DNA from: a virus
Virus record (IMG/VR): IMGVR_UViG_3300032782_000006
Location: 13,568-77,567 of that record
Direction: 5' to 3' (one strand)
DNA length: 64,000 nucleotides
Made by a program: the position numbers and the translations under genes. Shown piece after piece: positions 1 through 64,000 of the stretch (positions are counted from its first letter, which is position 1; each line of letters opens with the position of its first letter). Under the pieces are notes generated by a model. It worked only from the letters and a program-made list of their open reading frames with translations. It was not told where the DNA came from and ran no database searches.

Positions 1-298
1 TAACTCCCTGTAACTCAGTATCTAGAGTAGTCCCGATTTTTTCCCCCACACCAGAAAAAGATGAAGTAAGTTCTTCAGACGCTTCTTTCCCAAACTCTTC
101 AAACTTTAATTTGGCAGAATCTAGAGCAGTTGTTAACGAAGTAGAGAAACTTTCCCCTACTTCTCTCATTTTGGTCTCGATACTCTCAAGAGATGCGTTA
201 ATTTTTTCAGTGTCTTCCGGTATCGTACTTTTTAGGCCTACGGTAGCGTATATACCGCCTACAAACTGCCCTTCTTCTCCTGCCATCGTTTTTACCAT
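1..298 (-). CDS. Tape measure protein, N-terminal part (runs off left edge)
   Basis: Frame open from ATG 298 (or 286) to the edge: MVKTMAGEEGQFVGGIYATVGLKSTIPEDTEKINASLESIETKMREV..., helical composition. Directly follows the tail assembly chaperone genes. Confidence 0.8.
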   Translation of the reverse strand, partial: MVKTMAGEEGQFVGGIYATVGLKSTIPEDTEKINASLESIETKMREVGESFSTSLTTALDSAKLKFEEFGKEASEELTSSFSGVGEKIGTTLDTELQGV

Positions 299-301
299 CC
301 A

Positions 302-751
302 TTATGGATTTGGTTGATTTTGATTTATATCTACTACTTGCCCCCCTAATGCTTGATTTGCTGCCATCACTTCAGCCCATATTTGGTCAACTGTTCTTTT
401 CTTTGGTTTTGGTATCATAGATTCCGGCAAGAAATCTTCAATATCATACCCATGATCTGAATTCCGTTTTGTGACCCCATGGACATTACATATTAATGCA
501 AGAAGTTGGGCTTGGCGATAAACCTTGACTTCTTCTCGTTTCATTGCTGCTGTTATCATGATCTCCGTTTCTGCCGGAGTATACTTCCAAAACTCGATAG
601 GATCGATTTCGCAGAACCGAAACATGTTTCGCTGTGCGTTTTCGATCAGTTCTTTGACGGTTTGCGGCTTCTTGATTTGGTCGGAGTCTTCACTATTTCC
701 ACTTCCTCCTCCTCCTCCTCCTCCTCCTCCATATCCTGAACTTCCCCCGTA
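302..751 (-). CDS. Tail assembly chaperone, frameshifted (G-T type) C-terminal frame
   Basis: The frame of ORF 302..625 (FWKYTPAE motif) stays open upstream to 751, just past GGGGGAA at 748-742. Lies between the chaperone and tape measure genes. Confidence 0.75.
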   Translation of the reverse strand, partial: YGGSSGYGGGGGGGGGSGNSEDSDQIKKPQTVKELIENAQRNMFRFCEIDPIEFWKYTPAETEIMITAAMKREEVKVYRQAQLLALICNVHGVTKRNSDHGYDIEDFLPESMIPKPKKRTVDQIWAEVMAANQALGGQVVDINQNQPNP

Positions 752-1074
752 TCATCCCCCTGATAGTCTTGAGGTGCCGAAATGATTCCAGAAGCAAGCA
801 ATGCTTTGCCAACAACATCTGATAATTCAGCTATGGAATGTCCTTCTAGATACCCATCCATAATCTGGAACATATCTTGATCAGTCAGATTAGGGAATTT
901 GTGAAGAAGTCCAGCCCACAAAATTTTTCTTAAGTGTTTAGGTCCAATCTCTGAAATTATTCTGTCGAAATCTGAGAAAGCTGGGGTATCCAATGCATCT
1001 GTCAAAGCCTCTAACCCACCCCATCCATACCGGAGTGTGTAGTCTCCATAAAACTTTACTTCTTTTGAAACCAT
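646..1074 (-). CDS. Tail assembly chaperone
   Basis: TLRYGWGGLEAL...LRKILWAGL pattern, downstream of the tail tube gene. Probable start is ATG 1074, after the GGAGATTGTACCAC leader. Confidence 0.75.
   Translation of the reverse strand: MVSKEVKFYGDYTLRYGWGGLEALTDALDTPAFSDFDRIISEIGPKHLRKILWAGLLHKFPNLTDQDMFQIMDGYLEGHSIAELSDVVGKALLASGIISAPQDYQGDDTGEVQDMEEEEEEEEEVEIVKTPTKSRSRKPSKN
704..730 (-). repeat. (GGA)9 microsatellite, dual-coding poly-Glu / poly-Gly
   Basis: tcc x9 on the plus strand. Confidence 0.9.
742..748 (-). promoter_or_regulatory. Programmed -1 frameshift slippery site GGGGGAA
   Basis: ACG GGG GAA in the chaperone gene. The -1 frame opens just after a TGA at 754-752. Same heptamer as mycobacteriophage L5-type chaperone frameshifts. 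Confidence 0.75.
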
Positions 1075-1088
1075 GTGGTACAATCTCC
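1075..1088 (-). promoter_or_regulatory. Conserved leader GGAGATTGTACCAC (representative copy)
   Basis: Exact copies at 1075, 2552, 22410, 25026, 63349 (minus) and 50718 (plus); variants at 2094, 2575, 40173, 63369 and 47528. Confidence 0.9.
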
Positions 1089-1240
1089 ATTTTTTAAGTC
1101 TTATATTTGGTTTTCAGACACCAGTTTTTTCTAATGTCTGTCAACCAAAGTATAAGTGCTTCTGTTATTTAATTACGATGTAGAGACATTATCCGTTTTT
1201 TTGCAGAAGCAAGCGTTTTTCATAACTCAAACTATAGCCA

Positions 1241-2092
1241 TCAGGTTAGGGAGTACATACTGAAATAATATATGGCGGGAGAATATGTCGCACATGATAT
1301 CATTACAGCCAAGTTGACTACACTTGATGTAGCGAGTACTAAAGCAGTCTGTGGCAAAACTGGAGTGGATCCTGAGTTCAAGGTAGCTGTATAGGGGCTT
1401 GAAGATCCAGTAAATGCAACGGTCAACGAGTTATTAACTACACCTGTCTGATTAGTAAATAAAGAACAGGTGACCGTAAGAGTACAGTTCGGTACAGTTG
1501 AGCTGGCAACTATAGAGGTAATAGGATGTGTTCCTCCTCCAGCCGCGAATGTAGCAACATACGTTCCACCGCTTGTAGTTCCAGTAGTTAGGGCTGGAAT
1601 CGTAGTCGCAACTGGTGTGAACACAATTGGTGTTGCAGCCATTGGGACTACAAGGGTAGACAATGTTGGAGGTCCAGTGATTTTTACAACTGCAGTGAAC
1701 TGAATCAAATCTTTTTTGACTTCAGTTGTAAATGATTTCAACAGACCGTAGTAAGACCAGCTAGCACCGTTCGGGAATAGGATGGTATACAAGTTGATAG
1801 TCTGGTTGATAGATGCATTGTAAAGAGCCTGTTGACCTGGATCTGTGGCAACATAGTTCCCGGTCATTGTTGCATCTCTACCGTTTCTTCGACCAGGTTT
1901 CCATTCTTTATAGATACCGGAATCCTGGTTGGTAACATCGATTTCGGCAGTGTCCATCAAAGGAACTGGGACTCCAGTATCTTCAACTTCTGCAATATGT
2001 GTGCCGTCTATCGATATTAAAATGTTCTTTGCAACAGTCGCCTGACTGCCTGCATAGGTGGATATTAACCCACCAAACTGATTTGTAGCCAT
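1241..2092 (-). CDS. Major tail (tube) protein with C-terminal Ig-like extension
   Basis: EIDVTNQDSGIYKEWKPG...GNYVATDPGQQAL...FPNG...VKITGPPT resembles TP901-1/lambda-type tube proteins; Thr/Ser-rich C-terminal domain. Confidence 0.85.
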   Translation of the reverse strand: MATNQFGGLISTYAGSQATVAKNILISIDGTHIAEVEDTGVPVPLMDTAEIDVTNQDSGIYKEWKPGRRNGRDATMTGNYVATDPGQQALYNASINQTINLYTILFPNGASWSYYGLLKSFTTEVKKDLIQFTAVVKITGPPTLSTLVVPMAATPIVFTPVATTIPALTTGTTSGGTYVATFAAGGGTHPITSIVASSTVPNCTLTVTCSLFTNQTGVVNNSLTVAFTGSSSPYTATLNSGSTPVLPQTALVLATSSVVNLAVMISCATYSPAIYYFSMYSLT

Positions 2093-2161
2093 TGTAGTAC
2101 AATCTCCGTTTTATTTGTTTTTTAAACGTCTGGATTACCGTTTTTAAGACGTTATCGTTTT

Positions 2162-2551
2162 TTAATAAATACCGTAATCCCTAAACAGCAAGGTAAAATC
2201 ACAGGTATATTGATACGTGCCTGCTGTAGTTCTTCCGATATATCTAGGGGGAGTATGCGCACGGATCCTACCAAAGTAAGTATCTCCGATAACCGTGTTA
2301 TTGATCTCCCTAATTTTTAAATAAATTTCTAACAGTTGTGAAAATCCGGTTTGTGCGTCTTGATTCCGCACGAATACCTGGACATCAGAGTGAATAAGCT
2401 CGTGTTCCATAGTCACGAGATTATGGAGTTCAGCGCCCCCATACGGATTTAGAGCGATTCCATTAGGAGAACTATCGTCAAGACCCATATAATAAATATC
2501 AGGGAACCCTATAGATTTGATTAGACTCCCAAAATCGTCTAAATACGTCAT
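2162..2551 (-). CDS. Tail terminator / tail completion protein
   Basis: Immediately upstream of the tube gene; VQVFVR...YTCDF pattern. ATG 2551 follows the leader motif. Confidence 0.65.
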   Translation of the reverse strand: MTYLDDFGSLIKSIGFPDIYYMGLDDSSPNGIALNPYGGAELHNLVTMEHELIHSDVQVFVRNQDAQTGFSQLLEIYLKIREINNTVIGDTYFGRIRAHTPPRYIGRTTAGTYQYTCDFTLLFRDYGIY

Positions 2552-2616
2552 GTGGTACAATCTCCGTTTTTAGTGTGGTACAATCTCTATTTTTAGTGTA
2601 AGTGAGGACGGTATGT

Positions 2617-2970
2617 CTAAATGAATGTTTGCGCTACTTTCAATTTTTCTATAAACTGTGGTGCAAGTTCGGTCAGTGGAATTTGTAGATATTTCCAGGA
2701 TGCAGATGCTGGATTGCTATGAGGTTTTGGTTGTTCATGAACCCAAATTGCATAATGAATCGAGTAGGATAACACCGCTTTATATTCGATTACTTCATCA
2801 TGAGCAGATACGCTACCCGACTCTTTTAGTTTGCCAGTGAGGACTGGGACATACTTGTTTTGAGAAAGAGCCATTGTTTCTTTAGCATGTTCTAGTGTGG
2901 CAGCTTTTAACCTCTCTTCTAAAGCAAGTGCAATCACTCCCAACCGTTCAACACATTCTGAAGCGGTCAT
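2617..2970 (-). CDS. HK97 gp10-like neck / tail completion protein
   Basis: VPVLTGKLKESG...YAIWVHE...KYL motif. Confidence 0.75.
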   Translation of the reverse strand: MTASECVERLGVIALALEERLKAATLEHAKETMALSQNKYVPVLTGKLKESGSVSAHDEVIEYKAVLSYSIHYAIWVHEQPKPHSNPASASWKYLQIPLTELAPQFIEKLKVAQTFI

Positions 2971-3308
2971 TTCATATCCTCTCTGGGTTTCTGTTTACCG
3001 AAGTAGACGTTGTAGTAATGGACTATATCGCGTCTATAATCATGAGCGCAAGATACAAACCGAATAAAATTTGTGTTTCCGTTAAACGTGATCCTATCGT
3101 CTGGTTGAGGTTCGTAATTGTTTGGCAAAAGTACTCGAGCAGTATACTCCGTCTCTTCGTTAGGCCGGTTTCGGAAAGTCTTACTCGCATCATCTACAAT
3201 AGCTGGGATTGTAACCGGAGCTTGATAGATAGGTCTATGATACTCATCTTTCCCAACACATTTTTCGAGAATCACTTTGTGAGTAAATAACATCCTCATT
3301 GAATTCAC
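2967..3308 (-). CDS. Head closure (stopper) protein
   Basis: GKDEYHRPIY...DRITFNG pattern, size and position. Confidence 0.65.
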   Translation of the reverse strand: MNSMRMLFTHKVILEKCVGKDEYHRPIYQAPVTIPAIVDDASKTFRNRPNEETEYTARVLLPNNYEPQPDDRITFNGNTNFIRFVSCAHDYRRDIVHYYNVYFGKQKPREDMK

Positions 3309-3826
3309 CAGCTATACAGTCTCCGTCTAATCATTTGATCAGGTAACACCTGGTTCCAGATCTCGTGTTCTTCGGCTTTTTGAACGTTATGAGTTCCGAA
3401 TTTTCGACTCATACCAAACTCTTCAGATCTGATTCTATCCGCAGCCATAGAAGTCATCCTGGAATCGGATCTTTCCATTCCTCCCCAAAGTGGGACAAAC
3501 ACGGCACAATATTGTTTTGCCATATCATACCATTGAGTTGACCCCGCCCCGTCTTTGAACTCCCATCTATGATCTTCAATTTGTTCAAATCTGATATTAG
3601 CTTCTTTGTTTACCAACTCAAATTTGTCTAGCGCAAGCAATATCCACAGATATTGAAGCCCATATCCCTGATACCCAGGGTTCATATTTGCAAGTTCGTC
3701 AGACGATATGTTTTTGAGAATCACAAGTTGTTCTGGGGTGATATCTCCGTCTGGTCCTACTTTATAAGAGGAAATTGATTCGATTATTTGAGCATCCGTC
3801 ATATTGGTCATGATAGAGACTCCCAA
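3305..3826 (-). CDS. Head-tail adaptor protein
   Basis: Position upstream of the head closure gene; overlapping gene junctions. Real start probably ATG near 3811. Confidence 0.5.
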   Translation of the reverse strand: MGVSIMTNMTDAQIIESISSYKVGPDGDITPEQLVILKNISSDELANMNPGYQGYGLQYLWILLALDKFELVNKEANIRFEQIEDHRWEFKDGAGSTQWYDMAKQYCAVFVPLWGGMERSDSRMTSMAADRIRSEEFGMSRKFGTHNVQKAEEHEIWNQVLPDQMIRRRLYSW

Positions 3827-4155
3827 ACCATAACTTTCAGGTATCCTCCATCTGAAGGGAAGGTAGTCTGTGCAGAATCTTGCATGACTAAAAACTGACC
3901 ACTAAACTGACCTGGCACACTAGTATGAGTGGGATCAAACGGAATTGTTATTCCTCCATCTTTAGCTTTGACATCGTTACCATCTGGAGTAGTAGCGTCT
4001 TTGGTGCATGGAATCGAGTACAACACTCCGGCTGAATTGTTCATCACAAATGTAATATCCGCATCTGCTAAGTTAGCACCTACATCCTGAGCTTTTAGAA
4101 TCACTGCTATATCATTTGTGTCCCCCTGATTTAAATTTATGTCATAAGTTGTCAT
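3808..4155 (-). CDS. BppU-N-like Ig-fold virion protein
   Basis: INLNQGDT...ADITFVM...GQFSGQF...TFPSDGGYL pattern. Confidence 0.6.
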   Translation of the reverse strand: MTTYDINLNQGDTNDIAVILKAQDVGANLADADITFVMNNSAGVLYSIPCTKDATTPDGNDVKAKDGGITIPFDPTHTSVPGQFSGQFLVMQDSAQTTFPSDGGYLKVMVWESLS

Positions 4156-7100
4156 AGGATTTCCACCGTCCGAGATGAATTATAAACTGTATAAGATCTT
4201 TGTAATTCTGATACATATACTGTTTTTTGAGTGGTATAAATAGAAAATGATCGATGTATTGTAGAAACTTCTACTGTTTTTGGAATTGAATAAATTAAAA
4301 CTGTAAGAGGCTCAATATATTTTATATGTTTCCAAGTAAAACGAGCACTAGAAATACCAGATCCTAACCCTGATCCAGATATGTAACAAATTTCAGTGAC
4401 GTAACTAGTTTCAGTTCCAACTCCAGATACTACACTATGGAAAGGAGTAGTAATCTCAGCATCTGAAACTGAAGATCCTTGACCGTCACAAATACTTGTT
4501 ACAGAATCTAAAATTGATCCTAATCCAGAACTAGACCCGTACCCTTCAACTGAACTATATATAAAAGTAGAATTTGTGAGGATAGAAGTTTCTGATCCAG
4601 ATCCTGAGTCTGTACTAGATACAAACTTGATCAAAGTTGGAGTTGCAGTAGCTGAACCAGATCCAGATTTGGAACTTGAGATATGATCAAATATAGATTC
4701 AGTTGCAGTTTCTGATCCAGACCCAGTCACCGTACTTGAAATCGGCTTTAAAATAATCAGATCAGCAGTTTCAGAACCCTGACCAAGCGAGGAACTGTCG
4801 ATATGATCAAATAAGGATATGGTTGCTGACGCAGATCCAGTACCTAATTCAGTACTGTAAACTTCTTCTCCAGCCGCAGAACTTGTACTAGAATACCCAT
4901 ACCCGTAAACTGTACTCACTAAATAATCAAAAAGGTAATCAGTTGCAGTTGAAGACCCTATACTTGACGAAACTGAACTGGTTAAAGATAAGAATAAAAG
5001 ATTGTCCGCTGTTGATGAACCAGATCCTGTTACAGAACTAGAAACCGTTACAAGTATGTAACTAAAACTTGTTACACTCCCAGTCCCAGATTCAGAACTG
5101 TCGAGGTAATCAATTAGATAGTCATCTGCTACAACGCTCCCAGGGCCCCCTAGAGCCTCGCTGACAAGAGCTAGGATACCGAGCACATTACAGGTCGCAT
5201 ATCCTATCCCTGAGTCAATGGTGCTCGTGAGAGATAGGTATAAAGTATTGTTAGAAGTGGATGACCCCGTCCCAGATTCAGAACTGGAAAGGATTTCAAA
5301 AATGTAATCATTTGCTGTTACATCTCCAGATCCAGAGGTCAAACTATCTAACTGATCAAATAAATATCCAGTTGAGTTTGAAGATCCAATCCCGTCATAA
5401 GAAGTGCTAGTAATTGGGAGAAGTATGGAATTGGAACAAGATTCACTTCCTACCCCATCTGAACAAGTACTGGACAAATACTCAAAAATGTAACAATTTA
5501 CTGTTACAGATCCTGACCCAGATCCTGAACTATCTATTGCTAAGTATAAAGTATTTGTAGCAGTTGACGATCCTGAGCCGGTAGAGGAACTTTCAAGATA
5601 ATCAAACAGGTAATCATCAGCAGTTGCAGAACCGACTCCGACTTCATAACTATAAATTGCGTTTTGAGATTCACCACTTGTAGAAGAATACCCTGAACCA
5701 AACACATAACTTTCAAGGTAATCAAACAAGTAATCATCAGATGTTACAGACCCTGCACCATCAGTACATGAACTTGAGACCGGAATCCCAAGGAAATTAG
5801 TAGCTGTGACACTCCCAGATCCAGACGACTCTGAAGAGATCGAGAGTTGTAAAGTATTATCAGCTGTAAAATCTCCAGAACCAGACGACGTACTCTCTAA
5901 TATATCAAACAAATAATCGTATGCTGAAGATTCACTCGAACTACTTACCAAACTTGTGATATATTCTAGAATATAAGCTATTGCTGAAGAGTCACCTGAT
6001 CCAGATACTACACTTGAAACTAAACTGGATTGAGCAGTTCCAGACCCTGATACAGAACTATCTAAATAATCAAATAGATAATCATCGGCAGTACTGCTCC
6101 CAGAACCAGTTACTATACTTGAATATGGATTTAGAGATGAATCCCCATATCCAGATACCGAACTGTCAATTGCAATGTTCAGAGTATTATCTGCTAAAGA
6201 ACTTCCAGATCCGTCACATATACTGTTGACAGGATTTGCAGTTGAAGACCCCAATCCTGAGACCGAACTATCAATGATTACTAATAAAATAAGATTTACA
6301 GTTGAAGACCCTGAGCCGATTTCTGAACTGAATACCATATCGTCTGTAATTTCTGTTGTAGACGAAATTCCAGTTCCAGATACTGAACTGTCTATGTAAT
6401 CGAAGATGTAATCATTTGCAGTTACATCTCCAAAACCATCAGTACAAGAACTGGATATTGCGAGATTCAATGAATTAGTTGCTGTAAATGACCCTGAGCC
6501 TGAGACTAAACTATCTATAAACTCAAATACATAATTTGTACAAGTGGTATCTCCAGATCCAGATACTTGACTATCTATATTATCAAAAATGTAATCATTT
6601 GCTGTTACAGATCCTACGCTATCTGAACAGGTGCTTGATAAATCAACAGTAGTACTACCACTAGAAATTGTAAGATTTGCAGTGGAATCTCCAGCTCCGT
6701 CCGAACAAATACTCGATAATAATACAAAATTAAGAGTAGTATTACTAGCAGTAGAATCTCCTGTCCCATCTGAGCAAGTGCTGGAGATTGAGATTTGAAG
6801 AGTATTATTTGCAGTAGAATCTCCAGATCCAGAAACAAGACTTGATGATACAGGTCTAAACCGTATTGTAGAAATAAATCTACCGTCTACTCCTTGTGAA
6901 TTACCATCATTTGAACAAAGTCGACCCTGGATTGTAATAGAACCTGCGGAAATAGATTGACCATAAGCAATGAATAGACCGCAATGACTACCTGGACTAC
7001 AACTCTTTGAAATCACTACATCTGATGAATATATATTAAATCCATAACCTATACCCACAGAAGTTGACATACTAGTTGTAGAAATAGTAGTCCCAAGTAC

Positions 7101-10100
7101 TAATAACTCAGAAGTAGTTCCCGCTGATGAAACATTAATTGTAGCAGCAGTATCATTTACTAACGATGTACTCGAGGTAGTTACATGGCTGGACCCATCT
7201 GATAAAGAGTATAACGAAGTATAAGACGAATTCAAAAACAATATACCTAATACACTTCTACTAATAGTGACTGTTGACCCACTTGGAGATGAAAACGAAC
7301 CCGCGAATTGTGTAGTAGAAGATACTGATTGAGCAACAGCACTACATCCAGACGACGCATAGGCAGATCCATAAGGAACAGAATATGTATATGCTTGGGG
7401 GGAGCTCCCGCCAATTGAAATTCCAGTATAGGTTCCTGATGATGATTCTGTTGCAGTATTTAGGTTAGTTGAAGCATATATGGCAAGTGCAATACAGGAA
7501 GATGGGGGAACAATATTAGTATTTGCATATTGGTCAAATACATATGATGAACTCGTCGTAGTTTGAGATGTTTGATTATCAAGATAATAGAAATTAGCCC
7601 CATCAAAAATGTAGATTAATAATGTCCGGTTGCTAATTGTCGTTGTTTGTCCATTAGTAATAGCTGCAATATATCCTGATATTGTGTGAGACCCTGCATC
7701 TAATGACCCTATCCAATATGATGTGTTACGATTTGCAGCAGTATTAGAAAATGAACTATTATTCATTAAACAATAATTTGTAGAGTCTACATTAATTGCA
7801 GATTGAAATCCACGATTATATCCAGTGTCACCAGGATTACTATTAGCAGTATAAATCGCTAAAATAGTTTGAGTTTGAGTAAGAGTAAATGTTTGAGTGG
7901 CAGGAGTATCAATTGCTAAAGTAGAACTAGTTGTAGTTTTAGTAGTAGTACTTTGGACTACATATTTATTACTAAATGTGAGTAATGACCCCTGTAATGA
8001 TAATCCACATCCCGCTGTTGTAGTTCCCGCTCCATCTGAGCAAGTACTTGAAATATCAAACGGCCCAGTTAAATAACCAATCGCAGTTGCGCTTCCCACT
8101 CCATCAGAACATGTACTTAACAATGGAACTGTATTCGAATTGAACCAAATTGCCTGCATTATGCTGTTGTTTTTCGAAGCATTGCTGCCAGTATGGTTTG
8201 AGCATATTCTACCATTAATAGTATGAGATGCTGCGGGGACATAAGATGCGTATGCTACAAATTCTCCGCAGATATCGTCCCCCATATTTGAATATGCTAC
8301 GTCTTGATTATCAAGATTGATACCATATTTAATACCATATGCAGTATTTGAAGGGGATTGATTATCATCAGAATATGTACCCGATAATACAAGCAATTGG
8401 CACATTGTGCCACTAACGGTTCTTGAAATTTGGACTGAAGTATCATTTACAAAACTAGTACTCGTTGTTGCAAATGTAGTACTATTATCTACAGAGTCTA
8501 CCGCACAATTATTAGGATCAAAAAACAATACGCCTAATACACTTCGGTTAATTGTAACTGTAGTCCCATTAGTAAACGCTTCTATTTGACCTTTATATGT
8601 TTTACTACCAGAAACTCCAGTTAAAGCATAACTCACACAGACCGAAGTGGGATAATTATTAGTAGATGGGGAATTACACGAATAAGCATGAGTAGGATAA
8701 GTAGTGCCACCCACATTTATCGATATAGCAATACCCGTAGTGTCTTCAGTGGCATTATAATTATTAGATACTGCATATAATATTAATGCTGTACAACTTG
8801 CGGATGGCGCTTTCGTCACAGTTGCATGAGTATCAGCAACCCAACTACTCCCATTTGAAGTTGATTGCGAAGTAGAATTATCAACATAAGAAACTTCATT
8901 CCCATCAAAAATAAGTATGACTAATGTACGATTATGGATTGTAGCAGTGTTCGTAGTCCCTGTAATCGCTGCAAATTGACCTGAGATAGTATGTGATCCC
9001 GCAGCTAAAAGTCCACAATAATAACTAGTATTACAATTTGCATAATTTGCTTGAGTAGGACTACACTTCATTATACAATAATTTGTAGAGTCTACGTTAA
9101 TTGCAATCTGAGTTCCATATACGGCTTCAGTATCTCCATGATCATTATTTGCGGAATATATAGCTAATACTGTTTGGGGTTTGGTTAAAGTAAAAGTTTG
9201 AGACGCATACGTATCTGTACCTAATGTGGTACTTGTGGAAGTAATAACTGTAGAATTTTGGATAACATATTGACTATTAAATGTCAGCAGAGATCCAGGT
9301 GATAAATTTGCAGTTATAGATCCCGCACCATCTGAACATGTACTAATAATAAATTCTGGCCCTAAGACAATCTCATTAGCAGTTGAGCCCCCTGTCCCAT
9401 CTGAGCAAGTACTCGTCAAATAATTTGAAACGGATACCGTAGAAGTTCCAGCCCCGTCTGAGCAAGTACTTGCTATGAATACCGCTGGAACCATCCAGAG
9501 AGCGCCTAATACACGCTCATCAATGTTATTTGCATTGGCTGCTGTATTTTCGGCTTGCTGACCATAAATCGTATGATCTCCAGCCGTGATTGTAGCACCA
9601 TACGATACAAATACGCTGCATCCGCCGGTTGTTGTTAATTTATCGCTACATCTTGAAACTGCTTGTGGAGATCCTGCACTATCTAAATTTATTCCATACC
9701 CAAATCCAGGTCCAGTAACTCCTGAATCGCTGGCTTTCTGGGTAGCGATTGCAAAGATCAGAGCTTCCGTTTGAGATGAGTTTGTAGTTTTGGATACTGT
9801 AGCATAAGTATCGTTTGCAAAAGTAGTACTTGATGTGGTAGTAGTATGAGTAGTATCACTAGATAAGGAATAATCAGTGTATGTTGGATCTAGATATAAT
9901 ACACCGATAACGGATCGACTTATAGTTACATTAGCTGATGCAATCGATTTATAGTATCCTTGAGTAGTTGTACTGCCGGAAACCGACCCTACAATATAAA
10001 ACGTTGTATTGGAATCAGGATAAGTGCTACCATAAGGACATTGCAACGCTTCACATTGAGTGTATTGAGTGGCTCCTACTTGGATACATATGCCCTTACC

Positions 10101-10655
10101 ACTAGTGGCTTCTGTTGAACTATATGTGTTTGTAGCTGCATATAATGCAAGAAGAGTGCAGCTTGCTGAAGGATTTCTAGTTACAGTTGCATGACTATCA
10201 GCGGTATACGATCCAGAAGCAGTTGATGCAGAAGTAGTATTATCTACAAAATCGTATTCAGTTCCATTGAATACATATATTTCCAATGTACGATTTGTGA
10301 TTGTAATTGTAGTGCTACTCTGTAAACTTGCAACATAACCTGAGATCGTGTGGCTACCATTACTGGGGACTCCAATCCAAAATGTAGAATTGCGGTTGGC
10401 ACTTGTGCTTGAATTTGGGCTATTATTCATTAACGAATAATTTGTAGAGTCTACATGGATTGCAATTTGAGTACCACGGACACCGTTACTATCACTACTA
10501 GTACAATTTGCAGTATAAATCGCAAGAACTACCTGAGATCCATTTACACTAAAGTCCTGCGTAGCTGGAGTATCAAGTGCTAAAGAAGTACTGGTTTTAG
10601 TTACAGTTGATGTGCTTTGTACTACATATTTTGCAGCTAAAGTAAGTAAGGTCAT
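4152..10655 (-). CDS. Very large fibre/adhesin-like virion protein (2167 aa): three ~390-aa domains plus Ser/Gly/Asp-rich ~22-aa repeats
   Basis: Three homologous domains beginning LLT..KYV(V/I)Q, then many SSVSGSGSSTADDYLFDYL-like repeats. Lies in the structural operon. Confidence 0.7.
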   Translation of the reverse strand: MTLLTLAAKYVVQSTSTVTKTSTSLALDTPATQDFSVNGSQVVLAIYTANCTSSDSNGVRGTQIAIHVDSTNYSLMNNSPNSSTSANRNSTFWIGVPSNGSHTISGYVASLQSSTTITITNRTLEIYVFNGTEYDFVDNTTSASTASGSYTADSHATVTRNPSASCTLLALYAATNTYSSTEATSGKGICIQVGATQYTQCEALQCPYGSTYPDSNTTFYIVGSVSGSTTTQGYYKSIASANVTISRSVIGVLYLDPTYTDYSLSSDTTHTTTTSSTTFANDTYATVSKTTNSSQTEALIFAIATQKASDSGVTGPGFGYGINLDSAGSPQAVSRCSDKLTTTGGCSVFVSYGATITAGDHTIYGQQAENTAANANNIDERVLGALWMVPAVFIASTCSDGAGTSTVSVSNYLTSTCSDGTGGSTANEIVLGPEFIISTCSDGAGSITANLSPGSLLTFNSQYVIQNSTVITSTSTTLGTDTYASQTFTLTKPQTVLAIYSANNDHGDTEAVYGTQIAINVDSTNYCIMKCSPTQANYANCNTSYYCGLLAAGSHTISGQFAAITGTTNTATIHNRTLVILIFDGNEVSYVDNSTSQSTSNGSSWVADTHATVTKAPSASCTALILYAVSNNYNATEDTTGIAISINVGGTTYPTHAYSCNSPSTNNYPTSVCVSYALTGVSGSKTYKGQIEAFTNGTTVTINRSVLGVLFFDPNNCAVDSVDNSTTFATTSTSFVNDTSVQISRTVSGTMCQLLVLSGTYSDDNQSPSNTAYGIKYGINLDNQDVAYSNMGDDICGEFVAYASYVPAASHTINGRICSNHTGSNASKNNSIMQAIWFNSNTVPLLSTCSDGVGSATAIGYLTGPFDISSTCSDGAGTTTAGCGLSLQGSLLTFSNKYVVQSTTTKTTTSSTLAIDTPATQTFTLTQTQTILAIYTANSNPGDTGYNRGFQSAINVDSTNYCLMNNSSFSNTAANRNTSYWIGSLDAGSHTISGYIAAITNGQTTTISNRTLLIYIFDGANFYYLDNQTSQTTTSSSYVFDQYANTNIVPPSSCIALAIYASTNLNTATESSSGTYTGISIGGSSPQAYTYSVPYGSAYASSGCSAVAQSVSSTTQFAGSFSSPSGSTVTISRSVLGILFLNSSYTSLYSLSDGSSHVTTSSTSLVNDTAATINVSSAGTTSELLVLGTTISTTSMSTSVGIGYGFNIYSSDVVISKSCSPGSHCGLFIAYGQSISAGSITIQGRLCSNDGNSQGVDGRFISTIRFRPVSSSLVSGSGDSTANNTLQISISSTCSDGTGDSTASNTTLNFVLLSSICSDGAGDSTANLTISSGSTTVDLSSTCSDSVGSVTANDYIFDNIDSQVSGSGDTTCTNYVFEFIDSLVSGSGSFTATNSLNLAISSSCTDGFGDVTANDYIFDYIDSSVSGTGISSTTEITDDMVFSSEIGSGSSTVNLILLVIIDSSVSGLGSSTANPVNSICDGSGSSLADNTLNIAIDSSVSGYGDSSLNPYSSIVTGSGSSTADDYLFDYLDSSVSGSGTAQSSLVSSVVSGSGDSSAIAYILEYITSLVSSSSESSAYDYLFDILESTSSGSGDFTADNTLQLSISSESSGSGSVTATNFLGIPVSSSCTDGAGSVTSDDYLFDYLESYVFGSGYSSTSGESQNAIYSYEVGVGSATADDYLFDYLESSSTGSGSSTATNTLYLAIDSSGSGSGSVTVNCYIFEYLSSTCSDGVGSESCSNSILLPITSTSYDGIGSSNSTGYLFDQLDSLTSGSGDVTANDYIFEILSSSESGTGSSTSNNTLYLSLTSTIDSGIGYATCNVLGILALVSEALGGPGSVVADDYLIDYLDSSESGTGSVTSFSYILVTVSSSVTGSGSSTADNLLFLSLTSSVSSSIGSSTATDYLFDYLVSTVYGYGYSSTSSAAGEEVYSTELGTGSASATISLFDHIDSSSLGQGSETADLIILKPISSTVTGSGSETATESIFDHISSSKSGSGSATATPTLIKFVSSTDSGSGSETSILTNSTFIYSSVEGYGSSSGLGSILDSVTSICDGQGSSVSDAEITTPFHSVVSGVGTETSYVTEICYISGSGLGSGISSARFTWKHIKYIEPLTVLIYSIPKTVEVSTIHRSFSIYTTQKTVYVSELQRSYTVYNSSRTVEIL

Positions 10656-13600
10656 TTAAGCGACCTCCACAACTGCATGAGAGTACCCTATACCATAACT
10701 TACACAAATTTCAGGATCTTCTACAAATCCATCGAGTGTAGTAGTACCTACACCATCAGAACAAGTGCTAGCAATAAATACCAATATTCTCCAGAACTCA
10801 TCCACCATCCAATCAATAGCTTCAGATCCCCCAACTCCATCTTGAGAAATGCTAGTTACTGCAATATTGAGGGACATGTCTGAGATATCAATTCCCACAT
10901 CTCCAGGTTCAACGTCATCTATAGAAATAAGCAAATCAAGCTCAACAAAATAGGCAATTCCTTCATCAGAGATACATTCGCTATCAATCCAAAGGGATAC
11001 ATTACAAATTTCTGAATCTGCAAACCCAATTCCATCATCACATATGCTTTCAAGGATTGTACCTGAAGATATATAACATTCCCAATATCCCTGGCCTCCA
11101 ATATCCGAGTCAATCGGGAGTCCTAAAATATAATCAATAGGATCCGAAACTCCGGTTCCAGATTCAGTATCATCTATCCAGACAAAAACATAAATATCGG
11201 AGGAATCAATACCAATCCCTGTATCACTAACGCTCCCAATTGGAAGGCCAATGTTTGCAAGAGAAACTATTACGACTCCAATTCCATCTTCACAATCACT
11301 TTCAATAGAGATCGTTTTTGAAATATAAGCTTCATAATACCCCATTGCTCTTATTTCACAAATAAGCGGGAGCAATAAAATGTAATCAGTAGATCCAGAA
11401 TCTCCATAACCAAGATCTATACACGTAATCGGAAGACCTAAAATACAAAATACTGGAGAACTAATACCTGCTCCGTCATCGCATAAACTAACCAGTTCAT
11501 TAGATAGATAAACTATATTATTACTAATACTCCCTATACTATCTTGGCAAGTGCTTGTGATAGCGATATTGAACGAGATATAACATTCGTAATATCCTGC
11601 AGCATGAATTTCACATACTTCGTCGAGTAATATGATTACGTTTGTGAGAGTAGAATCTCCGTTTCCAGATTCAATATCTGTAATTTGGAGTCCTAAATAA
11701 AAATTGGAATCTGAATAATCACCTTCGCCATCTTGGCATAAACTATCGACTGGAAGTCCAAGATATAGAAACGACTCATCTAAAGATCCTATACAGTCGT
11801 CACAGGAACTATATACTCGAAGAGTATCTGAAATATAACATTCATAATACCCTACCCCATTTATAGAACTAAACAGTGCAGGATCAGACCGCATATTTGC
11901 AAGATCGATGTATCCAATCCCAAAATTTAAGATACTTTCAATAAACTGAATTATAGTATTTTCAGCGTTGGGAACATATCCGACTCCAGCTGCAGTACTC
12001 TCAAGCAATCCAGCATTGCTTAATACTGTAATATACCCCCCAATTCCAGATACAGAACTTACCAAATCTATTTTTGGTTTTAGAATTGCAAGATCTATAT
12101 ATCCAGATCCCAAAACAGTACTAGATACATACTCTATCTCTGATATAACAACAAGACAATTTCCAGCTCCTACTGTATTGCATATTATGTTTAGGAACAA
12201 GGAAATATCGGATAATAGGAGAGATCCTACTCCAGAACTTGAACTTGATATGAATACATAACAAGAATAATTAGCAACTGCAGTCCCTATTCCATCTAAA
12301 AACGTACTATCTATAGAGATAGGAACTGAAAGATATGCTGAAGAATCACTAAAACTAGAATCTGAATTGGAGATATACTCAAACAACGAAACATTAACTG
12401 TATAATCTCCATATCCGCGAACTATACTTGAATTGTCTCCAGGGAAATGTAAATCTGCTATTTGAGAACCATTACTATCTTCACAATCCCCCTGAATAAA
12501 GAGATACATAGACAAATATGCAGAAGTATCTCCAATTCCAACATAGTTTACTGAGATAGTAACTAATTCTATGAGAAAACTAAAACTAATCCCAAACCCA
12601 TTCACACCACTAAAAATAAACTCTAAATCCCAGATTATAGACTCGTCTCCATTTCCAGACCCAGAACAAGTTGAATCTATATTTTGGAAGGTAACATTAT
12701 CTGCGAGTTGAGATCCAATTCCATCTACCTCACTTGAAAACTGATCTAAAAACATGCAAATAGAACTGGAATCTCCTGATCCCATTGTTGTAGACTCAAT
12801 ACTAGCTAGGATATAATCAAGAGCGGTAGATATTGCCACCCCATAAACATAACTGTTTAGAGGGGTACTTGATATAAACCAGATTGCACCTAATGTTCTG
12901 GAATCAATAACACTAGATCCCCCGGTATTTTGGCAACATCCTCCATAAATAATATGAGCTCCGTTCGTAATCGTCTGACCATATGTATAAAATACAGATC
13001 CTGCGCCAGTCCCACTTAAAGGAATACTGTCTCTTGATACTCCGATAGTATTACCATCAATAATTAGTCCGTATCCAAACCCAGCGGCATTTGTAGTATC
13101 GTAATATTCTTGATTGGCTATAGCTAATGCCAATACTTCTGTCACCGGAGATGAAGTCGTTCTAGAGATTGTAGCGTTTGGATCATGGACTACATTGGTA
13201 GATAATGGTTTGTAACTATTAGTGTTATATACAAAATCAGAGTAACAATAATTTGGATCTAAAAACAGTACTCCAAGCACACTTCTGCTAATTGTAATCG
13301 TAGATCCATACGTACCAACCAGACCAAAAAATTGTCCTGCATATCCAATATTTGCTGAAATCTCAAAAGTGCTTAGAGATATTGCATAATTAGCCGCATA
13401 TGGGGACTGATATGCAGTATTTTGTCCAGACAACCACGACCCATTATTAGGCACAATAGCTAGATCTATGAATGACCCATCTTCATAGTTAGTTACTCCA
13501 TGATCACAAGATACTCCATAAAATGCTATAGCGGTACAAGGAGATGGAACTGACACAAATGCAGAGGTAGAGGTATCCTGATTAGCACCAAACGAATATG

Positions 13601-14342
13601 AAGTTGGAGTTAAATTTTCATTATAAATAAAATTTGATCCTTCGAAAATATAGATTGCCAATGATCTATTTGAAACAGTTACAGTAGTCCCAACGTAATT
13701 TGCTGCAAATTGACCAGAGATGGTATGGGTTCCAGCTTCTATAATCCCAATATAAAAACAACAATTATTATTTGCAGCCGAGTTCGCAACTTGGCTAGAA
13801 CTCATTATACAATGATTTTCACCGTCTATTTGAATTGCATTTTGGAATCCATATATTGATCCACTATTGGAAGAAGAACTGTTCGCAATATAGATCCCCA
13901 TTACCGTTTGACTTTCAGTAAGTTCAAAAGTGACAGTTGCTGGAGTATCCAAAGATAGATCTGTACTCGAAGACGTAACAATTGTAGAATTTTGGATAAC
14001 ATATTTTTGTTTAAATGTAAGTGATGACCCTGATAATAGATATCCAATATTAGCAGTTTGTGTTCCAACCCCATTTAAAGAATTACTTATCAAAAAATTT
14101 GAAACCCTAACTACATAATTACCAGTTCCGGAGGCAGTACTGGTTTTAAAAATTAATTTAGAAATATTAGCGGTTAGCGTTCCTGTTCCGGTAGACGTAC
14201 AAAGTAAATAATTGGTAACAGTTACAATATATGTTCCTGTACCATCAGAACAAGTACTAATTATAGATTTAAATTTAGAAATGTAAGCGGTCTGAGATCC
14301 AGAACCTGTATTGGAAGTACTCCTTAGAGTTAATGTCGTCAT
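10656..14342 (-). CDS. Large fibre-like virion protein (1228 aa): one ~390-aa shared domain plus acidic Cys-containing repeats
   Basis: SLTFKQKYVIQNST...LGAIWF domain; repeated S.C.DG.G and YYECYIS units. Confidence 0.65.
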   Translation of the reverse strand: MTTLTLRSTSNTGSGSQTAYISKFKSIISTCSDGTGTYIVTVTNYLLCTSTGTGTLTANISKLIFKTSTASGTGNYVVRVSNFLISNSLNGVGTQTANIGYLLSGSSLTFKQKYVIQNSTIVTSSSTDLSLDTPATVTFELTESQTVMGIYIANSSSSNSGSIYGFQNAIQIDGENHCIMSSSQVANSAANNNCCFYIGIIEAGTHTISGQFAANYVGTTVTVSNRSLAIYIFEGSNFIYNENLTPTSYSFGANQDTSTSAFVSVPSPCTAIAFYGVSCDHGVTNYEDGSFIDLAIVPNNGSWLSGQNTAYQSPYAANYAISLSTFEISANIGYAGQFFGLVGTYGSTITISRSVLGVLFLDPNYCYSDFVYNTNSYKPLSTNVVHDPNATISRTTSSPVTEVLALAIANQEYYDTTNAAGFGYGLIIDGNTIGVSRDSIPLSGTGAGSVFYTYGQTITNGAHIIYGGCCQNTGGSSVIDSRTLGAIWFISSTPLNSYVYGVAISTALDYILASIESTTMGSGDSSSICMFLDQFSSEVDGIGSQLADNVTFQNIDSTCSGSGNGDESIIWDLEFIFSGVNGFGISFSFLIELVTISVNYVGIGDTSAYLSMYLFIQGDCEDSNGSQIADLHFPGDNSSIVRGYGDYTVNVSLFEYISNSDSSFSDSSAYLSVPISIDSTFLDGIGTAVANYSCYVFISSSSSGVGSLLLSDISLFLNIICNTVGAGNCLVVISEIEYVSSTVLGSGYIDLAILKPKIDLVSSVSGIGGYITVLSNAGLLESTAAGVGYVPNAENTIIQFIESILNFGIGYIDLANMRSDPALFSSINGVGYYECYISDTLRVYSSCDDCIGSLDESFLYLGLPVDSLCQDGEGDYSDSNFYLGLQITDIESGNGDSTLTNVIILLDEVCEIHAAGYYECYISFNIAITSTCQDSIGSISNNIVYLSNELVSLCDDGAGISSPVFCILGLPITCIDLGYGDSGSTDYILLLPLICEIRAMGYYEAYISKTISIESDCEDGIGVVIVSLANIGLPIGSVSDTGIGIDSSDIYVFVWIDDTESGTGVSDPIDYILGLPIDSDIGGQGYWECYISSGTILESICDDGIGFADSEICNVSLWIDSECISDEGIAYFVELDLLISIDDVEPGDVGIDISDMSLNIAVTSISQDGVGGSEAIDWMVDEFWRILVFIASTCSDGVGTTTLDGFVEDPEICVSYGIGYSHAVVEVA

Positions 14343-14501
14343 TTGACATCAACTCCAAAAGCACTAAAATAAAAAGTGCTGCTATAAAATAAGACAGTAT
14401 AAAAATACTGTAATTCGTTTTTTAAATTGGAGAGTTGCAGCACCATGAAAGTAGCCTCATGAAATTAAATTTCGATCATTGGCTGTACACTATTTTAGAG
14501 G

Positions 14502-14942
14502 TTACCACCCTGTAGCGTTTAATGTAAGAGCAGAGGTTGCAAATGTTGGAGCCTGGCCGCTAGCTACAGTCACACTGGAACTTAGAGTTCCGAACATGAT
14601 TGCAGTTGCTGTTGATGCAGACGTTGACAAGAACCAAACTGCCAATGTTCCGGCCCACGATCCGCCTGTGGCAGTCGGGAATGTGATTGCAGCAGCCGAG
14701 TTTGTAATCTGGCCGTTGGAAGAAGTTCCAAATGTGCCGGTTCCACTTACATTTATAGCTACTCTGGCATATCCATTAGTGTTGATTGCCGGTTCATTTG
14801 TGACTACTCCAGTAGATTGGTTAACACTACCAGAGGTCGTCAAACCCATATACAATGTGCCAGGATTCGTAATTGATGAACCACCGGCTAAATAAACGTT
14901 AAGAATTGCTGATTGAATTGATTGTACAAGAAACCCAGTCAT
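14502..14942 (-). CDS. Phage fibre-associated small virion protein
   Basis: NGYARVAI...ITNSAAAITFPTATGGSW...FGTLSSSVTV motif, typical of small fibre-attachment proteins. Confidence 0.6.
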   Translation of the reverse strand: MTGFLVQSIQSAILNVYLAGGSSITNPGTLYMGLTTSGSVNQSTGVVTNEPAINTNGYARVAINVSGTGTFGTSSNGQITNSAAAITFPTATGGSWAGTLAVWFLSTSASTATAIMFGTLSSSVTVASGQAPTFATSALTLNATGW

Positions 14943-14964
14943 AAATTACACCTATAAAATTATT

Positions 14965-15240
14965 TTACCATAATGCAAATATATTAGTTGCACCTGTTCC
15001 GCTTTTATAAACTTTTTTGAATCTTCCACGGAGTATTCCTATTGGAACTGATTTGAATACTATTCCTGTTCCAGAAGTTTCCATGTCGACTTTTACATCT
15101 CCACTTACGCCGATATATAATGCTGAAGCAATTGGAGTAAGGGTTACGTCTGCACTTGATAAATCGACTGCTGCAGCGTTAGAGGGGGATTCTATCCCCA
15201 CTAAATCTACAATTCCCCTATACTCATTTGGGATTTTCAT
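14965..15240 (-). CDS. Head-spike base protein (RcGTA Rcc01079-like)
   Basis: SPSNAAAV...ALYIGVSGDVKVDM...VFKSVPIG...VYKSGTGATNIFALW. Confidence 0.7.
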   Translation of the reverse strand: MKIPNEYRGIVDLVGIESPSNAAAVDLSSADVTLTPIASALYIGVSGDVKVDMETSGTGIVFKSVPIGILRGRFKKVYKSGTGATNIFALW

Positions 15241-15250
15241 TATAACCCCT

Positions 15251-15829
15251 TCAATTTATTGTATACTTCAACAATACTCTTGCAGTTCCGGTACCTGTAG
15301 CACTTCCAGTGATAACAAGGTCGATAGCATCTCCTGCAGCTAGTGCAGCATGAGCTATTGTAGATTGAGTTGCACTGGATTTTGCAGCTTTTCCACCTGC
15401 AGGAACTGTATATGTAACTAGAGTGACAGGACTTGCAGCTTCGTTAGCTAATGCAATAACCGCATCACCGGTTCCTTTAGCATATGCAGCCGTGAAGTAA
15501 ACTACCATTCCAGTGATTGTCATTGCCTGTGGAGCTACAAATTTAGCATAGTATGTAGCAGTTGTAGTAAGATCTACACCAGCAGTAGCTAATGCCGTTT
15601 CTGTCCCAATTCCTTGAGTAAGATCTGTATATCTAACAGTAGGACTACTCCCCCCCAATGTGGAAACTGCAGTTTCTAAATCTTCGATATCGGATTCCAT
15701 CTCCGATAAATTAGCGGAATCGATAGTATTTATTTCAGTTGATATTTTCACGAGTTCATCGTGAAGAACTTTCATATCAGTACCGACACCACAATTTAGA
15801 GTATGTAATGAGGGTGGTGTATACGTCAT
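15251..15829 (-). CDS. Capsid-associated fibre/decoration protein
   Basis: Directly after the major capsid gene; short coiled coil plus Ala/Thr-rich beta domain (LAAGDAIDL). Confidence 0.5.
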   Translation of the reverse strand: MTYTPPSLHTLNCGVGTDMKVLHDELVKISTEINTIDSANLSEMESDIEDLETAVSTLGGSSPTVRYTDLTQGIGTETALATAGVDLTTTATYYAKFVAPQAMTITGMVVYFTAAYAKGTGDAVIALANEAASPVTLVTYTVPAGGKAAKSSATQSTIAHAALAAGDAIDLVITGSATGTGTARVLLKYTIN

Positions 15830-15842
15830 TTACACCGCCTCC

Positions 15843-16832
15843 TTAAATTCCTGTACCATAAATCAGGTTATACGGTTTCTTTACAATCGTTACGCTTTCC
15901 ATCCAGAAACACTGAACAATGTCAAGCGATTCTTCTTCCTGATACCAGCGATAATGAAATCCAAAGTTGTCAGTGACAGCTGGAACCATACCGCCATCAG
16001 GTCCGCGAGTCCAATAATTTATTGTAAATGTAGAATATTCAGGATCTAGACGATAGTGATACTCAACTCCAGGATGGTTCCGGTCCATTCCAATAATATC
16101 TCCCTGGTTTAACCCAGAGTCTATTGTGGGGACTTTGTGAACGTCTCCTACTATTGGAATTGTCATGATATCGTCGTGAATTGTAGGCTGGCCTAACATT
16201 GCCTGTTTAGCAGCGTCTACGTGGACATCTTTGAGATAGTTCTGTAAGTTATACCAATCCGGTTTGAGAACCCACGCATCGGTCAAAGTACCTTCGTATC
16301 CATCCACGTCCATATCGTGAGCGAGCGCCATCAAATCTCTAATTGGATCTGCTGTACCGCCGGTGTTAGCCCATGTTTCATTTGGACTGAAATATGTTCC
16401 TGCCTGGTTAGCTCCATTTTTGATAGCAGTACACATATCTTTGTTAGCCATATAAGCAAAAGCGTAAGCGGCGTACTCATAATTTTCCTGAATTTCAGTT
16501 TGTGCCAAGGGGACTGACTTTAAAAGTTCTTTTGGAATTCTTAAAGAAAATCCTTTCTCAGTGAGCACGGCTGAGTTCAGGGTTCTCCTGGTTCTGTCGA
16601 GCTCAGGCAGTCTGGTACCTGCCACACGCTGAGTCGGCAATTTTCGCTTTGGATCAGTAGCTTTGTTGTAAACATCTTTCAGGTAGGTGAATGCATCGCT
16701 ATTCTCTTGAATCCTTGAGCAAAACCTGCCAAATGAGGGGTTAAGCCAAGGTAATTGAGTATCAAGTATTTCATACGTTTGTTCAAGCGCGACCTCTATA
16801 CGAAGCAGCGCGTCTATTGGTGCTGAGACCAT
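15843..16832 (-). CDS. Major capsid protein (HK97 fold, probable)
   Basis: 329 aa; TW...GTADPIRDL motif; ends YGTGI; follows scaffold and decoration genes. Confidence 0.75.
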   Translation of the reverse strand: MVSAPIDALLRIEVALEQTYEILDTQLPWLNPSFGRFCSRIQENSDAFTYLKDVYNKATDPKRKLPTQRVAGTRLPELDRTRRTLNSAVLTEKGFSLRIPKELLKSVPLAQTEIQENYEYAAYAFAYMANKDMCTAIKNGANQAGTYFSPNETWANTGGTADPIRDLMALAHDMDVDGYEGTLTDAWVLKPDWYNLQNYLKDVHVDAAKQAMLGQPTIHDDIMTIPIVGDVHKVPTIDSGLNQGDIIGMDRNHPGVEYHYRLDPEYSTFTINYWTRGPDGGMVPAVTDNFGFHYRWYQEEESLDIVQCFWMESVTIVKKPYNLIYGTGI

Positions 16833-16850
16833 TGTTTTTCAACTCCGTTT

Positions 16851-17513
16851 TTAAGCCTGCGCTATCGTAGGGCCGGTGTAAACAACCATACATGTGTAAA
16901 TATCGCCAGCTGTGCCAGCAGGGATATAGTGTAAAGGAATGACATTTGATGAACCTTGAAGGGCTCCGCCTGGGCTGGATAATGCAATTACAGCATAGAC
17001 AGGTTCACCATACTGAGCAGTGAGACTGATATCAAGAATTAGGTATCCAACTTGTCCAGGTTTGACTTCTGTAGCGCCATCGCAAGAAACTTTGATAGCT
17101 TCGAATTTGATACCGAAGTTAAATTCAACTCCAGCACAACGTAAGAACCCACCTGCAATTCTTTTTGCAAGAGTGTCAGCGGCAGCAGTTGTTGCTGGCC
17201 TACATTGACCTTCTTGCTCAAAGGTTGTAACACGACCAACGATGTTTGCAGCATCGCCATTAGAAGCAGTAGGAGCAGTGACTACGACGAGACCTTTACA
17301 GTCATCATATTTACAATCAGAAGTTGCTTTCAATGCAACTGGCATCCCTTCAGTAATCTCTGCAGCTCTAGCCAACGAGATCCTGCGTCTTCCAGTTTCA
17401 TCTTTAGCCCAACCAACAGTGATTGCGCCTTCATCCAACAAGCAAGAATATCTGTTATCAAGAGCAGTGTAATACCCTGCATATTTTGAAGAATAGTCTA
17501 CCGGAGTTACCAT
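16851..17513 (-). CDS. Capsid cement/decoration protein
   Basis: Between scaffold and major capsid genes; ITEGMPVAL...IVGRV pattern. Confidence 0.55.
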   Translation of the reverse strand: MVTPVDYSSKYAGYYTALDNRYSCLLDEGAITVGWAKDETGRRRISLARAAEITEGMPVALKATSDCKYDDCKGLVVVTAPTASNGDAANIVGRVTTFEQEGQCRPATTAAADTLAKRIAGGFLRCAGVEFNFGIKFEAIKVSCDGATEVKPGQVGYLILDISLTAQYGEPVYAVIALSSPGGALQGSSNVIPLHYIPAGTAGDIYTCMVVYTGPTIAQA

Positions 17514-18533
17514 TTAAGCTACCCCCGATTTGTCGATTCTCACACGAGTCCCACGGAGTATTGTTTTTGCAGCCTCAATTTCAGCTCGAGGGTCACCCTC
17601 TTGGTTTGCAACATATGTGCTACCCTGAACTTTGGTTTCTACAACTGGTGGAATACGTCCCCATTCCTGGTTCATCTCCAAAGTCAGACTCAAGGATTTG
17701 TCAGGATCATTGAGATCGTCAAACCTAGACTCAAACTTCTTCCGAATTCCTTCAGGGTATGAATTAAAAATCGCCTGGTTAAGCTCCAGTTTTTTAGCTT
17801 TTTCAATCTCGTCAAGCTGGTTGTTGAGTTTTTCAATAGCTGACGTCTGGTTAACAATAAGCTCCTGCTGTTCAGCTATTATCTTCTTAGAATTATCTAA
17901 TTCCTGATTCAGAGTCAGGATTACCTTCTCTTTTTCTACCAAAGCATCCTGATTTGTTTTGAGGAGAGCATTGGCATACTCTAAAGAAGTTGGTTCTGTG
18001 GTACTAATCTCAGTGGTTGACATAATAGTCTCCGTCGAGTCTTGATTGATAATTAACGCCGCTTGCTCTCCCTGTGGGATGTTGGAATCTCTTGGGTAGA
18101 TAAGCAAGTGATCAAAGTCAAAAGAAGAAATGTGTGGAGTTGTGGGATCACGCCAATATGCATCTGAAATAAAAACTTTACCTTGTTTGATCAGGTCTTC
18201 AATTTCAGGATCGGTGATATTGATTTTAGCTCGAAGTTTAGGTCGCCCTATACTATCGATCCATGCATCACCCATCGTTCCCACTGATTTGATTTCCTGA
18301 CTAAAAATGGATTCAGGATCTTTGCCTTTAAAACCACCATCAGGATGCGTGATAGAAAATGGAATAGGTTTGCCTGGAATAGTTGACAGTCCTGCCTCTA
18401 TCCCTGGGATATCATCGTCGTCCAAAACTTGAAGAACTACCTCATGTTCTGAAACAAACTCGCCAGTGTTTTGAATAAGTACTTCGCTCACGTTTTTGGA
18501 TCCAATGTAACGTTTTTTAGAATAGCGATTCAT
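17514..18533 (-). CDS. Prohead protease-scaffold fusion
   Basis: N-terminal GKPIPFSITHP...FDHLLI region followed by a long coiled coil; first gene of the capsid operon. Confidence 0.6.
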   Translation of the reverse strand: MNRYSKKRYIGSKNVSEVLIQNTGEFVSEHEVVLQVLDDDDIPGIEAGLSTIPGKPIPFSITHPDGGFKGKDPESIFSQEIKSVGTMGDAWIDSIGRPKLRAKINITDPEIEDLIKQGKVFISDAYWRDPTTPHISSFDFDHLLIYPRDSNIPQGEQAALIINQDSTETIMSTTEISTTEPTSLEYANALLKTNQDALVEKEKVILTLNQELDNSKKIIAEQQELIVNQTSAIEKLNNQLDEIEKAKKLELNQAIFNSYPEGIRKKFESRFDDLNDPDKSLSLTLEMNQEWGRIPPVVETKVQGSTYVANQEGDPRAEIEAAKTILRGTRVRIDKSGVA

Positions 18534-18845
18534 CTAAACAATTTTTGATAAGAAATGGTTTGCGCTTCTATATAAATATATAGGGTAAGTTCCTCAGAAT
18601 TTTGAGGTGTACCAGCAAGAAAAGAGTGTCTTCTGTATCCAATCAACAATATAAAAAAGAGCAATTTTACAGAAAAAAAATTTAGGTGACTAAAAGGTAG
18701 GGGGTTTAAAATGAGATTGATACCCCCAGGGGATATTAAAAAAGGATAGCCCTAAGGGTTTGATATTCAACTATTAAGGAGGGGGAATACCCGTAGGATA
18801 TTGCTGACAATCAATATCCTATGGTATTACACACAAACTTTTTTA

Positions 18846-18953
18846 TTGGAGAACAACCTATTTCCGCAAGGTTACGCAGGCCAGAGCGCGGGCCGACTCA
18901 ACTTTGGATAATGTAGAGGTACCACGCCCTACAATATCCATAATACTCTCCAA
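18846..18953 (-). ncRNA. Structured ncRNA candidate A, loop CGUGGUAC
   Basis: Closing stem TTGGAGA/TCTCCAA, extended by G-U pairs only on the minus strand; three internal hairpins; no ORF. Confidence 0.6.
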
Positions 18954-19002
18954 ACCGTTCACAATTTCTTTTCTCAAATTCCCATTATATGCTTATACTT
19001 GC

Positions 19003-19053
19003 TATAAGCAATAAGTAATACTCTTTTATAGTATATATACCTTATTGCTTATA
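19003..19053. promoter_or_regulatory. Perfect 13-bp inverted repeat (candidate operator) around a TATA-rich spacer
   Basis: TATAAGCAATAAG at 19003-19015 and CTTATTGCTTATA at 19041-19053, between the divergent ncRNA A and a wHTH gene. Confidence 0.6.
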
Positions 19054-19094
19054 CTCGATATAAGATTTATATATCATGAAGTAAGGTATATAGT

Positions 19095-19370
19095 ATGGAA
19101 AATGTGCCAGAGAAGAGGGTTAGGCAACGAACAGAAGATCGATCTAGATTCATAAAAGTGGATATCGATGATGAGATTATAGCTTCTTTAAAAAAATGTC
19201 AAAAGAACGCAGCTTGTACTGCTTTAGAAGTATCAAAAGAATATGGATGCTCTCAATCTCATGCTAAAAGTACCCTACTCCGGTTAGCAAAAGAAGGGAG
19301 GATTCTAGGAATTAAAAAAGGGCAAGCTCATGCGTTTAAGCCGTTGCCAGAAGAAGACGGAGATTCTTAG
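19095..19370 (+). CDS. Winged-helix DNA-binding protein
   Basis: TALEVSKEYGCSQSHAKSTLLRLAKEGRI helix-turn-helix plus wing. Confidence 0.7.
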   Translation: MENVPEKRVRQRTEDRSRFIKVDIDDEIIASLKKCQKNAACTALEVSKEYGCSQSHAKSTLLRLAKEGRILGIKKGQAHAFKPLPEEDGDS

Positions 19371-19693
19371 AACAAAACCAAATAATTGTAAAATAGAAAT
19401 ACAAGGATATCAGATTGTCCTGAATATTTAAATAGTTCTTTGGGCTATTGGTGAGAGAGTCGGTGCAATAAACGACTTTACTCTATCAAAAAATGATATC
19501 CAATCCCAGGTTTAGTGAATTTGTAGTAGGGGGATCTTTCTGGAGTTAGTTATGACTATTTGTTATACTTATTTGGTAATAAGCATAGTAGCGTTTACAG
19601 GGTTGTTTATCCTCGCGTTCTCAATGATTAAAAAAATAGATTTGCAAATACAAAAATTGGAAGAAAAAATAAAGTGAAGTGAAACTGGATAGT

Positions 19694-19861
19694 TCACTTC
19701 CGTACAAATCCTAACAGTTTTGCAACCGGGGAAGGGGTAATTAATCCTATTATTGCAGTAATAATAGGGAGGTAGGATGTATTATTTTGGACAGCTAAAA
19801 GAATAGCTACTGCGCCTACTATAACAATTACAGTAAGTTGAATTATAGTCTCATCTTGCAT
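19694..19861 (-). CDS. Small two-TM membrane protein, holin candidate
   Basis: MQDETIIQLTVIVIVGAVAILLAV...LPIITAIIGLIT...RK; last gene of the operon containing the beta-helix enzyme. Confidence 0.45.
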   Translation of the reverse strand: MQDETIIQLTVIVIVGAVAILLAVQNNTSYLPIITAIIGLITPSPVAKLLGFVRK

Positions 19862-19863
19862 AA

Positions 19864-20121
19864 TTATTCCTTCTTTAAACAATCTATAGCCTTAGCAAAT
19901 TTTTCTTCAAAATCTCTATGGCAAAGATATAAATCAAATGTGCCTTCTTTTACACGTTTTTTAGAATCTTTTGTATTTTTTAGTAAGGTATCTGCGGATT
20001 CTCGATGGTACCTATACCTATTTTCAAGAAATCCTAATGGTTCGGAATGTCGTAACTTGAACGCAGTAATAACTGATTCAGTTATGGAGATAGGATCTTC
20101 CGTTTTTTCCATAATGGTCAC
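19864..20121 (-). CDS. Hypothetical protein
   Basis: ORF track; tight operon spacing. Confidence 0.55.
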   Translation of the reverse strand: MTIMEKTEDPISITESVITAFKLRHSEPLGFLENRYRYHRESADTLLKNTKDSKKRVKEGTFDLYLCHRDFEEKFAKAIDCLKKE

Positions 20122-20127
20122 CCATAT

Positions 20128-21444
20128 TTATTCACGATTATCCTCCAATTCGTCATTACCTATAGTATCCTGAGTACAACTTTCAAACATTGCTGAAAAC
20201 TTTTTGATGATATCACAATAAGTCAGAGTTCCATATCTTCCTAATTCATAAGATGAAAATTTTGCAGGAGAATCAGGTAATAAATGGTAATCTCCATTCC
20301 CAACATATTGAGGATTTGCAAAAATAGCAGAGGAATCATGAATAGTATCTGGATTATTGAGATGATTGTTATAAAAACAGTTTTCAGAGCATGTGAGTTC
20401 ATATCGAGTACTAATAAGATTAACTATTCCTGCACCGGAATAATGGCCTTTTGAATTCCCTTCTTTAGTATTAGAGATAATGTTTCTTTGAATTGAAGCT
20501 GATAATTTGGATAATGTAGAAGACTTAAGGTATTCTCCAAAAAGAATACCATACCCTTTACAACTATCGATTGTGTTGTTAAGGATATCTACTGCGGTGA
20601 ACCCATCACAAACAATCCCTCCAACTCCAGCAATACCATTACTAGCCGGCATTATCCCACAGTTTGTGATCAAGTTGTTTTTGATCGAAACGTTTTTAGC
20701 GCAAGTGGTTTCTCCACCACCGATTAACCAGATTCCAGGACCAAACACGTTTTGAAGAGTGTTTCCGTAAATCTGGATGTTAGAAGTATAAGCACCAGGA
20801 TCAATGTTTTCTAGCTGGATGGCGGGGGCGTATGCAAAATTTGTGCCAATGCATACATTACTAAAAATAGACACGTTGCTAGAATTCCGAACACGAATGG
20901 CATTATTGGATCGCATTTGGATATGGTTGTCAAATATAGATACATAGTTACAATTGCGCAAATGAATCCAATCGTGACCACCCATAGCACCCGTGCATTC
21001 TGAAAATTCGAGATTATACGAATTGAGAAATCGGAAATAGTCCCCTTCATTATATCCACCTGCTAAGTCGTGGAATTTTGATTTTGAACAATTGGTTAAC
21101 CCTATAAAATTATGAAACCCTTTCCCATGGTCCTCAGGAGTTAGGTTTTGATTATTGTAATTCCCGTCAAAGTGGATTCCGCTAATATCCAAATTAGAAA
21201 TTGTTCTATCTTTTTGTCCAAGAATAGGGATCTGGATCCCGAATATTGATGGTGGTGCATCGTCCATCAGCGTCCATGTAACGTCTGCATCACATGATAT
21301 TTTAGTTCCAGAATTGAGTTTGAGTAAAGAATTGATTAAGTAAGTACCCGAAGTACAATGTAACTCAGAATATTTACAATCAGTGCCAACCTGATCTAGA
21401 GATTTCTGAAGTTGATGGTTAGGTTTTATATTTAAAATAGCCGT
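20128..21444 (-). CDS. Right-handed beta-helix glycanase, disaggregatase-like
   Basis: PbH1-type repeats (FDGNY..., GKGFHN, GHD, RSNNAIRV, GPGIWL) resembling Methanosarcina disaggregatase-related domains. Frame open well upstream of ATG 21267; probable ACG start at 21444 behind GGGGGA. Confidence 0.7.
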   Translation of the reverse strand, partial: TAILNIKPNHQLQKSLDQVGTDCKYSELHCTSGTYLINSLLKLNSGTKISCDADVTWTLMDDAPPSIFGIQIPILGQKDRTISNLDISGIHFDGNYNNQNLTPEDHGKGFHNFIGLTNCSKSKFHDLAGGYNEGDYFRFLNSYNLEFSECTGAMGGHDWIHLRNCNYVSIFDNHIQMRSNNAIRVRNSSNVSIFSNVCIGTNFAYAPAIQLENIDPGAYTSNIQIYGNTLQNVFGPGIWLIGGGETTCAKNVSIKNNLITNCGIMPASNGIAGVGGIVCDGFTAVDILNNTIDSCKGYGILFGEYLKSSTLSKLSASIQRNIISNTKEGNSKGHYSGAGIVNLISTRYELTCSENCFYNNHLNNPDTIHDSSAIFANPQYVGNGDYHLLPDSPAKFSSYELGRYGTLTYCDIIKKFSAMFESCTQDTIGNDELEDNRE

Positions 21445-21519
21445 TTTGGAAATCCCCCATAAAAAAAAGGATATTAGTATGTGGGTAAGGACAGTATAAA
21501 TATCTTTAGATTACTCTAA

Positions 21520-21972
21520 TTATAATTTGCAGCAGTTGCATGTCTTAAGCGAGCATTCGCAAGAGCATTCGATGTGTTTTGGTTTTGGAGTAGGTTTGTA
21601 TTCTCCAGATTCTATACAGTATTTTGCTCCAGGACTATACGGAAGTCTAGGAGTAGTATCCGCTAGTTTGTGATGGATTGGTGAATCCTTATTGGTTGTC
21701 ACTGTCACGCTAATGGTCTGGCCCGCTACAACCGTGACACTAAGGTTTCCCACTACGTTTCCGTTGTAAACTACATTAATAGTGCAGGGTCCAGCTTTTA
21801 TTGTAGCTGAAAATGAGCCGTCGTTTGATTGAGTATCATATACAATATTGTTGTCAGGGTCCATAATTTGTATCTCGCTGTTTGTGAGTGCCGTCATTCC
21901 ATCGGCAAATAAAGCTGAGCCAGTAATCGTTCCATTCACAGCGGGCAATGGCACATCCCAAGGAAGCACCAT
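21520..21972 (-). CDS. Carboxypeptidase-regulatory-like beta-sandwich protein with Cys-rich tail
   Basis: GTITG...DGSFS...V.AGQT.SV pattern; C-terminal CSCECSLKTCNCC. Confidence 0.5.
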   Translation of the reverse strand: MVLPWDVPLPAVNGTITGSALFADGMTALTNSEIQIMDPDNNIVYDTQSNDGSFSATIKAGPCTINVVYNGNVVGNLSVTVVAGQTISVTVTTNKDSPIHHKLADTTPRLPYSPGAKYCIESGEYKPTPKPKHIECSCECSLKTCNCCKL

Positions 21973-22409
21973 TAAACCAGTGGAGGAATATGATCAGGAT
22001 CGTCTTCAACTTCGATTATTTCTTCATAAGGAGTGTACGTTATCGGAGATTTTACTGAGATCCCATTTTCGTTAACTTCTTCATAGAGTAACATAAGTGA
22101 CTCTTCGTCTATCACAAAACAGCGCTTTGTTGAATCTTCCATAATCCAATTATTTGGAAGGAGAACGTGATGTTGACCATTAGATAATTTATAAGGCATC
22201 TCCACCGATACATCATCTTTAGACAATTGATTTAGCCAGAACCTGGTTTTATCTTCAGGAGAGTGAAACATAGTTAAGAACCCGTCTTCCATTCCTGGTT
22301 TGTATCTACGGGCTAGGTAAACTTCTTTAAACCGTACTTTCATCTCGTCTACTTTGATGTCGTCGCTTGGAGGCCTAAATGGATTGAGTTTTTGAACTCT
22401 TATTTGCAT
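21972..22409 (-). CDS. Hypothetical protein preceded by the conserved leader
   Basis: ATG 22409 follows GGAGATTGTACCAC. Confidence 0.65.
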   Translation of the reverse strand: MQIRVQKLNPFRPPSDDIKVDEMKVRFKEVYLARRYKPGMEDGFLTMFHSPEDKTRFWLNQLSKDDVSVEMPYKLSNGQHHVLLPNNWIMEDSTKRCFVIDEESLMLLYEEVNENGISVKSPITYTPYEEIIEVEDDPDHIPPLV

Positions 22410-22463
22410 GTGGTACAATCTCCAATATTTATAAAAAAAATAAAAAGGATGGGGATCTAGACA

Positions 22464-22709
22464 CTATTTTTTATTGTGTCTAATTTTCCTATCATCTTTT
22501 GTCAGAGTTTTTGGTAATTCCTCCGCTAATAGATTTTTCCGGGAACGATCCATATCTTTACTTAGAGTTCCCTTGGGATAGATCAATTTAGTTCCATCTT
22601 TTTTATTTGCATTTAATATATTTTTACGGGCTTGTTTGTCAACGTTTTGCGTGTTTTTGATATTTTGGCTGTCGATATCAGACCTACGGACTATGGTTCT
22701 CCGTCCGAT
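22464..22709 (-). CDS. Small basic disordered protein (probable ATC start)
   Basis: GGGGGTGA-CTCT-ATC, in frame within ORF 22464..22763; K/R/D-rich. Confidence 0.5.
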   Translation of the reverse strand: MGRRTIVRRSDIDSQNIKNTQNVDKQARKNILNANKKDGTKLIYPKGTLSKDMDRSRKNLLAEELPKTLTKDDRKIRHNKK

Positions 22710-22759
22710 AGAGTCACCCCCTACGTGTGTTGTTACTGGAAATCTGGAAAATAATAATA

Positions 22760-23077
22760 TCAATTTCGAATCAATCTGTTGTCTTTCAAAACGCCATTAT
22801 CGCGTTCTGCATGACGACCTTTTTTTAAAGGACTAATTACTTCAGGAGATATCTCCATATATTCCCGTTTACCTTTCCCAATAGTTTTATGTCCACCATC
22901 AGGTTTTTTAGTCCGGTCATTCTGAACAAGTTGTTGATCTCGCTCAGGATTACGACTTCGGATCATTTGAAGATCTTCAGGACGTAACCTATTTTGTTCG
23001 ATAATCTCGTTCCGTAACTGTTTTCCTCTATTTTTGTGCGCGTCATCTCGTTTCGTTTTATCAGGTCCGATTGTAAT
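22760..23077 (-). CDS. Small basic disordered protein (probable ATT start)
   Basis: The frame of ORF 22760..22966 stays open up to a GGAGGTGG Shine-Dalgarno sequence; same composition throughout. Confidence 0.45.
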   Translation of the reverse strand: MTIGPDKTKRDDAHKNRGKQLRNEIIEQNRLRPEDLQMIRSRNPERDQQLVQNDRTKKPDGGHKTIGKGKREYMEISPEVISPLKKGRHAERDNGVLKDNRLIRN

Positions 23078-23160
23078 CTTGAGTCCACCTCCATGTTATT
23101 TATACCAAGTTATTATGTTGTTCCTTATATAGGTTGTTCTTAACTCTCATCATTTTTGAA

Positions 23161-23373
23161 CTAGTGATAGATCAACCACGCTACCAACAAAACGATCAAG
23201 ATTCCATATGCAATTAGACAATGAATCTGAAATTTGGTATTATCTGGACATTCACAATTACAAGAACCACAAACAACAGATAGATTGTTCTTTTTAGAGG
23301 TATCGGCATTTGGAACCATAGACTCTAAATTTAATGGAGATGGTTCTATAGGGTCGTTAACCATAAAATGCAC
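23161..23373 (-). CDS. Small Cys-containing protein with C-terminal TM helix
   Basis: CGSCNCEC followed by a hydrophobic tail. Confidence 0.5.
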   Translation of the reverse strand: MHFMVNDPIEPSPLNLESMVPNADTSKKNNLSVVCGSCNCECPDNTKFQIHCLIAYGILIVLLVAWLIYH

Positions 23374-23601
23374 CTGAACAGTTATAAAAAAATTGAGTTG
23401 GATTTGATTTTAAATCCTGTAAATAAATTGTAGAGTAATATCCTATAAGTCCTTCCTCAAAATATGGTATAAAATCCATGCACATTTCAACACCCATTAT
23501 TTGTAGATTATATGACGAATAATGCAAACTGCAACTAAAATAAGGAACAGCATTGTGAATAATGCTGTATCCAAATATTCATCAGTCATTTGATGCCTTC
23601 C

Positions 23602-25023
23602 TTATTGGGTTTTATAATGCTGTTCTTCATTCGTAACTTCATCAGGAGTCATTGATTTCTGTCGAGTATATTCTGTAGGGTCTTGGGGTTTTTGAGTAGA
23701 ATCGTCTTTGGGAAGTTCAGTACTAGATTGTTTTAGCCATTCCCATTCTGCTCTCATCTCTTCAAGTTCTTCGGGAGTTTTTGGAGGGAGTCCCAGCAAC
23801 ATTCTGTACTCGTTGATATCAATAACTTCGATTTCCGCTGCGCCTTGAGCGCGTAACTGATCAAGCACTCCGTTCTTGAATTTACGAGGTGGAAATTCTA
23901 TAGAGATGGAATAGTCAAGGTATCCGTTGTATTCAAGTACTTTTTGAAGTAAGGGAGTGAACTGTTCGACGATGTGTCCTTGCATTCCGCTAATGAACGA
24001 ATCCAATAACTCTGCCTTGGCTTCGTCCGAACCACCCAGCAATGCTCCATCGGTAGCAATGAAATCTGCTGGGGAGAAATAACTGGAAAAGAAGTTGTTG
24101 ATTCTAATGATTGTGTTAATCGCCATATCATTAACAGTCGCCCCTACTTCTACTACTTTGAAATTTGAAGGAATTACAAAATTGTTATTTTTAGACCAGT
24201 TTGAAACTATACTTTTAGCAAGCTCGATATCCCCGGGTCTTGGATTTTCTACCTGGATGAAAATTGAAGGAGCCCCTACTCGATTTACAGATTGCATTTG
24301 AGCAGTCCAAGCAAACTCAGATCGTTGAAACCAAGGAACTAGATTAAAGAATAGAGGAAGGCCAACAACATCATAATCGTGACTAGGTGGTCTAAAGTGA
24401 GTAACAGATCCAAGTTCGAAGGGTTGTCCAAGATAGTTTGTTTGATAATAGTGAATTGACATATCTTCCACACGGAATACAATCCCAGGAAGAAGAAGAC
24501 CGAGAACGTCCTGTGGAGCATAAATCACCGAAATATTTTTCCAAGGTACCGCCCGGAAAGAGGCTGCCGGTAAGTCCCTAATCATTTTTAGTTCCCAAAA
24601 TCCGTCATCTGCTTGATCAATAACGTAATTGATAACGTACGCATCAAAACAAAAACAGTCTAGGGCTCGATGCATCTGTTTATAAAGAGCAACTTCTTTA
24701 GTTTCACACATTTTTGTGAGACGTAAAGCAAGATCTTCATCTTTGTTACCATCTTTATCTGTAACTTTGATCACAGGAGGTTTGGGAGGTAACACCAGAT
24801 TGATCAATTTTAGTGCCAAACTTGTAGCTTCGGCGTTATTCCGAAGCTTCATCATTGTAACAATCGTAGTATCTTTATTTTCCCATTGGACAGACTGGTT
24901 TGGGAATATATAGACATATCCTTGTTCATAAGTAGGTGCAGCGGCCTTTTTTTTTCCCGATCCAGGAGGTCTACCTCGCCGCCTGGGGAGCATTTGTGCC
25001 ATTGCATTAGTTTTATTGATCAT
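23602..25023 (-). CDS. Portal protein
   Basis: 473 aa; GLPL..., IDINEYRMLLGLPP C-terminal portal motif; conserved leader upstream. Confidence 0.8.
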   Translation of the reverse strand: MINKTNAMAQMLPRRRGRPPGSGKKKAAAPTYEQGYVYIFPNQSVQWENKDTTIVTMMKLRNNAEATSLALKLINLVLPPKPPVIKVTDKDGNKDEDLALRLTKMCETKEVALYKQMHRALDCFCFDAYVINYVIDQADDGFWELKMIRDLPAASFRAVPWKNISVIYAPQDVLGLLLPGIVFRVEDMSIHYYQTNYLGQPFELGSVTHFRPPSHDYDVVGLPLFFNLVPWFQRSEFAWTAQMQSVNRVGAPSIFIQVENPRPGDIELAKSIVSNWSKNNNFVIPSNFKVVEVGATVNDMAINTIIRINNFFSSYFSPADFIATDGALLGGSDEAKAELLDSFISGMQGHIVEQFTPLLQKVLEYNGYLDYSISIEFPPRKFKNGVLDQLRAQGAAEIEVIDINEYRMLLGLPPKTPEELEEMRAEWEWLKQSSTELPKDDSTQKPQDPTEYTRQKSMTPDEVTNEEQHYKTQ

Positions 25024-25389
25024 TTGTGGTACAATCTCCGTTTTTTTACGTTGTAATAAGTGGTATTTACGGTTATTTAACCATATTTCAAAATCACTAA
25101 ATAGAGGATTTATTTTGAATTTATTTGGGGATTTTCCGCATTTTTAGAGTTTTTTTAAGGATTTTCGGGCATTATTTGGCTATTTTTTGCCATTTTTAAT
25201 CCATAATTTAATTAAAAGAAGGCATTATCAGGCGTCTTTTTCCATAAAATTGGATTATTTCCAGCATTTATTTAGATGAAACCTCTATATTTACCACTGT
25301 TTAAAGTTATGAAATCAGTTAAATCAAAGTTTATATGAGGACAGATACACTCTATTTTATAGATTTACAGCAAGTAGGGGGAGTATTCC

Positions 25390-26037
25390 ATAAAAATTTA
25401 TTGCGCAAGTGACTTACATATAGGGTTACCTCACGCAAACTATCCGAAGATTCTAAACTTTTTTAAGAAAGCTCAGGAAGATGCCGATGAGGTAATACTG
25501 TGCGGCGACATATTTGATTTGTGGGTTTGTGAAGAAAGGGAGATTTTGACTAAAGAACCTATGAGAAGTTGTTATCACGAACTTGTAGAACTAGCATACA
25601 AGGTTCCAACTACCTTGATATGGGGAAATCATGACTTTAATCTGAAACATGAACTAATAATCCCTGATGTAATACCAGTAAGTGACAGGTTTACAAAAGA
25701 CAATATCCATTACTGTCACGGATGGAGATTTGATGCGCAACAACGTTTTGCGTATCCATTATACCATTGTATTACAGAACTGTGCCCGAAATTGTATCAT
25801 AAATATTATAGATTTAAAAACGATATCAATTGTGACCCTAACGAAGATTCGGAATGTTGGTTAAAAATATTGAACGAAGCTAGAAAACTAGTTGACAAAA
25901 AAAAGTTTAGATTATTAGTGATGGGGCATACTCATACCCCTCACATTGATGATAAAGTTGCAAACTGTGGAGATATGGTGGAACATTCATCATATGTGAT
26001 TATAGAAGATGGTGTTCCTAGATTAATGGAAGATTAA
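25390..26037 (+). CDS. Calcineurin-like metallophosphoesterase (ATA start)
   Basis: SDLHIG, GDIFD, GNHD, HG and GHTH motifs. The first two lie upstream of the called start; in-frame TAG at 25375; GGGGGAG precedes ATA 25390. Confidence 0.85.
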   Translation: MKIYCASDLHIGLPHANYPKILNFFKKAQEDADEVILCGDIFDLWVCEEREILTKEPMRSCYHELVELAYKVPTTLIWGNHDFNLKHELIIPDVIPVSDRFTKDNIHYCHGWRFDAQQRFAYPLYHCITELCPKLYHKYYRFKNDINCDPNEDSECWLKILNEARKLVDKKKFRLLVMGHTHTPHIDDKVANCGDMVEHSSYVIIEDGVPRLMED

Positions 26038-26489
26038 AAACAGACGTGATGCACCTCTAGGAGAAATCTAGAAACCTCGAGGTGCAAAACTGTAGACTAT
26101 ATAATGAGGTGAGTAATTAATACTAAATCATCAATCTATAAATAATTTTTGATTTAGTCGCCCTTGGGAGTATATAAACCCTGACCTTAAAATTGTGAAC
26201 AAGAAAAGGAGGGGGAAGTATTTAAAATTTGTTCTAGTGTGGGACTGTTTTTTATGAAGTTAATAGTCGGTAAAATGAAAGAGATTACCGACTATTAGAA
26301 TCCAAATTGTTGACATAAGACCGAGCCTATGAGCATACATACCAAAGCAAAGAGTGGTAACATTACAATATCTTCAGAAAATATTTCAAAATGAGCCATG
26401 AGGAAAAAAAGAACTGTACCTATACAATAAATATCAATCATCATAAACAAAACTCCACACTAAAAAAGAAATGACAGAAAGTTCTGTCT

Positions 26490-26855
26490 TTAATAAACAG
26501 GAACAAACTGTCCAAACTGGTTAGGGCACATGTAAACGCCATTTACGTATTGGCAACTATACCCCATAGGAGCGTTAATAGGAGCATATGGATAATATCC
26601 ACCGTTACCTATCCAGCCAGGACCATATCCTCCAGGACCAAACCTGCCAGGACCCCAGCCGCCAGGGCCAAAATGGCCAGGACCAATGTGAGGGCCAAAT
26701 CCGCCGCCGCCAGGACCAATGTGAGGGCCAATATGTGGACCTGGACCTGGAGCTTTCTCTTTTGCATGATGTTTATGAGAAGCAGCATTTACCGCTACTG
26801 CAGTCAATGAGACTACAAATAATATAGCTATCAAAATAGCAAGTATTTTTTTCAT
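26490..26855 (-). CDS. Secreted Gly/Pro-rich (GPG repeat) protein
   Basis: Signal peptide MKKILAILIAILFVVSLTAVAVNA; GPHI and GPGxx repeats; C-terminal Cys pair. Confidence 0.7.
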   Translation of the reverse strand: MKKILAILIAILFVVSLTAVAVNAASHKHHAKEKAPGPGPHIGPHIGPGGGGFGPHIGPGHFGPGGWGPGRFGPGGYGPGWIGNGGYYPYAPINAPMGYSCQYVNGVYMCPNQFGQFVPVY

Positions 26856-26934
26856 AAAATATTCTCCGTTGTGAGTTGTATTTTTAAAAATATTTTTGAA
26901 AGATTTTGTAAACTTTCAACGTAAGATTGGAAAA

Positions 26935-27100
26935 GGATATCCCCCCTAGAAGAGAAGCAACAAACTCTTCTTGGTGAAGATGTGGGGGATATCCTGTGGG
27001 GTAGAGGTAAAGGTGAAATCCCTCGCCCCTTGCATATTTGATACGGGATATGCGAGCCGTCGCAGAGGTGGGAGAAATGTAGAACCACCACTTTTGTCTA
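26935..27100 (+). ncRNA. Structured ncRNA candidate B
   Basis: Hairpins AGAAGAG/CTCTTCT, ATATCCTGT/ACGGGATAT and CAGAGGTGG/CCACTTTTG; G-U pairs favour the plus strand; GC-rich island in an AT-rich intergenic region. Confidence 0.5.
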
Positions 27101-27185
27101 TCGTGAGAAGTCATTTACTTTTCAGGATTTATTCTAAGGAAAATCCAAACAAATATTTGATGTGAGTCTATATAAATATTTTGGA

Positions 27186-27968
27186 TTAGAACCCTGTTTC
27201 TTGTTGGACAACCCAGAAATCTGTAGAGAGTTTTGTGCTTGCTAAATACTGATATGGGAGTGTAAAGTAACCTTTCATACCCCAACCAGTACCCCAAGAG
27301 TTTCGTACAATAAATACTCCTTTAGAATCATCGTATCCTACACAGCAGACGGCATGACCACCGAGCAATTGTTCATGAGATTTTGGCATCGGGACGATAC
27401 CAGTTTGTTCTACCTGAGTAGTTTCAAAACTAGAATAAACAGAGAAACCAAACACGAACGGGAGTCCAGATGCTAAACAGTTTTTCATACTGTTAAGATC
27501 GTTCTGGTTATGGAACGAAGAGATTCTATAATAATTTGTTAATTTGTGGTTAACAGCATCAGAATAAGCATTGGATGGAGGTTTTGTAAATACTTTGGAT
27601 TCATCATACGGCCAAAGAATCTCATTACAAACACCCTGAGACATTAAACATTTAATACCGTCTCGAAGTGAAGCTCCCGAATCCGAGTTTGTAGAATGTT
27701 CAAGAGCGCGTTCATTGTAGTAAATAAATAGTCTACTAACAGTCTCATAATTTGGATCTTTGTCTTTAAGTTCCAAAAACTGAATTGCACCAGAAAGAGC
27801 ATGAGCAGTACAACTTCCCAATTTTCCTTGATCTTCAATTGGGGAATCTGAAGGCCGGAGATCTACTGCCGGTGGCAATGGACCAGTAAATATTTTACAA
27901 TAAGTGAAATCTCTACTATCTAAGTTATCTCTTCGCCAGCCATACCTGCGTTCATTTTGACATGTCAT
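27186..27968 (-). CDS. Papain-family (C1A) cysteine peptidase
   Basis: DQGKLGSCTAHA (Gln, Cys), GGHAVCCVGY (His), RNSWG (Asn). Confidence 0.92.
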   Translation of the reverse strand: MTCQNERRYGWRRDNLDSRDFTYCKIFTGPLPPAVDLRPSDSPIEDQGKLGSCTAHALSGAIQFLELKDKDPNYETVSRLFIYYNERALEHSTNSDSGASLRDGIKCLMSQGVCNEILWPYDESKVFTKPPSNAYSDAVNHKLTNYYRISSFHNQNDLNSMKNCLASGLPFVFGFSVYSSFETTQVEQTGIVPMPKSHEQLLGGHAVCCVGYDDSKGVFIVRNSWGTGWGMKGYFTLPYQYLASTKLSTDFWVVQQETGF

Positions 27969-28060
27969 TTAAAAATCACAGAGAAAGTGACGACTTAGAC
28001 TTATTTATTACTTTCTCTAAATATTCATATAAATTTAGGGATTTCTTTTGTAATTTATAT

Positions 28061-28276
28061 CTAATCACGTGTGGGTATTATGAGAGGCTCTAAGAGGCCG
28101 TCTAACAGGCGAGGGTATTCTCTCAGGAGTATACCTATTACCTCGTCCCTATTATACGAATAGTGAGCCTCTAATGAGTCCAAACAAATATTCATCATGT
28201 ACCGAGCTTCGTCGGGATCTCTATAATTCCGCAATACAGGGAGTAATCGGTCTGCCACTTCTCTAGATTCAACCAT
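28061..28276 (-). CDS. Hypothetical protein
   Basis: GGTGA Shine-Dalgarno and upstream TATA. Confidence 0.6.
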   Translation of the reverse strand: MVESREVADRLLPVLRNYRDPDEARYMMNICLDSLEAHYSYNRDEVIGILLREYPRLLDGLLEPLIIPTRD

Positions 28277-28430
28277 TATTTATCACCGACTATTTAGAAT
28301 ATGGCAAAGTATATATTAGTTTTGAAATTATATGATTATATGAGAGGTATAACATTTTAAATATTCACTTTATAGTTGTAAAAAAAACAAATTAATAAAG
28401 ATTATATAGTATAAAGATAATTACTGTATT

Positions 28431-28770
28431 GTACCTCCTTGGATTTCGACGAAAGACTATACAGTTTAGGGAGAGTTTGGCTTTGCTCACTTCCACAAAC
28501 TCTCTCTAAGAAACCTTTAAATCTTGTAAAGTCGTTTATGTCTATGCTGTAAATCCAAAAAATTTACCCTCCCTTAGACTAGTGCTCTCACGGGGGGTCA
28601 CTAGTCCCAATTTTAAGATGAGATCAAAATAGTGGGTGTATTTTATCAATAATATTGGTCTGGAGTAGGAATGTTGCCCCTATTCCAGATCTGGAATTCA
28701 ACTCTTTTTTAGAATAATTTTAGAATTCTCCTTAGGAAGGAGACATACATATCCATTTCCTAAGGAACTC
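28431..28770 (+). ncRNA. Multi-hairpin ncRNA candidate C
   Basis: Stems 28466-79/28496-509, 28577-84/28599-606, 28657-69/28679-91 and 28729-38/28757-66; TATA near 28400; no ORF. Confidence 0.5.
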
Positions 28771-28949
28771 AAAAATCTTATTGTATACTCAATACAATAT
28801 TAATTAGGTGTTTATTTATATGATTAGTCCCATAACACAACAACATGGCTTTTATATAATAAAGTCAAAACTGACTTTTACTTTTAGATCTTGAAAAATC
28901 AAGTTCCTTGTGAAATGGATATATATGTCCACTTCCTAAGGAGAAAATG

Positions 28950-29312
28950 TTAGTATCTTCGTTTTCTAATGTTTTTTATCCTATGAGTTGGACTTTTAAC
29001 AGTCTTTTTAGAAGAATCTTCGGAAAGATCGTCTATTCTTTCGGAAAGAATACGATATTGTTCTAATAATGAGAAATTGTTAGGGTCAAAATCTTTATAA
29101 TTGAGACCAATAAACTGTTCGATGGTGTTTAATCGTTCAGAAATGGTTTTTCCTTGTTTTGGATTGTAACAAGACGGGATAAAACCTATGTATTCTGAAG
29201 ATTCTTCTCTTGAAGGGGGAGGACAATAGTGTTGGGAAGAGATTATTCGCATGATATAGTCTAAATCCATACTATCATCATCAGGAATCCTAATAAATCC
29301 ACGTTTGACCAT
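28950..29312 (-). CDS. Hypothetical protein
   Basis: ORF track. Confidence 0.55.
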   Translation of the reverse strand: MVKRGFIRIPDDDSMDLDYIMRIISSQHYCPPPSREESSEYIGFIPSCYNPKQGKTISERLNTIEQFIGLNYKDFDPNNFSLLEQYRILSERIDDLSEDSSKKTVKSPTHRIKNIRKRRY

Positions 29313-29329
29313 GACATCATTTCCTAAAA

Positions 29330-30442
29330 TTATTGTTGAGCATAATTTATGACTTTGCTATTTGCATATTCTTCACATAACATTTGATACGCTACGTAAT
29401 GAATCAGGTTTTCTTCGTCACAAAACTTTTCAATGTCTTTAAGTAATTGAGGAGCTTGGGATATAAATGCTGAGGTTTGACGAACCATGTTCACAAAGAT
29501 CCGCTCGTTTGCGGTAACTGTATCGTTTAGGTTATCTATTCCATAAAAGAGGTCAAATAAAATGAACGGAGCTTTGAAATATATATATTCAGCGTGTTTT
29601 GTCATTTTTTGGAGGGAGGGGAATAGAGTTTCCGGTGCATGAGTGGTGATGTGAGATACAAACGTCGATTTTATATGAGAAACTGCGTCTGGAATCACGA
29701 TTTCTAAGTTATAATCCGAGTTGAGTTTATCAACAATACGGGAAGAGATTGTCGACAATATCGAATTTATAATATCCATTTGAGAAATTTCAGTGTTACC
29801 AGACGGAGATATCTGTTTTAAAAGCTCAATAAAAGCTGTGTATGAGATATCACATTCTACGGTTTGGTTGAGGGGTTTGGGGATGTAGATATAAGTGTCA
29901 CCGTGTTTTTCAGTAATGAGTTTCATAAAAGATTTGTACAGATCTTTACTGTGAGTGGTGAAGTTTATGGATTCCGAAAGACCAGGCCCGTTGACAAAAT
30001 ATTGGTATCCTCGACTAATAATGTCGGTATAGGGGTATCGGATATTGTAATCAAATGCCGCTTCCGATAAAAAGAGTTGCATCATGTATGCTGTGTGGAA
30101 CAGTTTGAATTTAGGGTTTATAAAAGGGAGTCGGTTGATAGTGACTAGTTCTATCGCTTTTTTAAATTGGTTTAGTTTTAAAGACGGGACTTTGGTGTGA
30201 ATGTTTGTAATTGTTTCAAAAGTGAAGATACCGTATTGGTCTGGCTCTGCATATTCTATTAGGTGGTCATTGCTCAAATCATTTAAAGAGTCGTAGATGT
30301 CTTTTGTAGGAGTGTCTGGGAATTTTGATATGACGTGATCGACAATTTTAGAGTCGGCAGTCCAGTCTCGTTGAGTTAAGAGAAACTCGATGATAGAAAA
30401 CTCTTCAGGGAACATTGAGGGGGAATCTATTGTCAATTCCAT
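29330..30442 (-). CDS. Hypothetical protein with possible N-terminal wHTH
   Basis: IIEFLL...TKDIYDSLNDLSNDHLIEY resembles a winged helix. Confidence 0.5.
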   Translation of the reverse strand: MELTIDSPSMFPEEFSIIEFLLTQRDWTADSKIVDHVISKFPDTPTKDIYDSLNDLSNDHLIEYAEPDQYGIFTFETITNIHTKVPSLKLNQFKKAIELVTINRLPFINPKFKLFHTAYMMQLFLSEAAFDYNIRYPYTDIISRGYQYFVNGPGLSESINFTTHSKDLYKSFMKLITEKHGDTYIYIPKPLNQTVECDISYTAFIELLKQISPSGNTEISQMDIINSILSTISSRIVDKLNSDYNLEIVIPDAVSHIKSTFVSHITTHAPETLFPSLQKMTKHAEYIYFKAPFILFDLFYGIDNLNDTVTANERIFVNMVRQTSAFISQAPQLLKDIEKFCDEENLIHYVAYQMLCEEYANSKVINYAQQ

Positions 30443-30489
30443 AGAGAGTTAGAGGTATACAGTAGATAAATATTTATCCTTGAACATCC

Positions 30490-30587
30490 TATACTATTTG
30501 CTGCTGAATATCAGAGCTTCCACACACACTCTCCCCGATGTTGCCCCCCAACATCGGGATCCACTCCCTTTCTGCAGCATAGTGTAA
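30490..30587 (+). ncRNA. Structured ncRNA candidate D with C-rich unpaired tracts
   Basis: Closing stem TATACTAT..GCTGC/GCAGCATAGTGTA; perfect CCCGATGTTG/CAACATCGGG hairpin. Confidence 0.5.
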
Positions 30588-30740
30588 ACTAGTATCGATT
30601 ATATTTACTTCAAAGACATATTATTTGTTTTGTTCATTTAGTTATTACTCCAATTTATTTTTTTCAGGTGAATTTGCGGGACATTGTTTATTCAATAATT
30701 GTCCGAAAAGTATATATAATTTAAAGACTTATTAGAGAAT

Positions 30741-31214
30741 ATGATATTAACTGAGCGAGGGCGACCAAGTAGATCAGTGTCGTGGGATAGACAAATACCG
30801 ATAAGTCTATTTATAAATCCCAAGACTGATCACATATTTAAGGGGACTACTGACGAAAAGGGGAACTTGAATATTCATACTACTAAATGGTCTTTTCATA
30901 AATGTACTGTGATTGAGGGGGATTACAATCCATATCAAAATCAAATTACTGTGCCTGTAGATTGTACTGTTTGGACAGCGAGAGTTGGGAATAAGAGTAT
31001 GATTTCATCTCTCAAAAAAGGGAATACTAAAATGACAGTAATTGTTCATGAAAACAAAGTGGATTTTTATGAAAAATTCTTTAATAATTCACTGACGAGA
31101 TTGGATGAAATTGTACTGCGTAAAAATCCAGCGGAGGCATGGAAGGCAATTGAAGCAGAGAAAGTGAGGAAGTTTATGAAAGAATTGAGAGAGACGTCTG
31201 AACAAACAAATTAA
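30741..31214 (+). CDS. Hypothetical early protein
   Basis: Directly behind the conserved early promoter at 30702-30730. Confidence 0.65.
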   Translation: MILTERGRPSRSVSWDRQIPISLFINPKTDHIFKGTTDEKGNLNIHTTKWSFHKCTVIEGDYNPYQNQITVPVDCTVWTARVGNKSMISSLKKGNTKMTVIVHENKVDFYEKFFNNSLTRLDEIVLRKNPAEAWKAIEAEKVRKFMKELRETSEQTN

Positions 31215-31324
31215 ATATTTATATAGTTTGCAGATATTCTATATAATTGAGATAGAGACTAAGTAAATATTAGATAGAAGTAGTATACTGAACTGTGAAT
31301 AAAATTAAGTAGGAGTTAACAATT

Positions 31325-31675
31325 GTGAAGAAGATAACGGATCGGTATATAAAAATTCTGAATCGGCAAGAACAAGATTTGTTGAAGTTGATGAAACGGG
31401 AAGATAAGGTGTTGAAGAAGTATAACGGAGATTTTGATTTTATATATGGGTATGAAGTTTATGGAGTGAGCGAAGACGGGAGGTTGATGATACGGCACCC
31501 AGATCAAGGGTATATGTTGATCGAAGAGAAAGTGTGGGTACGGATGATACTGTATGAGTATGCTGCGTATTTTAGAGATGAAGACGAGGCGAGAGAGATG
31601 TTGACGAGGATACCAGTGCTTAATAAATATGTGGATACCGAAATGGCATACCTATTTCCAGGAGAGTATGCATGA
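31325..31675 (+). CDS. Hypothetical early protein (paralogue of 42131..42436)
   Basis: YEVYGVSEDGRLMI...W versus YQVYGFSSDNRLLL...W. Confidence 0.65.
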   Translation: MKKITDRYIKILNRQEQDLLKLMKREDKVLKKYNGDFDFIYGYEVYGVSEDGRLMIRHPDQGYMLIEEKVWVRMILYEYAAYFRDEDEAREMLTRIPVLNKYVDTEMAYLFPGEYA

Positions 31676-31935
31676 AAAATTATATGACGGCTATTTATAG
31701 TGATTCTGAAATGACAAAAGAAGCGTGGTTGGAAAAAAGTGGAGATAAACTTAAACAAAAAGTGATGAGTAAACAAAAACAGTATGGGGCGGATGGAGCG
31801 CAACTTATACTCAAAATGCCGAGACAAGAACTGTTTTACCAGAAGATAAGAGAACCACAACCTGAACCCAACCCAGGAGAGATTGTGGGGCAGGGAACTG
31901 CAAAAGCTCAACTCACCCTAATTAGTGATCCGTAA
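31672..31935 (+). CDS. Hypothetical protein
   Basis: ATGA overlap with the previous gene. Confidence 0.6.
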   Translation: MKNYMTAIYSDSEMTKEAWLEKSGDKLKQKVMSKQKQYGADGAQLILKMPRQELFYQKIREPQPEPNPGEIVGQGTAKAQLTLISDP

Positions 31936-32004
31936 AGTATAAATATTTTTCGGAATGTAATAGTTTGGAAAAAAATCGGAAGATGTTTATATATAGAGAT
32001 CATT

Positions 32005-32176
32005 GGGGAGTAGTGACAGGGAATCCCTGTTGGATTTTGGATGAAAAGATATCTATACCGCCGTTGATGGGTTGTTGGCACAGCCCGTCGAGGGAAAACT
32101 CATCAAAGTATATTTAAGTCGGTCAGAAATTTTGGCAGGTGTAAAAGCCTGTCAAATACTGCTATATCTTTTTTTT
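32005..32176 (+). ncRNA. Structured ncRNA candidate E
   Basis: TATA (TTTATATA, ~31986) upstream; hairpins GACAGGGA/TCCCTGTT, TTGATGGGTTGT/ACAGCCCGTCGA and TTTGGCAGG/CCTGTCAAA; ends in a T tract. Confidence 0.55.
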
Positions 32177-32691
32177 ATAAATAAATGTGTCCGGAAAGTT
32201 TATATATTTTACAGATATTAAAGAAATATCTTGTAGGTAGCCCGCGCCAGGAATTTTCGGAAACGTGATCTTTTGAAAAACCGCGCTGAGAGAAAAAATA
32301 AAAAATCTTTCTTTTTGAGAATCTGCCGCGATCTCTGAAAAAAAGATTTAGCTGCCCGAATCTGCGCGGATTTCAGCGGCTCCGAAATTTATTTCCAGCG
32401 CTGGGCTTTGACGCGGGAAATCTGAGAACCCGGCCGCGAGCGCGCTAGGAGAATCCCCCAAATCTCGAGGATCCAATTCCTAATTCCTATTTTGAAAATG
32501 CTAAATCTTGCCGCAACTTTTATTTTCTACTCGGCTTCTCGATTCCGGAGGCGGGTTCGGCGCGCTCAGAGACAATTCCTTTTTTTTGATTTTAAAAATT
32601 GCGGCAAAATACAGATTTTAAAAAAGTTGCCTTAAGATTCGGAAAAAGAGCAATCGTTGAAAATTAGGAAAAAGATTAGAAAAAAGTTAGA

Positions 32692-32772
32692 TTATCGTCG
32701 GGGATGCCGGCGATGACCACGATGTCCGTGCCGAAATAATCTAAAGATATGCCAGAGATGAAGCAATCCCAT
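32692..32772 (-). CDS. 26-aa His/Arg-rich peptide MGLLHLWHIFRLFRHGHRGHRRHPRR
   Basis: GGAGATGA Shine-Dalgarno 5 nt upstream; below the ORF-track cutoff. Confidence 0.5.
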   Translation of the reverse strand: MGLLHLWHIFRLFRHGHRGHRRHPRR

Positions 32773-32777
32773 TTAGA

Positions 32778-32969
32778 TCATCTCCAGCGGTGATTAGGCC
32801 CGTATGAGGAATGATGCCAGCCCGAGAACGAATGATAACCGGAATGATGATGATAACTCCCGAAATGATGCCCCCAATCTGCGAACATGAAATAATGAGA
32901 GATATCGATATGCATTACCGCGTCAAACACGCTCATCACAGAAAAAAGGAAAGAGTGGGGATCGATCAT
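32778..32969 (-). CDS. His-rich small protein
   Basis: ATGA overlap with 32966..33160; WGHHFGSYHHHSGYHSFSGWHH. Confidence 0.55.
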   Translation of the reverse strand: MIDPHSFLFSVMSVFDAVMHIDISHYFMFADWGHHFGSYHHHSGYHSFSGWHHSSYGPNHRWR

Positions 32970-33160
32970 ACGAAACTCTCCCAGGCGCCGTTTATGCATT
33001 GTCCGACTTGAATTAGTTCGCAGTGCGCGGTATGATTTATCATATCAGGAACGCAAGTCCCGAGCGTGAAAACATTTTTCCCGAAAACGAGAAGCGGGGA
33101 ATTTATACTGCAAGAGAGTATGTCCAACAATTGATTCAAGTTTGCTATGTGTTCTATCAT
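32966..33160 (-). CDS. Hypothetical early protein
   Basis: AGGAGAAC Shine-Dalgarno; promoter at 33226-33254. Confidence 0.55.
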   Translation of the reverse strand: MIEHIANLNQLLDILSCSINSPLLVFGKNVFTLGTCVPDMINHTAHCELIQVGQCINGAWESFV

Positions 33161-33225
33161 TTTATTGTTCTCCTTATTTTCTTTTTGTCAGCGCAGGTTT
33201 CCTTATTCTTCCTGCAATACCTATA

Positions 33226-33254
33226 ATGTCCGTAAAATATATAAACTTTTCGGA
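33226..33254 (-). promoter_or_regulatory. Repeated early promoter TCCGAAAAGTTTATATATTTTRCRGACAT (representative copy)
   Basis: Minus-strand copies at 33226, 34836, 35635, 41829, 43908, 44393 and 44714; plus-strand copies or variants at 30702, 31214, 31929, 32190 and 35707. BRE plus TATA box. Confidence 0.85.
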
Positions 33255-34056
33255 TAAGCGAGCTTGAGGAGACAAAACGTTTGGAGAGAATCTGAAAAAA
33301 GATCTAAAAACAGAAATCTAAAAAAGAGAAGACCGGAGCAGACGGTCTCGCATCCGCCTCTCTCGGTCTTACCCTGCTTGATAGCACATAGAGTGTGTAT
33401 CTACTAATATATCCTTGACCGAGCCGTTACTAGGGTGTGAGAGAATAAAAACCTAGCGACTCGTCTACGCAAATTACCTTTGTCACTGTCGCAGATGTTA
33501 CTAAATGGCGTTTACGGAATGGGTCCGCCCGTTTAAAAAACGATTTCACCGATTCATTTTTTCGTTGCCGCAACTCTGCGTTGCAGATCAGGCACCTAAT
33601 CACAATCCGACCAAAGACGCTAATGCCCATGTATAAGACATAAGCCCCCATCTTATAAAGACCCTAACTCTACAACATCTCAAACCGCGCACCCTTTGGC
33701 ATCTGATTGCGGCGACTCGAACGGAACGCACTAACCGGCTTCCGAGGGCGAGGAGGCGGGCAGGGAGGCCGGAGGCGAGAGAGACAGAGAGGATGCCAAT
33801 GAGACATGCCCTACTGTCCTGCCCTACTATCCTATCCTGTCTATCCTATCTCATATACCCTATGCGCACATAGCAATGAGTCAGGGCATATATCTCCCCT
33901 TTATAGGGCACATCATATTACATCTCAGCCCAGATTCGGATAGGAGATATGATCTGTATAATTTATTTCGCGGCCCGATCAGATGCGGCAACTCAAAGAC
34001 CGGCAATAGGAATCCGATTAACCAACCCTACATATCAGAGGGCATGCAATCTAAAC

Positions 34057-34089
34057 GGATCCCCTATAGGATCCCCTATAGGATCCCCT
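34057..34089. repeat. GGATCCCCTATA tandem repeat (x2.75)
   Basis: Read directly from the sequence. Confidence 0.85.
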
Positions 34090-34280
34090 CATCGCCCTAG
34101 AATGCCCTAACCAATCGAGTTAGAAAATAGTATCTATTAATCGTCTCCCTTTTAGATAAATCACTATTTAAAAAATAATTAGGGGAACAATCTCACTATT
34201 TTTTAGGGTTTAATCGCGGCCAAAAAGTTAAATAGTTGCCAATAATTCCCTAATTTTTTTGTAGTAGTATTCCTCCCTGA

Positions 34281-34323
34281 GAGCTATAGGCTTCTATAGG
34301 AGCCTATAAGAGCCTATAGGAGC
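34281..34323. repeat. 10-bp period CTATA(G/A)G repeat (x4)
   Basis: gagctatagg cttctatagg agcctataag agcctatagg agc. Confidence 0.8.
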
Positions 34324-34563
34324 ATGACACAGCATAGCATGGAGGGACTATGGCAGGGACAGGGACGCGGCATATGGCAGGACAGGGAGACGGGAGACAG
34401 GGCAGCTGAAAGCGCAGGGAGCACACGCGTTGAAAAAGTGGGAAACTCGAGGCGATAAAAAAGCTGGCGATTTGGAAAAGGAGGGATATCAAAAACAGAG
34501 TGGTTAAAAAAGAGTGGGAGTAACCCACTGAGTAAAGCGTCTAATACTGCAAGAACATAACCT

Positions 34564-34809
34564 TTAGCAGCATCTCTCAAATACTGGATCTTCGCATTCC
34601 CAGAGCTGTCCTGGGTAGAGTGGTGGCCTGTATATTCCAGTTTCCGTCACTGTCAAGTCGTATATATCGTTTATACCCTCAAACTCTTCTAACGCACCTG
34701 CGAGTGACCAACAATCTCCATCTTCATCCCTCATCCAGACCGCACTTGCTGGTTTTGGTATTAGGCTATGCAATTTTAACAGCGCTTGTGTAATTGTCAT
34801 TTCAGTCAT
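34564..34809 (-). CDS. Small acidic early protein
   Basis: GAGGAG Shine-Dalgarno; promoter at 34836. Confidence 0.65.
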   Translation of the reverse strand: MTEMTITQALLKLHSLIPKPASAVWMRDEDGDCWSLAGALEEFEGINDIYDLTVTETGIYRPPLYPGQLWECEDPVFERCC

Positions 34810-34905
34810 TTGTCAGTTCTCCTCTAATACATACTATGTCTGTAAAATATATAAACTTTGCGGATAAAGGATGTGAGCGGTTTGGCTCACACAGGGAATA
34901 TCTAT

Positions 34906-35184
34906 CTAATACTGTAAGAACAGGACTAAACCATAGAGCAATAACGCTGTGAGCAATATCGCTGAAACTGAGAGGATAACAAAATCAAGGTTCGTGTCCT
35001 CTAGTTGGTGTGAGGGGGATGGAGAAGGGAGTATATCCCGATGCTGCGCATGATAAGCAGCCATCCCTCGCCAGTCATTGTCGTCTTTCATCTGTTGCCA
35101 AACCGGATCTGTATCATACAGCAGGATCAGCTCCAGTACGAGTATATAATCCATCAGGGCCATACAGAAGCAGGGCCGCGTCAC
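34906..35184 (-). CDS. Small membrane protein
   Basis: C-terminal TM helix. Confidence 0.5.
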   Translation of the reverse strand: MTRPCFCMALMDYILVLELILLYDTDPVWQQMKDDNDWRGMAAYHAQHRDILPSPSPSHQLEDTNLDFVILSVSAILLTALLLYGLVLFLQY

Positions 35185-35286
35185 TTATAGCTATCGTTTC
35201 AAACAGCTTCCACGCCTCCCACTCTTTATGAGCATATAACTGTTCAGCCAGGCTCAGGTTAGTGATCCCAATCATCTACAATCCCT

Positions 35287-35565
35287 CTACTGGAATCTCC
35301 TAATCACAGCCAGAACCTGTTGTTTCACCCAGTGGCTTGAACAAGAGATCATGGGGAGCATGGCAAACCATTTCTTGCTAGTTCCAAGAGCGGGATCTGC
35401 GTTATGGAAATCGCAGTAATGGAACAGTTCGTATCCAGGAGCCATATGTGTAGCTGAGGTGTGGCATCCATCTAGGATCCAAGTCATACCGTGGTCGCTG
35501 AATGCGGTTCCGATTGGGTGTGCTGCGAGCGTTGCAAAATCTGTAATTGTGTTCAAATCGATCAT
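35287..35565 (-). CDS. Hypothetical early protein
   Basis: AGGAGAAC Shine-Dalgarno; promoter at 35635. Confidence 0.65.
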   Translation of the reverse strand: MIDLNTITDFATLAAHPIGTAFSDHGMTWILDGCHTSATHMAPGYELFHYCDFHNADPALGTSKKWFAMLPMISCSSHWVKQQVLAVIRRFQ

Positions 35566-35744
35566 TTTCTGTGTTCTCCTTATTTATCATTTTGTGTCAG
35601 CGCAAGGCATCTGTTTCACCTTGCAATAACTACTATGTCTGCAAAATATATAAACTTTTCGGATAAGCAAGAAAAGAAGAGTGATTTTTCAAATAACCTA
35701 ATAAAACCGATAAATATATAAACTTAGCAGACAATCTACCAAGT

Positions 35745-35878
35745 AGCTTGGGACAAAGCTAGTCCTAGCATCGTCTAGGCGTATCGAATGTTGACTAGAG
35801 GCTTGGTATTGACCTCTAGGAAATCGGATGCATAATATAAGGGAGCTAGGGATTGAAAAATATCAATTTCTAGCTAAA
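35745..35878 (+). ncRNA. Structured ncRNA candidate F
   Basis: Early-type promoter at 35707; stems CTAGAGG/CCTCTAG, GCATC/GATGC and AGCTAGGGATTGA/TCAATTTCTAGCT. Confidence 0.5.
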
Positions 35879-36048
35879 AATCTGAAAAATATAAAAAGAT
35901 TGCGGAACTCTAAAAATGGCCGCGCTTGTATAATAAAGCCTGTAATTTTTCAGTCTAAAAATAGTCAAGATTGGTATTTTTCGAGTAAATGACCTATAAT
36001 CACACCACAAAAGTATCCAAAAATGAATTCAAGCATAAACTCCCTCTT

Positions 36049-37473
36049 TTATTTTGAAAATCCCATCATTCTCCAAATATTTTCTCCAAACGACGATGCT
36101 AGGGAGCTTCCTTCTGTAATAGAAGCATCAAATCCTTCTTGTTTTATCAAATTGAGCTCAGTTATACCCCAAACTAAACTATCTAACCGATCAGGACTCT
36201 TTTCCGCCCCAGGAACCCATTCACATAACTGGTCTTCCAATTCACGGAACGTCCCTACATGATGAACACGACCTTGTTCATAAAGAGACGACACCGGCTC
36301 TGCCCGAATAACTTTTCCTCTAGATGCGTGAACTGCCTTAAACGGAACTGATGCATCCAACATCCTAATCGTATGTTCGACCATATCGCCTCCATTATTG
36401 ACCTCGCCAACTACCAGATTTGCCTGATGAAGATGAAATGCAGAAATCACCGCTTTTCCCCATTGTTGCGGCGTATCATGAATCGTATAATCTCCTAGAA
36501 CATATCCATGATTATTAGCATCTGCCGCGACTACTATAATCCCAGTATCATCAGACCCCTCTTTAGAGGTAGTAGCCGGATCTACACCAACCACAACATA
36601 GGTATATTGTGCAGGCGGTTTGTAGACTCTATTATCGTCAATAATGTCTCGTTTCCAAAGCGCTTCAGGATTATCTGAAAGAAAATCGCCTTCTAGCTCT
36701 TGTCTCCCCAACCTAGTCCCTTTATATTTATTAATAATTGTCGAAATAAAGACAGGTGAAAGGTTGCAATAATTTTCTTGAGTATTGCCGCGAGTCACCA
36801 CGGTACATTTTCTTCCCTTATCGTCCATCCTTTTTTCTAATTCTATAAGAAATTTAGTCGGTCTGGGAGTAGAAGATACTATACAAAGAGGATTTTTGCC
36901 TAATCTGAGACCCATCATTAGATTATCAAACGTCTCCTCTGGCCGCAACCATTTTGCGATTTCGTCACACCATAAAAAATCAGATTGGGGACCTCGCGCC
37001 TTATCCGGTTCGGATCCATAATAAAAATGAGACACTACTTTATTTGGCCAAATCAGCTTTTTTAAAGACGGGATAAACGTTGGATAAAAATCTTTAGGGC
37101 AACACGCTAGGATACCGGATTCCCCATCGATCATTAGATCGCGCACATCTTCGGCGGTAGCTCCGACTAGATTAGGGTATTTATATCCGCCATAACGTAC
37201 AGCCCAAACGAACGTTTCCGCTGAGGTTTTGGTTTTACCCCATCCTCGCCCAGCTCGGATATTCCAGATGAAACAGCCGTCCTTTCCCCATTCGTCTGGT
37301 GGAAGCTGGTTATCTCTAGCCCAGAACAACCAATCTTTTTTAAAAAATTCTAGTTGAGAATCAGGAATAGATTTTAGAAACTGTTCCTGCTCATTTTTCG
37401 GTAGGCTGCGAAGATAATCCGCTGAGTATCGATGATCTAATCTCTTCAGGACTGGTTGCGTCGACGTTGACAT
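36049..37473 (-). CDS. terL: Terminase large subunit
   Basis: Walker A RAGRGWGKT, Walker B LWCDE, STPRP coupling motif, VGVDPA nuclease motif, SPDRLDSLVW. Confidence 0.95.
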   Translation of the reverse strand: MSTSTQPVLKRLDHRYSADYLRSLPKNEQEQFLKSIPDSQLEFFKKDWLFWARDNQLPPDEWGKDGCFIWNIRAGRGWGKTKTSAETFVWAVRYGGYKYPNLVGATAEDVRDLMIDGESGILACCPKDFYPTFIPSLKKLIWPNKVVSHFYYGSEPDKARGPQSDFLWCDEIAKWLRPEETFDNLMMGLRLGKNPLCIVSSTPRPTKFLIELEKRMDDKGRKCTVVTRGNTQENYCNLSPVFISTIINKYKGTRLGRQELEGDFLSDNPEALWKRDIIDDNRVYKPPAQYTYVVVGVDPATTSKEGSDDTGIIVVAADANNHGYVLGDYTIHDTPQQWGKAVISAFHLHQANLVVGEVNNGGDMVEHTIRMLDASVPFKAVHASRGKVIRAEPVSSLYEQGRVHHVGTFRELEDQLCEWVPGAEKSPDRLDSLVWGITELNLIKQEGFDASITEGSSLASSFGENIWRMMGFSK

Positions 37474-37852
37474 TTACATTCTCGTTTTGGTTTTTATTAT
37501 CTGACGTTATATGTTGTCTTTCGCCAAAGTCGTCTGGATATCGACGAGATAACATCCAAGTATCGTAATACGGACTATTATTTTTCAAAACCTTCTCTCG
37601 TATTCTTTGAAGGCATCCGCGAGCGCAATCAGCCTCCGCTTTTTTTATTCGATCATGAAAATCAGTATAAATAGTATCTTCGCCGATATCTTTTTCATGA
37701 GCCCCTTGTTTCATCCATTCGTTAAATGTTTGAAACGCAATTCCTGCAGCCTGACATGCTAGACGATACGGCATTCCTAAATCGATATTTTCAACTAAAA
37801 TCTGAGTTCGTTCTTCGGTTAATTTTAGAGGTCTCCCTCTTCCTCGTGACAT
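37391..37852 (-). CDS. terS: Terminase small subunit
   Basis: GRPLKLT...ACQAAGI..QTFNEWMKQG HTH, W.L.RRYP; overlaps terL. Confidence 0.85.
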   Translation of the reverse strand: MSRGRGRPLKLTEERTQILVENIDLGMPYRLACQAAGIAFQTFNEWMKQGAHEKDIGEDTIYTDFHDRIKKAEADCARGCLQRIREKVLKNNSPYYDTWMLSRRYPDDFGERQHITSDNKNQNENVNVNVDATSPEEIRSSILSGLSSQPTEK

Positions 37853-37917
37853 TTAATGGCACTCCTATATCTATAAAAATATAGAGAGTATTTAAATACC
37901 ACTCTACAAAAATCTTT

Positions 37918-38154
37918 CTATGTATTTCTACGATTATTGAGATAGTTCAACCCTTCTGGGGTCAATTTTACATATGCCACGTTCCCTCTTTTATCAAAAA
38001 TCACCAGATTTTGTTCTGCTAAATTTTCAAGAACTTCTCTTGTCCTATCCTCTGAAATTTTTAACTTACTTGACACTGTTTTTAAAGTGGCTCTCGCCCT
38101 AAAATGAATAGCAGTTAACGTTCTAAACGGAAAATCGTTAGGTTTTGCATTCAT
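37918..38154 (-). CDS. Winged-helix transcription regulator
   Basis: VSSKLKISEDRTREVLENLAEQNLV...LTPEG. Confidence 0.7.
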   Translation of the reverse strand: MNAKPNDFPFRTLTAIHFRARATLKTVSSKLKISEDRTREVLENLAEQNLVIFDKRGNVAYVKLTPEGLNYLNNRRNT

Positions 38155-38989
38155 TAATTTTTGTCTCCGTCTACAAGTAATAGAATATTAGTGAGTAGCG
38201 TAATTTCCCCTCGAATTTGTTCCTCAATTTGAACCGTAATCGGCAATTCCACTAACGGATTAGTTGGATTTAAAACCGCGTTACGGATAGATAGTGCCTC
38301 TAATAAGCTTTTTCGGATATATTGAAGACGATTCTCGGGAGTCAACGAGTTTAAATCCTCGTTTAACAAACTCGTGTCCGCACAATGCATCATACCATTT
38401 CCATTCGGATTGAAATTTTAGAGTCATATCTTCAAGTTTTTCATCTGGTGTTCCATCTGGAAACACCGTCAAAAACCAACTTCGAAAATCTTTTAGATCG
38501 TCGAGAAACGTTTCTGAAAAATTGATATAAAAATCGTGTTTATTTTTTCTCAAAGATTTGTTGGGATGTTTTGCATGATACCGTCGTCTATCAGCTCGAT
38601 ACTCATCGTTTAACTCTAGATGTTTTTCAAGATCGTTGAAAAAATTGGGATCAGGATTGAGTTTATATTCTATCGTGGGATCAAGATACTTTTCAGGAGT
38701 ACCGTACCATTCCGATATTTCGTCAACGGTAGGAGTAAAATCCAGTAATGAGAAACAATACCATTGTATCTCATTCCAACTGATAGTCTGACGAGTCGAG
38801 TTCATGATCCGGCTTCTCATCATGATCACAATCCTTCTCATAAACAAAATCATCTAATTTTAGATGGGAGTAATCAGTAATAATTGGTAAATGTCTCCAA
38901 TATAGAGACATACATGGAGACGTGTGAGAAATAGTTTTTGGAATTACATATTTTGTAACTGGAGGATACGTCATTTTGAAATTAAGCAA
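38154..38989 (-). CDS. Cluster of three overlapping hypothetical ORFs (38154..38393, 38281..38853, 38771..38989)
   Basis: ORF track; starts uncertain. Confidence 0.4.
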
Positions 38990-39136
38990 AGAGTGATGAG
39001 GTTTATGATCATTAATCCGCTTTTTTGCTATAGACGTGCCCTCCTAGAGCCCCTGGTGGGGAGGGATACCTGGGTAGGCCATGCAAAGTATGAGTTCCTT
39101 GTGAAATCTATATATATATCCATTTCATTAGGAAAC

Positions 39137-39601
39137 TCAAATTAGGTTTTCTTGTCGGAACCATTCTGTAATTGTAGCTTCGGCTTTAGCTGTAGTTTCA
39201 AATTCAAAAACGTCTTTTATTTTTTTCCAATCAATACAATGGTTTTTGTATTGAGTTATCAAAGATGATTTATTTTTTTCGAACTTTGTCATCCTAAACT
39301 CGTTTCTACTTTCTTCCTGTTTTTGTGCGAGAGTGATAACTTTGAGTTTGGATTGTTGTAATTCTTTAATATGTAATGCTTGCTTTTTTTCTTCTTCCAA
39401 CCGGATTATATCTAACTGTTTTTCATAGATTAGATGATCGTAAAATTCAGGGACGATTCTTTCGTCTAGTATTTTATTCATTGCTTCAGATAATAATGTT
39501 GAAAGACTAGGAAGGTCATGTGACTTCTCACAAATTTCCCATAAGTCAAGCAGTGATTTCTGGAGTTTTACAGTCTTGGATATACGTTCTATTTCAGACA
39601 C
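39137..39601 (-). CDS. RHH-like DNA-binding protein with coiled coil
   Basis: ISKTVKL...LSTLLSEAM; AGGTGA Shine-Dalgarno before GTG. Confidence 0.55.
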   Translation of the reverse strand: MSEIERISKTVKLQKSLLDLWEICEKSHDLPSLSTLLSEAMNKILDERIVPEFYDHLIYEKQLDIIRLEEEKKQALHIKELQQSKLKVITLAQKQEESRNEFRMTKFEKNKSSLITQYKNHCIDWKKIKDVFEFETTAKAEATITEWFRQENLI

Positions 39602-39629
39602 TCTTTCTCACCTGAAAGATTCATTTTAT

Positions 39630-39766
39630 TTGGACGAGGACGACGTCTTCGTCCAAGTCCTCAGACGTAAAATAGTGTACACTATTACTACGCCGTCACT
39701 GCGTCGGTGGACGACGTTTTTGGATTGACCCTTTTTAGGGTTGGACGAAAAGTTCGTCCACGTCCA
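39630..39766. repeat. Array of GGACGA/TCGTCC sites around a 16-bp palindrome
   Basis: TTGGACGA..TCGTCCAA at 39630-56; AATAGTGTACACTATT at 39671-86; TGGACGAAAAGTTCGTCCA at 39742-60. Confidence 0.75.
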
Positions 39767-39820
39767 TTTTTTTTGCGGATGTTTAGTTATGATTCGATCA
39801 AGAGCAATTAAAAAAACGAA

Positions 39821-42800
39821 CTATTTATCCAGGAAACCTTTCGATAAAAGGTCAAAGAATCCGTAAATATCTTTGTTCTGTAATAAAAGTTCTAGCTCTT
39901 CGCGGAACTTGTTCTCCTTGACGAAAATGTCACGATTGAAAATGATTTTATTAATCTCGTTTTGACACTCTAAAAGCGTCAAGCGCTTCTTGAGTTCCGC
40001 AACTTCTATTTGATTTGCGAGATCATAGTTAGTGCATTCTGCACAAACACATTTAGACAGACACATTCCTCCGGTAGTACCAGGGATCTAGAACGTCATG
40101 GAATTCTCTAAAGGTTTTTATTAGCCTAATCGAAAACTCTTCTTCTGACAAAATAGATGTATCTGCTATCATGGTACAATCTCAGTACCTAATTGATATG
40201 TCCCTGACCATATTTAAAACTATTCAAACAGTCATTATCCAGTGGGTATCCTTCCCTACCAGGGCTTTAGCCCACCACGTTTTCCATTTTGCCAGAATAT
40301 TAAGAACAATATCACAAAGTATAAATTCTTGCAAAAATAACATAGTACTATTGGAGAAGTACCACATTATCGTCACAAAAATTTAAGCTTTGACGATTTT
40401 GCGCTCTAAGCCTAGAGATTGTTCCACCAATCTCTGGCTTTTCCATTCACTGACAGTATTTCCTAATTACCTATTTTCTGAATAATAACCCCATCCTTCG
40501 TCATGAGTATACAATTTAAATTGTTTATAATTAATATTTGGAGAATCAGGTTCATCAATAGACGAATATACTCCTAAATTACTAATCCAAACCGCAGGCT
40601 TTTTACTATCCACAAATGGATAATCTGTTCCAAACGATATCCAAACCATTTTTGGAGTTTGTTTTATCATTCTCTCCTCTTCACATTCAGGGATTAGGTT
40701 CCCAAACTTAGTCTTCATTTCAAAAAGAAATTTATCAATTTTTGAATAAGTCTCATTCGATATATTGTCGTCCTCAAACGGATCATAAATTCGTTTTCCA
40801 TTTTGGTATACTTCATATTCCAGGAACAGTCTATCAATCGATATTGCATATCGAGTAACTAATTTTATACCATCATCTAACAATAAATTGTAATCAATAT
40901 TGGGTATATTTTCTAAATTTATCATAATTTAGTTCTCCATTTCCGTTACAAATCGGATTCTTTAGTTACATGATAACTAAAATCTACAAGCTCATCATAT
41001 GCACGATTATATGTTGCATATACATTCTCAGAACTTAACGGGGAATAACACTCATTCCTACAGTCTAAATACGTTTTTACCTCGTCAATTAGCTCTTGCA
41101 ACTCTTGAATAAAATCTAAAACGTCTTTTTTATCAAGCCCTTGATCCAAATATGACATTTTATATTCTCCTTTTTTAAAAAGTATCAATTTTATATGTTT
41201 TGAAAACAAAAATGTAAAAACCTGCGATCAGTATCACAAACTTCATTATAAACTCGTTCTACATCAAACTCAAGATTTACATTTTTGAAAGCTTTAATAT
41301 ACAATTCAAAAAAATTGAACGCATCTTTCTCATCATCCAGATTCCCTACAAATCCCAATATTTCATTCGCGATATCCACTTCATTTATTCCATTGTTTGT
41401 CATTTATGCTCAGCTCCGTTGTTCTAAAAATTAATAATAGTAGTTTATTCATCGTCAGAATCAAGCTCTGTCTCAAAAACCTTCAATTCGGGATATTTAT
41501 CTAGCAATTCCCAACTTTCCGAACGTGCAATCTGCGCAAATGCAAATTCGTCTGAAACTACTTCTCCATAATCACGATCCCCTTCCCATTGAGAAGTAAA
41601 TATCAGCACAAACTTTTTTGATTTTTTAAGTTTAGTCAACCCTAGATGTTTTCCAGTTCCACCGTTCGTATAATTACGTCCATCCCAAATATCTAGGTTA
41701 GAATTTGATTTTACACGAGCAACCACATTACCATCATTATCATAAACATTTACCATTTGTATCAGCCTCTTTGTCCAAAATTAATATTTTTGTGTTCTCC
41801 TTTAATCTTATTTCTTACAATACCTACTATGTCTGCAAAATATATAAACTTTTCGGAACAATATTTAATAAAGAATCCTTCCAAAATAAATTTTCAAAAA
41901 AATAAATCTTTAAGGAATTTTATGAACCTAAAAACGATAAGTAGTAATCCGACAGGTTGATAACAACAACCCATCGGTGACACCGCTATCTCAAATTTCG
42001 CACAAAATCCGATGATACCAGATATAGTATTTTTCCAAACATACTACTCTTTTCTACATTATAAACATTTCCTATTTTATCTATGTAATAATTTGGATTT
42101 ATTACATAGGTCACATCCGTACAATATTAATCATTCCCCAGTTACGTTCTTTACATATTCCAGCATCAATCTCATATTTTCATGCAACTGCTCTATAATT
42201 TCTACCCAAGATTTGGCCTCTCCTAAAAACCATCCATAGTCTTCATTATATAGTAAAAGTCGATTATCTGAAGAAAACCCATAAACTTGATACTCCATAG
42301 GATAAACCATTCCAGGATTGTTATCCCCAAGTCCATATTTAGTCCGAGTTCGTAAAAAATTACCCCTATCTGTCTCTTCATTCAACTTTTCTACAAATTC
42401 TTCGTCAATTACATAATTAGTAACTACCATAATCAAACTCCATGATCAATATTCCCAAGACTCATGATATTTTCTACTAGCTGACCTTACTCCTAAAAAT
42501 TCTTTAACAATTCCATCAGCTACAGTATGAGCCCAATCTATAAAGTTTTCTTGGGTTTTATACACTTTTTTATGTTGACCCTCTTCGATTTCATAGTTGA
42601 AATACATTCCGTCCTCGTCTTCATCAAATTCGTCAAGCGTATTTTCAATAAAAAAAGGAACGTACCCCAACTGCTCCAAATAATGTGACCGGATGGCTTC
42701 TTTAGTACTCATTTTGCATCATAAAATAGTATTACCATCCAAATTATAAACTGATCTTGATCTTACTTAAAATTTATTTAAAGTTTTTGAATACTATAAC

Positions 42801-44691
42801 TTAGAGGATACGAATTATCTTCACCTTCTACTCTTTTTGAACTCCATTCCTCATTTTCTTCTTTAGCAATTCGTTTTCTCACTCTTCTAGCTTGATTTAA
42901 AAAAGTGTCATACTCTTTAGGATTCTCTTTTTGTTTAATCCTATATCCTATAATAGTAATCATTAACTCATTCAAGTTATGTTCCATATTTGATTTAGAT
43001 TTTATATAATCATACATCTGCTCATAGATTTGATCTCTAGTTAAACATTGATTATCTTTGGACTGGATTACTGTTGTTCCACTATACTCTTTTATTGCAT
43101 CTTTTTTTTCACTCCGAACCATATTTTCTAGTCGGCTCAGAACTTTTTCAATTTTATCAAATTCATCTAGTATTTGTGGAATTTCTCCTAAATCTTTTCT
43201 CAATATAGTATCTATAAATATATCCTCTAATCGTTTCTTTGATTCTTTTAAAGTCTCTTTTGCATTTTCACATTTTTCTATTTTCTTATTTAGCTCCAAA
43301 TCATTACCTCCTACACACATTCTCATTCACGCTGTAATAAACGCGGTTCCTTCAGTTTGTTTTATATACTCTTTATATTCTCTGAATAATTGATGTTGAG
43401 TGATCAACTGTATAGGTTTATTTTGATCAGACCAGTGGACTGTTAAATCTCCATAAATATCTATTTTTACAGAATCTCTAACTTCTCCATCATTAATTCT
43501 ATATTTTATACTTTTTATTAGAGTATCTCTCCACTCTCCATACGTCATCGTCATGTTTGACCTCACCAAATCGTGAACGTCCAACCGTCATATGCCTGTA
43601 TCCATTCAAGTCCAGCATAATCTATAATGATTTTGATATCTTCTACAGTAGCAGTATATGGTTTTAATAACTTCACATTTTCTTGTCTAGATTCTGGACT
43701 TAATCTATTCAACCATTTCTCAAACGGTTGTTTCCATTGTGGCCTATAATCAAAATTTATAAAAGGATCATAAATCATTACAATTTTATTGTACAAGACA
43801 AAATCTTTGATTACCTCTTCTTTTTCTGCATCGGTAGGTTGTTTTCCCTTTACTTCCATTGCAAATTCTCCAAATTCCAACTTACCCGTTTTTTTCTAAT
43901 TCTCTATATGTCTGCAAATTATTAAACCTTTTCGGAATAATTCTCTATAAAAAACTTTTAAAATACTTCGTATCTATCCTTTTTTGAATAATTTTCCCCT
44001 CCTATACTTATTTATACCAATCTGAAGGTTTTAAATAATCGTCAATTATATCATGAATAGTTAAATATTCCTTTAAATTAGGCTTATCTTTATCTTTAAA
44101 TATTATCAGTACATGATAAATCCCTTTTTCATCTTCATTATATTTATCAATTCCATCTATTATTTTTTGTAATAATGCTACTGTTTCTTTTTTAGTTACC
44201 AATTTATTCATACCTCCAATAATTCAATTCATCATTTGTTGCTTCTAAATAATCTTCTCTAAATATTTCATAATCATCATCAATCTCATCTTTTCCAGTT
44301 TGTTCTAAATATGCTTTTTGACAATCATATTCTAGTTCATCATCTTCGTAACAACCATCCATAGTCATAATCAAGTTCACCTCAATACATAATTGTCCGT
44401 AAAATATATAAACTTATCGGAACAACTTCTAATAAAAAAAAGGGCTTATTTCCTAAGCCTCTCCCAAACTCCTTTTTTATCAGTCATTTTCCATTTTGCA
44501 ATCATTACCTCAATATTATCCGAAATCATTTTCTTTTCTTCGGTAAGTTGGGCTATCTTTTGAGATAGTGCATTGTAATCATCAATTAACATATTCAGGT
44601 TCAAGTTTATCATTTGCAATTTCTCTTCCGGCGATCTATGACATTCTATTATTTCGGCTTCTTTCACTGACATATCATTCACTCCTTTCAT
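39821..44691 (-). CDS. Early region: about 14 small hypothetical genes (39821, 40467, 40946, 41191, 41445, 42131, 42446, 42778, 43327, 43563, 44008, 44204, 44446 and others)
   Basis: Co-oriented, tightly packed, many acidic; preceded by repeated early promoters at 41829, 43908, 44393 and 44714. Confidence 0.65.
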
Positions 44692-44933
44692 TTACTATTT
44701 CATTAAACAGTAAATGTCATTAAATTATATATACTTTTCGGAAATTATAGGGGGCAACAAATTTTAGAATTGATAATCAACAACAGACAGAATTAGTCGA
44801 CAAATTATTAATTATTGTTGACTAATTAAAAAATCATAAATTTGCAGACGAGTCATATGTAAAATAGTGGATAGGTTTATATTTTACAAAGCTGTTCAAA
44901 AATTGGTATTTTTAAAAGAAACGGAGATAGAAA

Positions 44934-45131
44934 ATGGTTGGAAAAGGATTTATTGCCGTCCCTGCTAAAGATAATGTTGGACACGTGATTAGGATAATAG
45001 CTGCCACGTATAATTTAAAAATATATAAAGTAGTTGAAAATGCTATCCGAGACAAATACCCAGAATTTTGTGACAAATTGCTCACTGATGAACCAAAATC
45101 AGAAGAGGAAGAACCATTAGTTGAAGAATAA
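44934..45131 (+). CDS. Small RHH-like regulator, divergent from the early genes
   Basis: FIAVP...IRIIAA...IYKVVENAI; AAACGGAG Shine-Dalgarno. Confidence 0.5.
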   Translation: MVGKGFIAVPAKDNVGHVIRIIAATYNLKIYKVVENAIRDKYPEFCDKLLTDEPKSEEEEPLVEE

Positions 45132-45237
45132 ATCAGTGTTAGGAGATTCCCTTAAGGAGAATATCACAAAACTCCCCAAGGGTATGAATTTATTTAAATA
45201 CAACTTACTAATTTACCGGATATTATTTAAACATTTG

Positions 45238-45528
45238 TTAAACTTTACATCCATACGCTTTTTGAAAAATAGTGTCGCCACGTGCCATATTTAAATATAA
45301 ATCAACTTTGTGTGAGAGTGCATAATATTTCATCCTATACAATCCTGTACCTGTATGATAAATTACTTTATCTTTTTCTAATTGTTTCAAATATTTAATT
45401 ATCGTCACTCTGTTCAATTTTGTTTCATGTACTATATCTTTTGCACAGAGGATAGTTTGATATTTGTAAAAAACATCAATTATTCTCAGTCTATTATAGT
45501 CCCCAATAATATTGTCTATTAGAGTCAT
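45238..45528 (-). CDS. Winged-helix protein
   Basis: AKDIVHETKLNRVTIIKYLKQLEKDKVI. Confidence 0.7.
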   Translation of the reverse strand: MTLIDNIIGDYNRLRIIDVFYKYQTILCAKDIVHETKLNRVTIIKYLKQLEKDKVIYHTGTGLYRMKYYALSHKVDLYLNMARGDTIFQKAYGCKV

Positions 45529-45549
45529 GTCTTCACCTAAAAAAAGAAT

Positions 45550-45675
45550 TTATAAATTATGTCCTGGAATATCGTCGTTCCAGCCGGAAGATAGACATTT
45601 CGGACATTTTGAAGGATAAAGCGGAACTTTAGGATAAAAGTTTTCTCCGCATCTTTTGCAATGATAGCTCTTTAT
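45550..45675 (-). CDS. Zinc-ribbon microprotein (ATA start)
   Basis: (M)KSYHCKRCG...PSKCPKC; GGGGGAG Shine-Dalgarno; ATAA overlap with the upstream stop. Confidence 0.6.
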   Translation of the reverse strand: MKSYHCKRCGENFYPKVPLYPSKCPKCLSSGWNDDIPGHNL

Positions 45676-45863
45676 TCGTCTCTCCCCCAGTCAATTACTT
45701 TTATATAATCAACTGCCATCTTATTAGAGCCGCACATAGGACAATACACGTTTCCCAGATCCTTTTCTTTCCACTCCCAATCGCATTGTTCGCAAAACAA
45801 TGTCAAATATTTAGTTAATTTTTGATCTCCTTTTTTTAAAGATGTAATGTTACTCAACCCCAC
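45672..45863 (-). CDS. Zinc-ribbon protein
   Basis: CEQC...CPMCG. Confidence 0.6.
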   Translation of the reverse strand: MGLSNITSLKKGDQKLTKYLTLFCEQCDWEWKEKDLGNVYCPMCGSNKMAVDYIKVIDWGRDE

Positions 45864-47412
45864 AAGCTAATTTTAAAAATTGTTCATATAACGGATCAGA
45901 AGACTTGATTTTTACAGTATGAACTTTACCATCTTCTTTGATATCTACGGTAATTTCTTTATAAGTGAGTTTCCTGTATAGTTCCTCAAACGAAGTTCTA
46001 CCATTCAAACAATCATCAATTTGTTCCGAACTTGCATGATCAGTTACATACTTCAGTTTTTTATATTGATCCTCAGTAATGTTCAATCCATTCTTAGAGA
46101 CTTTAGGAATATCTTTTTTCTTTTCAGTGACCTCTGCTAACTTTTCTCTAAATTGAGTAATAAACTCATAAGACACATTCGCAATTTTAGCCAGTTCATA
46201 ATTCACAAATTCTTCGCAACCTCGATGATATTCGGGCAACTTTGTCTTTTTGAGAATAGGTAATAGTTTTACAGCCAGTTCTGCTCTCTGGAGTTCGGTT
46301 AATTTTTTATGGCCAATCTCATTTTTAACTATCCAAATACATACATCTGCTCTGCTCGGAAACTGTTTCTCTACAAAAGTAAACGATTTATTCTCTTTTT
46401 TACAAATCTGATAATGTTCGATCCCATCAATTATGATTTCATTAACTGCTCCATTGATAGGATCAACTTCTTTCCAAATTGTAAAAATATAATCGCAACC
46501 TCTAGACTTTATATCATCCGCTAACTCTAACGTCTCTTGGTTAGATAAGGGTACCCTAAATCTATCAAAGACTTTATCTATTATAAAATTTTTGGGGACT
46601 AAAGTAACTAATTCGAGTTCTACTCCTTTTGGAGTTTCTTTAGGAGTTTCAACCTCAGTTTTAGATTCGTTCCTCCAATCCTCGATCAGTTCTTCCAATG
46701 GCATTTTTTTGCATTCGCATTTACAATTTTTCAAATCGACTTCTTCCCAATCCCCTTTGAGTTTTTGCTGTTTCAGTACATTATGGAGTGTAGTAATCGC
46801 AACTTCTCCCTGTCTAGCTTTATTTACAATATTCTCAGGGACAAATTCCAAAATCTTTTTTACACGAGTAAGAGTGATATCAGACAACCCTACAATTTTA
46901 GAGATCTCTTTGTAAGAATTGATTTTTATAAACTCTCTCTTTATCTTGTCCATTGCCTCTAGCCAATCCGCTTTTGCAATTAGATAATCTTGAGACTTTT
47001 CTTTCCCGTCTTTCTCAAGTTTAGTCATTTTGGTTTTTGCCAGTCTTTGTTTAGTAATCCAATCCTGGGCTTTCTGCTGTTCTTTTACAGCTTGTTTATG
47101 AAAAATAGGGTACAATTTCAGCGCGAGTTCGCAGTTTTGGAATGGAGTTAACTCATGGGTTTCCATGTAATTTTTTACAATCCAAATCATTGCGTTATTT
47201 CTCGACTGGAACGTCTTTTCTTTAGTCGGAGGAATTATTCCTAATCTGGTACAAATCTCAAATCGTTTATGACCATCAACTACAATTCCCTTCCAAACGA
47301 TCAATGGGTTTTTAATTCCATTGGAGCGGATGTCTTGCTCTAACGCTTTCATCTCATCATAAGAAACAGAAGGAAGTAATGCTTTAAACTCTTCATCAAT
47401 TTTTAAATCCAT
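45850..47412 (-). CDS. Protein with two tandem ParB/Srx-like domains
   Basis: IDEEFKALLP...GIKNPLIVW..IVVDGHKR, and a degenerate second copy IDKVF...IIIDGIEHY. Confidence 0.75.
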   Translation of the reverse strand: MDLKIDEEFKALLPSVSYDEMKALEQDIRSNGIKNPLIVWKGIVVDGHKRFEICTRLGIIPPTKEKTFQSRNNAMIWIVKNYMETHELTPFQNCELALKLYPIFHKQAVKEQQKAQDWITKQRLAKTKMTKLEKDGKEKSQDYLIAKADWLEAMDKIKREFIKINSYKEISKIVGLSDITLTRVKKILEFVPENIVNKARQGEVAITTLHNVLKQQKLKGDWEEVDLKNCKCECKKMPLEELIEDWRNESKTEVETPKETPKGVELELVTLVPKNFIIDKVFDRFRVPLSNQETLELADDIKSRGCDYIFTIWKEVDPINGAVNEIIIDGIEHYQICKKENKSFTFVEKQFPSRADVCIWIVKNEIGHKKLTELQRAELAVKLLPILKKTKLPEYHRGCEEFVNYELAKIANVSYEFITQFREKLAEVTEKKKDIPKVSKNGLNITEDQYKKLKYVTDHASSEQIDDCLNGRTSFEELYRKLTYKEITVDIKEDGKVHTVKIKSSDPLYEQFLKLACGVE

Positions 47413-47527
47413 CTAGAGCCCTCCTGATAACATCATAGAGAGGTTCTCGATCATATAATTTTAAACCTACAATTCGTGAATGAAGTTCTGAGGGTATCGT
47501 AATTATCTTCTTATCAATAATTGCCAT
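47396..47527 (-). CDS. RHH-type microprotein
   Basis: MAIIDKKIITIPSELHSRIVGLKLYDREPLYDVIRRAL; leader-like GGAGAGATTTAGTACC upstream. Confidence 0.55.
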   Translation of the reverse strand: MAIIDKKIITIPSELHSRIVGLKLYDREPLYDVIRRALDGFKN

Positions 47528-47597
47528 GGTACTAAATCTCTCCTAAATTATACAGAGATCCTGATTACTTTATGCTTTATAAACTTATAGTATATTA

Positions 47598-48254
47598 TTA
47601 CAGTAATAACCATTCTTGCCAGTTCTTGACGGCATATTGGAAAACTAGAGATTTCATCGCATTACAACTTTCTGCTCGAGACCCATTGAAACAAATATGG
47701 ATCCCGCGAGACTGTAAACTCCATAATGCTTCCCTCTTTGCAGCTTCATAATTTTTTATATGTCGTCTTCTATTCTTGCCTACTGGAGGGATATATCTCA
47801 AAAATTCGATTTGGCTTCCCTCTACAAATACATAAAATTGTTGAAGTGTAGGGTCTCGTCTAAACCGGTCAATTTCTCGGTTGAATCTTTTATGATTCAT
47901 TATCAAAGTGTTGTGAAAATCTCCCACTTCTTTTCGCTCAACTGCAAAAGCTAATTTCCTAGGTTCTTGTAACCCTTTAAATTTTATTGCAAAATGATAA
48001 TCTCCTACTTGCGGCAACCCACTAACTTTTTTGGTAGGCATAGGAAGAGTTTCAAGTTCCAGTTCTTTTTGAGTGTACGGTTTTTGTTCGTTACCTGCTA
48101 CATAAACCACAAAATCCCCAAACATTTTCACCAAATGTCTAACTTTAGTATTAAGTTTAGCCAACATTGGATCATCATCAAGATCAGGATTTAGATACTG
48201 TTTGATAATGTAGATATCTTTAACTAAATCATCTTGTGTAAGTGATGATGGTAT
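47598..48254 (-). CDS. ERCC4/XPF-family nuclease (probable ATA start)
   Basis: NEQKPY...GDY...VERKE motif; frame open to GGAGATGA-TAAT-ATA. Confidence 0.8.
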   Translation of the reverse strand: MPSSLTQDDLVKDIYIIKQYLNPDLDDDPMLAKLNTKVRHLVKMFGDFVVYVAGNEQKPYTQKELELETLPMPTKKVSGLPQVGDYHFAIKFKGLQEPRKLAFAVERKEVGDFHNTLIMNHKRFNREIDRFRRDPTLQQFYVFVEGSQIEFLRYIPPVGKNRRRHIKNYEAAKREALWSLQSRGIHICFNGSRAESCNAMKSLVFQYAVKNWQEWLLL

Positions 48255-48344
48255 ATTATCATCTCCAAAATGTATATCAAGTTAGATAATATATAACTAT
48301 GTTATAAATTTTGGGATAAATTGTAAAAAAAAGAAAGAGATAAT

Positions 48345-48578
48345 TTATAATGTGAGTATTAACATTCCCGCTGCAAAAAATATGATTTGGGATACAAATA
48401 ATACTACAGTTTTTACCACTGGATTATTTGTGATAAACAACCCACAAAATATAAAATCTCCAATCAGCATAATTATTAAAATTATCGGCACTTTCAAATC
48501 CGAGGGAATCGCTGATAATCTGTTCACACCTTTGCATTTTTTAAATGGTTGATTTTCGGTCTCATGTGGCAAAATCAC
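48345..48578 (-). CDS. Two-TM membrane protein
   Basis: Two hydrophobic helices. Confidence 0.55.
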   Translation of the reverse strand: MILPHETENQPFKKCKGVNRLSAIPSDLKVPIILIIMLIGDFIFCGLFITNNPVVKTVVLFVSQIIFFAAGMLILTL

Positions 48579-49192
48579 ATCTCCAACAATTTTAGTATCC
48601 CATCCTCATCTGATAATCTGAGATGTGCAGAGCCTACAAAATGGTGGTAATCCCCCCACTGATACCCTAGGGTTCGTGCCAACCAAACTTGAAAATCACA
48701 AAATCCCTTACAGTCCGTCATGAATGCAATAAACATCTCATTACTTCGGAAAATTGTTGTGAGCTCAAGTACCTCGTCACGTATCAAAATATTTATACCA
48801 GTACAACATGGAATCTCTTTCTTGCTCCCCACATTTTTAGGGTGGAACACTGGTAAATAAGCCCTTCTGGTATTAGGATTTTGCCTAAGTAGTCTAATTA
48901 CTTTCGGAAGTGCGTCTTCTTCCCTTATTTGCCATCCATATGAGTAATCGAACGCATCTGCTTTTTCTTTTGCTGTTTTCTCGGTGATCAATCCTTTTGC
49001 AAAATCTCTATCTAAAACTTCAGTAAGTCCTTTTTCAGCACTCTGCCGATTTTTCCCGGTCAAATGAAGTAAAAGGTTCTTTACCTCTAACGTTTTTTCT
49101 TCTCTTTGATCCTCGACCAATTCCCCATTTTTATAAATATACTCTACAACTTTTCGTCTAATGTTTGCTATAGAGTTTCCATAAAATTCCAT
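48575..49192 (-). CDS. Thymidylate synthase family enzyme, possibly dCMP (hydroxy)methylase
   Basis: YSYG, TRRA, catalytic IPC, FRSN, and YHHFVGSAH motifs; Asp at the position equivalent to Asn177. Confidence 0.85.
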   Translation of the reverse strand: MEFYGNSIANIRRKVVEYIYKNGELVEDQREEKTLEVKNLLLHLTGKNRQSAEKGLTEVLDRDFAKGLITEKTAKEKADAFDYSYGWQIREEDALPKVIRLLRQNPNTRRAYLPVFHPKNVGSKKEIPCCTGINILIRDEVLELTTIFRSNEMFIAFMTDCKGFCDFQVWLARTLGYQWGDYHHFVGSAHLRLSDEDGILKLLEM

Positions 49193-49198
49193 GACTCC

Positions 49199-49807
49199 TC
49201 AATTTTCAAAATTACTAAATATTCTCCAGAGGACGCAATATAAAGGTTCTTTCCACTCCAGTTTTAATTCAATTATTTTTTGGTAAACATCCATTGGGAG
49301 AATTATATTTTTTCTATGGCTAAAGTCCCCATTTTGTTGTATAATACTTTTAATTGAGGATGCATATAGCCGATATGGAATAGTAGGGATAGAGTCTGGA
49401 GAATAATCTTGAGATTCTGGAGTATGGTATAAATCCCAATAATCTAACAGAGTAGCTAATTTATTATTCATCGAAAGTTCATGAGGAGCTAATCGACTAA
49501 TTCTAAATCCAGTCCATTCTTTTAAAGAAACTATATAGCTATCATATAATCTATATTTACTAGGTGGTAAAATATCAGTTTGTTGCAATATTTCGGTAAG
49601 TTCATCTTGTTTATTTTCACAAAACTCTAGTAAAATATGCAATTTTTCTTCAAAAGATATTTCGTCTGACGATATATTTTCTACTCTATCTACAATGTTA
49701 GATGTCAATCGTAAATCTATTTCAACCTCTCTAGAATTTCGTTTATACTCTGTCATATACTTCCATTTCTGTTTTAGATTCATCAAATCACCTTTTCTCC
49801 AATCCAT
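49199..49807 (-). CDS. Hypothetical protein with C-terminal RHH-like segment
   Basis: ILPMDVYQKIIELKLEWKEPLYCVL is similar to the 47396..47527 protein. Confidence 0.55.
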   Translation of the reverse strand: MDWRKGDLMNLKQKWKYMTEYKRNSREVEIDLRLTSNIVDRVENISSDEISFEEKLHILLEFCENKQDELTEILQQTDILPPSKYRLYDSYIVSLKEWTGFRISRLAPHELSMNNKLATLLDYWDLYHTPESQDYSPDSIPTIPYRLYASSIKSIIQQNGDFSHRKNIILPMDVYQKIIELKLEWKEPLYCVLWRIFSNFEN

Positions 49808-49885
49808 TTACAAACCGTTAATAAAAACGCGATGAATACTATTGATGTAAATATTAGATACAACTCTTCCACCTCCTCCAAATAT

Positions 49886-50065
49886 TTAATAATCCCCTTT
49901 CTTGAAATAAATTTGACGATGTCCAGCATCCCAAAAATCAAGTACTTCGTTCACGACATCGTCATACGTAGACCCCATAGTTCCAATTTCTTTTAAACGT
50001 TTTTGAGTTGTCATATGTAGTTGTACAGTCGTAGGTTTTTTTTCAGCTATTGTTGTCTTCTCCAT
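49886..50065 (-). CDS. Archaeal RHH/antitoxin-like regulator (59 aa)
   Basis: TTVQLHMTTQKRLKEIG.MGSTYDDVVNEVLD. Confidence 0.65.
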   Translation of the reverse strand: MEKTTIAEKKPTTVQLHMTTQKRLKEIGTMGSTYDDVVNEVLDFWDAGHRQIYFKKGDY

Positions 50066-50239
50066 GAAATTATAGATGGAGTTCCTCTTATATAAAGGTT
50101 ACATAATTTATAGAATTTACAGCAATTGTGAATATTGTAGCCAAAATATATTTTAAAAGAGTAAAAGTCTTAAAGGGTGGGAACGTAATCCTCATTTAAC
50201 TATTTCTAAAAACAGTTATATAGTAAACGGTGATCTAAT

Positions 50240-50689
50240 TTGGATGGAAAAGACGGAAAAAACCTTAAACAATGGTTTGAAGAGAATCAACTGAAGTTAG
50301 ATAATGGAGAATATAAGGAAGAATCGGGGATTCTTACTTTTACAAATCCTGATGGAACTATTACAGAAGTAAGTAAAGAACAATGGCCATATACTAGGGT
50401 CATACCTTGTAAACAAGTTTTACAAACTCCATTCGGAAATCAAAGTTTCTTTACACATTTTGAGCTAGTGTTAAACAATGGCACAAAGCTGTCTAAGCCA
50501 GCTCCAGAGACACAAACAGAATGTTTAGCATGTAATATCCCTCAAGACGTTATAGACTCTCTAGAGAGCCCAGAGAAGGCTTACGATAAAGTCACTGAAT
50601 GGAAAATAGTTAATGGGGACGTAATAAAAACCGAGGCTTTAACTCCAAAATCTGAACCTGAGGAAGATTGCGATGACGATTTGAAATAA
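50240..50689 (+). CDS. Acidic hypothetical protein
   Basis: GGTGA Shine-Dalgarno and TTG start. Confidence 0.6.
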   Translation: MDGKDGKNLKQWFEENQLKLDNGEYKEESGILTFTNPDGTITEVSKEQWPYTRVIPCKQVLQTPFGNQSFFTHFELVLNNGTKLSKPAPETQTECLACNIPQDVIDSLESPEKAYDKVTEWKIVNGDVIKTEALTPKSEPEEDCDDDLK

Positions 50690-50731
50690 ACTCTTTTCTT
50701 TTTAAACATTTTTTATTGGAGATTGTACCAC

Positions 50732-51484
50732 ATGTCTAGTAATGATCACTTTGTTAAATGCGGATTTGTTTTTGAAAGTTCAGTTTGGAAAAAACAGTTA
50801 TCGGATAAGATGATTTTGATCCGAGACCCTGCAAAAAGATCATGGCAAGTAGATATGATTACATCGGAAGGGAATGTCAACGTTATCCCCTATAGTCGAA
50901 TCAAAGACGATGAAATCAAAGATATTGTTGACAAAGAAATCCATGCAGTCAACGAATTGTCAAATGCAGAGCTGATGAAAGATGTCAAAACCATCGAACC
51001 TTCTGAAGATATTACAAAATGCACTGAGATTGTTACGTTACCTGCTCCCGTTGGGGTTTCAGGTATTGTTAGGCCGGCGGTAACTAAAGCAGAAGCAGTT
51101 GCGGCTTGGCACGAGTTTCAATCTTTAAAATCTGCTATTCTCTCAAGATCAGATCTTCAACATATTTCAGGTCGAGACTATGTAAAAAAATCCGGTTGGA
51201 GAAAATTAGCTACGTTTTACAATCTAACAGACAGAATTGTTGAAGAACGTCAAATCCCGTTAGACAAAGGAGATTATTACTGGAAAATAAAAGTTGAATG
51301 CACTGCTCCGAATGGTAGAGTTACAGAAGGAGTGGGGATCTGTGCTAGTACAGAACGTAAATTTTCCCACCCTGAACATGACATCTATGCTACCGCTCAC
51401 ACCAGGGCCAAGAACCGCAGCATCTCGGATATGATCGCTGCTGGTGACGTGTCTGCGGAAGAGTTGGGGGAAGGGGGTCTTTAA
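50732..51484 (+). CDS. Putative ssDNA-annealing/recombination protein
   Basis: YVKKSGWRKLA...EGVGICAS...ATAHTRAKNRSI resembles viral Rad52/Sak-like annealases; conserved leader upstream. Confidence 0.5.
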   Translation: MSSNDHFVKCGFVFESSVWKKQLSDKMILIRDPAKRSWQVDMITSEGNVNVIPYSRIKDDEIKDIVDKEIHAVNELSNAELMKDVKTIEPSEDITKCTEIVTLPAPVGVSGIVRPAVTKAEAVAAWHEFQSLKSAILSRSDLQHISGRDYVKKSGWRKLATFYNLTDRIVEERQIPLDKGDYYWKIKVECTAPNGRVTEGVGICASTERKFSHPEHDIYATAHTRAKNRSISDMIAAGDVSAEELGEGGL

Positions 51485-52066
51485 ATTCCATTTGTAAAAA
51501 ATTGTGAAATAAAGACATTCTCTCATGATGACGCAGTTTGGTTAGCTGGATTTATGGATGGGGAAGGAACTTTTTCAATAAATCAACGAGTTAGTAAATA
51601 TTCAAATGGGGATCCAAACTATAATTATACTCCTACGATTTCTGTTATAAATACTGATTTATCCACAATCAAATATATTATGGAACTATGGGGATTAAAT
51701 AAATATCACTCATATATCCGCGAAAAAGACCATCCCTGGAATAATACATATAAAGTCTATCTCAATGCTTTAGTAAATTGCCAAAACGTTTTGACTCAAT
51801 TAAATCCTTTTTTAGTTACTAAACGGGAACAAGGACAATTATTATTACAATTTGTTTTGTCTCGACTAAAAAACATGAAAGGATCCTCTATCCCTCAACG
51901 TACTCCATATTCAGAATTTGAATATAGTACCTATTTAAAATTACGCGAATTGAACTATAGGGGGAGTAAAAAACGTATCCCCTTTACCGAGTACCAGTTT
52001 ATGAGGGATATTGGAAACTATTCTACAGAAGAATCAATTGTATCTCCCGAAGAGGTATATTTATGA
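51485..52066 (+). CDS. Free-standing single-motif LAGLIDADG endonuclease
   Basis: WLAGFMDGEG motif begins upstream of ATG 51554; PFLVTKREQ. Confidence 0.85.
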   Translation: MPFVKNCEIKTFSHDDAVWLAGFMDGEGTFSINQRVSKYSNGDPNYNYTPTISVINTDLSTIKYIMELWGLNKYHSYIREKDHPWNNTYKVYLNALVNCQNVLTQLNPFLVTKREQGQLLLQFVLSRLKNMKGSSIPQRTPYSEFEYSTYLKLRELNYRGSKKRIPFTEYQFMRDIGNYSTEESIVSPEEVYL

Positions 52067-52254
52067 CATCTGAAGAAATTACACCATACATTTATGTCCC
52101 TAATGACGATCCTGATCTTGAAGAATATAAAGGGATGCAATTCACAAGTTTTGAAGAACTAGAAAAAAACTGTCCAAAATGTATTCCCTCAGATGATGAT
52201 CCAGAACCAGGGAAGCTTAGATATCACGTACTCCCCACTTCTATTTTTGATTAA
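52063..52254 (+). CDS. Small acidic protein
   Basis: ATGA overlap; CPKC. Confidence 0.55.
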   Translation: MTSEEITPYIYVPNDDPDLEEYKGMQFTSFEELEKNCPKCIPSDDDPEPGKLRYHVLPTSIFD

Positions 52255-52413
52255 TTAAAATTTTTCAATACCATTCTATTTTTGTAGAGAGTAATTATAA
52301 GTATTTTATATACCTACTATATATTGTGCAGTATGTTAAGTATACACTACTGTTAGTATAAGTAGCTATATATCCGCAATTGGTAAAAGATATATACTAA
52401 GAGGTGAGTGTAT

Positions 52414-52551
52414 AGTATGTCAGGCGCAATTTGTTCTTTTGTTCCATTAGCGATATTAGACGGTAGTATACCTACCTATCTATCAAAACCGCAATGGCGG
52501 GCCGTGGTACGCTCGAAAATAATCTCAGAATGTGATTGTGCCTGACGTACT
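52414..52551 (+). ncRNA. Structured ncRNA candidate G (three-way junction), loop CGUGGUAC plus unpaired AAUCUC
   Basis: 17-bp closing stem 52414-30/52535-51 with two G-U pairs; inner stems CCATT/AATGG, GGTAG/CTACC and CGGGC/GCTCG; BRE/TATA AAAAGATATATA near 52385. Confidence 0.7.
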
Positions 52552-53027
52552 CATACATTAGCTTAATAGTATGCTGGATATCTCAAATGCAAACATATCC
52601 ATTTTTTAGCTATTTGGAATCCGAGCACAATCCTCTAATTATTTCCTCATTGCTTATAAATATATATATCTTGGGTAAATGATTTTTAGAGAGTTGGGGG
52701 GCATAAATATAATTGGGTTGGTGTCCACTCTACTATTCAAATCATTATACCGAAGACGATTTTTGTTTAAATTATGGATGCGCTTTTGGTCAAACTTTAA
52801 AACGTTATAGGACTATATATGTTTATCGTAGATTATTATAGTTGTAATGTTAGAATGTTATAGTGATGGTATAATATCCTCATTGACGTGAATAATACTC
52901 ATTATCTTAATAAAAAAGAGAACAAAAGTTATATACATTGGAATCGTTTTTGAAAAATGCGCCAGATTTTGACTATGAAGAGCATCATTTCGGTTTTTCC
53001 ATTTTACCTCTATGATGCTCTTTTAGA

Positions 53028-53261
53028 TCAATGATGCCAATTTTTAGCGTTTTTAGCAAAATTTGCGCGTTTTTTAAGTTGGCCTGTCACTGTGATACTT
53101 TTACCATTAATGTTTACTTTAGCTCCTTTTTTTGCATTCACAATTTTAGACAAATCTCCAGCAGGAATTTTTTTATCGGCTTCAATCCCTAAAGATTCGT
53201 GTAAAGCTCCTTTGTTTTTTGGGTTGAGATGGATAGGCGATTTTCCTTTAGCTGCAGCCAT
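53028..53261 (-). CDS. Small basic phage-type protein
   Basis: KNKGALHESLGI..DKKIP...KKRANFAKNAKNW, a pattern I recognise from phage hypothetical proteins. Confidence 0.65.
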   Translation of the reverse strand: MAAAKGKSPIHLNPKNKGALHESLGIEADKKIPAGDLSKIVNAKKGAKVNINGKSITVTGQLKKRANFAKNAKNWHH

Positions 53262-53266
53262 TGCAC

Positions 53267-53383
53267 TCAGTCCTCGCAATCGCCGCCTTTCTTCCCACCT
53301 TTTCCTTTTCCACCTTTTCCTTTACCATTATTGTTTTTACCGCGATTCACAGGTTTACCATTAACCGTCTTACCTTTAGCCAT
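53267..53383 (-). CDS. 38-aa Lys/Gly-rich peptide
   Basis: MAKGKTVNGKPVNRGKNNNGKGKGGKGKGGKKGGDCED; TATA about 25 nt upstream. Confidence 0.6.
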   Translation of the reverse strand: MAKGKTVNGKPVNRGKNNNGKGKGGKGKGGKKGGDCED

Positions 53384-53429
53384 GATAGTAAATATTTATA
53401 AACAGATCATATAAACTTTTTGATCATAG

Positions 53430-53573
53430 TTACTTGGATTTTTTCCCGGCTTTTTTAGCATCTGATCCAGATGGTGTGATTGCACTTCCGGGTAGAGGCT
53501 TGGATTTCACGGGATTAATATTTACTACTGGTTTTTTCCCATTCCCCTTTTTTGAAGACTGTGGACTTGCCAT
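53430..53573 (-). CDS. Lys/Pro/Ser-rich peptide
   Basis: MASPQSSKKGNGKKP...KKAGKKSK; TATA upstream. Confidence 0.55.
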   Translation of the reverse strand: MASPQSSKKGNGKKPVVNINPVKSKPLPGSAITPSGSDAKKAGKKSK

Positions 53574-53654
53574 AGGACTATATTTTCTCTGGAAGTTATA
53601 TATATCTATGGATCTCATATTGGAATTTATCTCTCTAAAACTGGGGTTAATATT

Positions 53655-54419
53655 TTGGAATTTCCAGAGGATTACTTAAATAAAATTATATGTGGGGATT
53701 GTTACTCTATAATGCAACAAATGCCCGATAAGTGTCTAGATCTTATTGTCACCTCTCCTCCATATAATCTAAAAAATTCTACTGGCAATGGGATGAAAAA
53801 TGGTCGGGGTGGGAAATGGTCAAATGCTGCGTTGTTAAATGCTTATGATACTTTCAATGATAATATGCCACACGAAGAATATTCAAAATGGCAAAAAGAT
53901 TGTTTAACTGAAATGTTTCGGTTACTCAAGGAAGATGGTGCAATATTCTATAATCATAAATGGCGTGTACAGGGTGGTTTACTTCAAGATAGGCAAGATA
54001 TTGTTGGTGGTTTCCCCGTAAGGCAAATAATTATCTGGCGTAGGAAAGGTGGGATTAATTTCAATCCAGGATATTTTCTACCAACATATGAAGTAATTTA
54101 TCTCATAGCAAAACCCAAATTCAAACTTGCTCCGAAGGCAAATGCGTATGGGGATGTATGGGAGTTCACACAAGAAATGAATAATGATCACCCTGCTCCG
54201 TTTCCTGTATCCCTTATCAAAAGAATTATTTCTTCAACAAATGCTCAGATCGTTTTAGATCCGTTTTCGGGAAGTGGAACAACCGCTATTGTGGCTATGG
54301 GTTTAAATCGGAAATATATTGGAATAGAGATCTCTCCTAAATATTGTATGATGTCTGAAAATAGGATTGAAAAAAATAAAATACAACCTGAACTAGCTAT
54401 GAGAAACATTTTTAACTAA
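53655..54419 (+). CDS. Beta-class DNA amino-methyltransferase (m4C/m6A)
   Basis: VTSPPY catalytic motif, HPAPFP, and DPFSGSGTT SAM-binding motif. Confidence 0.92.
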   Translation: MEFPEDYLNKIICGDCYSIMQQMPDKCLDLIVTSPPYNLKNSTGNGMKNGRGGKWSNAALLNAYDTFNDNMPHEEYSKWQKDCLTEMFRLLKEDGAIFYNHKWRVQGGLLQDRQDIVGGFPVRQIIIWRRKGGINFNPGYFLPTYEVIYLIAKPKFKLAPKANAYGDVWEFTQEMNNDHPAPFPVSLIKRIISSTNAQIVLDPFSGSGTTAIVAMGLNRKYIGIEISPKYCMMSENRIEKNKIQPELAMRNIFN

Positions 54420-54440
54420 AAAAAACGTAGAGATATTGTC

Positions 54441-54580
54441 AGCAGGTAAGGCGGATCTAGTGTTCTCCTCCGTCTTACCATCCAACATAAAAGGAGTGCT
54501 CTGTGTCAATAGGGGGATTCTTCTTCTCTTTAATACTTCTGGCTTTCTTCGTGGATCTACTGCTTTTAGTACTCTTTTTT
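54441..54580 (+). ncRNA. Structured ncRNA candidate H (or structured 3' UTR)
   Basis: GGTAAGGCGGA/TCCGTCTTACC hairpin, AGCAG/CTGCT closing stem, terminal T tract. Confidence 0.4.
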
Positions 54581-55072
54581 ACCAGTTATTTGTTAGAAAA
54601 TAAATTTTAATATCCTTACGATCCAATGAAGAAGATATGCTATTATCTTGATCCATCCAGCTACTATTATACATAAAATTATCATCAATATTAATAACTC
54701 TAACATACTCTCAATCACCCCTAATTTTATTGGAGCTATATTTATATATACATTTTCAGTCCGGCGAGGGTATAGGTTTGATATAAATAAGTTTGATTTA
54801 GCATTCTGGGTCAAATATACTCCTAATAATTTCAAAAGCCCCCATCAATATTATCACAATTATCACTAAGAAGAGAAGTGATAACGCCAATTCTAACAAA
54901 AATATTGTGATTTCTCCCATTACTTCTATCATATTTTATAGATACTCCGCAAACTATTTAAATTTTATATACATTCCTAGAATATGAAGGGAAACTGGGA
55001 AATTCACTTCCAAACTTCTTCCTATATTTATAATTGAAAATGTATATAAATTTTGGAGAGAATTGGGAACAT

Positions 55073-55345
55073 ATGAATAGAAAGCTAATAATTTTTGGGA
55101 TATTAGTAATTCTTCTGTCAATGACAGCAACGAACACCGTAGCATATTGGGGTTATCATCACCATCATTGGGGTCATCATCATTGGGGTGGTTGGTCTGG
55201 TGGAGGATGGAACGATGGTGGATGGGGGTGGGATTATGAACCCTATTGTCATCGTCAATGCGAACGGACATGGAGATGGTGGATAGATAGTTGGGGTGAT
55301 CGACACTGGCGCTGGAATAGGCACTGCTGGTGTGAATATTATTAG
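55073..55345 (+). CDS. Secreted His/Gly/Trp-rich protein
   Basis: Signal peptide MNRKLIIFGILVILLSMTATNTVA; YWGYHHHHWGHHHWGG; four Cys. Confidence 0.7.
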   Translation: MNRKLIIFGILVILLSMTATNTVAYWGYHHHHWGHHHWGGWSGGGWNDGGWGWDYEPYCHRQCERTWRWWIDSWGDRHWRWNRHCWCEYY

Positions 55346-55393
55346 ATGAGATGTGGAAGTATTTATATATACTATAATACTTAATTAATAATT

Positions 55394-55474
55394 AGGGATA
55401 CGAGCATTCCCTCAATCCTTCTAGTGAGTATTGGAGTCAGAGTTCGAGCAAGATTCTGACGTCCCTCCCTTTTT
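55394..55474 (+). ncRNA. Small structured ncRNA candidate I
   Basis: TATA TTTATATA near 55362; AGGGA/TCCCT closing stem, GTCAGAG/TTCTGAC hairpin, T tract. Confidence 0.5.
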
Positions 55475-55702
55475 AAATCCACAGGTTTTATGATAAAATC
55501 ACTGTATTTTACAGAAGGCGGTCAATCTGAGTTTTGCAGATAATTTGATAAAACTAGTATGGAATCTGATGTTATCTATAATTTGTTTAATATTGTTTGG
55601 TTTTGGATTGTTAGTATTAGAGGCAATTATACATCCTTAATACTAAAATCACTGTATTCGGCCAAAAAAGAGAAAATTATATATGTTATAAGCATTTTCT
55701 AT

Positions 55703-55800
55703 ATGGTGCACAAGGGTATTCATTTCTGAAGAAACGATAGAGGGATACAGATTAACCGTACACTCCACTTATGGCTGTATCCCTAAAATATCCCTGGTTA
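55703..55800 (+). ncRNA. Structured ncRNA candidate J (or 5' leader of the gene at 55861)
   Basis: AGGGATACAG/CTGTATCCCT stem with loop CACTCCACT; TATA near 55677. Confidence 0.45.
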
Positions 55801-55860
55801 CTTTCCTAAAAAAATGGTAGAAAAGGTAAAATTATTTATATGGTCGTTTCTAAAGTTTAA

Positions 55861-56337
55861 TTGATGACTACTAAAAGATCTTTCTTCTTGATTTTTCTTG
55901 TAATTGCTGTCATGGTTGGTCCAGCGACTGCAATTTGTAACGCTGCTTTGTGCCAATGCCCTGGTGCTCCCATAGGAGGGGCAGTTGTAGCTCCTCAGGT
56001 TATTGGTGGAGGTATCCCTGGTATAATGCCTATGGGTCCTGGGATAATGCCGTATATGGGTCCAGGATTGATCGGTAGAGGAATGTATGGTCCTGGTATG
56101 ATAGGTCGAGGATTTTTTGGACCTGGTAGAATAGGTAGAGGATTTTATGGTCCAGGTATGATAGGACGAGGGTTCTTCGGTCCTGGTATGATTGGCGGTG
56201 GATTATATGGACCCGGTATGATTGGAATGCCAATTGGAGGAATGCCTATAGGTACTGGCAATTTGTGTCCATGTCCTGCAAACGTAGGCCCTGCTCCAGT
56301 CGGAACAGTGTGTCCTCCCTGTAATACTCCAGCTTAA
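55861..56337 (+). CDS. Secreted protein with GPGMIGRGFF decapeptide repeats and Cys-rich ends
   Basis: Signal peptide; about 5.5 decapeptide (30-nt) repeats at 56059-56226. Confidence 0.75.
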   Translation: MMTTKRSFFLIFLVIAVMVGPATAICNAALCQCPGAPIGGAVVAPQVIGGGIPGIMPMGPGIMPYMGPGLIGRGMYGPGMIGRGFFGPGRIGRGFYGPGMIGRGFFGPGMIGGGLYGPGMIGMPIGGMPIGTGNLCPCPANVGPAPVGTVCPPCNTPA

Positions 56338-56377
56338 ATATTATAGGGGTTTTCCCCTCTCTTTTTCTAAAGTGTGG

Positions 56378-58321
56378 TCACAACCCTATACTTGGGGTAT
56401 GGTCTACAAACGAATTCATTAATTGGGTATTGTTTCCATAAATATACCCAGAATCTCCACCATCTGATGAATCCCCTAAAATTATATTTCCAAGAATATC
56501 TACTCCTACTGGGTTTGCAAGGGGAGGGATTGTCATCATATTGTTAAATCTAAGTTGTTGACTAATCGCTGCTATATAATCTTCAGGTTTCATTTTTAAT
56601 CTGGTCAACTCTAGATCTGTAGTAAATGATTTTCCATTTAGGGTATGTTGGATTTTATAAACATGGTATAGTTTGTTTATTTGAATCCCATTTATTTCTA
56701 TACTTGGAACTTTAACGTGAACTAAATCCCCTATTTTTGCTTGAGGAGTTCCTTGGAGAGTTACAGATCCTGATATTTCGGGGTCTCTAAATTTAGTCAC
56801 CATATATTGAGCAATCGAGGTAGCTGTTGCAAAATCGTAAATTCCTGGTATAGATAATACTTTACACCGATATCCATACCTCATTATATAATCAGAATCT
56901 TGAGCTAATCCACAAAACGAGGGTTGATTTTGATTATTAGAATTTGCAGTTGTAGATCCATAGTTTGTATATTGGCTATATGCTGAGTTATTTCCAGTAG
57001 TACTCCAACTAGTAGACGTCTCTGGAGTTCCCCCATTACTTGATGTTTGGGTTCCACTGCCTGCTCCTGTTATAAAAAAGTAGTTATAAACTTGATCTCC
57101 TTTTGACGAAAAAGCAGTACCTAATAATCGTTCAGTTCCTTCAATTGCAGCATATTTATTAGTCATTAGATTAGGGAAATGTTGCCAGCGAAGAAATGCC
57201 GTCACAAATTTATTATTTGAGCTATATAGTGGAACCACTGAAATATAATATTGATAGTTACAAATTTGTTCGAGTTGAGCAAGGACATCAAATACATAGT
57301 TTTGCCAAGGCGAAGCTGAAATTGAACTGATAGCTAATGCGGTAGATGCATCATATATCTCAGCTTCAGCATTTCCTACAGTTGCTATAGTTGAGGATAA
57401 TGCTGCATTCCAATTCTTTCGTTTAGCTCCTACTTTGGAGTTATCGTTGGGCATTGGGATTATATAAGATCCTGAATCTATATAGCTTGCATTAAAATCT
57501 AGTCGGTGAGCAGGATAATATCCTAAAGTCGCATTTAACATTTCAAAAGAGGTGTGGTTGGAACCAGTTATAGATTGTATGGTTCGTTTAGTTATCCTAT
57601 CTGGTAAAAATCCCCAGTATGTTATACCATAATTATATGCTAATGTTTCTGTCGAAGAATATTGAGCATGAGCTGCCGGATTTATCCCTTTGGTTTGATA
57701 ACTTGCCCATGGTCTAGCCGGAATTTGAAGCAAATATTTTAAGTATATTTCCCACAATGTTTGAAATACCATACTCACGGTAAGGGGTAAATAAGTTCCA
57801 GTTGAAGTATTTCTATGATAATTGTTCCTATTATATATCCCGGTTGGTTCTGTACCCCAAGTCTGTAAAGTACACCAACTATAACTCCCATCCGCTGATG
57901 TAACTGATTCAGATGTGCCCGGTAAAGTTCCAAACCCGTTATCCATTATGTTTGTCGCTGCATAGTTGATATGGCCTACACAAAATAAAGTAGTGGTGTT
58001 TTTAGATGCAAACTGACTAGATATATCCCTAACTCTTCCATCAAATATAGTTTCCCATACTGTTTTCTCAGACGCTCTCATTTTAGTAGAAACCTGGAGT
58101 CTAACTAAATCGTCAAATCTAACTGGAGAAGTGTAAGCACAAGTACTTATATTCGTGTTAGTCACAATTTCGATAGTGGCGTTTGGAACTGATAAAGGAT
58201 ATTGATAAACCACAGATGCCGAAAGTACTTTAGGAAAATACTGATCCTGGTTGTTTACAGACGAGTTGTAATTATACGCTTTTTCAACAATTAATCGAAC
58301 TGCGGTGGTTTTAACTACCAT
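56378..58321 (-). CDS. Baseplate hub / tail tip protein
   Basis: IFDGRV..., DYIMRYG, G.PQAKIGDLVHV...KIQHT...FTTDLEL hub motifs; follows the tape measure and distal tail genes. Confidence 0.75.
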   Translation of the reverse strand: MVVKTTAVRLIVEKAYNYNSSVNNQDQYFPKVLSASVVYQYPLSVPNATIEIVTNTNISTCAYTSPVRFDDLVRLQVSTKMRASEKTVWETIFDGRVRDISSQFASKNTTTLFCVGHINYAATNIMDNGFGTLPGTSESVTSADGSYSWCTLQTWGTEPTGIYNRNNYHRNTSTGTYLPLTVSMVFQTLWEIYLKYLLQIPARPWASYQTKGINPAAHAQYSSTETLAYNYGITYWGFLPDRITKRTIQSITGSNHTSFEMLNATLGYYPAHRLDFNASYIDSGSYIIPMPNDNSKVGAKRKNWNAALSSTIATVGNAEAEIYDASTALAISSISASPWQNYVFDVLAQLEQICNYQYYISVVPLYSSNNKFVTAFLRWQHFPNLMTNKYAAIEGTERLLGTAFSSKGDQVYNYFFITGAGSGTQTSSNGGTPETSTSWSTTGNNSAYSQYTNYGSTTANSNNQNQPSFCGLAQDSDYIMRYGYRCKVLSIPGIYDFATATSIAQYMVTKFRDPEISGSVTLQGTPQAKIGDLVHVKVPSIEINGIQINKLYHVYKIQHTLNGKSFTTDLELTRLKMKPEDYIAAISQQLRFNNMMTIPPLANPVGVDILGNIILGDSSDGGDSGYIYGNNTQLMNSFVDHTPSIGL

Positions 58322-58322
58322 T

Positions 58323-61300
58323 TTAGATCATCCTATGGGCATCTTGGTATCTCAATGTGACTTTTACAGACATTCTGTTTACCGTTGATCCTATTCCTGG
58401 CATGGTCATCAGGAATGTGTTATTAGTAGGTTGGTTGGTTATCTGAGTTCCATCTGCTAGATTTTGAGGGCCACCTACCAATATCTGAGGAATTTCAGCA
58501 TCGATTGTCACGATGTCAGTATAGAGATAAATCGAATTTATAATACAGCTAGGATTCCCCCAAATCAGTACATAAAACTGAGTCTGGCCTTTTAAAGACA
58601 TGTTCGCTGCATTGTCTAGTTCTACACAATATGGATAAGCACAATTTGGAGCAGACGTAGAATTCATATCTACCGGCCACCAAACCGATTTGTTCACTCC
58701 ATTTACGCATACGGTAGTATATATTGTACTTCCATTAACGGTGAATCCACATCCAAAACTACTATAATTTGTACCGTTATTTCCTCCTCCACTTACTAAA
58801 GTACCTGTTCCTGTTCCAGCTGGGACCGCTGCTGAAATCCCACAGTTTGCAGGTGCAATATATACATACGGATTCCCACTACACAAATCTAGTTGGAGAT
58901 ACGGAATCCCAGTTATAGGATATCGTGTGTCAAAATAGTAAATTACCCATCCATTTGATGCAAGAGTTAGCAAATTGATAACGGAGTTTTGGACTGGGAT
59001 ATTTGGATATGTTGTAGTCATTCCAGACATGGTTGCGTTTACATCGTACCAGGATATTGTTTGGTATGTGATATTTTGGAGACAGTCTTTATATTCAAAA
59101 GATCCGGTACCATCATTATTAATTGCAATCGACATTCCAGGGTATAACTGATTACTCAATTGTAATATTTTTAAAGGATCTGCCTGATTCCAAATTTGAA
59201 CACCTAATGACGGAGTATTTAAAGCACTCCAATAAATATCAGTAACACTATAACTCGGATTCATCCAAAACGCTTGACCCGTAGTGATACTACATTTTCC
59301 CCAAAATCGAATCCTAATTTCTTGATTTCTATCTATATGGGTTATGTATGGATTAGTCGATTCTAAAAACCAAGTTACATCATCATTACATGTCCGTGAC
59401 CATGTAGAAATTGTTGTAGTTGATAGAGGGTTGTTCCCATCAGAAGAACTATAAACACTATACTCGACGTATGTAGTGACTGTACATCCATGCACACATC
59501 TATGCCGAATACCACAATGATCTATTCGATATCTTCTCCACCCATCCGCAGGCCACAATCTATATTCCTTTATTAAAGTATAAGTTGCAGTCGTATATGA
59601 AATTTGATAATTATCAAGAGCAGCAGTATTAAACCCTTCAGTCCATAATGCAGCACTACATTGCTGCATATTTGTAGCTTCCACATATATGTTTGGAGTA
59701 ACATTCACTGTTCCAGTAGTGGTAATATTGGTTCCAATAAGTGCGTCATCATATTGGTGACCAGGCTGGAGAGATACAAAATCTATCATACACCAGGAAT
59801 TACTTGGCATCACTCCACCATTAGAAACATCCCCTCCAAATATTTTTACTTGTACAAAAGGTTGGCTCGTTGAAAAAGTGTAGGTATCTGTTAATGTAGT
59901 CCAGTTATATACTCCCGAATTGCCTGTATATTGATTACTCATTAATAACGCGCCATCTGTATCATATATATTTATAAACGCAATTGCAGTTCCCATATTA
60001 TATGTTGCTGCACATGATGTCAATATATATGGAATATTTGGTTTTACTTGTACAAATTGTTGAATCCCCCCAACTTTATTAGTGGTTCCATCTCCATTCA
60101 GTCCAAAAGATAATTTATTAGGATCTTGAATTCCAGGTGATCTCCATAATTGACTTCCAAACCATCCTGCTACCACACTCACGTCCCAATTTGTAGGTAA
60201 CCAAGGCCAGTCAGAACCAGCATTTTGATACCAACAATGAAAATCTCCATTATTAATAACATCTTCAGCTAACGAATCATTAGATATCCACGACCCTCCA
60301 GGGAGCCGGTCTGTCAAAATTTTAGTCCGAACTGTAGGAGTCATGGATTGCATGATAGGTTTGTCTGCAATAAACAAAACATTGTATGGATACGCATTTT
60401 GAGGGACTAAAGTAGAAAGTTTGATATCAGTAGAATGGGATGCACATATCCCCGTAATCCCCCAACCTGTGTATATTCCTCCCAATTCGAGTACTGATAA
60501 TCCAGTCACTTGAGAAGGAGTATAAAATGCTTGTATTACTTGTCTCATTTCGTTTAGAGAATAGGAATAACAGTCTAGAGTAACGTCACATCCTTCAAAC
60601 CCAAAATCTTCTATACAAAACCCGTCTGTTCCTGGCGGATGTTCTTGAGCAATCGACTTTTTAACATTTATTTTCTTGTTTTGCCATCTAAATGGGTATC
60701 CATTGATGTATGCGCTATATCCAGGGATATAATAATTTTTAGCAGGATTTGGCATATAACTTACTGGTGGCACATAAGGTTGGACTGAGGCTACGACTTG
60801 GTAATCGTTAACGCTAGTGATCCCATAATAGTTCTCGTTATTGTCTGCAAGTACATTATTTAACATTACCAACGCCATTTGAGTAGGGACTAGGTTACAA
60901 CATCCACATCCAGACCAAGCATATCTAAACGCCGGATTGTAATGACATCGAGTGTGACAAATATTGTTGTTAGTGAAATAAACCGTTTGACTACAACTCA
61001 CCGGAGCAAAATTAACTAAAACTCCAGCATGGAAACAGTTACTAACAGAGTTTGAATAAAATCTGGCTCCATTAAACCCTTGTAAACAGACCCCACAATT
61101 GTAATCAATTACAGTAGATCCTCCACAAAACTGAACCTGATTTGTATAAAACAGTAAATTTTTGTTTGGTTGAGATGCTCCGTTTCCAGTTTCAGAAATC
61201 ATGACCCCAACTCCATAAATATTGAGGATCACGTTTAAAAACATCACAATATTTACAGAAACTCCAGAATCATCTATAACTATAATTCCATGTTGAGTCG

Positions 61301-63347
61301 CAGCGGTGGAATTATTTGCACCCAATGCTTGTTGATCAGAAGAAAGAGTATTATTGGGGTCTACCCAACCAGTAATATAGTTGTTATTAATTGTTACATT
61401 TGCACAATCATAAATTTTTATTCCGCCTATAATCCCATCCGAGCGACCTGAAACTGTAATATTGTTGCTAAAAATAGATGCTCCGAGAGTGGCAGGTGGC
61501 GTTAACCCTAGATTAGGTACACATGATAACAAACATATACAAGAACAAAAAGTAAGGGAAAATACATTGTTTTGGATAATTATGTTAGACCCTTGACCGA
61601 CATAGATCCCAAATCCTACTAAATTTGTAATTTTAAGGTTATGTACATTCAAATTATTTATGCTAGCAAAAACAATTCCGCTTAGTTGATATCCCGGATA
61701 GAATGTAGCTGGATTTGCAAGATTTGCTTTGTTCCCATTGATTTCTCCGCCATAGATCTCTACATTTTGGATACTTGCAGAAGAATATAGCATGGCCTTC
61801 CCACTAGGGAAATTTGCTACACTCGGATTAGGGTTTAAAAGTAGTTTTGTAGAGTTATCCATTTTGATGATAGTAAAACTATACACGATCAATGGACTCT
61901 GAATATCGTAAGTATACCCTCCAGGAAGATATACTAAAGCCATATTAGTAGCAGAAGGTCCTAACGAATTTGCATAGGCTAAAGCTGCGTTTATTTGGAC
62001 ATCATCGTTCATCCCATCACAAACATAAGTTTGTTTTAGAACCCCCATCGATGAACTCGTAGCTCCAAGGAATACTGAAATTGTAATTTGGATTACCGAA
62101 AATAAAGTATTATTTGCAATTGCAACTCCAGTACCTGATACTATACTTGCTAAATGACCTGGGAATGTAAACCAAATTGCAGCCAAATATCTAGCAGTTA
62201 CAGCACAAGAACTTCCATTCACATTTAATGCATATCTTCCATTAATTGTGTATGGAGTTCCGGCAGTAACTGTCATTCCATACGCCACTACACAACTTCC
62301 GGCACCATTATTGATAGGAAGAGTATACCTACTTTGAGCATAATCCGTAGAATTTATGTTAACTCCATAATATATCCCAGAACTTGGAGATGCAGTTATT
62401 ACCTCTGCTTTTGCTAAAACTAATAATTCTGTTTGATATGAAACCGGAGTTAAACTTGTAGTCACACTTGGTTCATTTACAAGAGATGTGGTAGAAGGAG
62501 TATTACCGGTTGTACTATCTAAGTAAGATGTAATTTGTGTAGTATTTGCATCAAAAAACAGGATTGCAAATGCGCTTTTACTAACTGTGACTGTCCCCGC
62601 AAACTGTGCATAAACCATTCCACCATATGTATTAGTCCCTGAAATCCCCGTAATTGTTGCAAATGTAGTAGCTGAATCTGCAGCATTTGACGCATTTGCT
62701 GCTTGGAATGCTGACATCCCAGGAATAGCCGCCATTGAGGCTCCAACCCCAATAGATACTCCTTTTCCTTGGGTTATTTCGGTGGTTCCCGTTGGATTAT
62801 TGGTAGCATAATACATTGCTAATGCAGTAGCTGGACCGGATGGAGTGACGGATACATCTACATTTCCATCCATAGTATAAGCTTGAGCAGAATATGTTTG
62901 AGAAGTAGAGTTTTCTAGATATCTAAACTCGTCTCCATTAAATACATACACCAATAATGTACGGTTACTAATAACTACAGTCCCAGTCGTGTTTGTAGCA
63001 ACCAATCCGGTTACAGTATGTGATCCACTAGCAAGAGACCCTACCCAAAAACAACAGTTACGATTTGGACCAGTTGCGGCATACTGACTACAATACATTT
63101 GAGAGTGAACAGCTGATCCAGAAGTACCATCAATTCCGATAGCATTTGAAAAACCAGTAGTTACCCCCGCATCTGACGGTCCAGCATTGGCGTTATATAT
63201 TACCAAAACTGTTTGAGTTGCAGAAAGAGAAAAGGTTTTAGTTGGAGGGTTAGATGAGGGGTTATCTGCAACCAAAGTAGCACTGCTCGTGCTAAAAGCA
63301 GTAGTACTTTGGACTACATATTTAGTATTTATTGTAAGTAACGTCAT
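58323..63347 (-). CDS. Distal-tail-type multidomain protein: shared ~390-aa domain, disaggregatase-like beta-helix, Dit-like and CBM-like regions
   Basis: Immediately after the tape measure gene; YVCDGMNDDVQINAAL; PbH1 repeats; INNGDF...IDFVSLQ resembles a carbohydrate-binding module. Confidence 0.7.
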   Translation of the reverse strand: MTLLTINTKYVVQSTTAFSTSSATLVADNPSSNPPTKTFSLSATQTVLVIYNANAGPSDAGVTTGFSNAIGIDGTSGSAVHSQMYCSQYAATGPNRNCCFWVGSLASGSHTVTGLVATNTTGTVVISNRTLLVYVFNGDEFRYLENSTSQTYSAQAYTMDGNVDVSVTPSGPATALAMYYATNNPTGTTEITQGKGVSIGVGASMAAIPGMSAFQAANASNAADSATTFATITGISGTNTYGGMVYAQFAGTVTVSKSAFAILFFDANTTQITSYLDSTTGNTPSTTSLVNEPSVTTSLTPVSYQTELLVLAKAEVITASPSSGIYYGVNINSTDYAQSRYTLPINNGAGSCVVAYGMTVTAGTPYTINGRYALNVNGSSCAVTARYLAAIWFTFPGHLASIVSGTGVAIANNTLFSVIQITISVFLGATSSSMGVLKQTYVCDGMNDDVQINAALAYANSLGPSATNMALVYLPGGYTYDIQSPLIVYSFTIIKMDNSTKLLLNPNPSVANFPSGKAMLYSSASIQNVEIYGGEINGNKANLANPATFYPGYQLSGIVFASINNLNVHNLKITNLVGFGIYVGQGSNIIIQNNVFSLTFCSCICLLSCVPNLGLTPPATLGASIFSNNITVSGRSDGIIGGIKIYDCANVTINNNYITGWVDPNNTLSSDQQALGANNSTAATQHGIIVIDDSGVSVNIVMFLNVILNIYGVGVMISETGNGASQPNKNLLFYTNQVQFCGGSTVIDYNCGVCLQGFNGARFYSNSVSNCFHAGVLVNFAPVSCSQTVYFTNNNICHTRCHYNPAFRYAWSGCGCCNLVPTQMALVMLNNVLADNNENYYGITSVNDYQVVASVQPYVPPVSYMPNPAKNYYIPGYSAYINGYPFRWQNKKINVKKSIAQEHPPGTDGFCIEDFGFEGCDVTLDCYSYSLNEMRQVIQAFYTPSQVTGLSVLELGGIYTGWGITGICASHSTDIKLSTLVPQNAYPYNVLFIADKPIMQSMTPTVRTKILTDRLPGGSWISNDSLAEDVINNGDFHCWYQNAGSDWPWLPTNWDVSVVAGWFGSQLWRSPGIQDPNKLSFGLNGDGTTNKVGGIQQFVQVKPNIPYILTSCAATYNMGTAIAFINIYDTDGALLMSNQYTGNSGVYNWTTLTDTYTFSTSQPFVQVKIFGGDVSNGGVMPSNSWCMIDFVSLQPGHQYDDALIGTNITTTGTVNVTPNIYVEATNMQQCSAALWTEGFNTAALDNYQISYTTATYTLIKEYRLWPADGWRRYRIDHCGIRHRCVHGCTVTTYVEYSVYSSSDGNNPLSTTTISTWSRTCNDDVTWFLESTNPYITHIDRNQEIRIRFWGKCSITTGQAFWMNPSYSVTDIYWSALNTPSLGVQIWNQADPLKILQLSNQLYPGMSIAINNDGTGSFEYKDCLQNITYQTISWYDVNATMSGMTTTYPNIPVQNSVINLLTLASNGWVIYYFDTRYPITGIPYLQLDLCSGNPYVYIAPANCGISAAVPAGTGTGTLVSGGGNNGTNYSSFGCGFTVNGSTIYTTVCVNGVNKSVWWPVDMNSTSAPNCAYPYCVELDNAANMSLKGQTQFYVLIWGNPSCIINSIYLYTDIVTIDAEIPQILVGGPQNLADGTQITNQPTNNTFLMTMPGIGSTVNRMSVKVTLRYQDAHRMI

Positions 63348-63395
63348 TGTGGTACAATCTCCGTTTAGGGTACAATCTCAGTTTTAGGGAGGGAT

Positions 63396-64000
63396 TTACG
63401 GCATTCCAGCCATTGCAGATTCTAGAGCTGCTGATCCATAACCGTAGCCATTATTGTTCACAGTTCCTATATTAGTGTTGTTATCTCCGTAATTGTTTAT
63501 AGTGTTTGCTGCACTTTGTGACGCATTTGTTGCAGCGTTCCCAACATTTGTTAGACTATTATACAGATTATCTGCTTGACCTATTAAAGTATTGACTGAA
63601 GATCCTACTTGACCTAAATTACCCATTAGACCAGAGAAATCTGTAGAATCTGCTTGCTGGAGATTTTGGTTGAGTGCAGCAGATTGACCTACCATATCCC
63701 CTAATCCTTCTTCTCCGCCTCCACCACCGCTTTCATTGCTAGCTGAGGCACCTGCCCCACCTCCAACTGAAGAACCGCCTGAAGAGGCTCCTGCGGACCC
63801 TGAGAGGTTGCCTCCACCACCGGTCATACTACCTATAGCCCCAGACATTGCACTAGCAATATTCATAGTTCCAAATCCCCGGCCAAGAGGTAACATTCCA
63901 GTAGCTCCTCTAAACGTTCCTCCAAACGATCCAAGACCACCGAACGAACCCATCCCGCCACCGAATGGATGAGCTGTATGGAATGGAGACGCTATTCTAC
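63396..64000 (-). CDS. Tape measure protein, C-terminal part (runs off right edge)
   Basis: Frame open to 64000; Gly/Ser/Asn-rich end; directly upstream of the distal tail gene. Confidence 0.7.
   Translation of the reverse strand, partial: RIASPFHTAHPFGGGMGSFGGLGSFGGTFRGATGMLPLGRGFGTMNIASAMSGAIGSMTGGGGNLSGSAGASSGGSSVGGGAGASASNESGGGGGEEGLGDMVGQSAALNQNLQQADSTDFSGLMGNLGQVGSSVNTLIGQADNLYNSLTNVGNAATNASQSAANTINNYGDNNTNIGTVNNNGYGYGSAALESAMAGMP

Follow-up and report, generated by a model that had tools for sequence, protein, structure and literature searches.

The element at positions 18846-18953 lies within a 560-bp spacer that has the first gene of the head operon on one side and a gene for a winged-helix (wHTH) regulator on the other, and its minus strand can fold so as to display an 8-nt loop, CGUGGUAC, that recurs in a second structured element of the same genome at 52414-52551. 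Is this element part of a regulatory RNA, and if so, what would it regulate? We develop the reading that it belongs to a small RNA of the virus, transcribed from the minus strand, whose loop would pair with a leader shared by late genes, alongside the 52414-52551 element. We assign this reading a probability of about 0.3; it is plausible and unproven, and chance is about equally likely. Somewhat more doubtful is the extended proposal that two unrelated viral sRNAs, each with the same anti-leader loop CGUGGUAC, jointly set the timing or level of late structural gene translation.

The window, by which we mean the whole 64,000-nt stretch of DNA that was analysed, spans positions 13568-77567 of a 77,567-bp IMG/VR record with a 127-bp direct terminal repeat. 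A wetland DNA metagenome, probably the source, is the sole public run containing the sequence; one identical contig and no variants were found in it. Pfam matches identify a tailed virus, with a T4-type TerL, a weak Mu-like portal match, a tail tube, a tail terminator and beta-helix proteins of the Disaggr_assoc family, which is named for the Methanosarcina disaggregatase. BRE/TATA-type boxes, for example CCGAAAAG-TTTATATA, precede gene starts. Because of the Disaggr_assoc domains and the BRE/TATA boxes, we treat this as an archaeal virus, probably with a host among the Methanosarcinales.

Fold of the element and its partner

ViennaRNA MFE folding of positions 18846-18953 predicts a four-way junction on either strand, and the junction is kept in MFE folds of 231-nt and 343-nt minus-strand contexts (Table 1). 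This reproduces the junction closed by UUGGAGA/UCUCCAA that the original prediction described, with the closing stem folded as UUGGAGA(G)/(U)UCUCCAA; the sequence and coordinates that it gave for the loop hairpin are likewise correct, and the second copy of the loop is present where it had been reported, on the plus strand at 52503-52510. Within the fold, the loop segment GUGGUAC is predicted to be unpaired, with an opening cost of 0.93 kcal/mol, and the segment UCUCCAA is buried in the closing stem, with a predicted opening cost of 6.6 kcal/mol.

At 49% GC, the element forms an island between flanks of 35% and 25.5%. When the exact 108 nt were compared with dinucleotide shuffles, the minus strand gave a z-score of -2.33 (5 of 200 shuffles as good) and the plus strand -3.41 (1 of 200), and 15 of 200 shuffles matched the fold of a 121-nt minus-strand context. 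In a genome-wide scan of 15,492 windows of 110 nt, the element ranked 100th on the minus strand (top 0.65%) and 233rd on the plus strand. The element is a genuine folding outlier, and not an extreme one.

The cloverleaf-like outline is not that of a tRNA: neither ARAGORN nor Rfam gave a tRNA match, and a 36-nt arm and loops of 8-9 nt do not fit. ARAGORN found no tRNA or tmRNA genes anywhere in the window. Rfam returned no match at the gathering score for the whole window, and at E up to 10 its sole match within 18500-19150 was an unrelated chance one outside the element.

Table 1. Features of the element, its surroundings and the partner locus
Feature	Position	Strand	Details
Four-way-junction (cloverleaf-like) element, 108 nt	18846-18953	-	MFE folds, GC content and genome-window rank in text
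Long hairpin UGGAUA-U-UGUAGGG[CGUGGUAC]CUCUACA-U-UAUCCA	18905-18940	-	one G-U pair in upper stem
8-nt loop CGUGGUAC	18919-18926	-	GUGGUAC = 18925-18919
Closing stem, 5' strand UUGGAGA	18947-18953	-	overlaps SD-like GGAGAG (18951-18946), 4 nt before AUG at 18941
Closing stem, 3' strand UCUCCAA	18846-18852	-	anti-SD-like; complements leader UUGGAGA
Arm B GU-GGCC[CGCGCUCU]GGCC-GC	18876-18897	-	MFE fold
Arm C UAACCU[UGCGGAAAU]AGGUUG	18854-18874	-	MFE fold
27-codon ORF MDIVGRGTSTLSKVESARALACVTLRK + stop	18858-18941	-	GGAGAG-UAUU-AUG; SD and AUG both in helices
Perfect 10-bp hairpin AGGAUAUUG-N8-CAAUAUCCU	18794-18821	-	about 25 nt downstream of element; counterpart of partner's GGAUAU hairpin
First T6 run after element	18738-18743	-	candidate archaeal terminator; read directly
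Hairpin GGGGGU[AUCAAUCUCAUUUUAA]ACCCCC	18700-18727	-	loop holds CAAUCUC (18719-18713), complement of leader GAGAUUG; beyond the T6 run
T8 run	18680-18673	-	after the T6 run
Candidate minus-strand promoter: purine-rich CAAUAAGG (BRE-like), then TATATATA	19032-19047	-	TATATATA at 19039-19032, 1 mismatch to TTTATATA
19-nt repeats TGCTTATAC(T/C)(T/G)(G/A)(C/T)TATAAG	18990-19008, 19046-19064		around the divergent TATA boxes
Inverted CTTATTGCTTATA	19003-19015 / 19041-19053		around the two back-to-back TATA boxes
91-aa winged-helix regulator gene	19095-19370	+	perfect TATA at 19066-19073, 29 nt before ATG
Head operon TATA TTTTTATA	18657-18650	-	within 11-nt CTTTTTTATAT (18659-18649)
Head operon TATA TTTATATA	18576-18569	-	perfect; 43 nt before ATG
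Head operon first gene, 339 aa	17514-18533	-	gene context
Partner element	52414-52551	+	22-bp closing stem; G-U pairs on plus strand
Partner hairpin CGGGC[CGUGGUAC]GCUCG	loop 52503-52510	+	AAUCUC 10 nt further on, predicted open
Hairpin GGAUAU-N13-AUAUCC after partner	52576-52600	+	then T6 run at 52602-52607
42-aa ORF with SD, overlapping partner	52417-52545	+	GAGGUGA 9 nt before AUG; called by gene caller

The partner loop has a predicted opening cost of 0.46 kcal/mol. Alignment of the two elements found no alignable similarity beyond the hairpin, in line with the earlier claim that the two RNAs have nothing else in common; that claim does not extend to their architecture. In both, the loop-closing stem carries a G-U pair on the anti-leader strand, a GGAUAU-N12/13-AUAUCC hairpin follows downstream (only three such loci exist in the whole genome), a small ORF behind an SD-like sequence overlaps the element, and further antisense pieces lie nearby. 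A kissing interaction between the loops, raised as an option in the original prediction, is weakly founded, since the two are identical rather than complementary and have in common only the 4-nt self-palindrome GUAC. Neither GTAC nor GGTACC is depleted to a notable degree, which speaks against a restriction-avoidance signal.

Complementarity to a leader of late genes

Eight late genes are preceded by a 14-nt ribosome-binding leader, GGAGAUUGUACCAC(N0-3)AUG. The motif GGAGATTGTACCAC occurs in seven exact copies and one with a single mismatch, each 0-3 nt before the start codon; genes that begin at 2092, 25023 and 50732 are among those that carry the leader. By Pfam, the leader-bearing genes include the tail tube and the tail terminator, both above the curated cut-off; one with a weak match to a Mu-like portal (20 bits, below the Pfam cut-off); and one for a 1674-aa depolymerase-like fibre with a beta-helix, whose match is weaker than those of the tail tube and terminator. 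The major-capsid candidate has the same AAAAACGGAG with a different spacer.

The 7-mer GUGGUAC in the loop is perfectly complementary to the leader's GUACCAC, which lies in the spacer between SD and AUG. The element thus carries what a trans-acting antisense sRNA is expected to have, an accessible segment complementary to a translation-initiation region, although the pairing seed is just 7 bp long. Downstream of the element loop we found further leader-antisense pieces, UCUCCAA at +60 nt and CAAUCUC at +200 nt, and the pieces in both elements are ordered 5' to 3' as expected for antisense RNA. Across the window, CGTGGTAC occurs 3 times against 0.45 expected, a count reached by none of 100 shuffles.

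From this complementarity we infer pairing in vivo and an effect on translation: the open loop would pair through GUGGUAC with the GUACCAC located 0-3 nt before the start codons of the eight late genes, and translation initiation would be blocked, or modulated in some other way, by this pairing. The 52414-52551 element, with the same loop, would act on the same leaders. Plain duplex energies failed to distinguish leader genes from the controls, and we therefore set them aside as evidence.

We searched for relatives of the locus. A dozen relatives were found for the protein that the head operon's first gene encodes. The locus comparison covered three of them, from JGI metagenomes (53-55% amino acid identity), which have a different upstream region with no GTACCAC leader and no such hairpin; the closer relatives P0002-P0005 (55-70% identity to the 339-aa protein) are encoded on short ENA/Logan contigs. 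DNA and protein searches of the phage collection gave no match, searches of IMG/VR by the first-gene protein, by alignment, by the wHTH protein and by the exact hairpin gave nothing, and neither did alignment to GTDB genomes. The leader 17-mer was found elsewhere in one unrelated IMG/VR contig and in nine scattered, unrelated bacterial or archaeal contigs, and was absent from methanogen genomes in the collection searched. In the collections searched, the leader is therefore neither a host-wide nor a lineage-wide signal. The idea that the element is a second regulator of the same leader stands in part: it draws on the exact complement, the loop predicted to be open, and a partner with the same loop and an AAUCUC segment, but the three relatives compared have neither leader nor element.

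Promoters, terminators and strand

As originally noted, the element diverges from the wHTH gene. Transcription of that gene probably yields a leaderless mRNA, judging by the position of its TATA box. Its product matches the PHROG 'transcriptional regulator' annotation at 8.6e-5 and, weakly, many wHTH families; a match to eS25 (E = 0.12) we read as the shared winged-helix fold alone.

The original prediction also placed the element just upstream of the capsid operon. The position is right, but the operon has TATA boxes of its own at 18576 and 18657, and the element lies at least 190 nt upstream of them; because of these boxes, it is probably a separate unit rather than the operon's 5' leader. 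In relatives L002 and L003, which are without the element, the sequence around the second box, CTTTTTTATAT, recurs unchanged and about equally far from the gene.

From promoter-like and terminator-like signals we infer that the element is transcribed, from which strand and between which ends. In the reading developed here, it would be the structured core of a small non-coding minus-strand transcript whose probable promoter is the BRE/TATA-like site at 19047-19032, divergent from the adjoining wHTH promoter, and whose probable terminator is the T6 run at 18743-18738. The CAAUAAGG/TATATATA site predicts a start near 19008. The 19-nt repeats and the inverted CTTATTGCTTATA that surround the two TATA boxes may serve as operators that switch between expression of the wHTH gene and of the leftward transcript.

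Choice of the minus strand had first been argued from G-U pairs. The argument is borne out in part, with four G-U pairs in the minus-strand fold and one in the plus-strand fold; the G-U in the element's loop-closing stem becomes an A.C mismatch beside the loop on the plus strand, and the same happens to the partner hairpin on its opposite strand. Shuffle z-scores, on the other hand, were better on the plus strand at every length tried. Reading the plus strand, we found a T6 run immediately before the element, no TATA-like box at a usable distance, and no plus-strand genes upstream of the element for more than 14 kb. The promoter-like and terminator-like signals fit the minus strand better than the plus strand, and among readings in which an RNA exists we favour the minus strand by about 3:1.

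Alternative readings and known systems

The strongest competitor is chance, which we hold about as probable as the sRNA: an AT-rich promoter region with palindromes, in which the shared 8-mer and the antisense pieces are coincidences or stray leader fragments without function. About 6 copies of GTACCAC lie outside leaders against 4.3 expected, and with a count so near expectation the 7-mer is not enriched outside leaders; any one copy has a base rate of about 7% of falling in a hairpin loop. The minus-strand fold is matched by the 5 of 200 (exact) and 15 of 200 (121-nt) shuffles given above, and about 100 genome windows fold relatively better. Partial tandem duplicates of the leader at 2588/2565 and 63380/63362 mean that leader fragments do spread, and the relatives are without the element. 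Against chance stands a stack of coincidences: the same loop, G-U closing stems, the same type of downstream hairpin, ordered antisense pieces and a GC island. We estimated what this stack is worth. At least two copies of GTGGTAC in hairpin loops (stem of at least 5 bp, loop of at most 10 nt) were present in 3.8% of 600 Markov-1 random genomes. The base rate of AATCTC is 2.4% within 30 nt on the plus strand and about 10% within 250 nt on the minus strand, and a GGATAT palindrome is expected within 100 nt of a given site with a probability of about 1%, as estimated from three loci in 77.5 kb. The overall chance probability is about 10^-3 to 4x10^-2, given as a range because the multiplication is post hoc and its terms are not fully independent. 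Should the sRNA reading be false, what remains is an ordinary promoter spacer with palindromes.

A cis-acting or protein-binding hairpin, like lambda boxB/nut or the leader of a late operon, is unlikely. Lambda nutL and nutR are two distant sites that share a short boxB hairpin with an identical loop in otherwise unlike transcripts, and boxB binds N protein for antitermination in bacteria. Applied to this genome, which also has two distant sites with the same hairpin loop, such a mechanism would have a short leader transcript from about 19008 end at the T6/T8 runs; a viral factor, on binding the CGUGGUAC hairpin, would allow read-through into the head operon, and the hairpin at 52503 would recruit the same factor. 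The mechanism would fit the recurrence of the loop in two contexts that otherwise differ, with a hairpin and T runs following in each case; it would also fit the head operon downstream on the same strand and the operator-like repeats and wHTH gene that adjoin the candidate promoter. However, the head operon has a TATA box 43 nt before its ATG and a second in CTTTTTTATAT, which recurs in relatives that lack the element, and no clear same-strand operon follows the 52414 element. We found no candidate RNA-binding factor among the virus proteins searched, whether N-like or an archaeal equivalent, and we know of no archaeal antitermination system of the boxB/nut kind. The loop here, unlike boxB, complements a repeated mRNA leader.

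The next alternative, which we rank lower and regard as improbable, makes the element the mRNA of a 27-aa peptide (18941-18858) with its SD locked by pairing to the segment just after the stop codon; similarly, a 42-aa peptide would be encoded in the 52414 element, with its start and stop regions paired. A GGAGAG 4 nt before an AUG and 27 codons is a combination for which we estimate about 0.04-0.05 chance cases in the spacer, and the partner has its own GAGGUGA 9 nt before the AUG of an ORF that the gene caller accepted. ORFs of up to 70 aa are reported to be common in Methanosarcina (PMC11456600). But the peptide MDIVGRGTSTLSKVESARALACVTLRK is polar and featureless, and its ORF is the shortest behind a GGAG-AUG in the genome. 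Compared with a type I toxin, it has an SD, a start codon and an open frame, and it has neither a hydrophobic membrane peptide nor protein conservation. The 27-aa ORF is absent from the protein collection, no homologue of it was found, and either frame across the element is likewise without matches; the 42-aa ORF is a singleton in that collection, and its sole matches are to brief, repeat-like segments of long proteins. Because the two ORFs read the shared 8-mer in different frames, neither protein coding nor homology explains it.

Less probable again is action at the DNA level, in which the wHTH protein or another regulator would control the divergent promoters by binding the imperfect palindromes GGATATTG...CAATATCC (18794-18821 and 18907-18942) and the TGCTTATA repeats. 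A 150-bp stretch here contains three of the 12 genomic copies of GGATATTG, both TATA boxes are flanked by repeats, and the two strands fold equally well, as expected of palindromic DNA. At four helix positions, nevertheless, the pair is G-U on one strand, which breaks the palindrome in DNA; operators do not typically look like arms B and C or like a 7-bp closing stem whose strands are about 95 bp apart; and a GC island is unusual in a promoter region.

A plus-strand decoy is very unlikely. In this reading the plus strand is the one transcribed, and its RNA would serve as a sponge by pairing with the CGUGGUAC loop of the 52414 RNA, or would mimic the leader. Both GAGGTACCACG and TTTTTTATTGGAGA, the latter matching the leader context at 50709-50722 exactly, do lie on the plus strand, which also has the better z-scores; these points stand against the T6 run directly before the element, the lack of a TATA box at a usable distance, the A.C mismatch beside the loop and the stretch of more than 14 kb without upstream plus-strand genes.

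A packaging-RNA role, suggested by the original prediction and here taken to involve binding to the portal, is almost certainly wrong: the element resembles phi29 pRNA in its size (about 110 nt), its multi-helix junction, its tailed-virus origin and its position near head genes, but it matches no Rfam model at E up to 10, the virus has a terminase-type enzyme (T4-type TerL, 36049-37473), the element, near position 32,400 of the 77,567-bp genome, is about 32.4 kb away from the 127-bp terminal repeat, and the loops CGUGGUAC, CGCGCUCU and UGCGGAAAU have no inter-loop complement of at least 4 nt, only the self-palindromes GUAC and CGCG.

We return to the extended proposal of two sRNAs. If it is true, a trans-acting sRNA regulon would for the first time be described in an archaeal virus: our literature search found no report of a virus-encoded trans-acting sRNA in archaea, and we know of none. 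To our knowledge, almost nothing is known of post-transcriptional control in methanogen viruses. One 7-nt loop in two viral RNAs would then link the translation of tail, portal and receptor-binding genes, a simple and testable regulon in a virus group without cultured members.

Among known systems, two offer the nearest parallels. The c4 antisense RNA of phages P1 and P7 uses two separate complementary segments. Encoded at immI, it is a small structured phage RNA that restrains expression by pairing, through exposed segments, with the region where translation of its target starts (PMC8198154). Both candidate RNAs here also have split complementarity of the right polarity. In contrast to c4, which targets a single downstream message of its own operon, they would face eight dispersed late genes; the virus here is of archaeal type, and the candidate RNA is predicted from sequence. 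As there is no Rfam match at all, there is none to the c4 family. In Methanosarcina mazei, a trans-acting sRNA has been shown in vitro to mask its target's ribosome-binding site and start codon (PMC3432209). This system comes from the probable host clade, as judged by the Disaggr_assoc domains, and its sequestration of ribosome-binding site and start codon matches the proposed mechanism; unlike the candidate described here, it is cellular rather than viral, its sequence is unrelated, and the seed here is a 7-nt segment in the SD-AUG spacer. Without claiming membership of either family, we regard the P1 c4 antisense RNA and the M. mazei RBS-masking sRNA as the closest known analogues in mechanism. 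If the sRNA reading is true, RBS-masking control, so far the province of a Methanosarcina host RNA, would extend to archaeal viruses.

A leader upstream of eight late genes

The start codons of eight late genes in the window are preceded, at a distance of 0-3 nt, by the 14-nt leader GGAGATTGTACCAC. These genes include those for the tail tube, the tail terminator, a depolymerase-like fibre and, by a weak match, the portal, and two leader copies carry partial tandem duplicates immediately upstream (2588/2565 and 63380/63362). We did not find the leader in the methanogen genomes of the GTDB set or in three related metagenome loci. In two of these loci, L002 and L003, the homologous head gene is preceded by a promoter and leader that are almost the same in both, comprising CTTTTTTATATC..., the hairpin CCAATTGGACGAATTGGG and a duplicated AAAAACGGA; of this region, this virus has the TATA box alone.

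Positions of leader copies and other features (window coordinates unless a locus is named)
Feature	Position	Strand
Leader copy	1075-1087	
Leader copy	2094-2106	
Leader copy	2552-2564	
Leader copy	2575-2587	
Leader copy	22410-22422	
Leader copy	25026-25038	
Leader copy	50719-50731	
Leader copy	63349-63361	
Promoter and leader, L002	4850-5003	
Promoter and leader, L003	1830-1988	
Leader-like GAGATTAGTACCAC	17998-18011	-
12-codon micro-ORF	18712-18750	+
Repeats by wHTH gene	18990-19064	
Gene beside palindrome	26490-26855	
GGATAT palindrome	26935-26994	
Gene beside palindrome	27186-27968	
Leader variant TTGGAGAAGTACCAC	40349-40368	+
LAGLIDADG-like ORF	51554-52066	+
42-aa ORF	52417-52545	+
Further repeat copy	52649-52658	
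DNA methyltransferase	53655-54419	+

Leader-like sequences

The first head gene (339 aa) contains a leader-like sequence that is not followed by ATG and may reflect chance or an internal signal. The leader variant precedes ATT, and together they could form a gene start that uses a non-canonical start codon. The micro-ORF (MRLIPPGDIKKG) is preceded by GGTAGGGGG, and its start region, ATGAGATTGATACC, is similar to the leader.

The 52414 element and its neighbours

The 52414 element, a candidate RNA, is overlapped by a 42-aa ORF (MSGAICSF...CDCA) with GAGGUGA-N9-AUG upstream, and its 22-bp closing stem consists of the start and stop regions of this ORF, paired with each other. The ORF is predicted by a gene caller in a Logan assembly; we found no real homologues of it. 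Upstream, ~350 nt separate the element from the end of a LAGLIDADG-like ORF (weak Pfam match, E 0.0046), and ~1.1 kb downstream lies an N6/N4 DNA methyltransferase gene (Pfam E 4.8e-44). Strong depletion of palindromic 4-mers was not seen in the genome.

Palindrome and repeats

In the spacer separating two genes lies a GGATAT...ATATCC palindrome, the third in the genome. Its own 48-nt spacer holds an inner hairpin, and both strands rank among the best-folding windows (z about -3.3). Next to the wHTH (winged-helix regulator) gene, repeats of the form ATTGCTTATA / TGCTTATAC..TATAAG surround divergent TATA boxes. Downstream of the 52414 element, one further copy of this motif is present at a distance of ~100 nt, and the motif may be a regulator binding site common to both loci.

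Follow-up and report, generated by a model that had tools for sequence, protein, structure and literature searches.

The window analysed here is a 64,000-nt stretch of viral DNA (bases 13568-77567 of the virus record; GC 37%) from a complete 77,567-bp IMG/VR virus genome with 127-bp direct terminal repeats, labelled G000 in the comparisons. Siphovirus-type tail and head genes are present in the window, including a tail protein gene (646-1074, minus strand), the major tail protein gene (1241-2092, minus strand) and a gene for a minor head/neck-like protein (2162-2551, minus strand). The methylase gene has 69% DNA identity to Methanosarcina virus MetMV and one homologue of a 250-aa gene of the window sits in a Methanosarcinales MAG, and on account of these two resemblances Methanosarcinales are the probable host group. 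The sole public sequencing run that matches the virus is a wetland metagenome, a DNA run that is possibly the source sample; no RNA run is listed.

For the 250-aa gene (50732-51484), neither Pfam nor PHROG functions nor PDB gives a match, and its closest homologue in a set of 5.8 billion proteins is 59% identical. A PDB search with a profile of the 250-aa family found nothing and the name annealase, given in an initial annotation of this DNA, therefore remains that reader's label. Downstream lie a homing-endonuclease-like gene (51554-52066; PHROG 5046, E = 6e-14, with a weak LAGLIDADG match) and a 63-codon ORF, which are all that separates the 250-aa gene from the structured element at 52414-52551 (plus strand) that is the subject of this analysis.

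Fold and flanks of the element at 52414-52551

The element is present as a single copy in the genome. Folding of the plus strand of 52410-52555 predicts a closing stem, a 5-bp helix and two internal hairpins with an energy of -51.3 kcal/mol (z = -5.19 against 200 shuffles). The closing stem consists of 18 bp (52414-52431 with 52534-52551), two of which are G.U pairs, and the 5-bp helix (52433-37 with 52527-31) lies inside it. The enclosed hairpins are one long internal hairpin and a short one at 52498-52515 with a 5-bp stem. The minus strand folds to -45.6 kcal/mol (z = -4.6) and is 5.7 kcal/mol weaker than the plus strand. The short hairpin presents the loop CGUGGUAC (52503-52510, plus strand; P(unpaired) = 0.48) and is followed by an unpaired 11-nt junction, AAAAUAAUCUC (52516-52526, plus strand), in which AAUCUC has P(unpaired) = 0.54. 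Loop and junction are open in both the minimum-energy fold and the centroid.

Reading of the sequence upstream places a BRE/TATA-like promoter, GGTAAAAGATATATAC, at 52382-52397 (plus strand) with a predicted start near 52417-52423. It closely resembles the boxes ahead of the RNAs in related viruses, GGAAATAATATATAC (L002/L012) and GGAAAAAAATATATAT (L036), and the same promoter type precedes a protein gene in L002. Sequence reading and folding identify a terminator-like hairpin, GGATAT...ATATCC followed by T6, at 52576-52607 (plus strand), and T5-T6 runs likewise end the RNAs of the relatives. A scan of the whole 64-kb window against Rfam 15 returned no family at the gathering score, and a tRNA/tmRNA scan of the window returned none. 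In its layout the element resembles an independent unit of non-coding transcription. The initial annotation had described a BRE/TATA box ahead of the element, a closing stem whose G-U pairs fix the plus strand, and two exposed guide segments, and all three features are recovered here.

A start box complementary to the exposed segments

When GUGGUAC from the loop is joined to AAUCUC from the junction, the result is the exact reverse complement of GAGAUUGUACCAC / GAGATTGTACCAC, a relationship proposed in the initial annotation and confirmed with GAGATTGTACCAC. This 13-nt box has 10 matches with at most one mismatch compared to 0.08 expected and 0/100 in shuffles, and its extended consensus is cTAAAAAcgGAGATTGTACCAC(a)ATG. 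All copies are in gene sense, and nine sit 0-2 nt before the ATG of an ORF. Of the boxes, 7 are identical and are matched exactly by the split complement in the element; 3 others are matched almost exactly.

A GAGATTGTACCAC box (50719-50731, plus strand) directly precedes the ATG of the 250-aa gene. On the minus strand, boxes precede the tail protein gene (1075-1087), the gene at 21972-22409 (22410-22422) and a 473-aa gene at 23602-25023 (25026-25038). Two tandem boxes 23 nt apart (2552-2587, minus strand) stand before the minor head/neck-like protein gene, and a second tandem pair (63349-63379, minus strand) before the 1674-aa gene at 58323-63347; the proximal copy of each pair is the one that precedes the gene. 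The functional names that the initial annotation gave to the boxed genes can be checked in part, with major tail, tail and minor head/neck-like proteins among them and no family match for the annealase. Single-base variants of the box are found before the major tail protein gene (GAGATTGTACTAC, 2094-2106, minus strand) and a 39-codon ORF (CUGAGAUUGUACCAUG, 40171-40183, minus strand). Both are C>U changes facing a G of the loop, and the pairing would therefore be kept as G.U.

The box is bipartite. Its halves GAGATT and GTACCA are found 1-2 nt apart at 17999, 47247 and 47527 (3 compared to 0.035 expected), and with gaps of 1-12 nt there are 4 occurrences compared to 0.125 expected, counting the 10-nt gap of the element itself. 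The gapped box GAGATT-TA-GTACCA (47527-47540, minus strand) overlaps an ATG and GAGATT-A-GTACCAC (17999-18011, minus strand) lies 10 nt past the ATG of a gene. The halves part at the same junction where the guide is split, and a two-part guide of the predicted form would tolerate bulges and spacing variants of a bipartite box. The spacing variation at exactly this point speaks for the two-part guide of the initial annotation.

Start regions preceded by a Shine-Dalgarno (SD) sequence contain the reverse complement of the loop in 6/70 cases and that of the AAUCUC segment in 7/70, and the element positions whose complements are commonest in start regions are exactly 52504 and 52521. No related locus contains the box or the element, and the collections searched hold no close relative of G000. 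A 17-mer of the box has one single match in viral contigs and nine single matches, in unrelated bacteria, in 596 Gb of genomes, both of which are at chance level.

The strength of the predicted pairing was calculated for each segment and for the whole. GUGGUAC with GUACCAC, the 7 nt directly before the start codon, forms a duplex of -12.3 kcal/mol, and AAUCUC with GAGAUU, which overlaps the SD sequence GGAG, forms one of -9.1 kcal/mol; the longer junction segment AUAAUCUC is able to pair with GAGAUUGU. The initial annotation also noted a longer match to the CUGAGAUU variants. The extra AG of AAUCUCAG needed for it is paired in the fold and opening it costs 4 kcal/mol. The predicted bipartite duplex has an energy of -15.6 kcal/mol compared to -21.9 kcal/mol for an ideal contiguous guide, and a value of -15.6 kcal/mol is reached in 4.6% of windows of the genome and in 9.9% of shuffles under a Markov model. 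A plain duplex scan of 159 start regions without accessibility does not rank the boxed genes at the top, and with accessibility weighting the canonical boxes reach -9.8 to -11.2 compared to a median of -6.5 (sd 2.3; 159 start regions). The best accessibility-weighted target of the element is the gapped box at 47527 (-14.3 kcal/mol). Predicted binding is modest, not outstanding.

Chance was also considered for the split match itself. With a gap of 1-30 nt, no part shorter than 4 nt and both strands allowed, chance would give 0.25 complete split matches per genome and about 0.002 within the 1.2-kb intergenic region of the element; the match is unremarkable genome-wide and remarkable at its location. 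It gains significance only when the syntenic position and the gapped boxes are taken into account. Anti-box 7-mers are not enriched in hairpin loops across the genome (2 seen compared to 2.3 expected). On its own the split match would be a suggestive coincidence, and within this genome it is weak evidence.

The window contains other loci with complements of the box. The region at 40325-40450 (minus strand) folds into two hairpins with an energy of -43.1 kcal/mol (z = -6.4), compared to -29.9 kcal/mol for its plus strand. The first hairpin has the loop GUGGAA and the 3' arm CAAUCUC. The second has the 5' arm AUGUGGUAC and the loop UCUCCAAU, which are jointly complementary to AUUGGAGAUUGUACCACAU at 16/19 nt. 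The locus also has a 12-of-13 anti-box copy and gives the best duplex with the box among all genome windows (-22.5 kcal/mol). Judged by sequence and predicted fold, it fits the pattern seen in the relatives described below, a reverse-oriented orphan box in a hairpin, at least as well as the element does. A third structured element (18846-18953, minus strand) has a 12-bp hairpin with a loop identical to CGUGGUAC and a 5' arm, GGAUAUUGUA, that resembles the box; its overall fold is not significant (z = -1.6). The sequence CGTGGTAC occurs in 3 copies in the window compared to 0.45 expected. The initial annotation had proposed that one trans-acting RNA could dock on all targets. That is probably too simple and is made doubtful by the longer complement at 40325-40450; the virus may use several anti-box RNAs, or one of the other loci may be the real one.

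Boxes and anti-box hairpins in related viruses

Homologues of the 250-aa gene lead to viruses in which many genes share a standardised start box, made up of SD sequence and spacer, that is particular to the lineage. In G001 (52 kb), whose 250-aa gene shares 57% identity with that of the window, the start box is GAACGGAGCAAA, and about 14 genes are preceded by it in the form aaaaaTAGAACGGAGCAAA..ATG. Past the 250-aa gene, the first intergenic region contains a three-hairpin RNA on the same strand, with a GGAAATAATATATAC box ahead of it and a T5 run behind. Its last hairpin is GC-rich and has a loop of 12 nt, UUUGCUCCGUUC, which is exactly complementary to the G001 box and is the only reverse-oriented copy of the box in the 52-kb record. 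A variant of this RNA in L012/L019 is 82% identical and keeps the loop, and the changes in its stems are compensatory (C-G>G-C, G-C>A-U and A-U>G-U). The two variants differ by indels of 4, 3, 2 and 1 nt, which argue against any coding frame, and share no conserved ORF.

The same arrangement is found in G003/L036, a complete 72.7-kb virus with a 250-aa gene 47% identical to that of the window. About 17 of its genes have (A/T)UCGGAGCUA 3-6 nt before the ATG. At the same intergenic position there are a promoter, hairpins and a T6 run, and a stem of 9 bp plus 4 bp carries a loop with UAGCUCCGA, the exact complement of the TCGGAGCTAA box and its sole reverse-oriented orphan. G004/L074 is a GC-rich virus (65% GC) with AACGCGGGAG at 8 genes. 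One 13-bp hairpin with two G.U pairs carries the loop UUCCCGCGU, which together with its flanks is complementary to the box at 13/14 nt. This hairpin is located about 4.9 kb upstream of the 250-aa homologue in a 740-nt intergenic region.

From one lineage to another, box and loop change together, with GCA/UGC in place of GCU/AGC and AACGG/CCGUU in place of UCGG/CCGA. This covariation in three other lineages backs the proposal of the initial annotation that a viral RNA pairs with a standardised start box. G000, G001 and G003 each have their box on the 250-aa gene itself. When the 1.5 kb that follow this gene were screened blindly with 8-mers, G001 and L036 stood out with tail fractions of 0.0004 and 0.0002, and the element of the window lies in the same relative place as the anti-box RNAs of G001 and G003/L036. 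In a cross-pairing test the RNAs of G000 and L036 paired best with their cognate box.

No shared sequence could be detected between the element and the RNAs of the relatives; position, architecture and logic are what they have in common. The guide in G000 is split between a 5-bp hairpin and a junction, and in the relatives it is the contiguous apical loop of a long GC-rich hairpin. The G001 and L036 RNAs do not align with each other, and a covariance model across lineages was abandoned for that reason.

Other routes to relatives gave no further examples. An exact-word scan of viral contigs with the closing stem found no match, and searches with the homing-endonuclease-like gene or the major tail protein found no relatives. 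None of 67 loci reached through the methylase has the element or the box, and their repeated k-mers are palindromes and tandem repeats; MetMV has no standard start box. The more distant 250-aa loci (L011, L015, L017, L020, L037-L042 and others) have no clear box or anti-box, and the small ORFs that neighbour the element have no homologues in the loci of the relatives. Matches in L038 and L063 were dropped, being inside coding sequence.

It is the comparison with relatives, not G000 alone, that makes the sequence-based case for an anti-box RNA. That viruses of this group use anti-box RNAs at all is a proposition that we hold with fair assurance.

Proposed function, alternatives and known systems

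On a slight balance of probability, the element is a non-coding RNA that acts on the box. It would be the G000 version of an anti-leader RNA of related archaeal tailed viruses, a small non-coding RNA of about 130-190 nt that is transcribed from its own putative promoter, starting near 52419 and ending at the hairpin plus U6 at 52607. The loop GUGGUAC would pair with GUACCAC directly before the AUG, and the junction (AU)AAUCUC with GAGAUU(GU), overlapping the SD sequence. Both short helices would stack on the mRNA, with the 5-bp stem of the hairpin still closed. Binding would occlude the ribosome-binding site (RBS) and start codon of about ten viral mRNAs, which encode tail, neck/head, 473-aa and 1674-aa proteins and include that of the adjacent 250-aa gene, and would determine when, or how strongly, they are translated. 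The pattern of boxes and complements suggests that the tagged genes are probably under translational control by the RNA; we infer that the effect is most likely repression. An RBS-masking RNA encoded by the virus is credible, but unproven.

The explanation that competes best is that the split complement is a coincidence. The element would then be a structured RNA or DNA element with another role, possibly a small RNA of another kind, a hairpin for replication or recombination in an AT-rich 1.2-kb non-coding stretch, or a relic linked to the homing-endonuclease-like gene just upstream (51554-52066), and the true anti-box RNA would be the double hairpin at 40325-40450 (minus strand). The expectation of 0.25 split matches per genome, the ordinary duplex energy and the lack of homology to the RNAs of the relatives agree with this explanation, as do the 16/19-nt anti-box and 12-of-13 copy at 40.3-40.45 kb and the far better fold of that locus on the minus strand. 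Against it, the match sits in the very intergenic region that holds an anti-box RNA in two related lineages, where the chance expectation is about 0.002, on the strand with the promoter, the terminator and the G.U pairs. It occupies the two segments predicted to be open, and its split coincides with the point at which the box itself accepts insertions. Coincidence is rather unlikely on this evidence, though it keeps some weight.

The box could also be read by a protein, either a DNA-binding regulator of the kind that acts on the stoperators of Cluster A mycobacteriophages or an RNA-binding translational repressor like T4 RegA, with the reverse hairpin copies as extra binding or titration sites. 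The tandem boxes at 2552/2575 and 63349/63367, whose distal copies are away from the start, would suit such a reader, as would the 10-bp (one DNA turn) separation of the half-sites in the element and the GAGATTG/CAATCTC palindrome formed by the first hairpin at 40415. For comparable boxes in mycobacteriophages, the Start-Associated Sequences (SAS) discussed below, both an RNA and a protein function have been considered (PMC3203893). The fixed distance to the ATG and the strict gene-sense orientation point instead to the mRNA level, and the gaps of 1-2 nt between half-sites would put a DNA site out of phase. In four viruses, moreover, the lone reverse copy sits in the apical loop of a hairpin that has G.U pairs and compensatory stem changes and stands between promoter and T-run, an arrangement that a DNA site does not need. 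ATG spacing, gene sense, G.U pairs and the compensatory stems of the relatives favour an RNA reader over a protein reader, and the latter is improbable. Least probable of all is that the element encodes a small protein, alone or in addition to another role, with the fold as mRNA structure: a 42-codon ORF (52417-52545, plus strand; ATG at 52417, TGA at 52545) has a good SD sequence, GAGGTGA, 9 nt upstream of its ATG, a leader containing that SD could arise from a TATA-like box further upstream (52367-74), a related promoter precedes a protein gene in L002 and a gene caller has called the ORF in another assembly (P0121), but the ORF has no homologue except itself among 5.8 billion proteins and no Pfam or PHROG match, 42-codon frames are not rare at 37% GC, the proximal TATA puts the transcription start at or after the ATG and leaves out the SD, the start codon is buried in the 18-bp stem, and no ORF is conserved among the syntenic RNAs of the relatives, with indels of 4, 3, 2 and 1 nt between two variants.

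The non-coding RNA reading has counterparts in cells and in phages. The primary paper on RBS masking by sRNA41 and sRNA154 is Buddeweg et al. 2018 (doi 10.1111/mmi.13900). Both are trans-acting intergenic small RNAs of Methanosarcina mazei that repress translation by masking ribosome-binding sites, and sRNA41 acts on several RBSs of polycistronic mRNAs (PMC5867862). The element resembles them in carrying an anti-RBS sequence in exposed parts, and the host group is probably Methanosarcinales in both cases. It differs in that sRNA41 and sRNA154 are cellular and act on the ordinary RBSs of a metabolic operon, whereas here a candidate viral RNA would use a two-part guide against a virus-specific box that extends beyond the SD. 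The element has no known sequence relation to either (no Rfam match).

Two-part pairing has a precedent in the c4 antisense RNA of phages P1 and P7 and in the CI RNA of satellite phage P4, where two exposed segments pair with two target segments around the RBS. Guide and target of the c4 type differ in step between related phages. The c4 RNA acts on one operon (icd-ant), is an immunity factor of temperate phages and is processed from the same transcript as its target. Here about ten dispersed genes would be targeted and no integrase was found in G000. G000 lacks a tyrosine integrase and G003 shows a weak match to one, and an immunity role is not favoured for this reason. Rfam 15, which we take to include the phage c4 family, gives no match to the element.

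The box is the archaeal counterpart of the SAS of Cluster K mycobacteriophages, a virus-specific 13-nt asymmetric box with an SD core (consensus GGGATAGGAGCCC) that lies in one orientation a few nt ahead of the ATG of 10-20 genes and is limited to non-structural genes (PMC3203893). Each K1 genome has one reverse-oriented SAS that is not tied to a gene start (PMC3203893). As to the function of the SAS, the 2011 paper left the choice at 'either RNA or protein' (PMC3203893), and a 2025 paper had not settled it (PMC12699233); an RNA partner is not proposed in either paper. The G000 box agrees with the definition of the SAS in being asymmetric, about 13 nt long, built on an SD core, near many starts, in one orientation and virus-specific. 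It does not have the GGGATAGGAGCCC consensus and belongs to an archaeal virus, which makes it an analogue and not a member. Unlike the SAS, whose host is bacterial, it is found at structural genes too and keeps a distance of 0-2 nt to the ATG. Cluster A mycobacteriophages likewise have 13-bp asymmetric sites that are repeated many times and oriented with transcription, the stoperators (named in PMC3203893). Stoperators bind a repressor protein on DNA, block transcription and are not locked to the start codon; the G000 box is. With no Rfam match and a different sequence, the element is a member of none of these families; it would be a new arrangement of a known mechanism.

A literature search found no description of a virus with one common start box on its genes and an antisense RNA of its own to match. 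Small-RNA translational control is, to our knowledge, barely documented for archaeal viruses. If the proposed pairing is real, it would be a simple switch for the timing of gene expression in viruses of methanogens and would supply a portable tag-and-guide pair for translation control in Methanosarcina genetics. The covariation of box and loop across lineages suggests heteroimmunity-like specificity codes between related viruses. For the Cluster K SAS boxes, open since 2011 (PMC3203893, PMC12699233), it would provide a concrete hypothesis.

A broader proposal, which we put forward tentatively and at less than even probability, is that start boxes and virus-encoded anti-box hairpin RNAs form a general translational switch of gene sets in tailed viruses of archaea and bacteria. 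Box and loop would evolve in step to give lineage-specific codes, the two-part guide of G000 would tolerate spacing variants, and the Cluster K SAS would be targets of a similar RNA. The lone reverse SAS of phage Anaya (59870-59882) is located at the apex of a plus-strand hairpin in the intergenic gap between gp96 and gp97.

Complements and copies of the start box elsewhere in the window

The minus strand at window positions 40325-40450 contains two strong hairpins, HP1 and HP2, that occupy the gap separating two minus-strand genes. The predicted fold has an energy of -43.1 kcal/mol (z -6.4) compared with -29.9 kcal/mol for the plus strand of the same interval. HP1 has GUGGAA in its loop and CAAUCUC in its arm, and HP2 has AUGUGGUAC in its arm and UCUCCAAU in its loop. 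The complement of the start box, the bipartite tag composed of GAGATT and GTACCA halves located just before the ATG of about ten genes, is longer in HP1 and HP2 jointly than in the candidate anti-leader small RNA at 52414-52551 (plus strand).

A 12-bp hairpin on the minus strand at 18846-18953 has an 8-nt loop, CGUGGUAC, that is identical to the loop of the candidate RNA, and its 5' arm, GGAUAUUGUA, is similar to the start box. The whole-element fold at 18846-18953 (minus strand) is not significant (z -1.6). The word CGTGGTAC occurs three times in the window versus 0.45 expected. Gapped start boxes, with 1-2 additional bases separating GAGATT from GTACCA, were observed three times against an expectation of 0.035, at 17999-18011, 47247-47259 and 47527-47540, all on the minus strand. 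One overlaps the ATG of a 43-codon ORF, one is 10 nt past a start codon and one is within a 520-aa gene.

Box and anti-box sequences in other viruses

The related viral contig L074 is GC-rich (65%) and uses the start box AACGCGGGAG. Its anti-box hairpin (5094-5129, plus strand) shares one 740-nt non-coding stretch with a sense box copy that has no start codon and lies 190 nt further downstream (5303-5312, plus strand). In the RNA of the related lineage G003, the first hairpin (contig L036, 8974-9011, plus strand) holds a sense-like box copy, AUUCGGAGCU, paired with AAGCUC, and this RNA therefore has box-like and anti-box sequence together. It could adopt alternative folds.

Cluster K mycobacteriophages have 13-nt Start-Associated Sequences (SAS) before 10-20 of their genes. 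The sole reverse-oriented SAS of Mycobacterium phage Anaya (JF704106; Cluster K1) is located at L151 39871-39883 (record 59870-59882) and reads GGCCUCCUAUCCC on the transcribed strand. It forms the apex of a plus-strand hairpin (region z -4.0) within the 385-bp gap from gp96 to gp97, and this hairpin could be an anti-SAS RNA.

Surroundings of the candidate RNA

A homing-endonuclease-like gene at 51554-52066 (plus strand) matches PHROG 5046 'HNH endonuclease' (E 6e-14) and, weakly, LAGLIDADG_1 (E 0.005). It is an insertion between the gene for a 250-aa protein and the candidate RNA, and relatives lack it at the corresponding place. After the candidate RNA comes another ~800 bp of AT-rich sequence (52608-53430) with no convincing ORF and several TATA-like boxes, including cttataaatatatatatc at 52653-52670. 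A second repeated word, AAGTTTATATAT(TT), is present in 7-9 copies in the whole viral genome and looks like a common BRE/TATA promoter.
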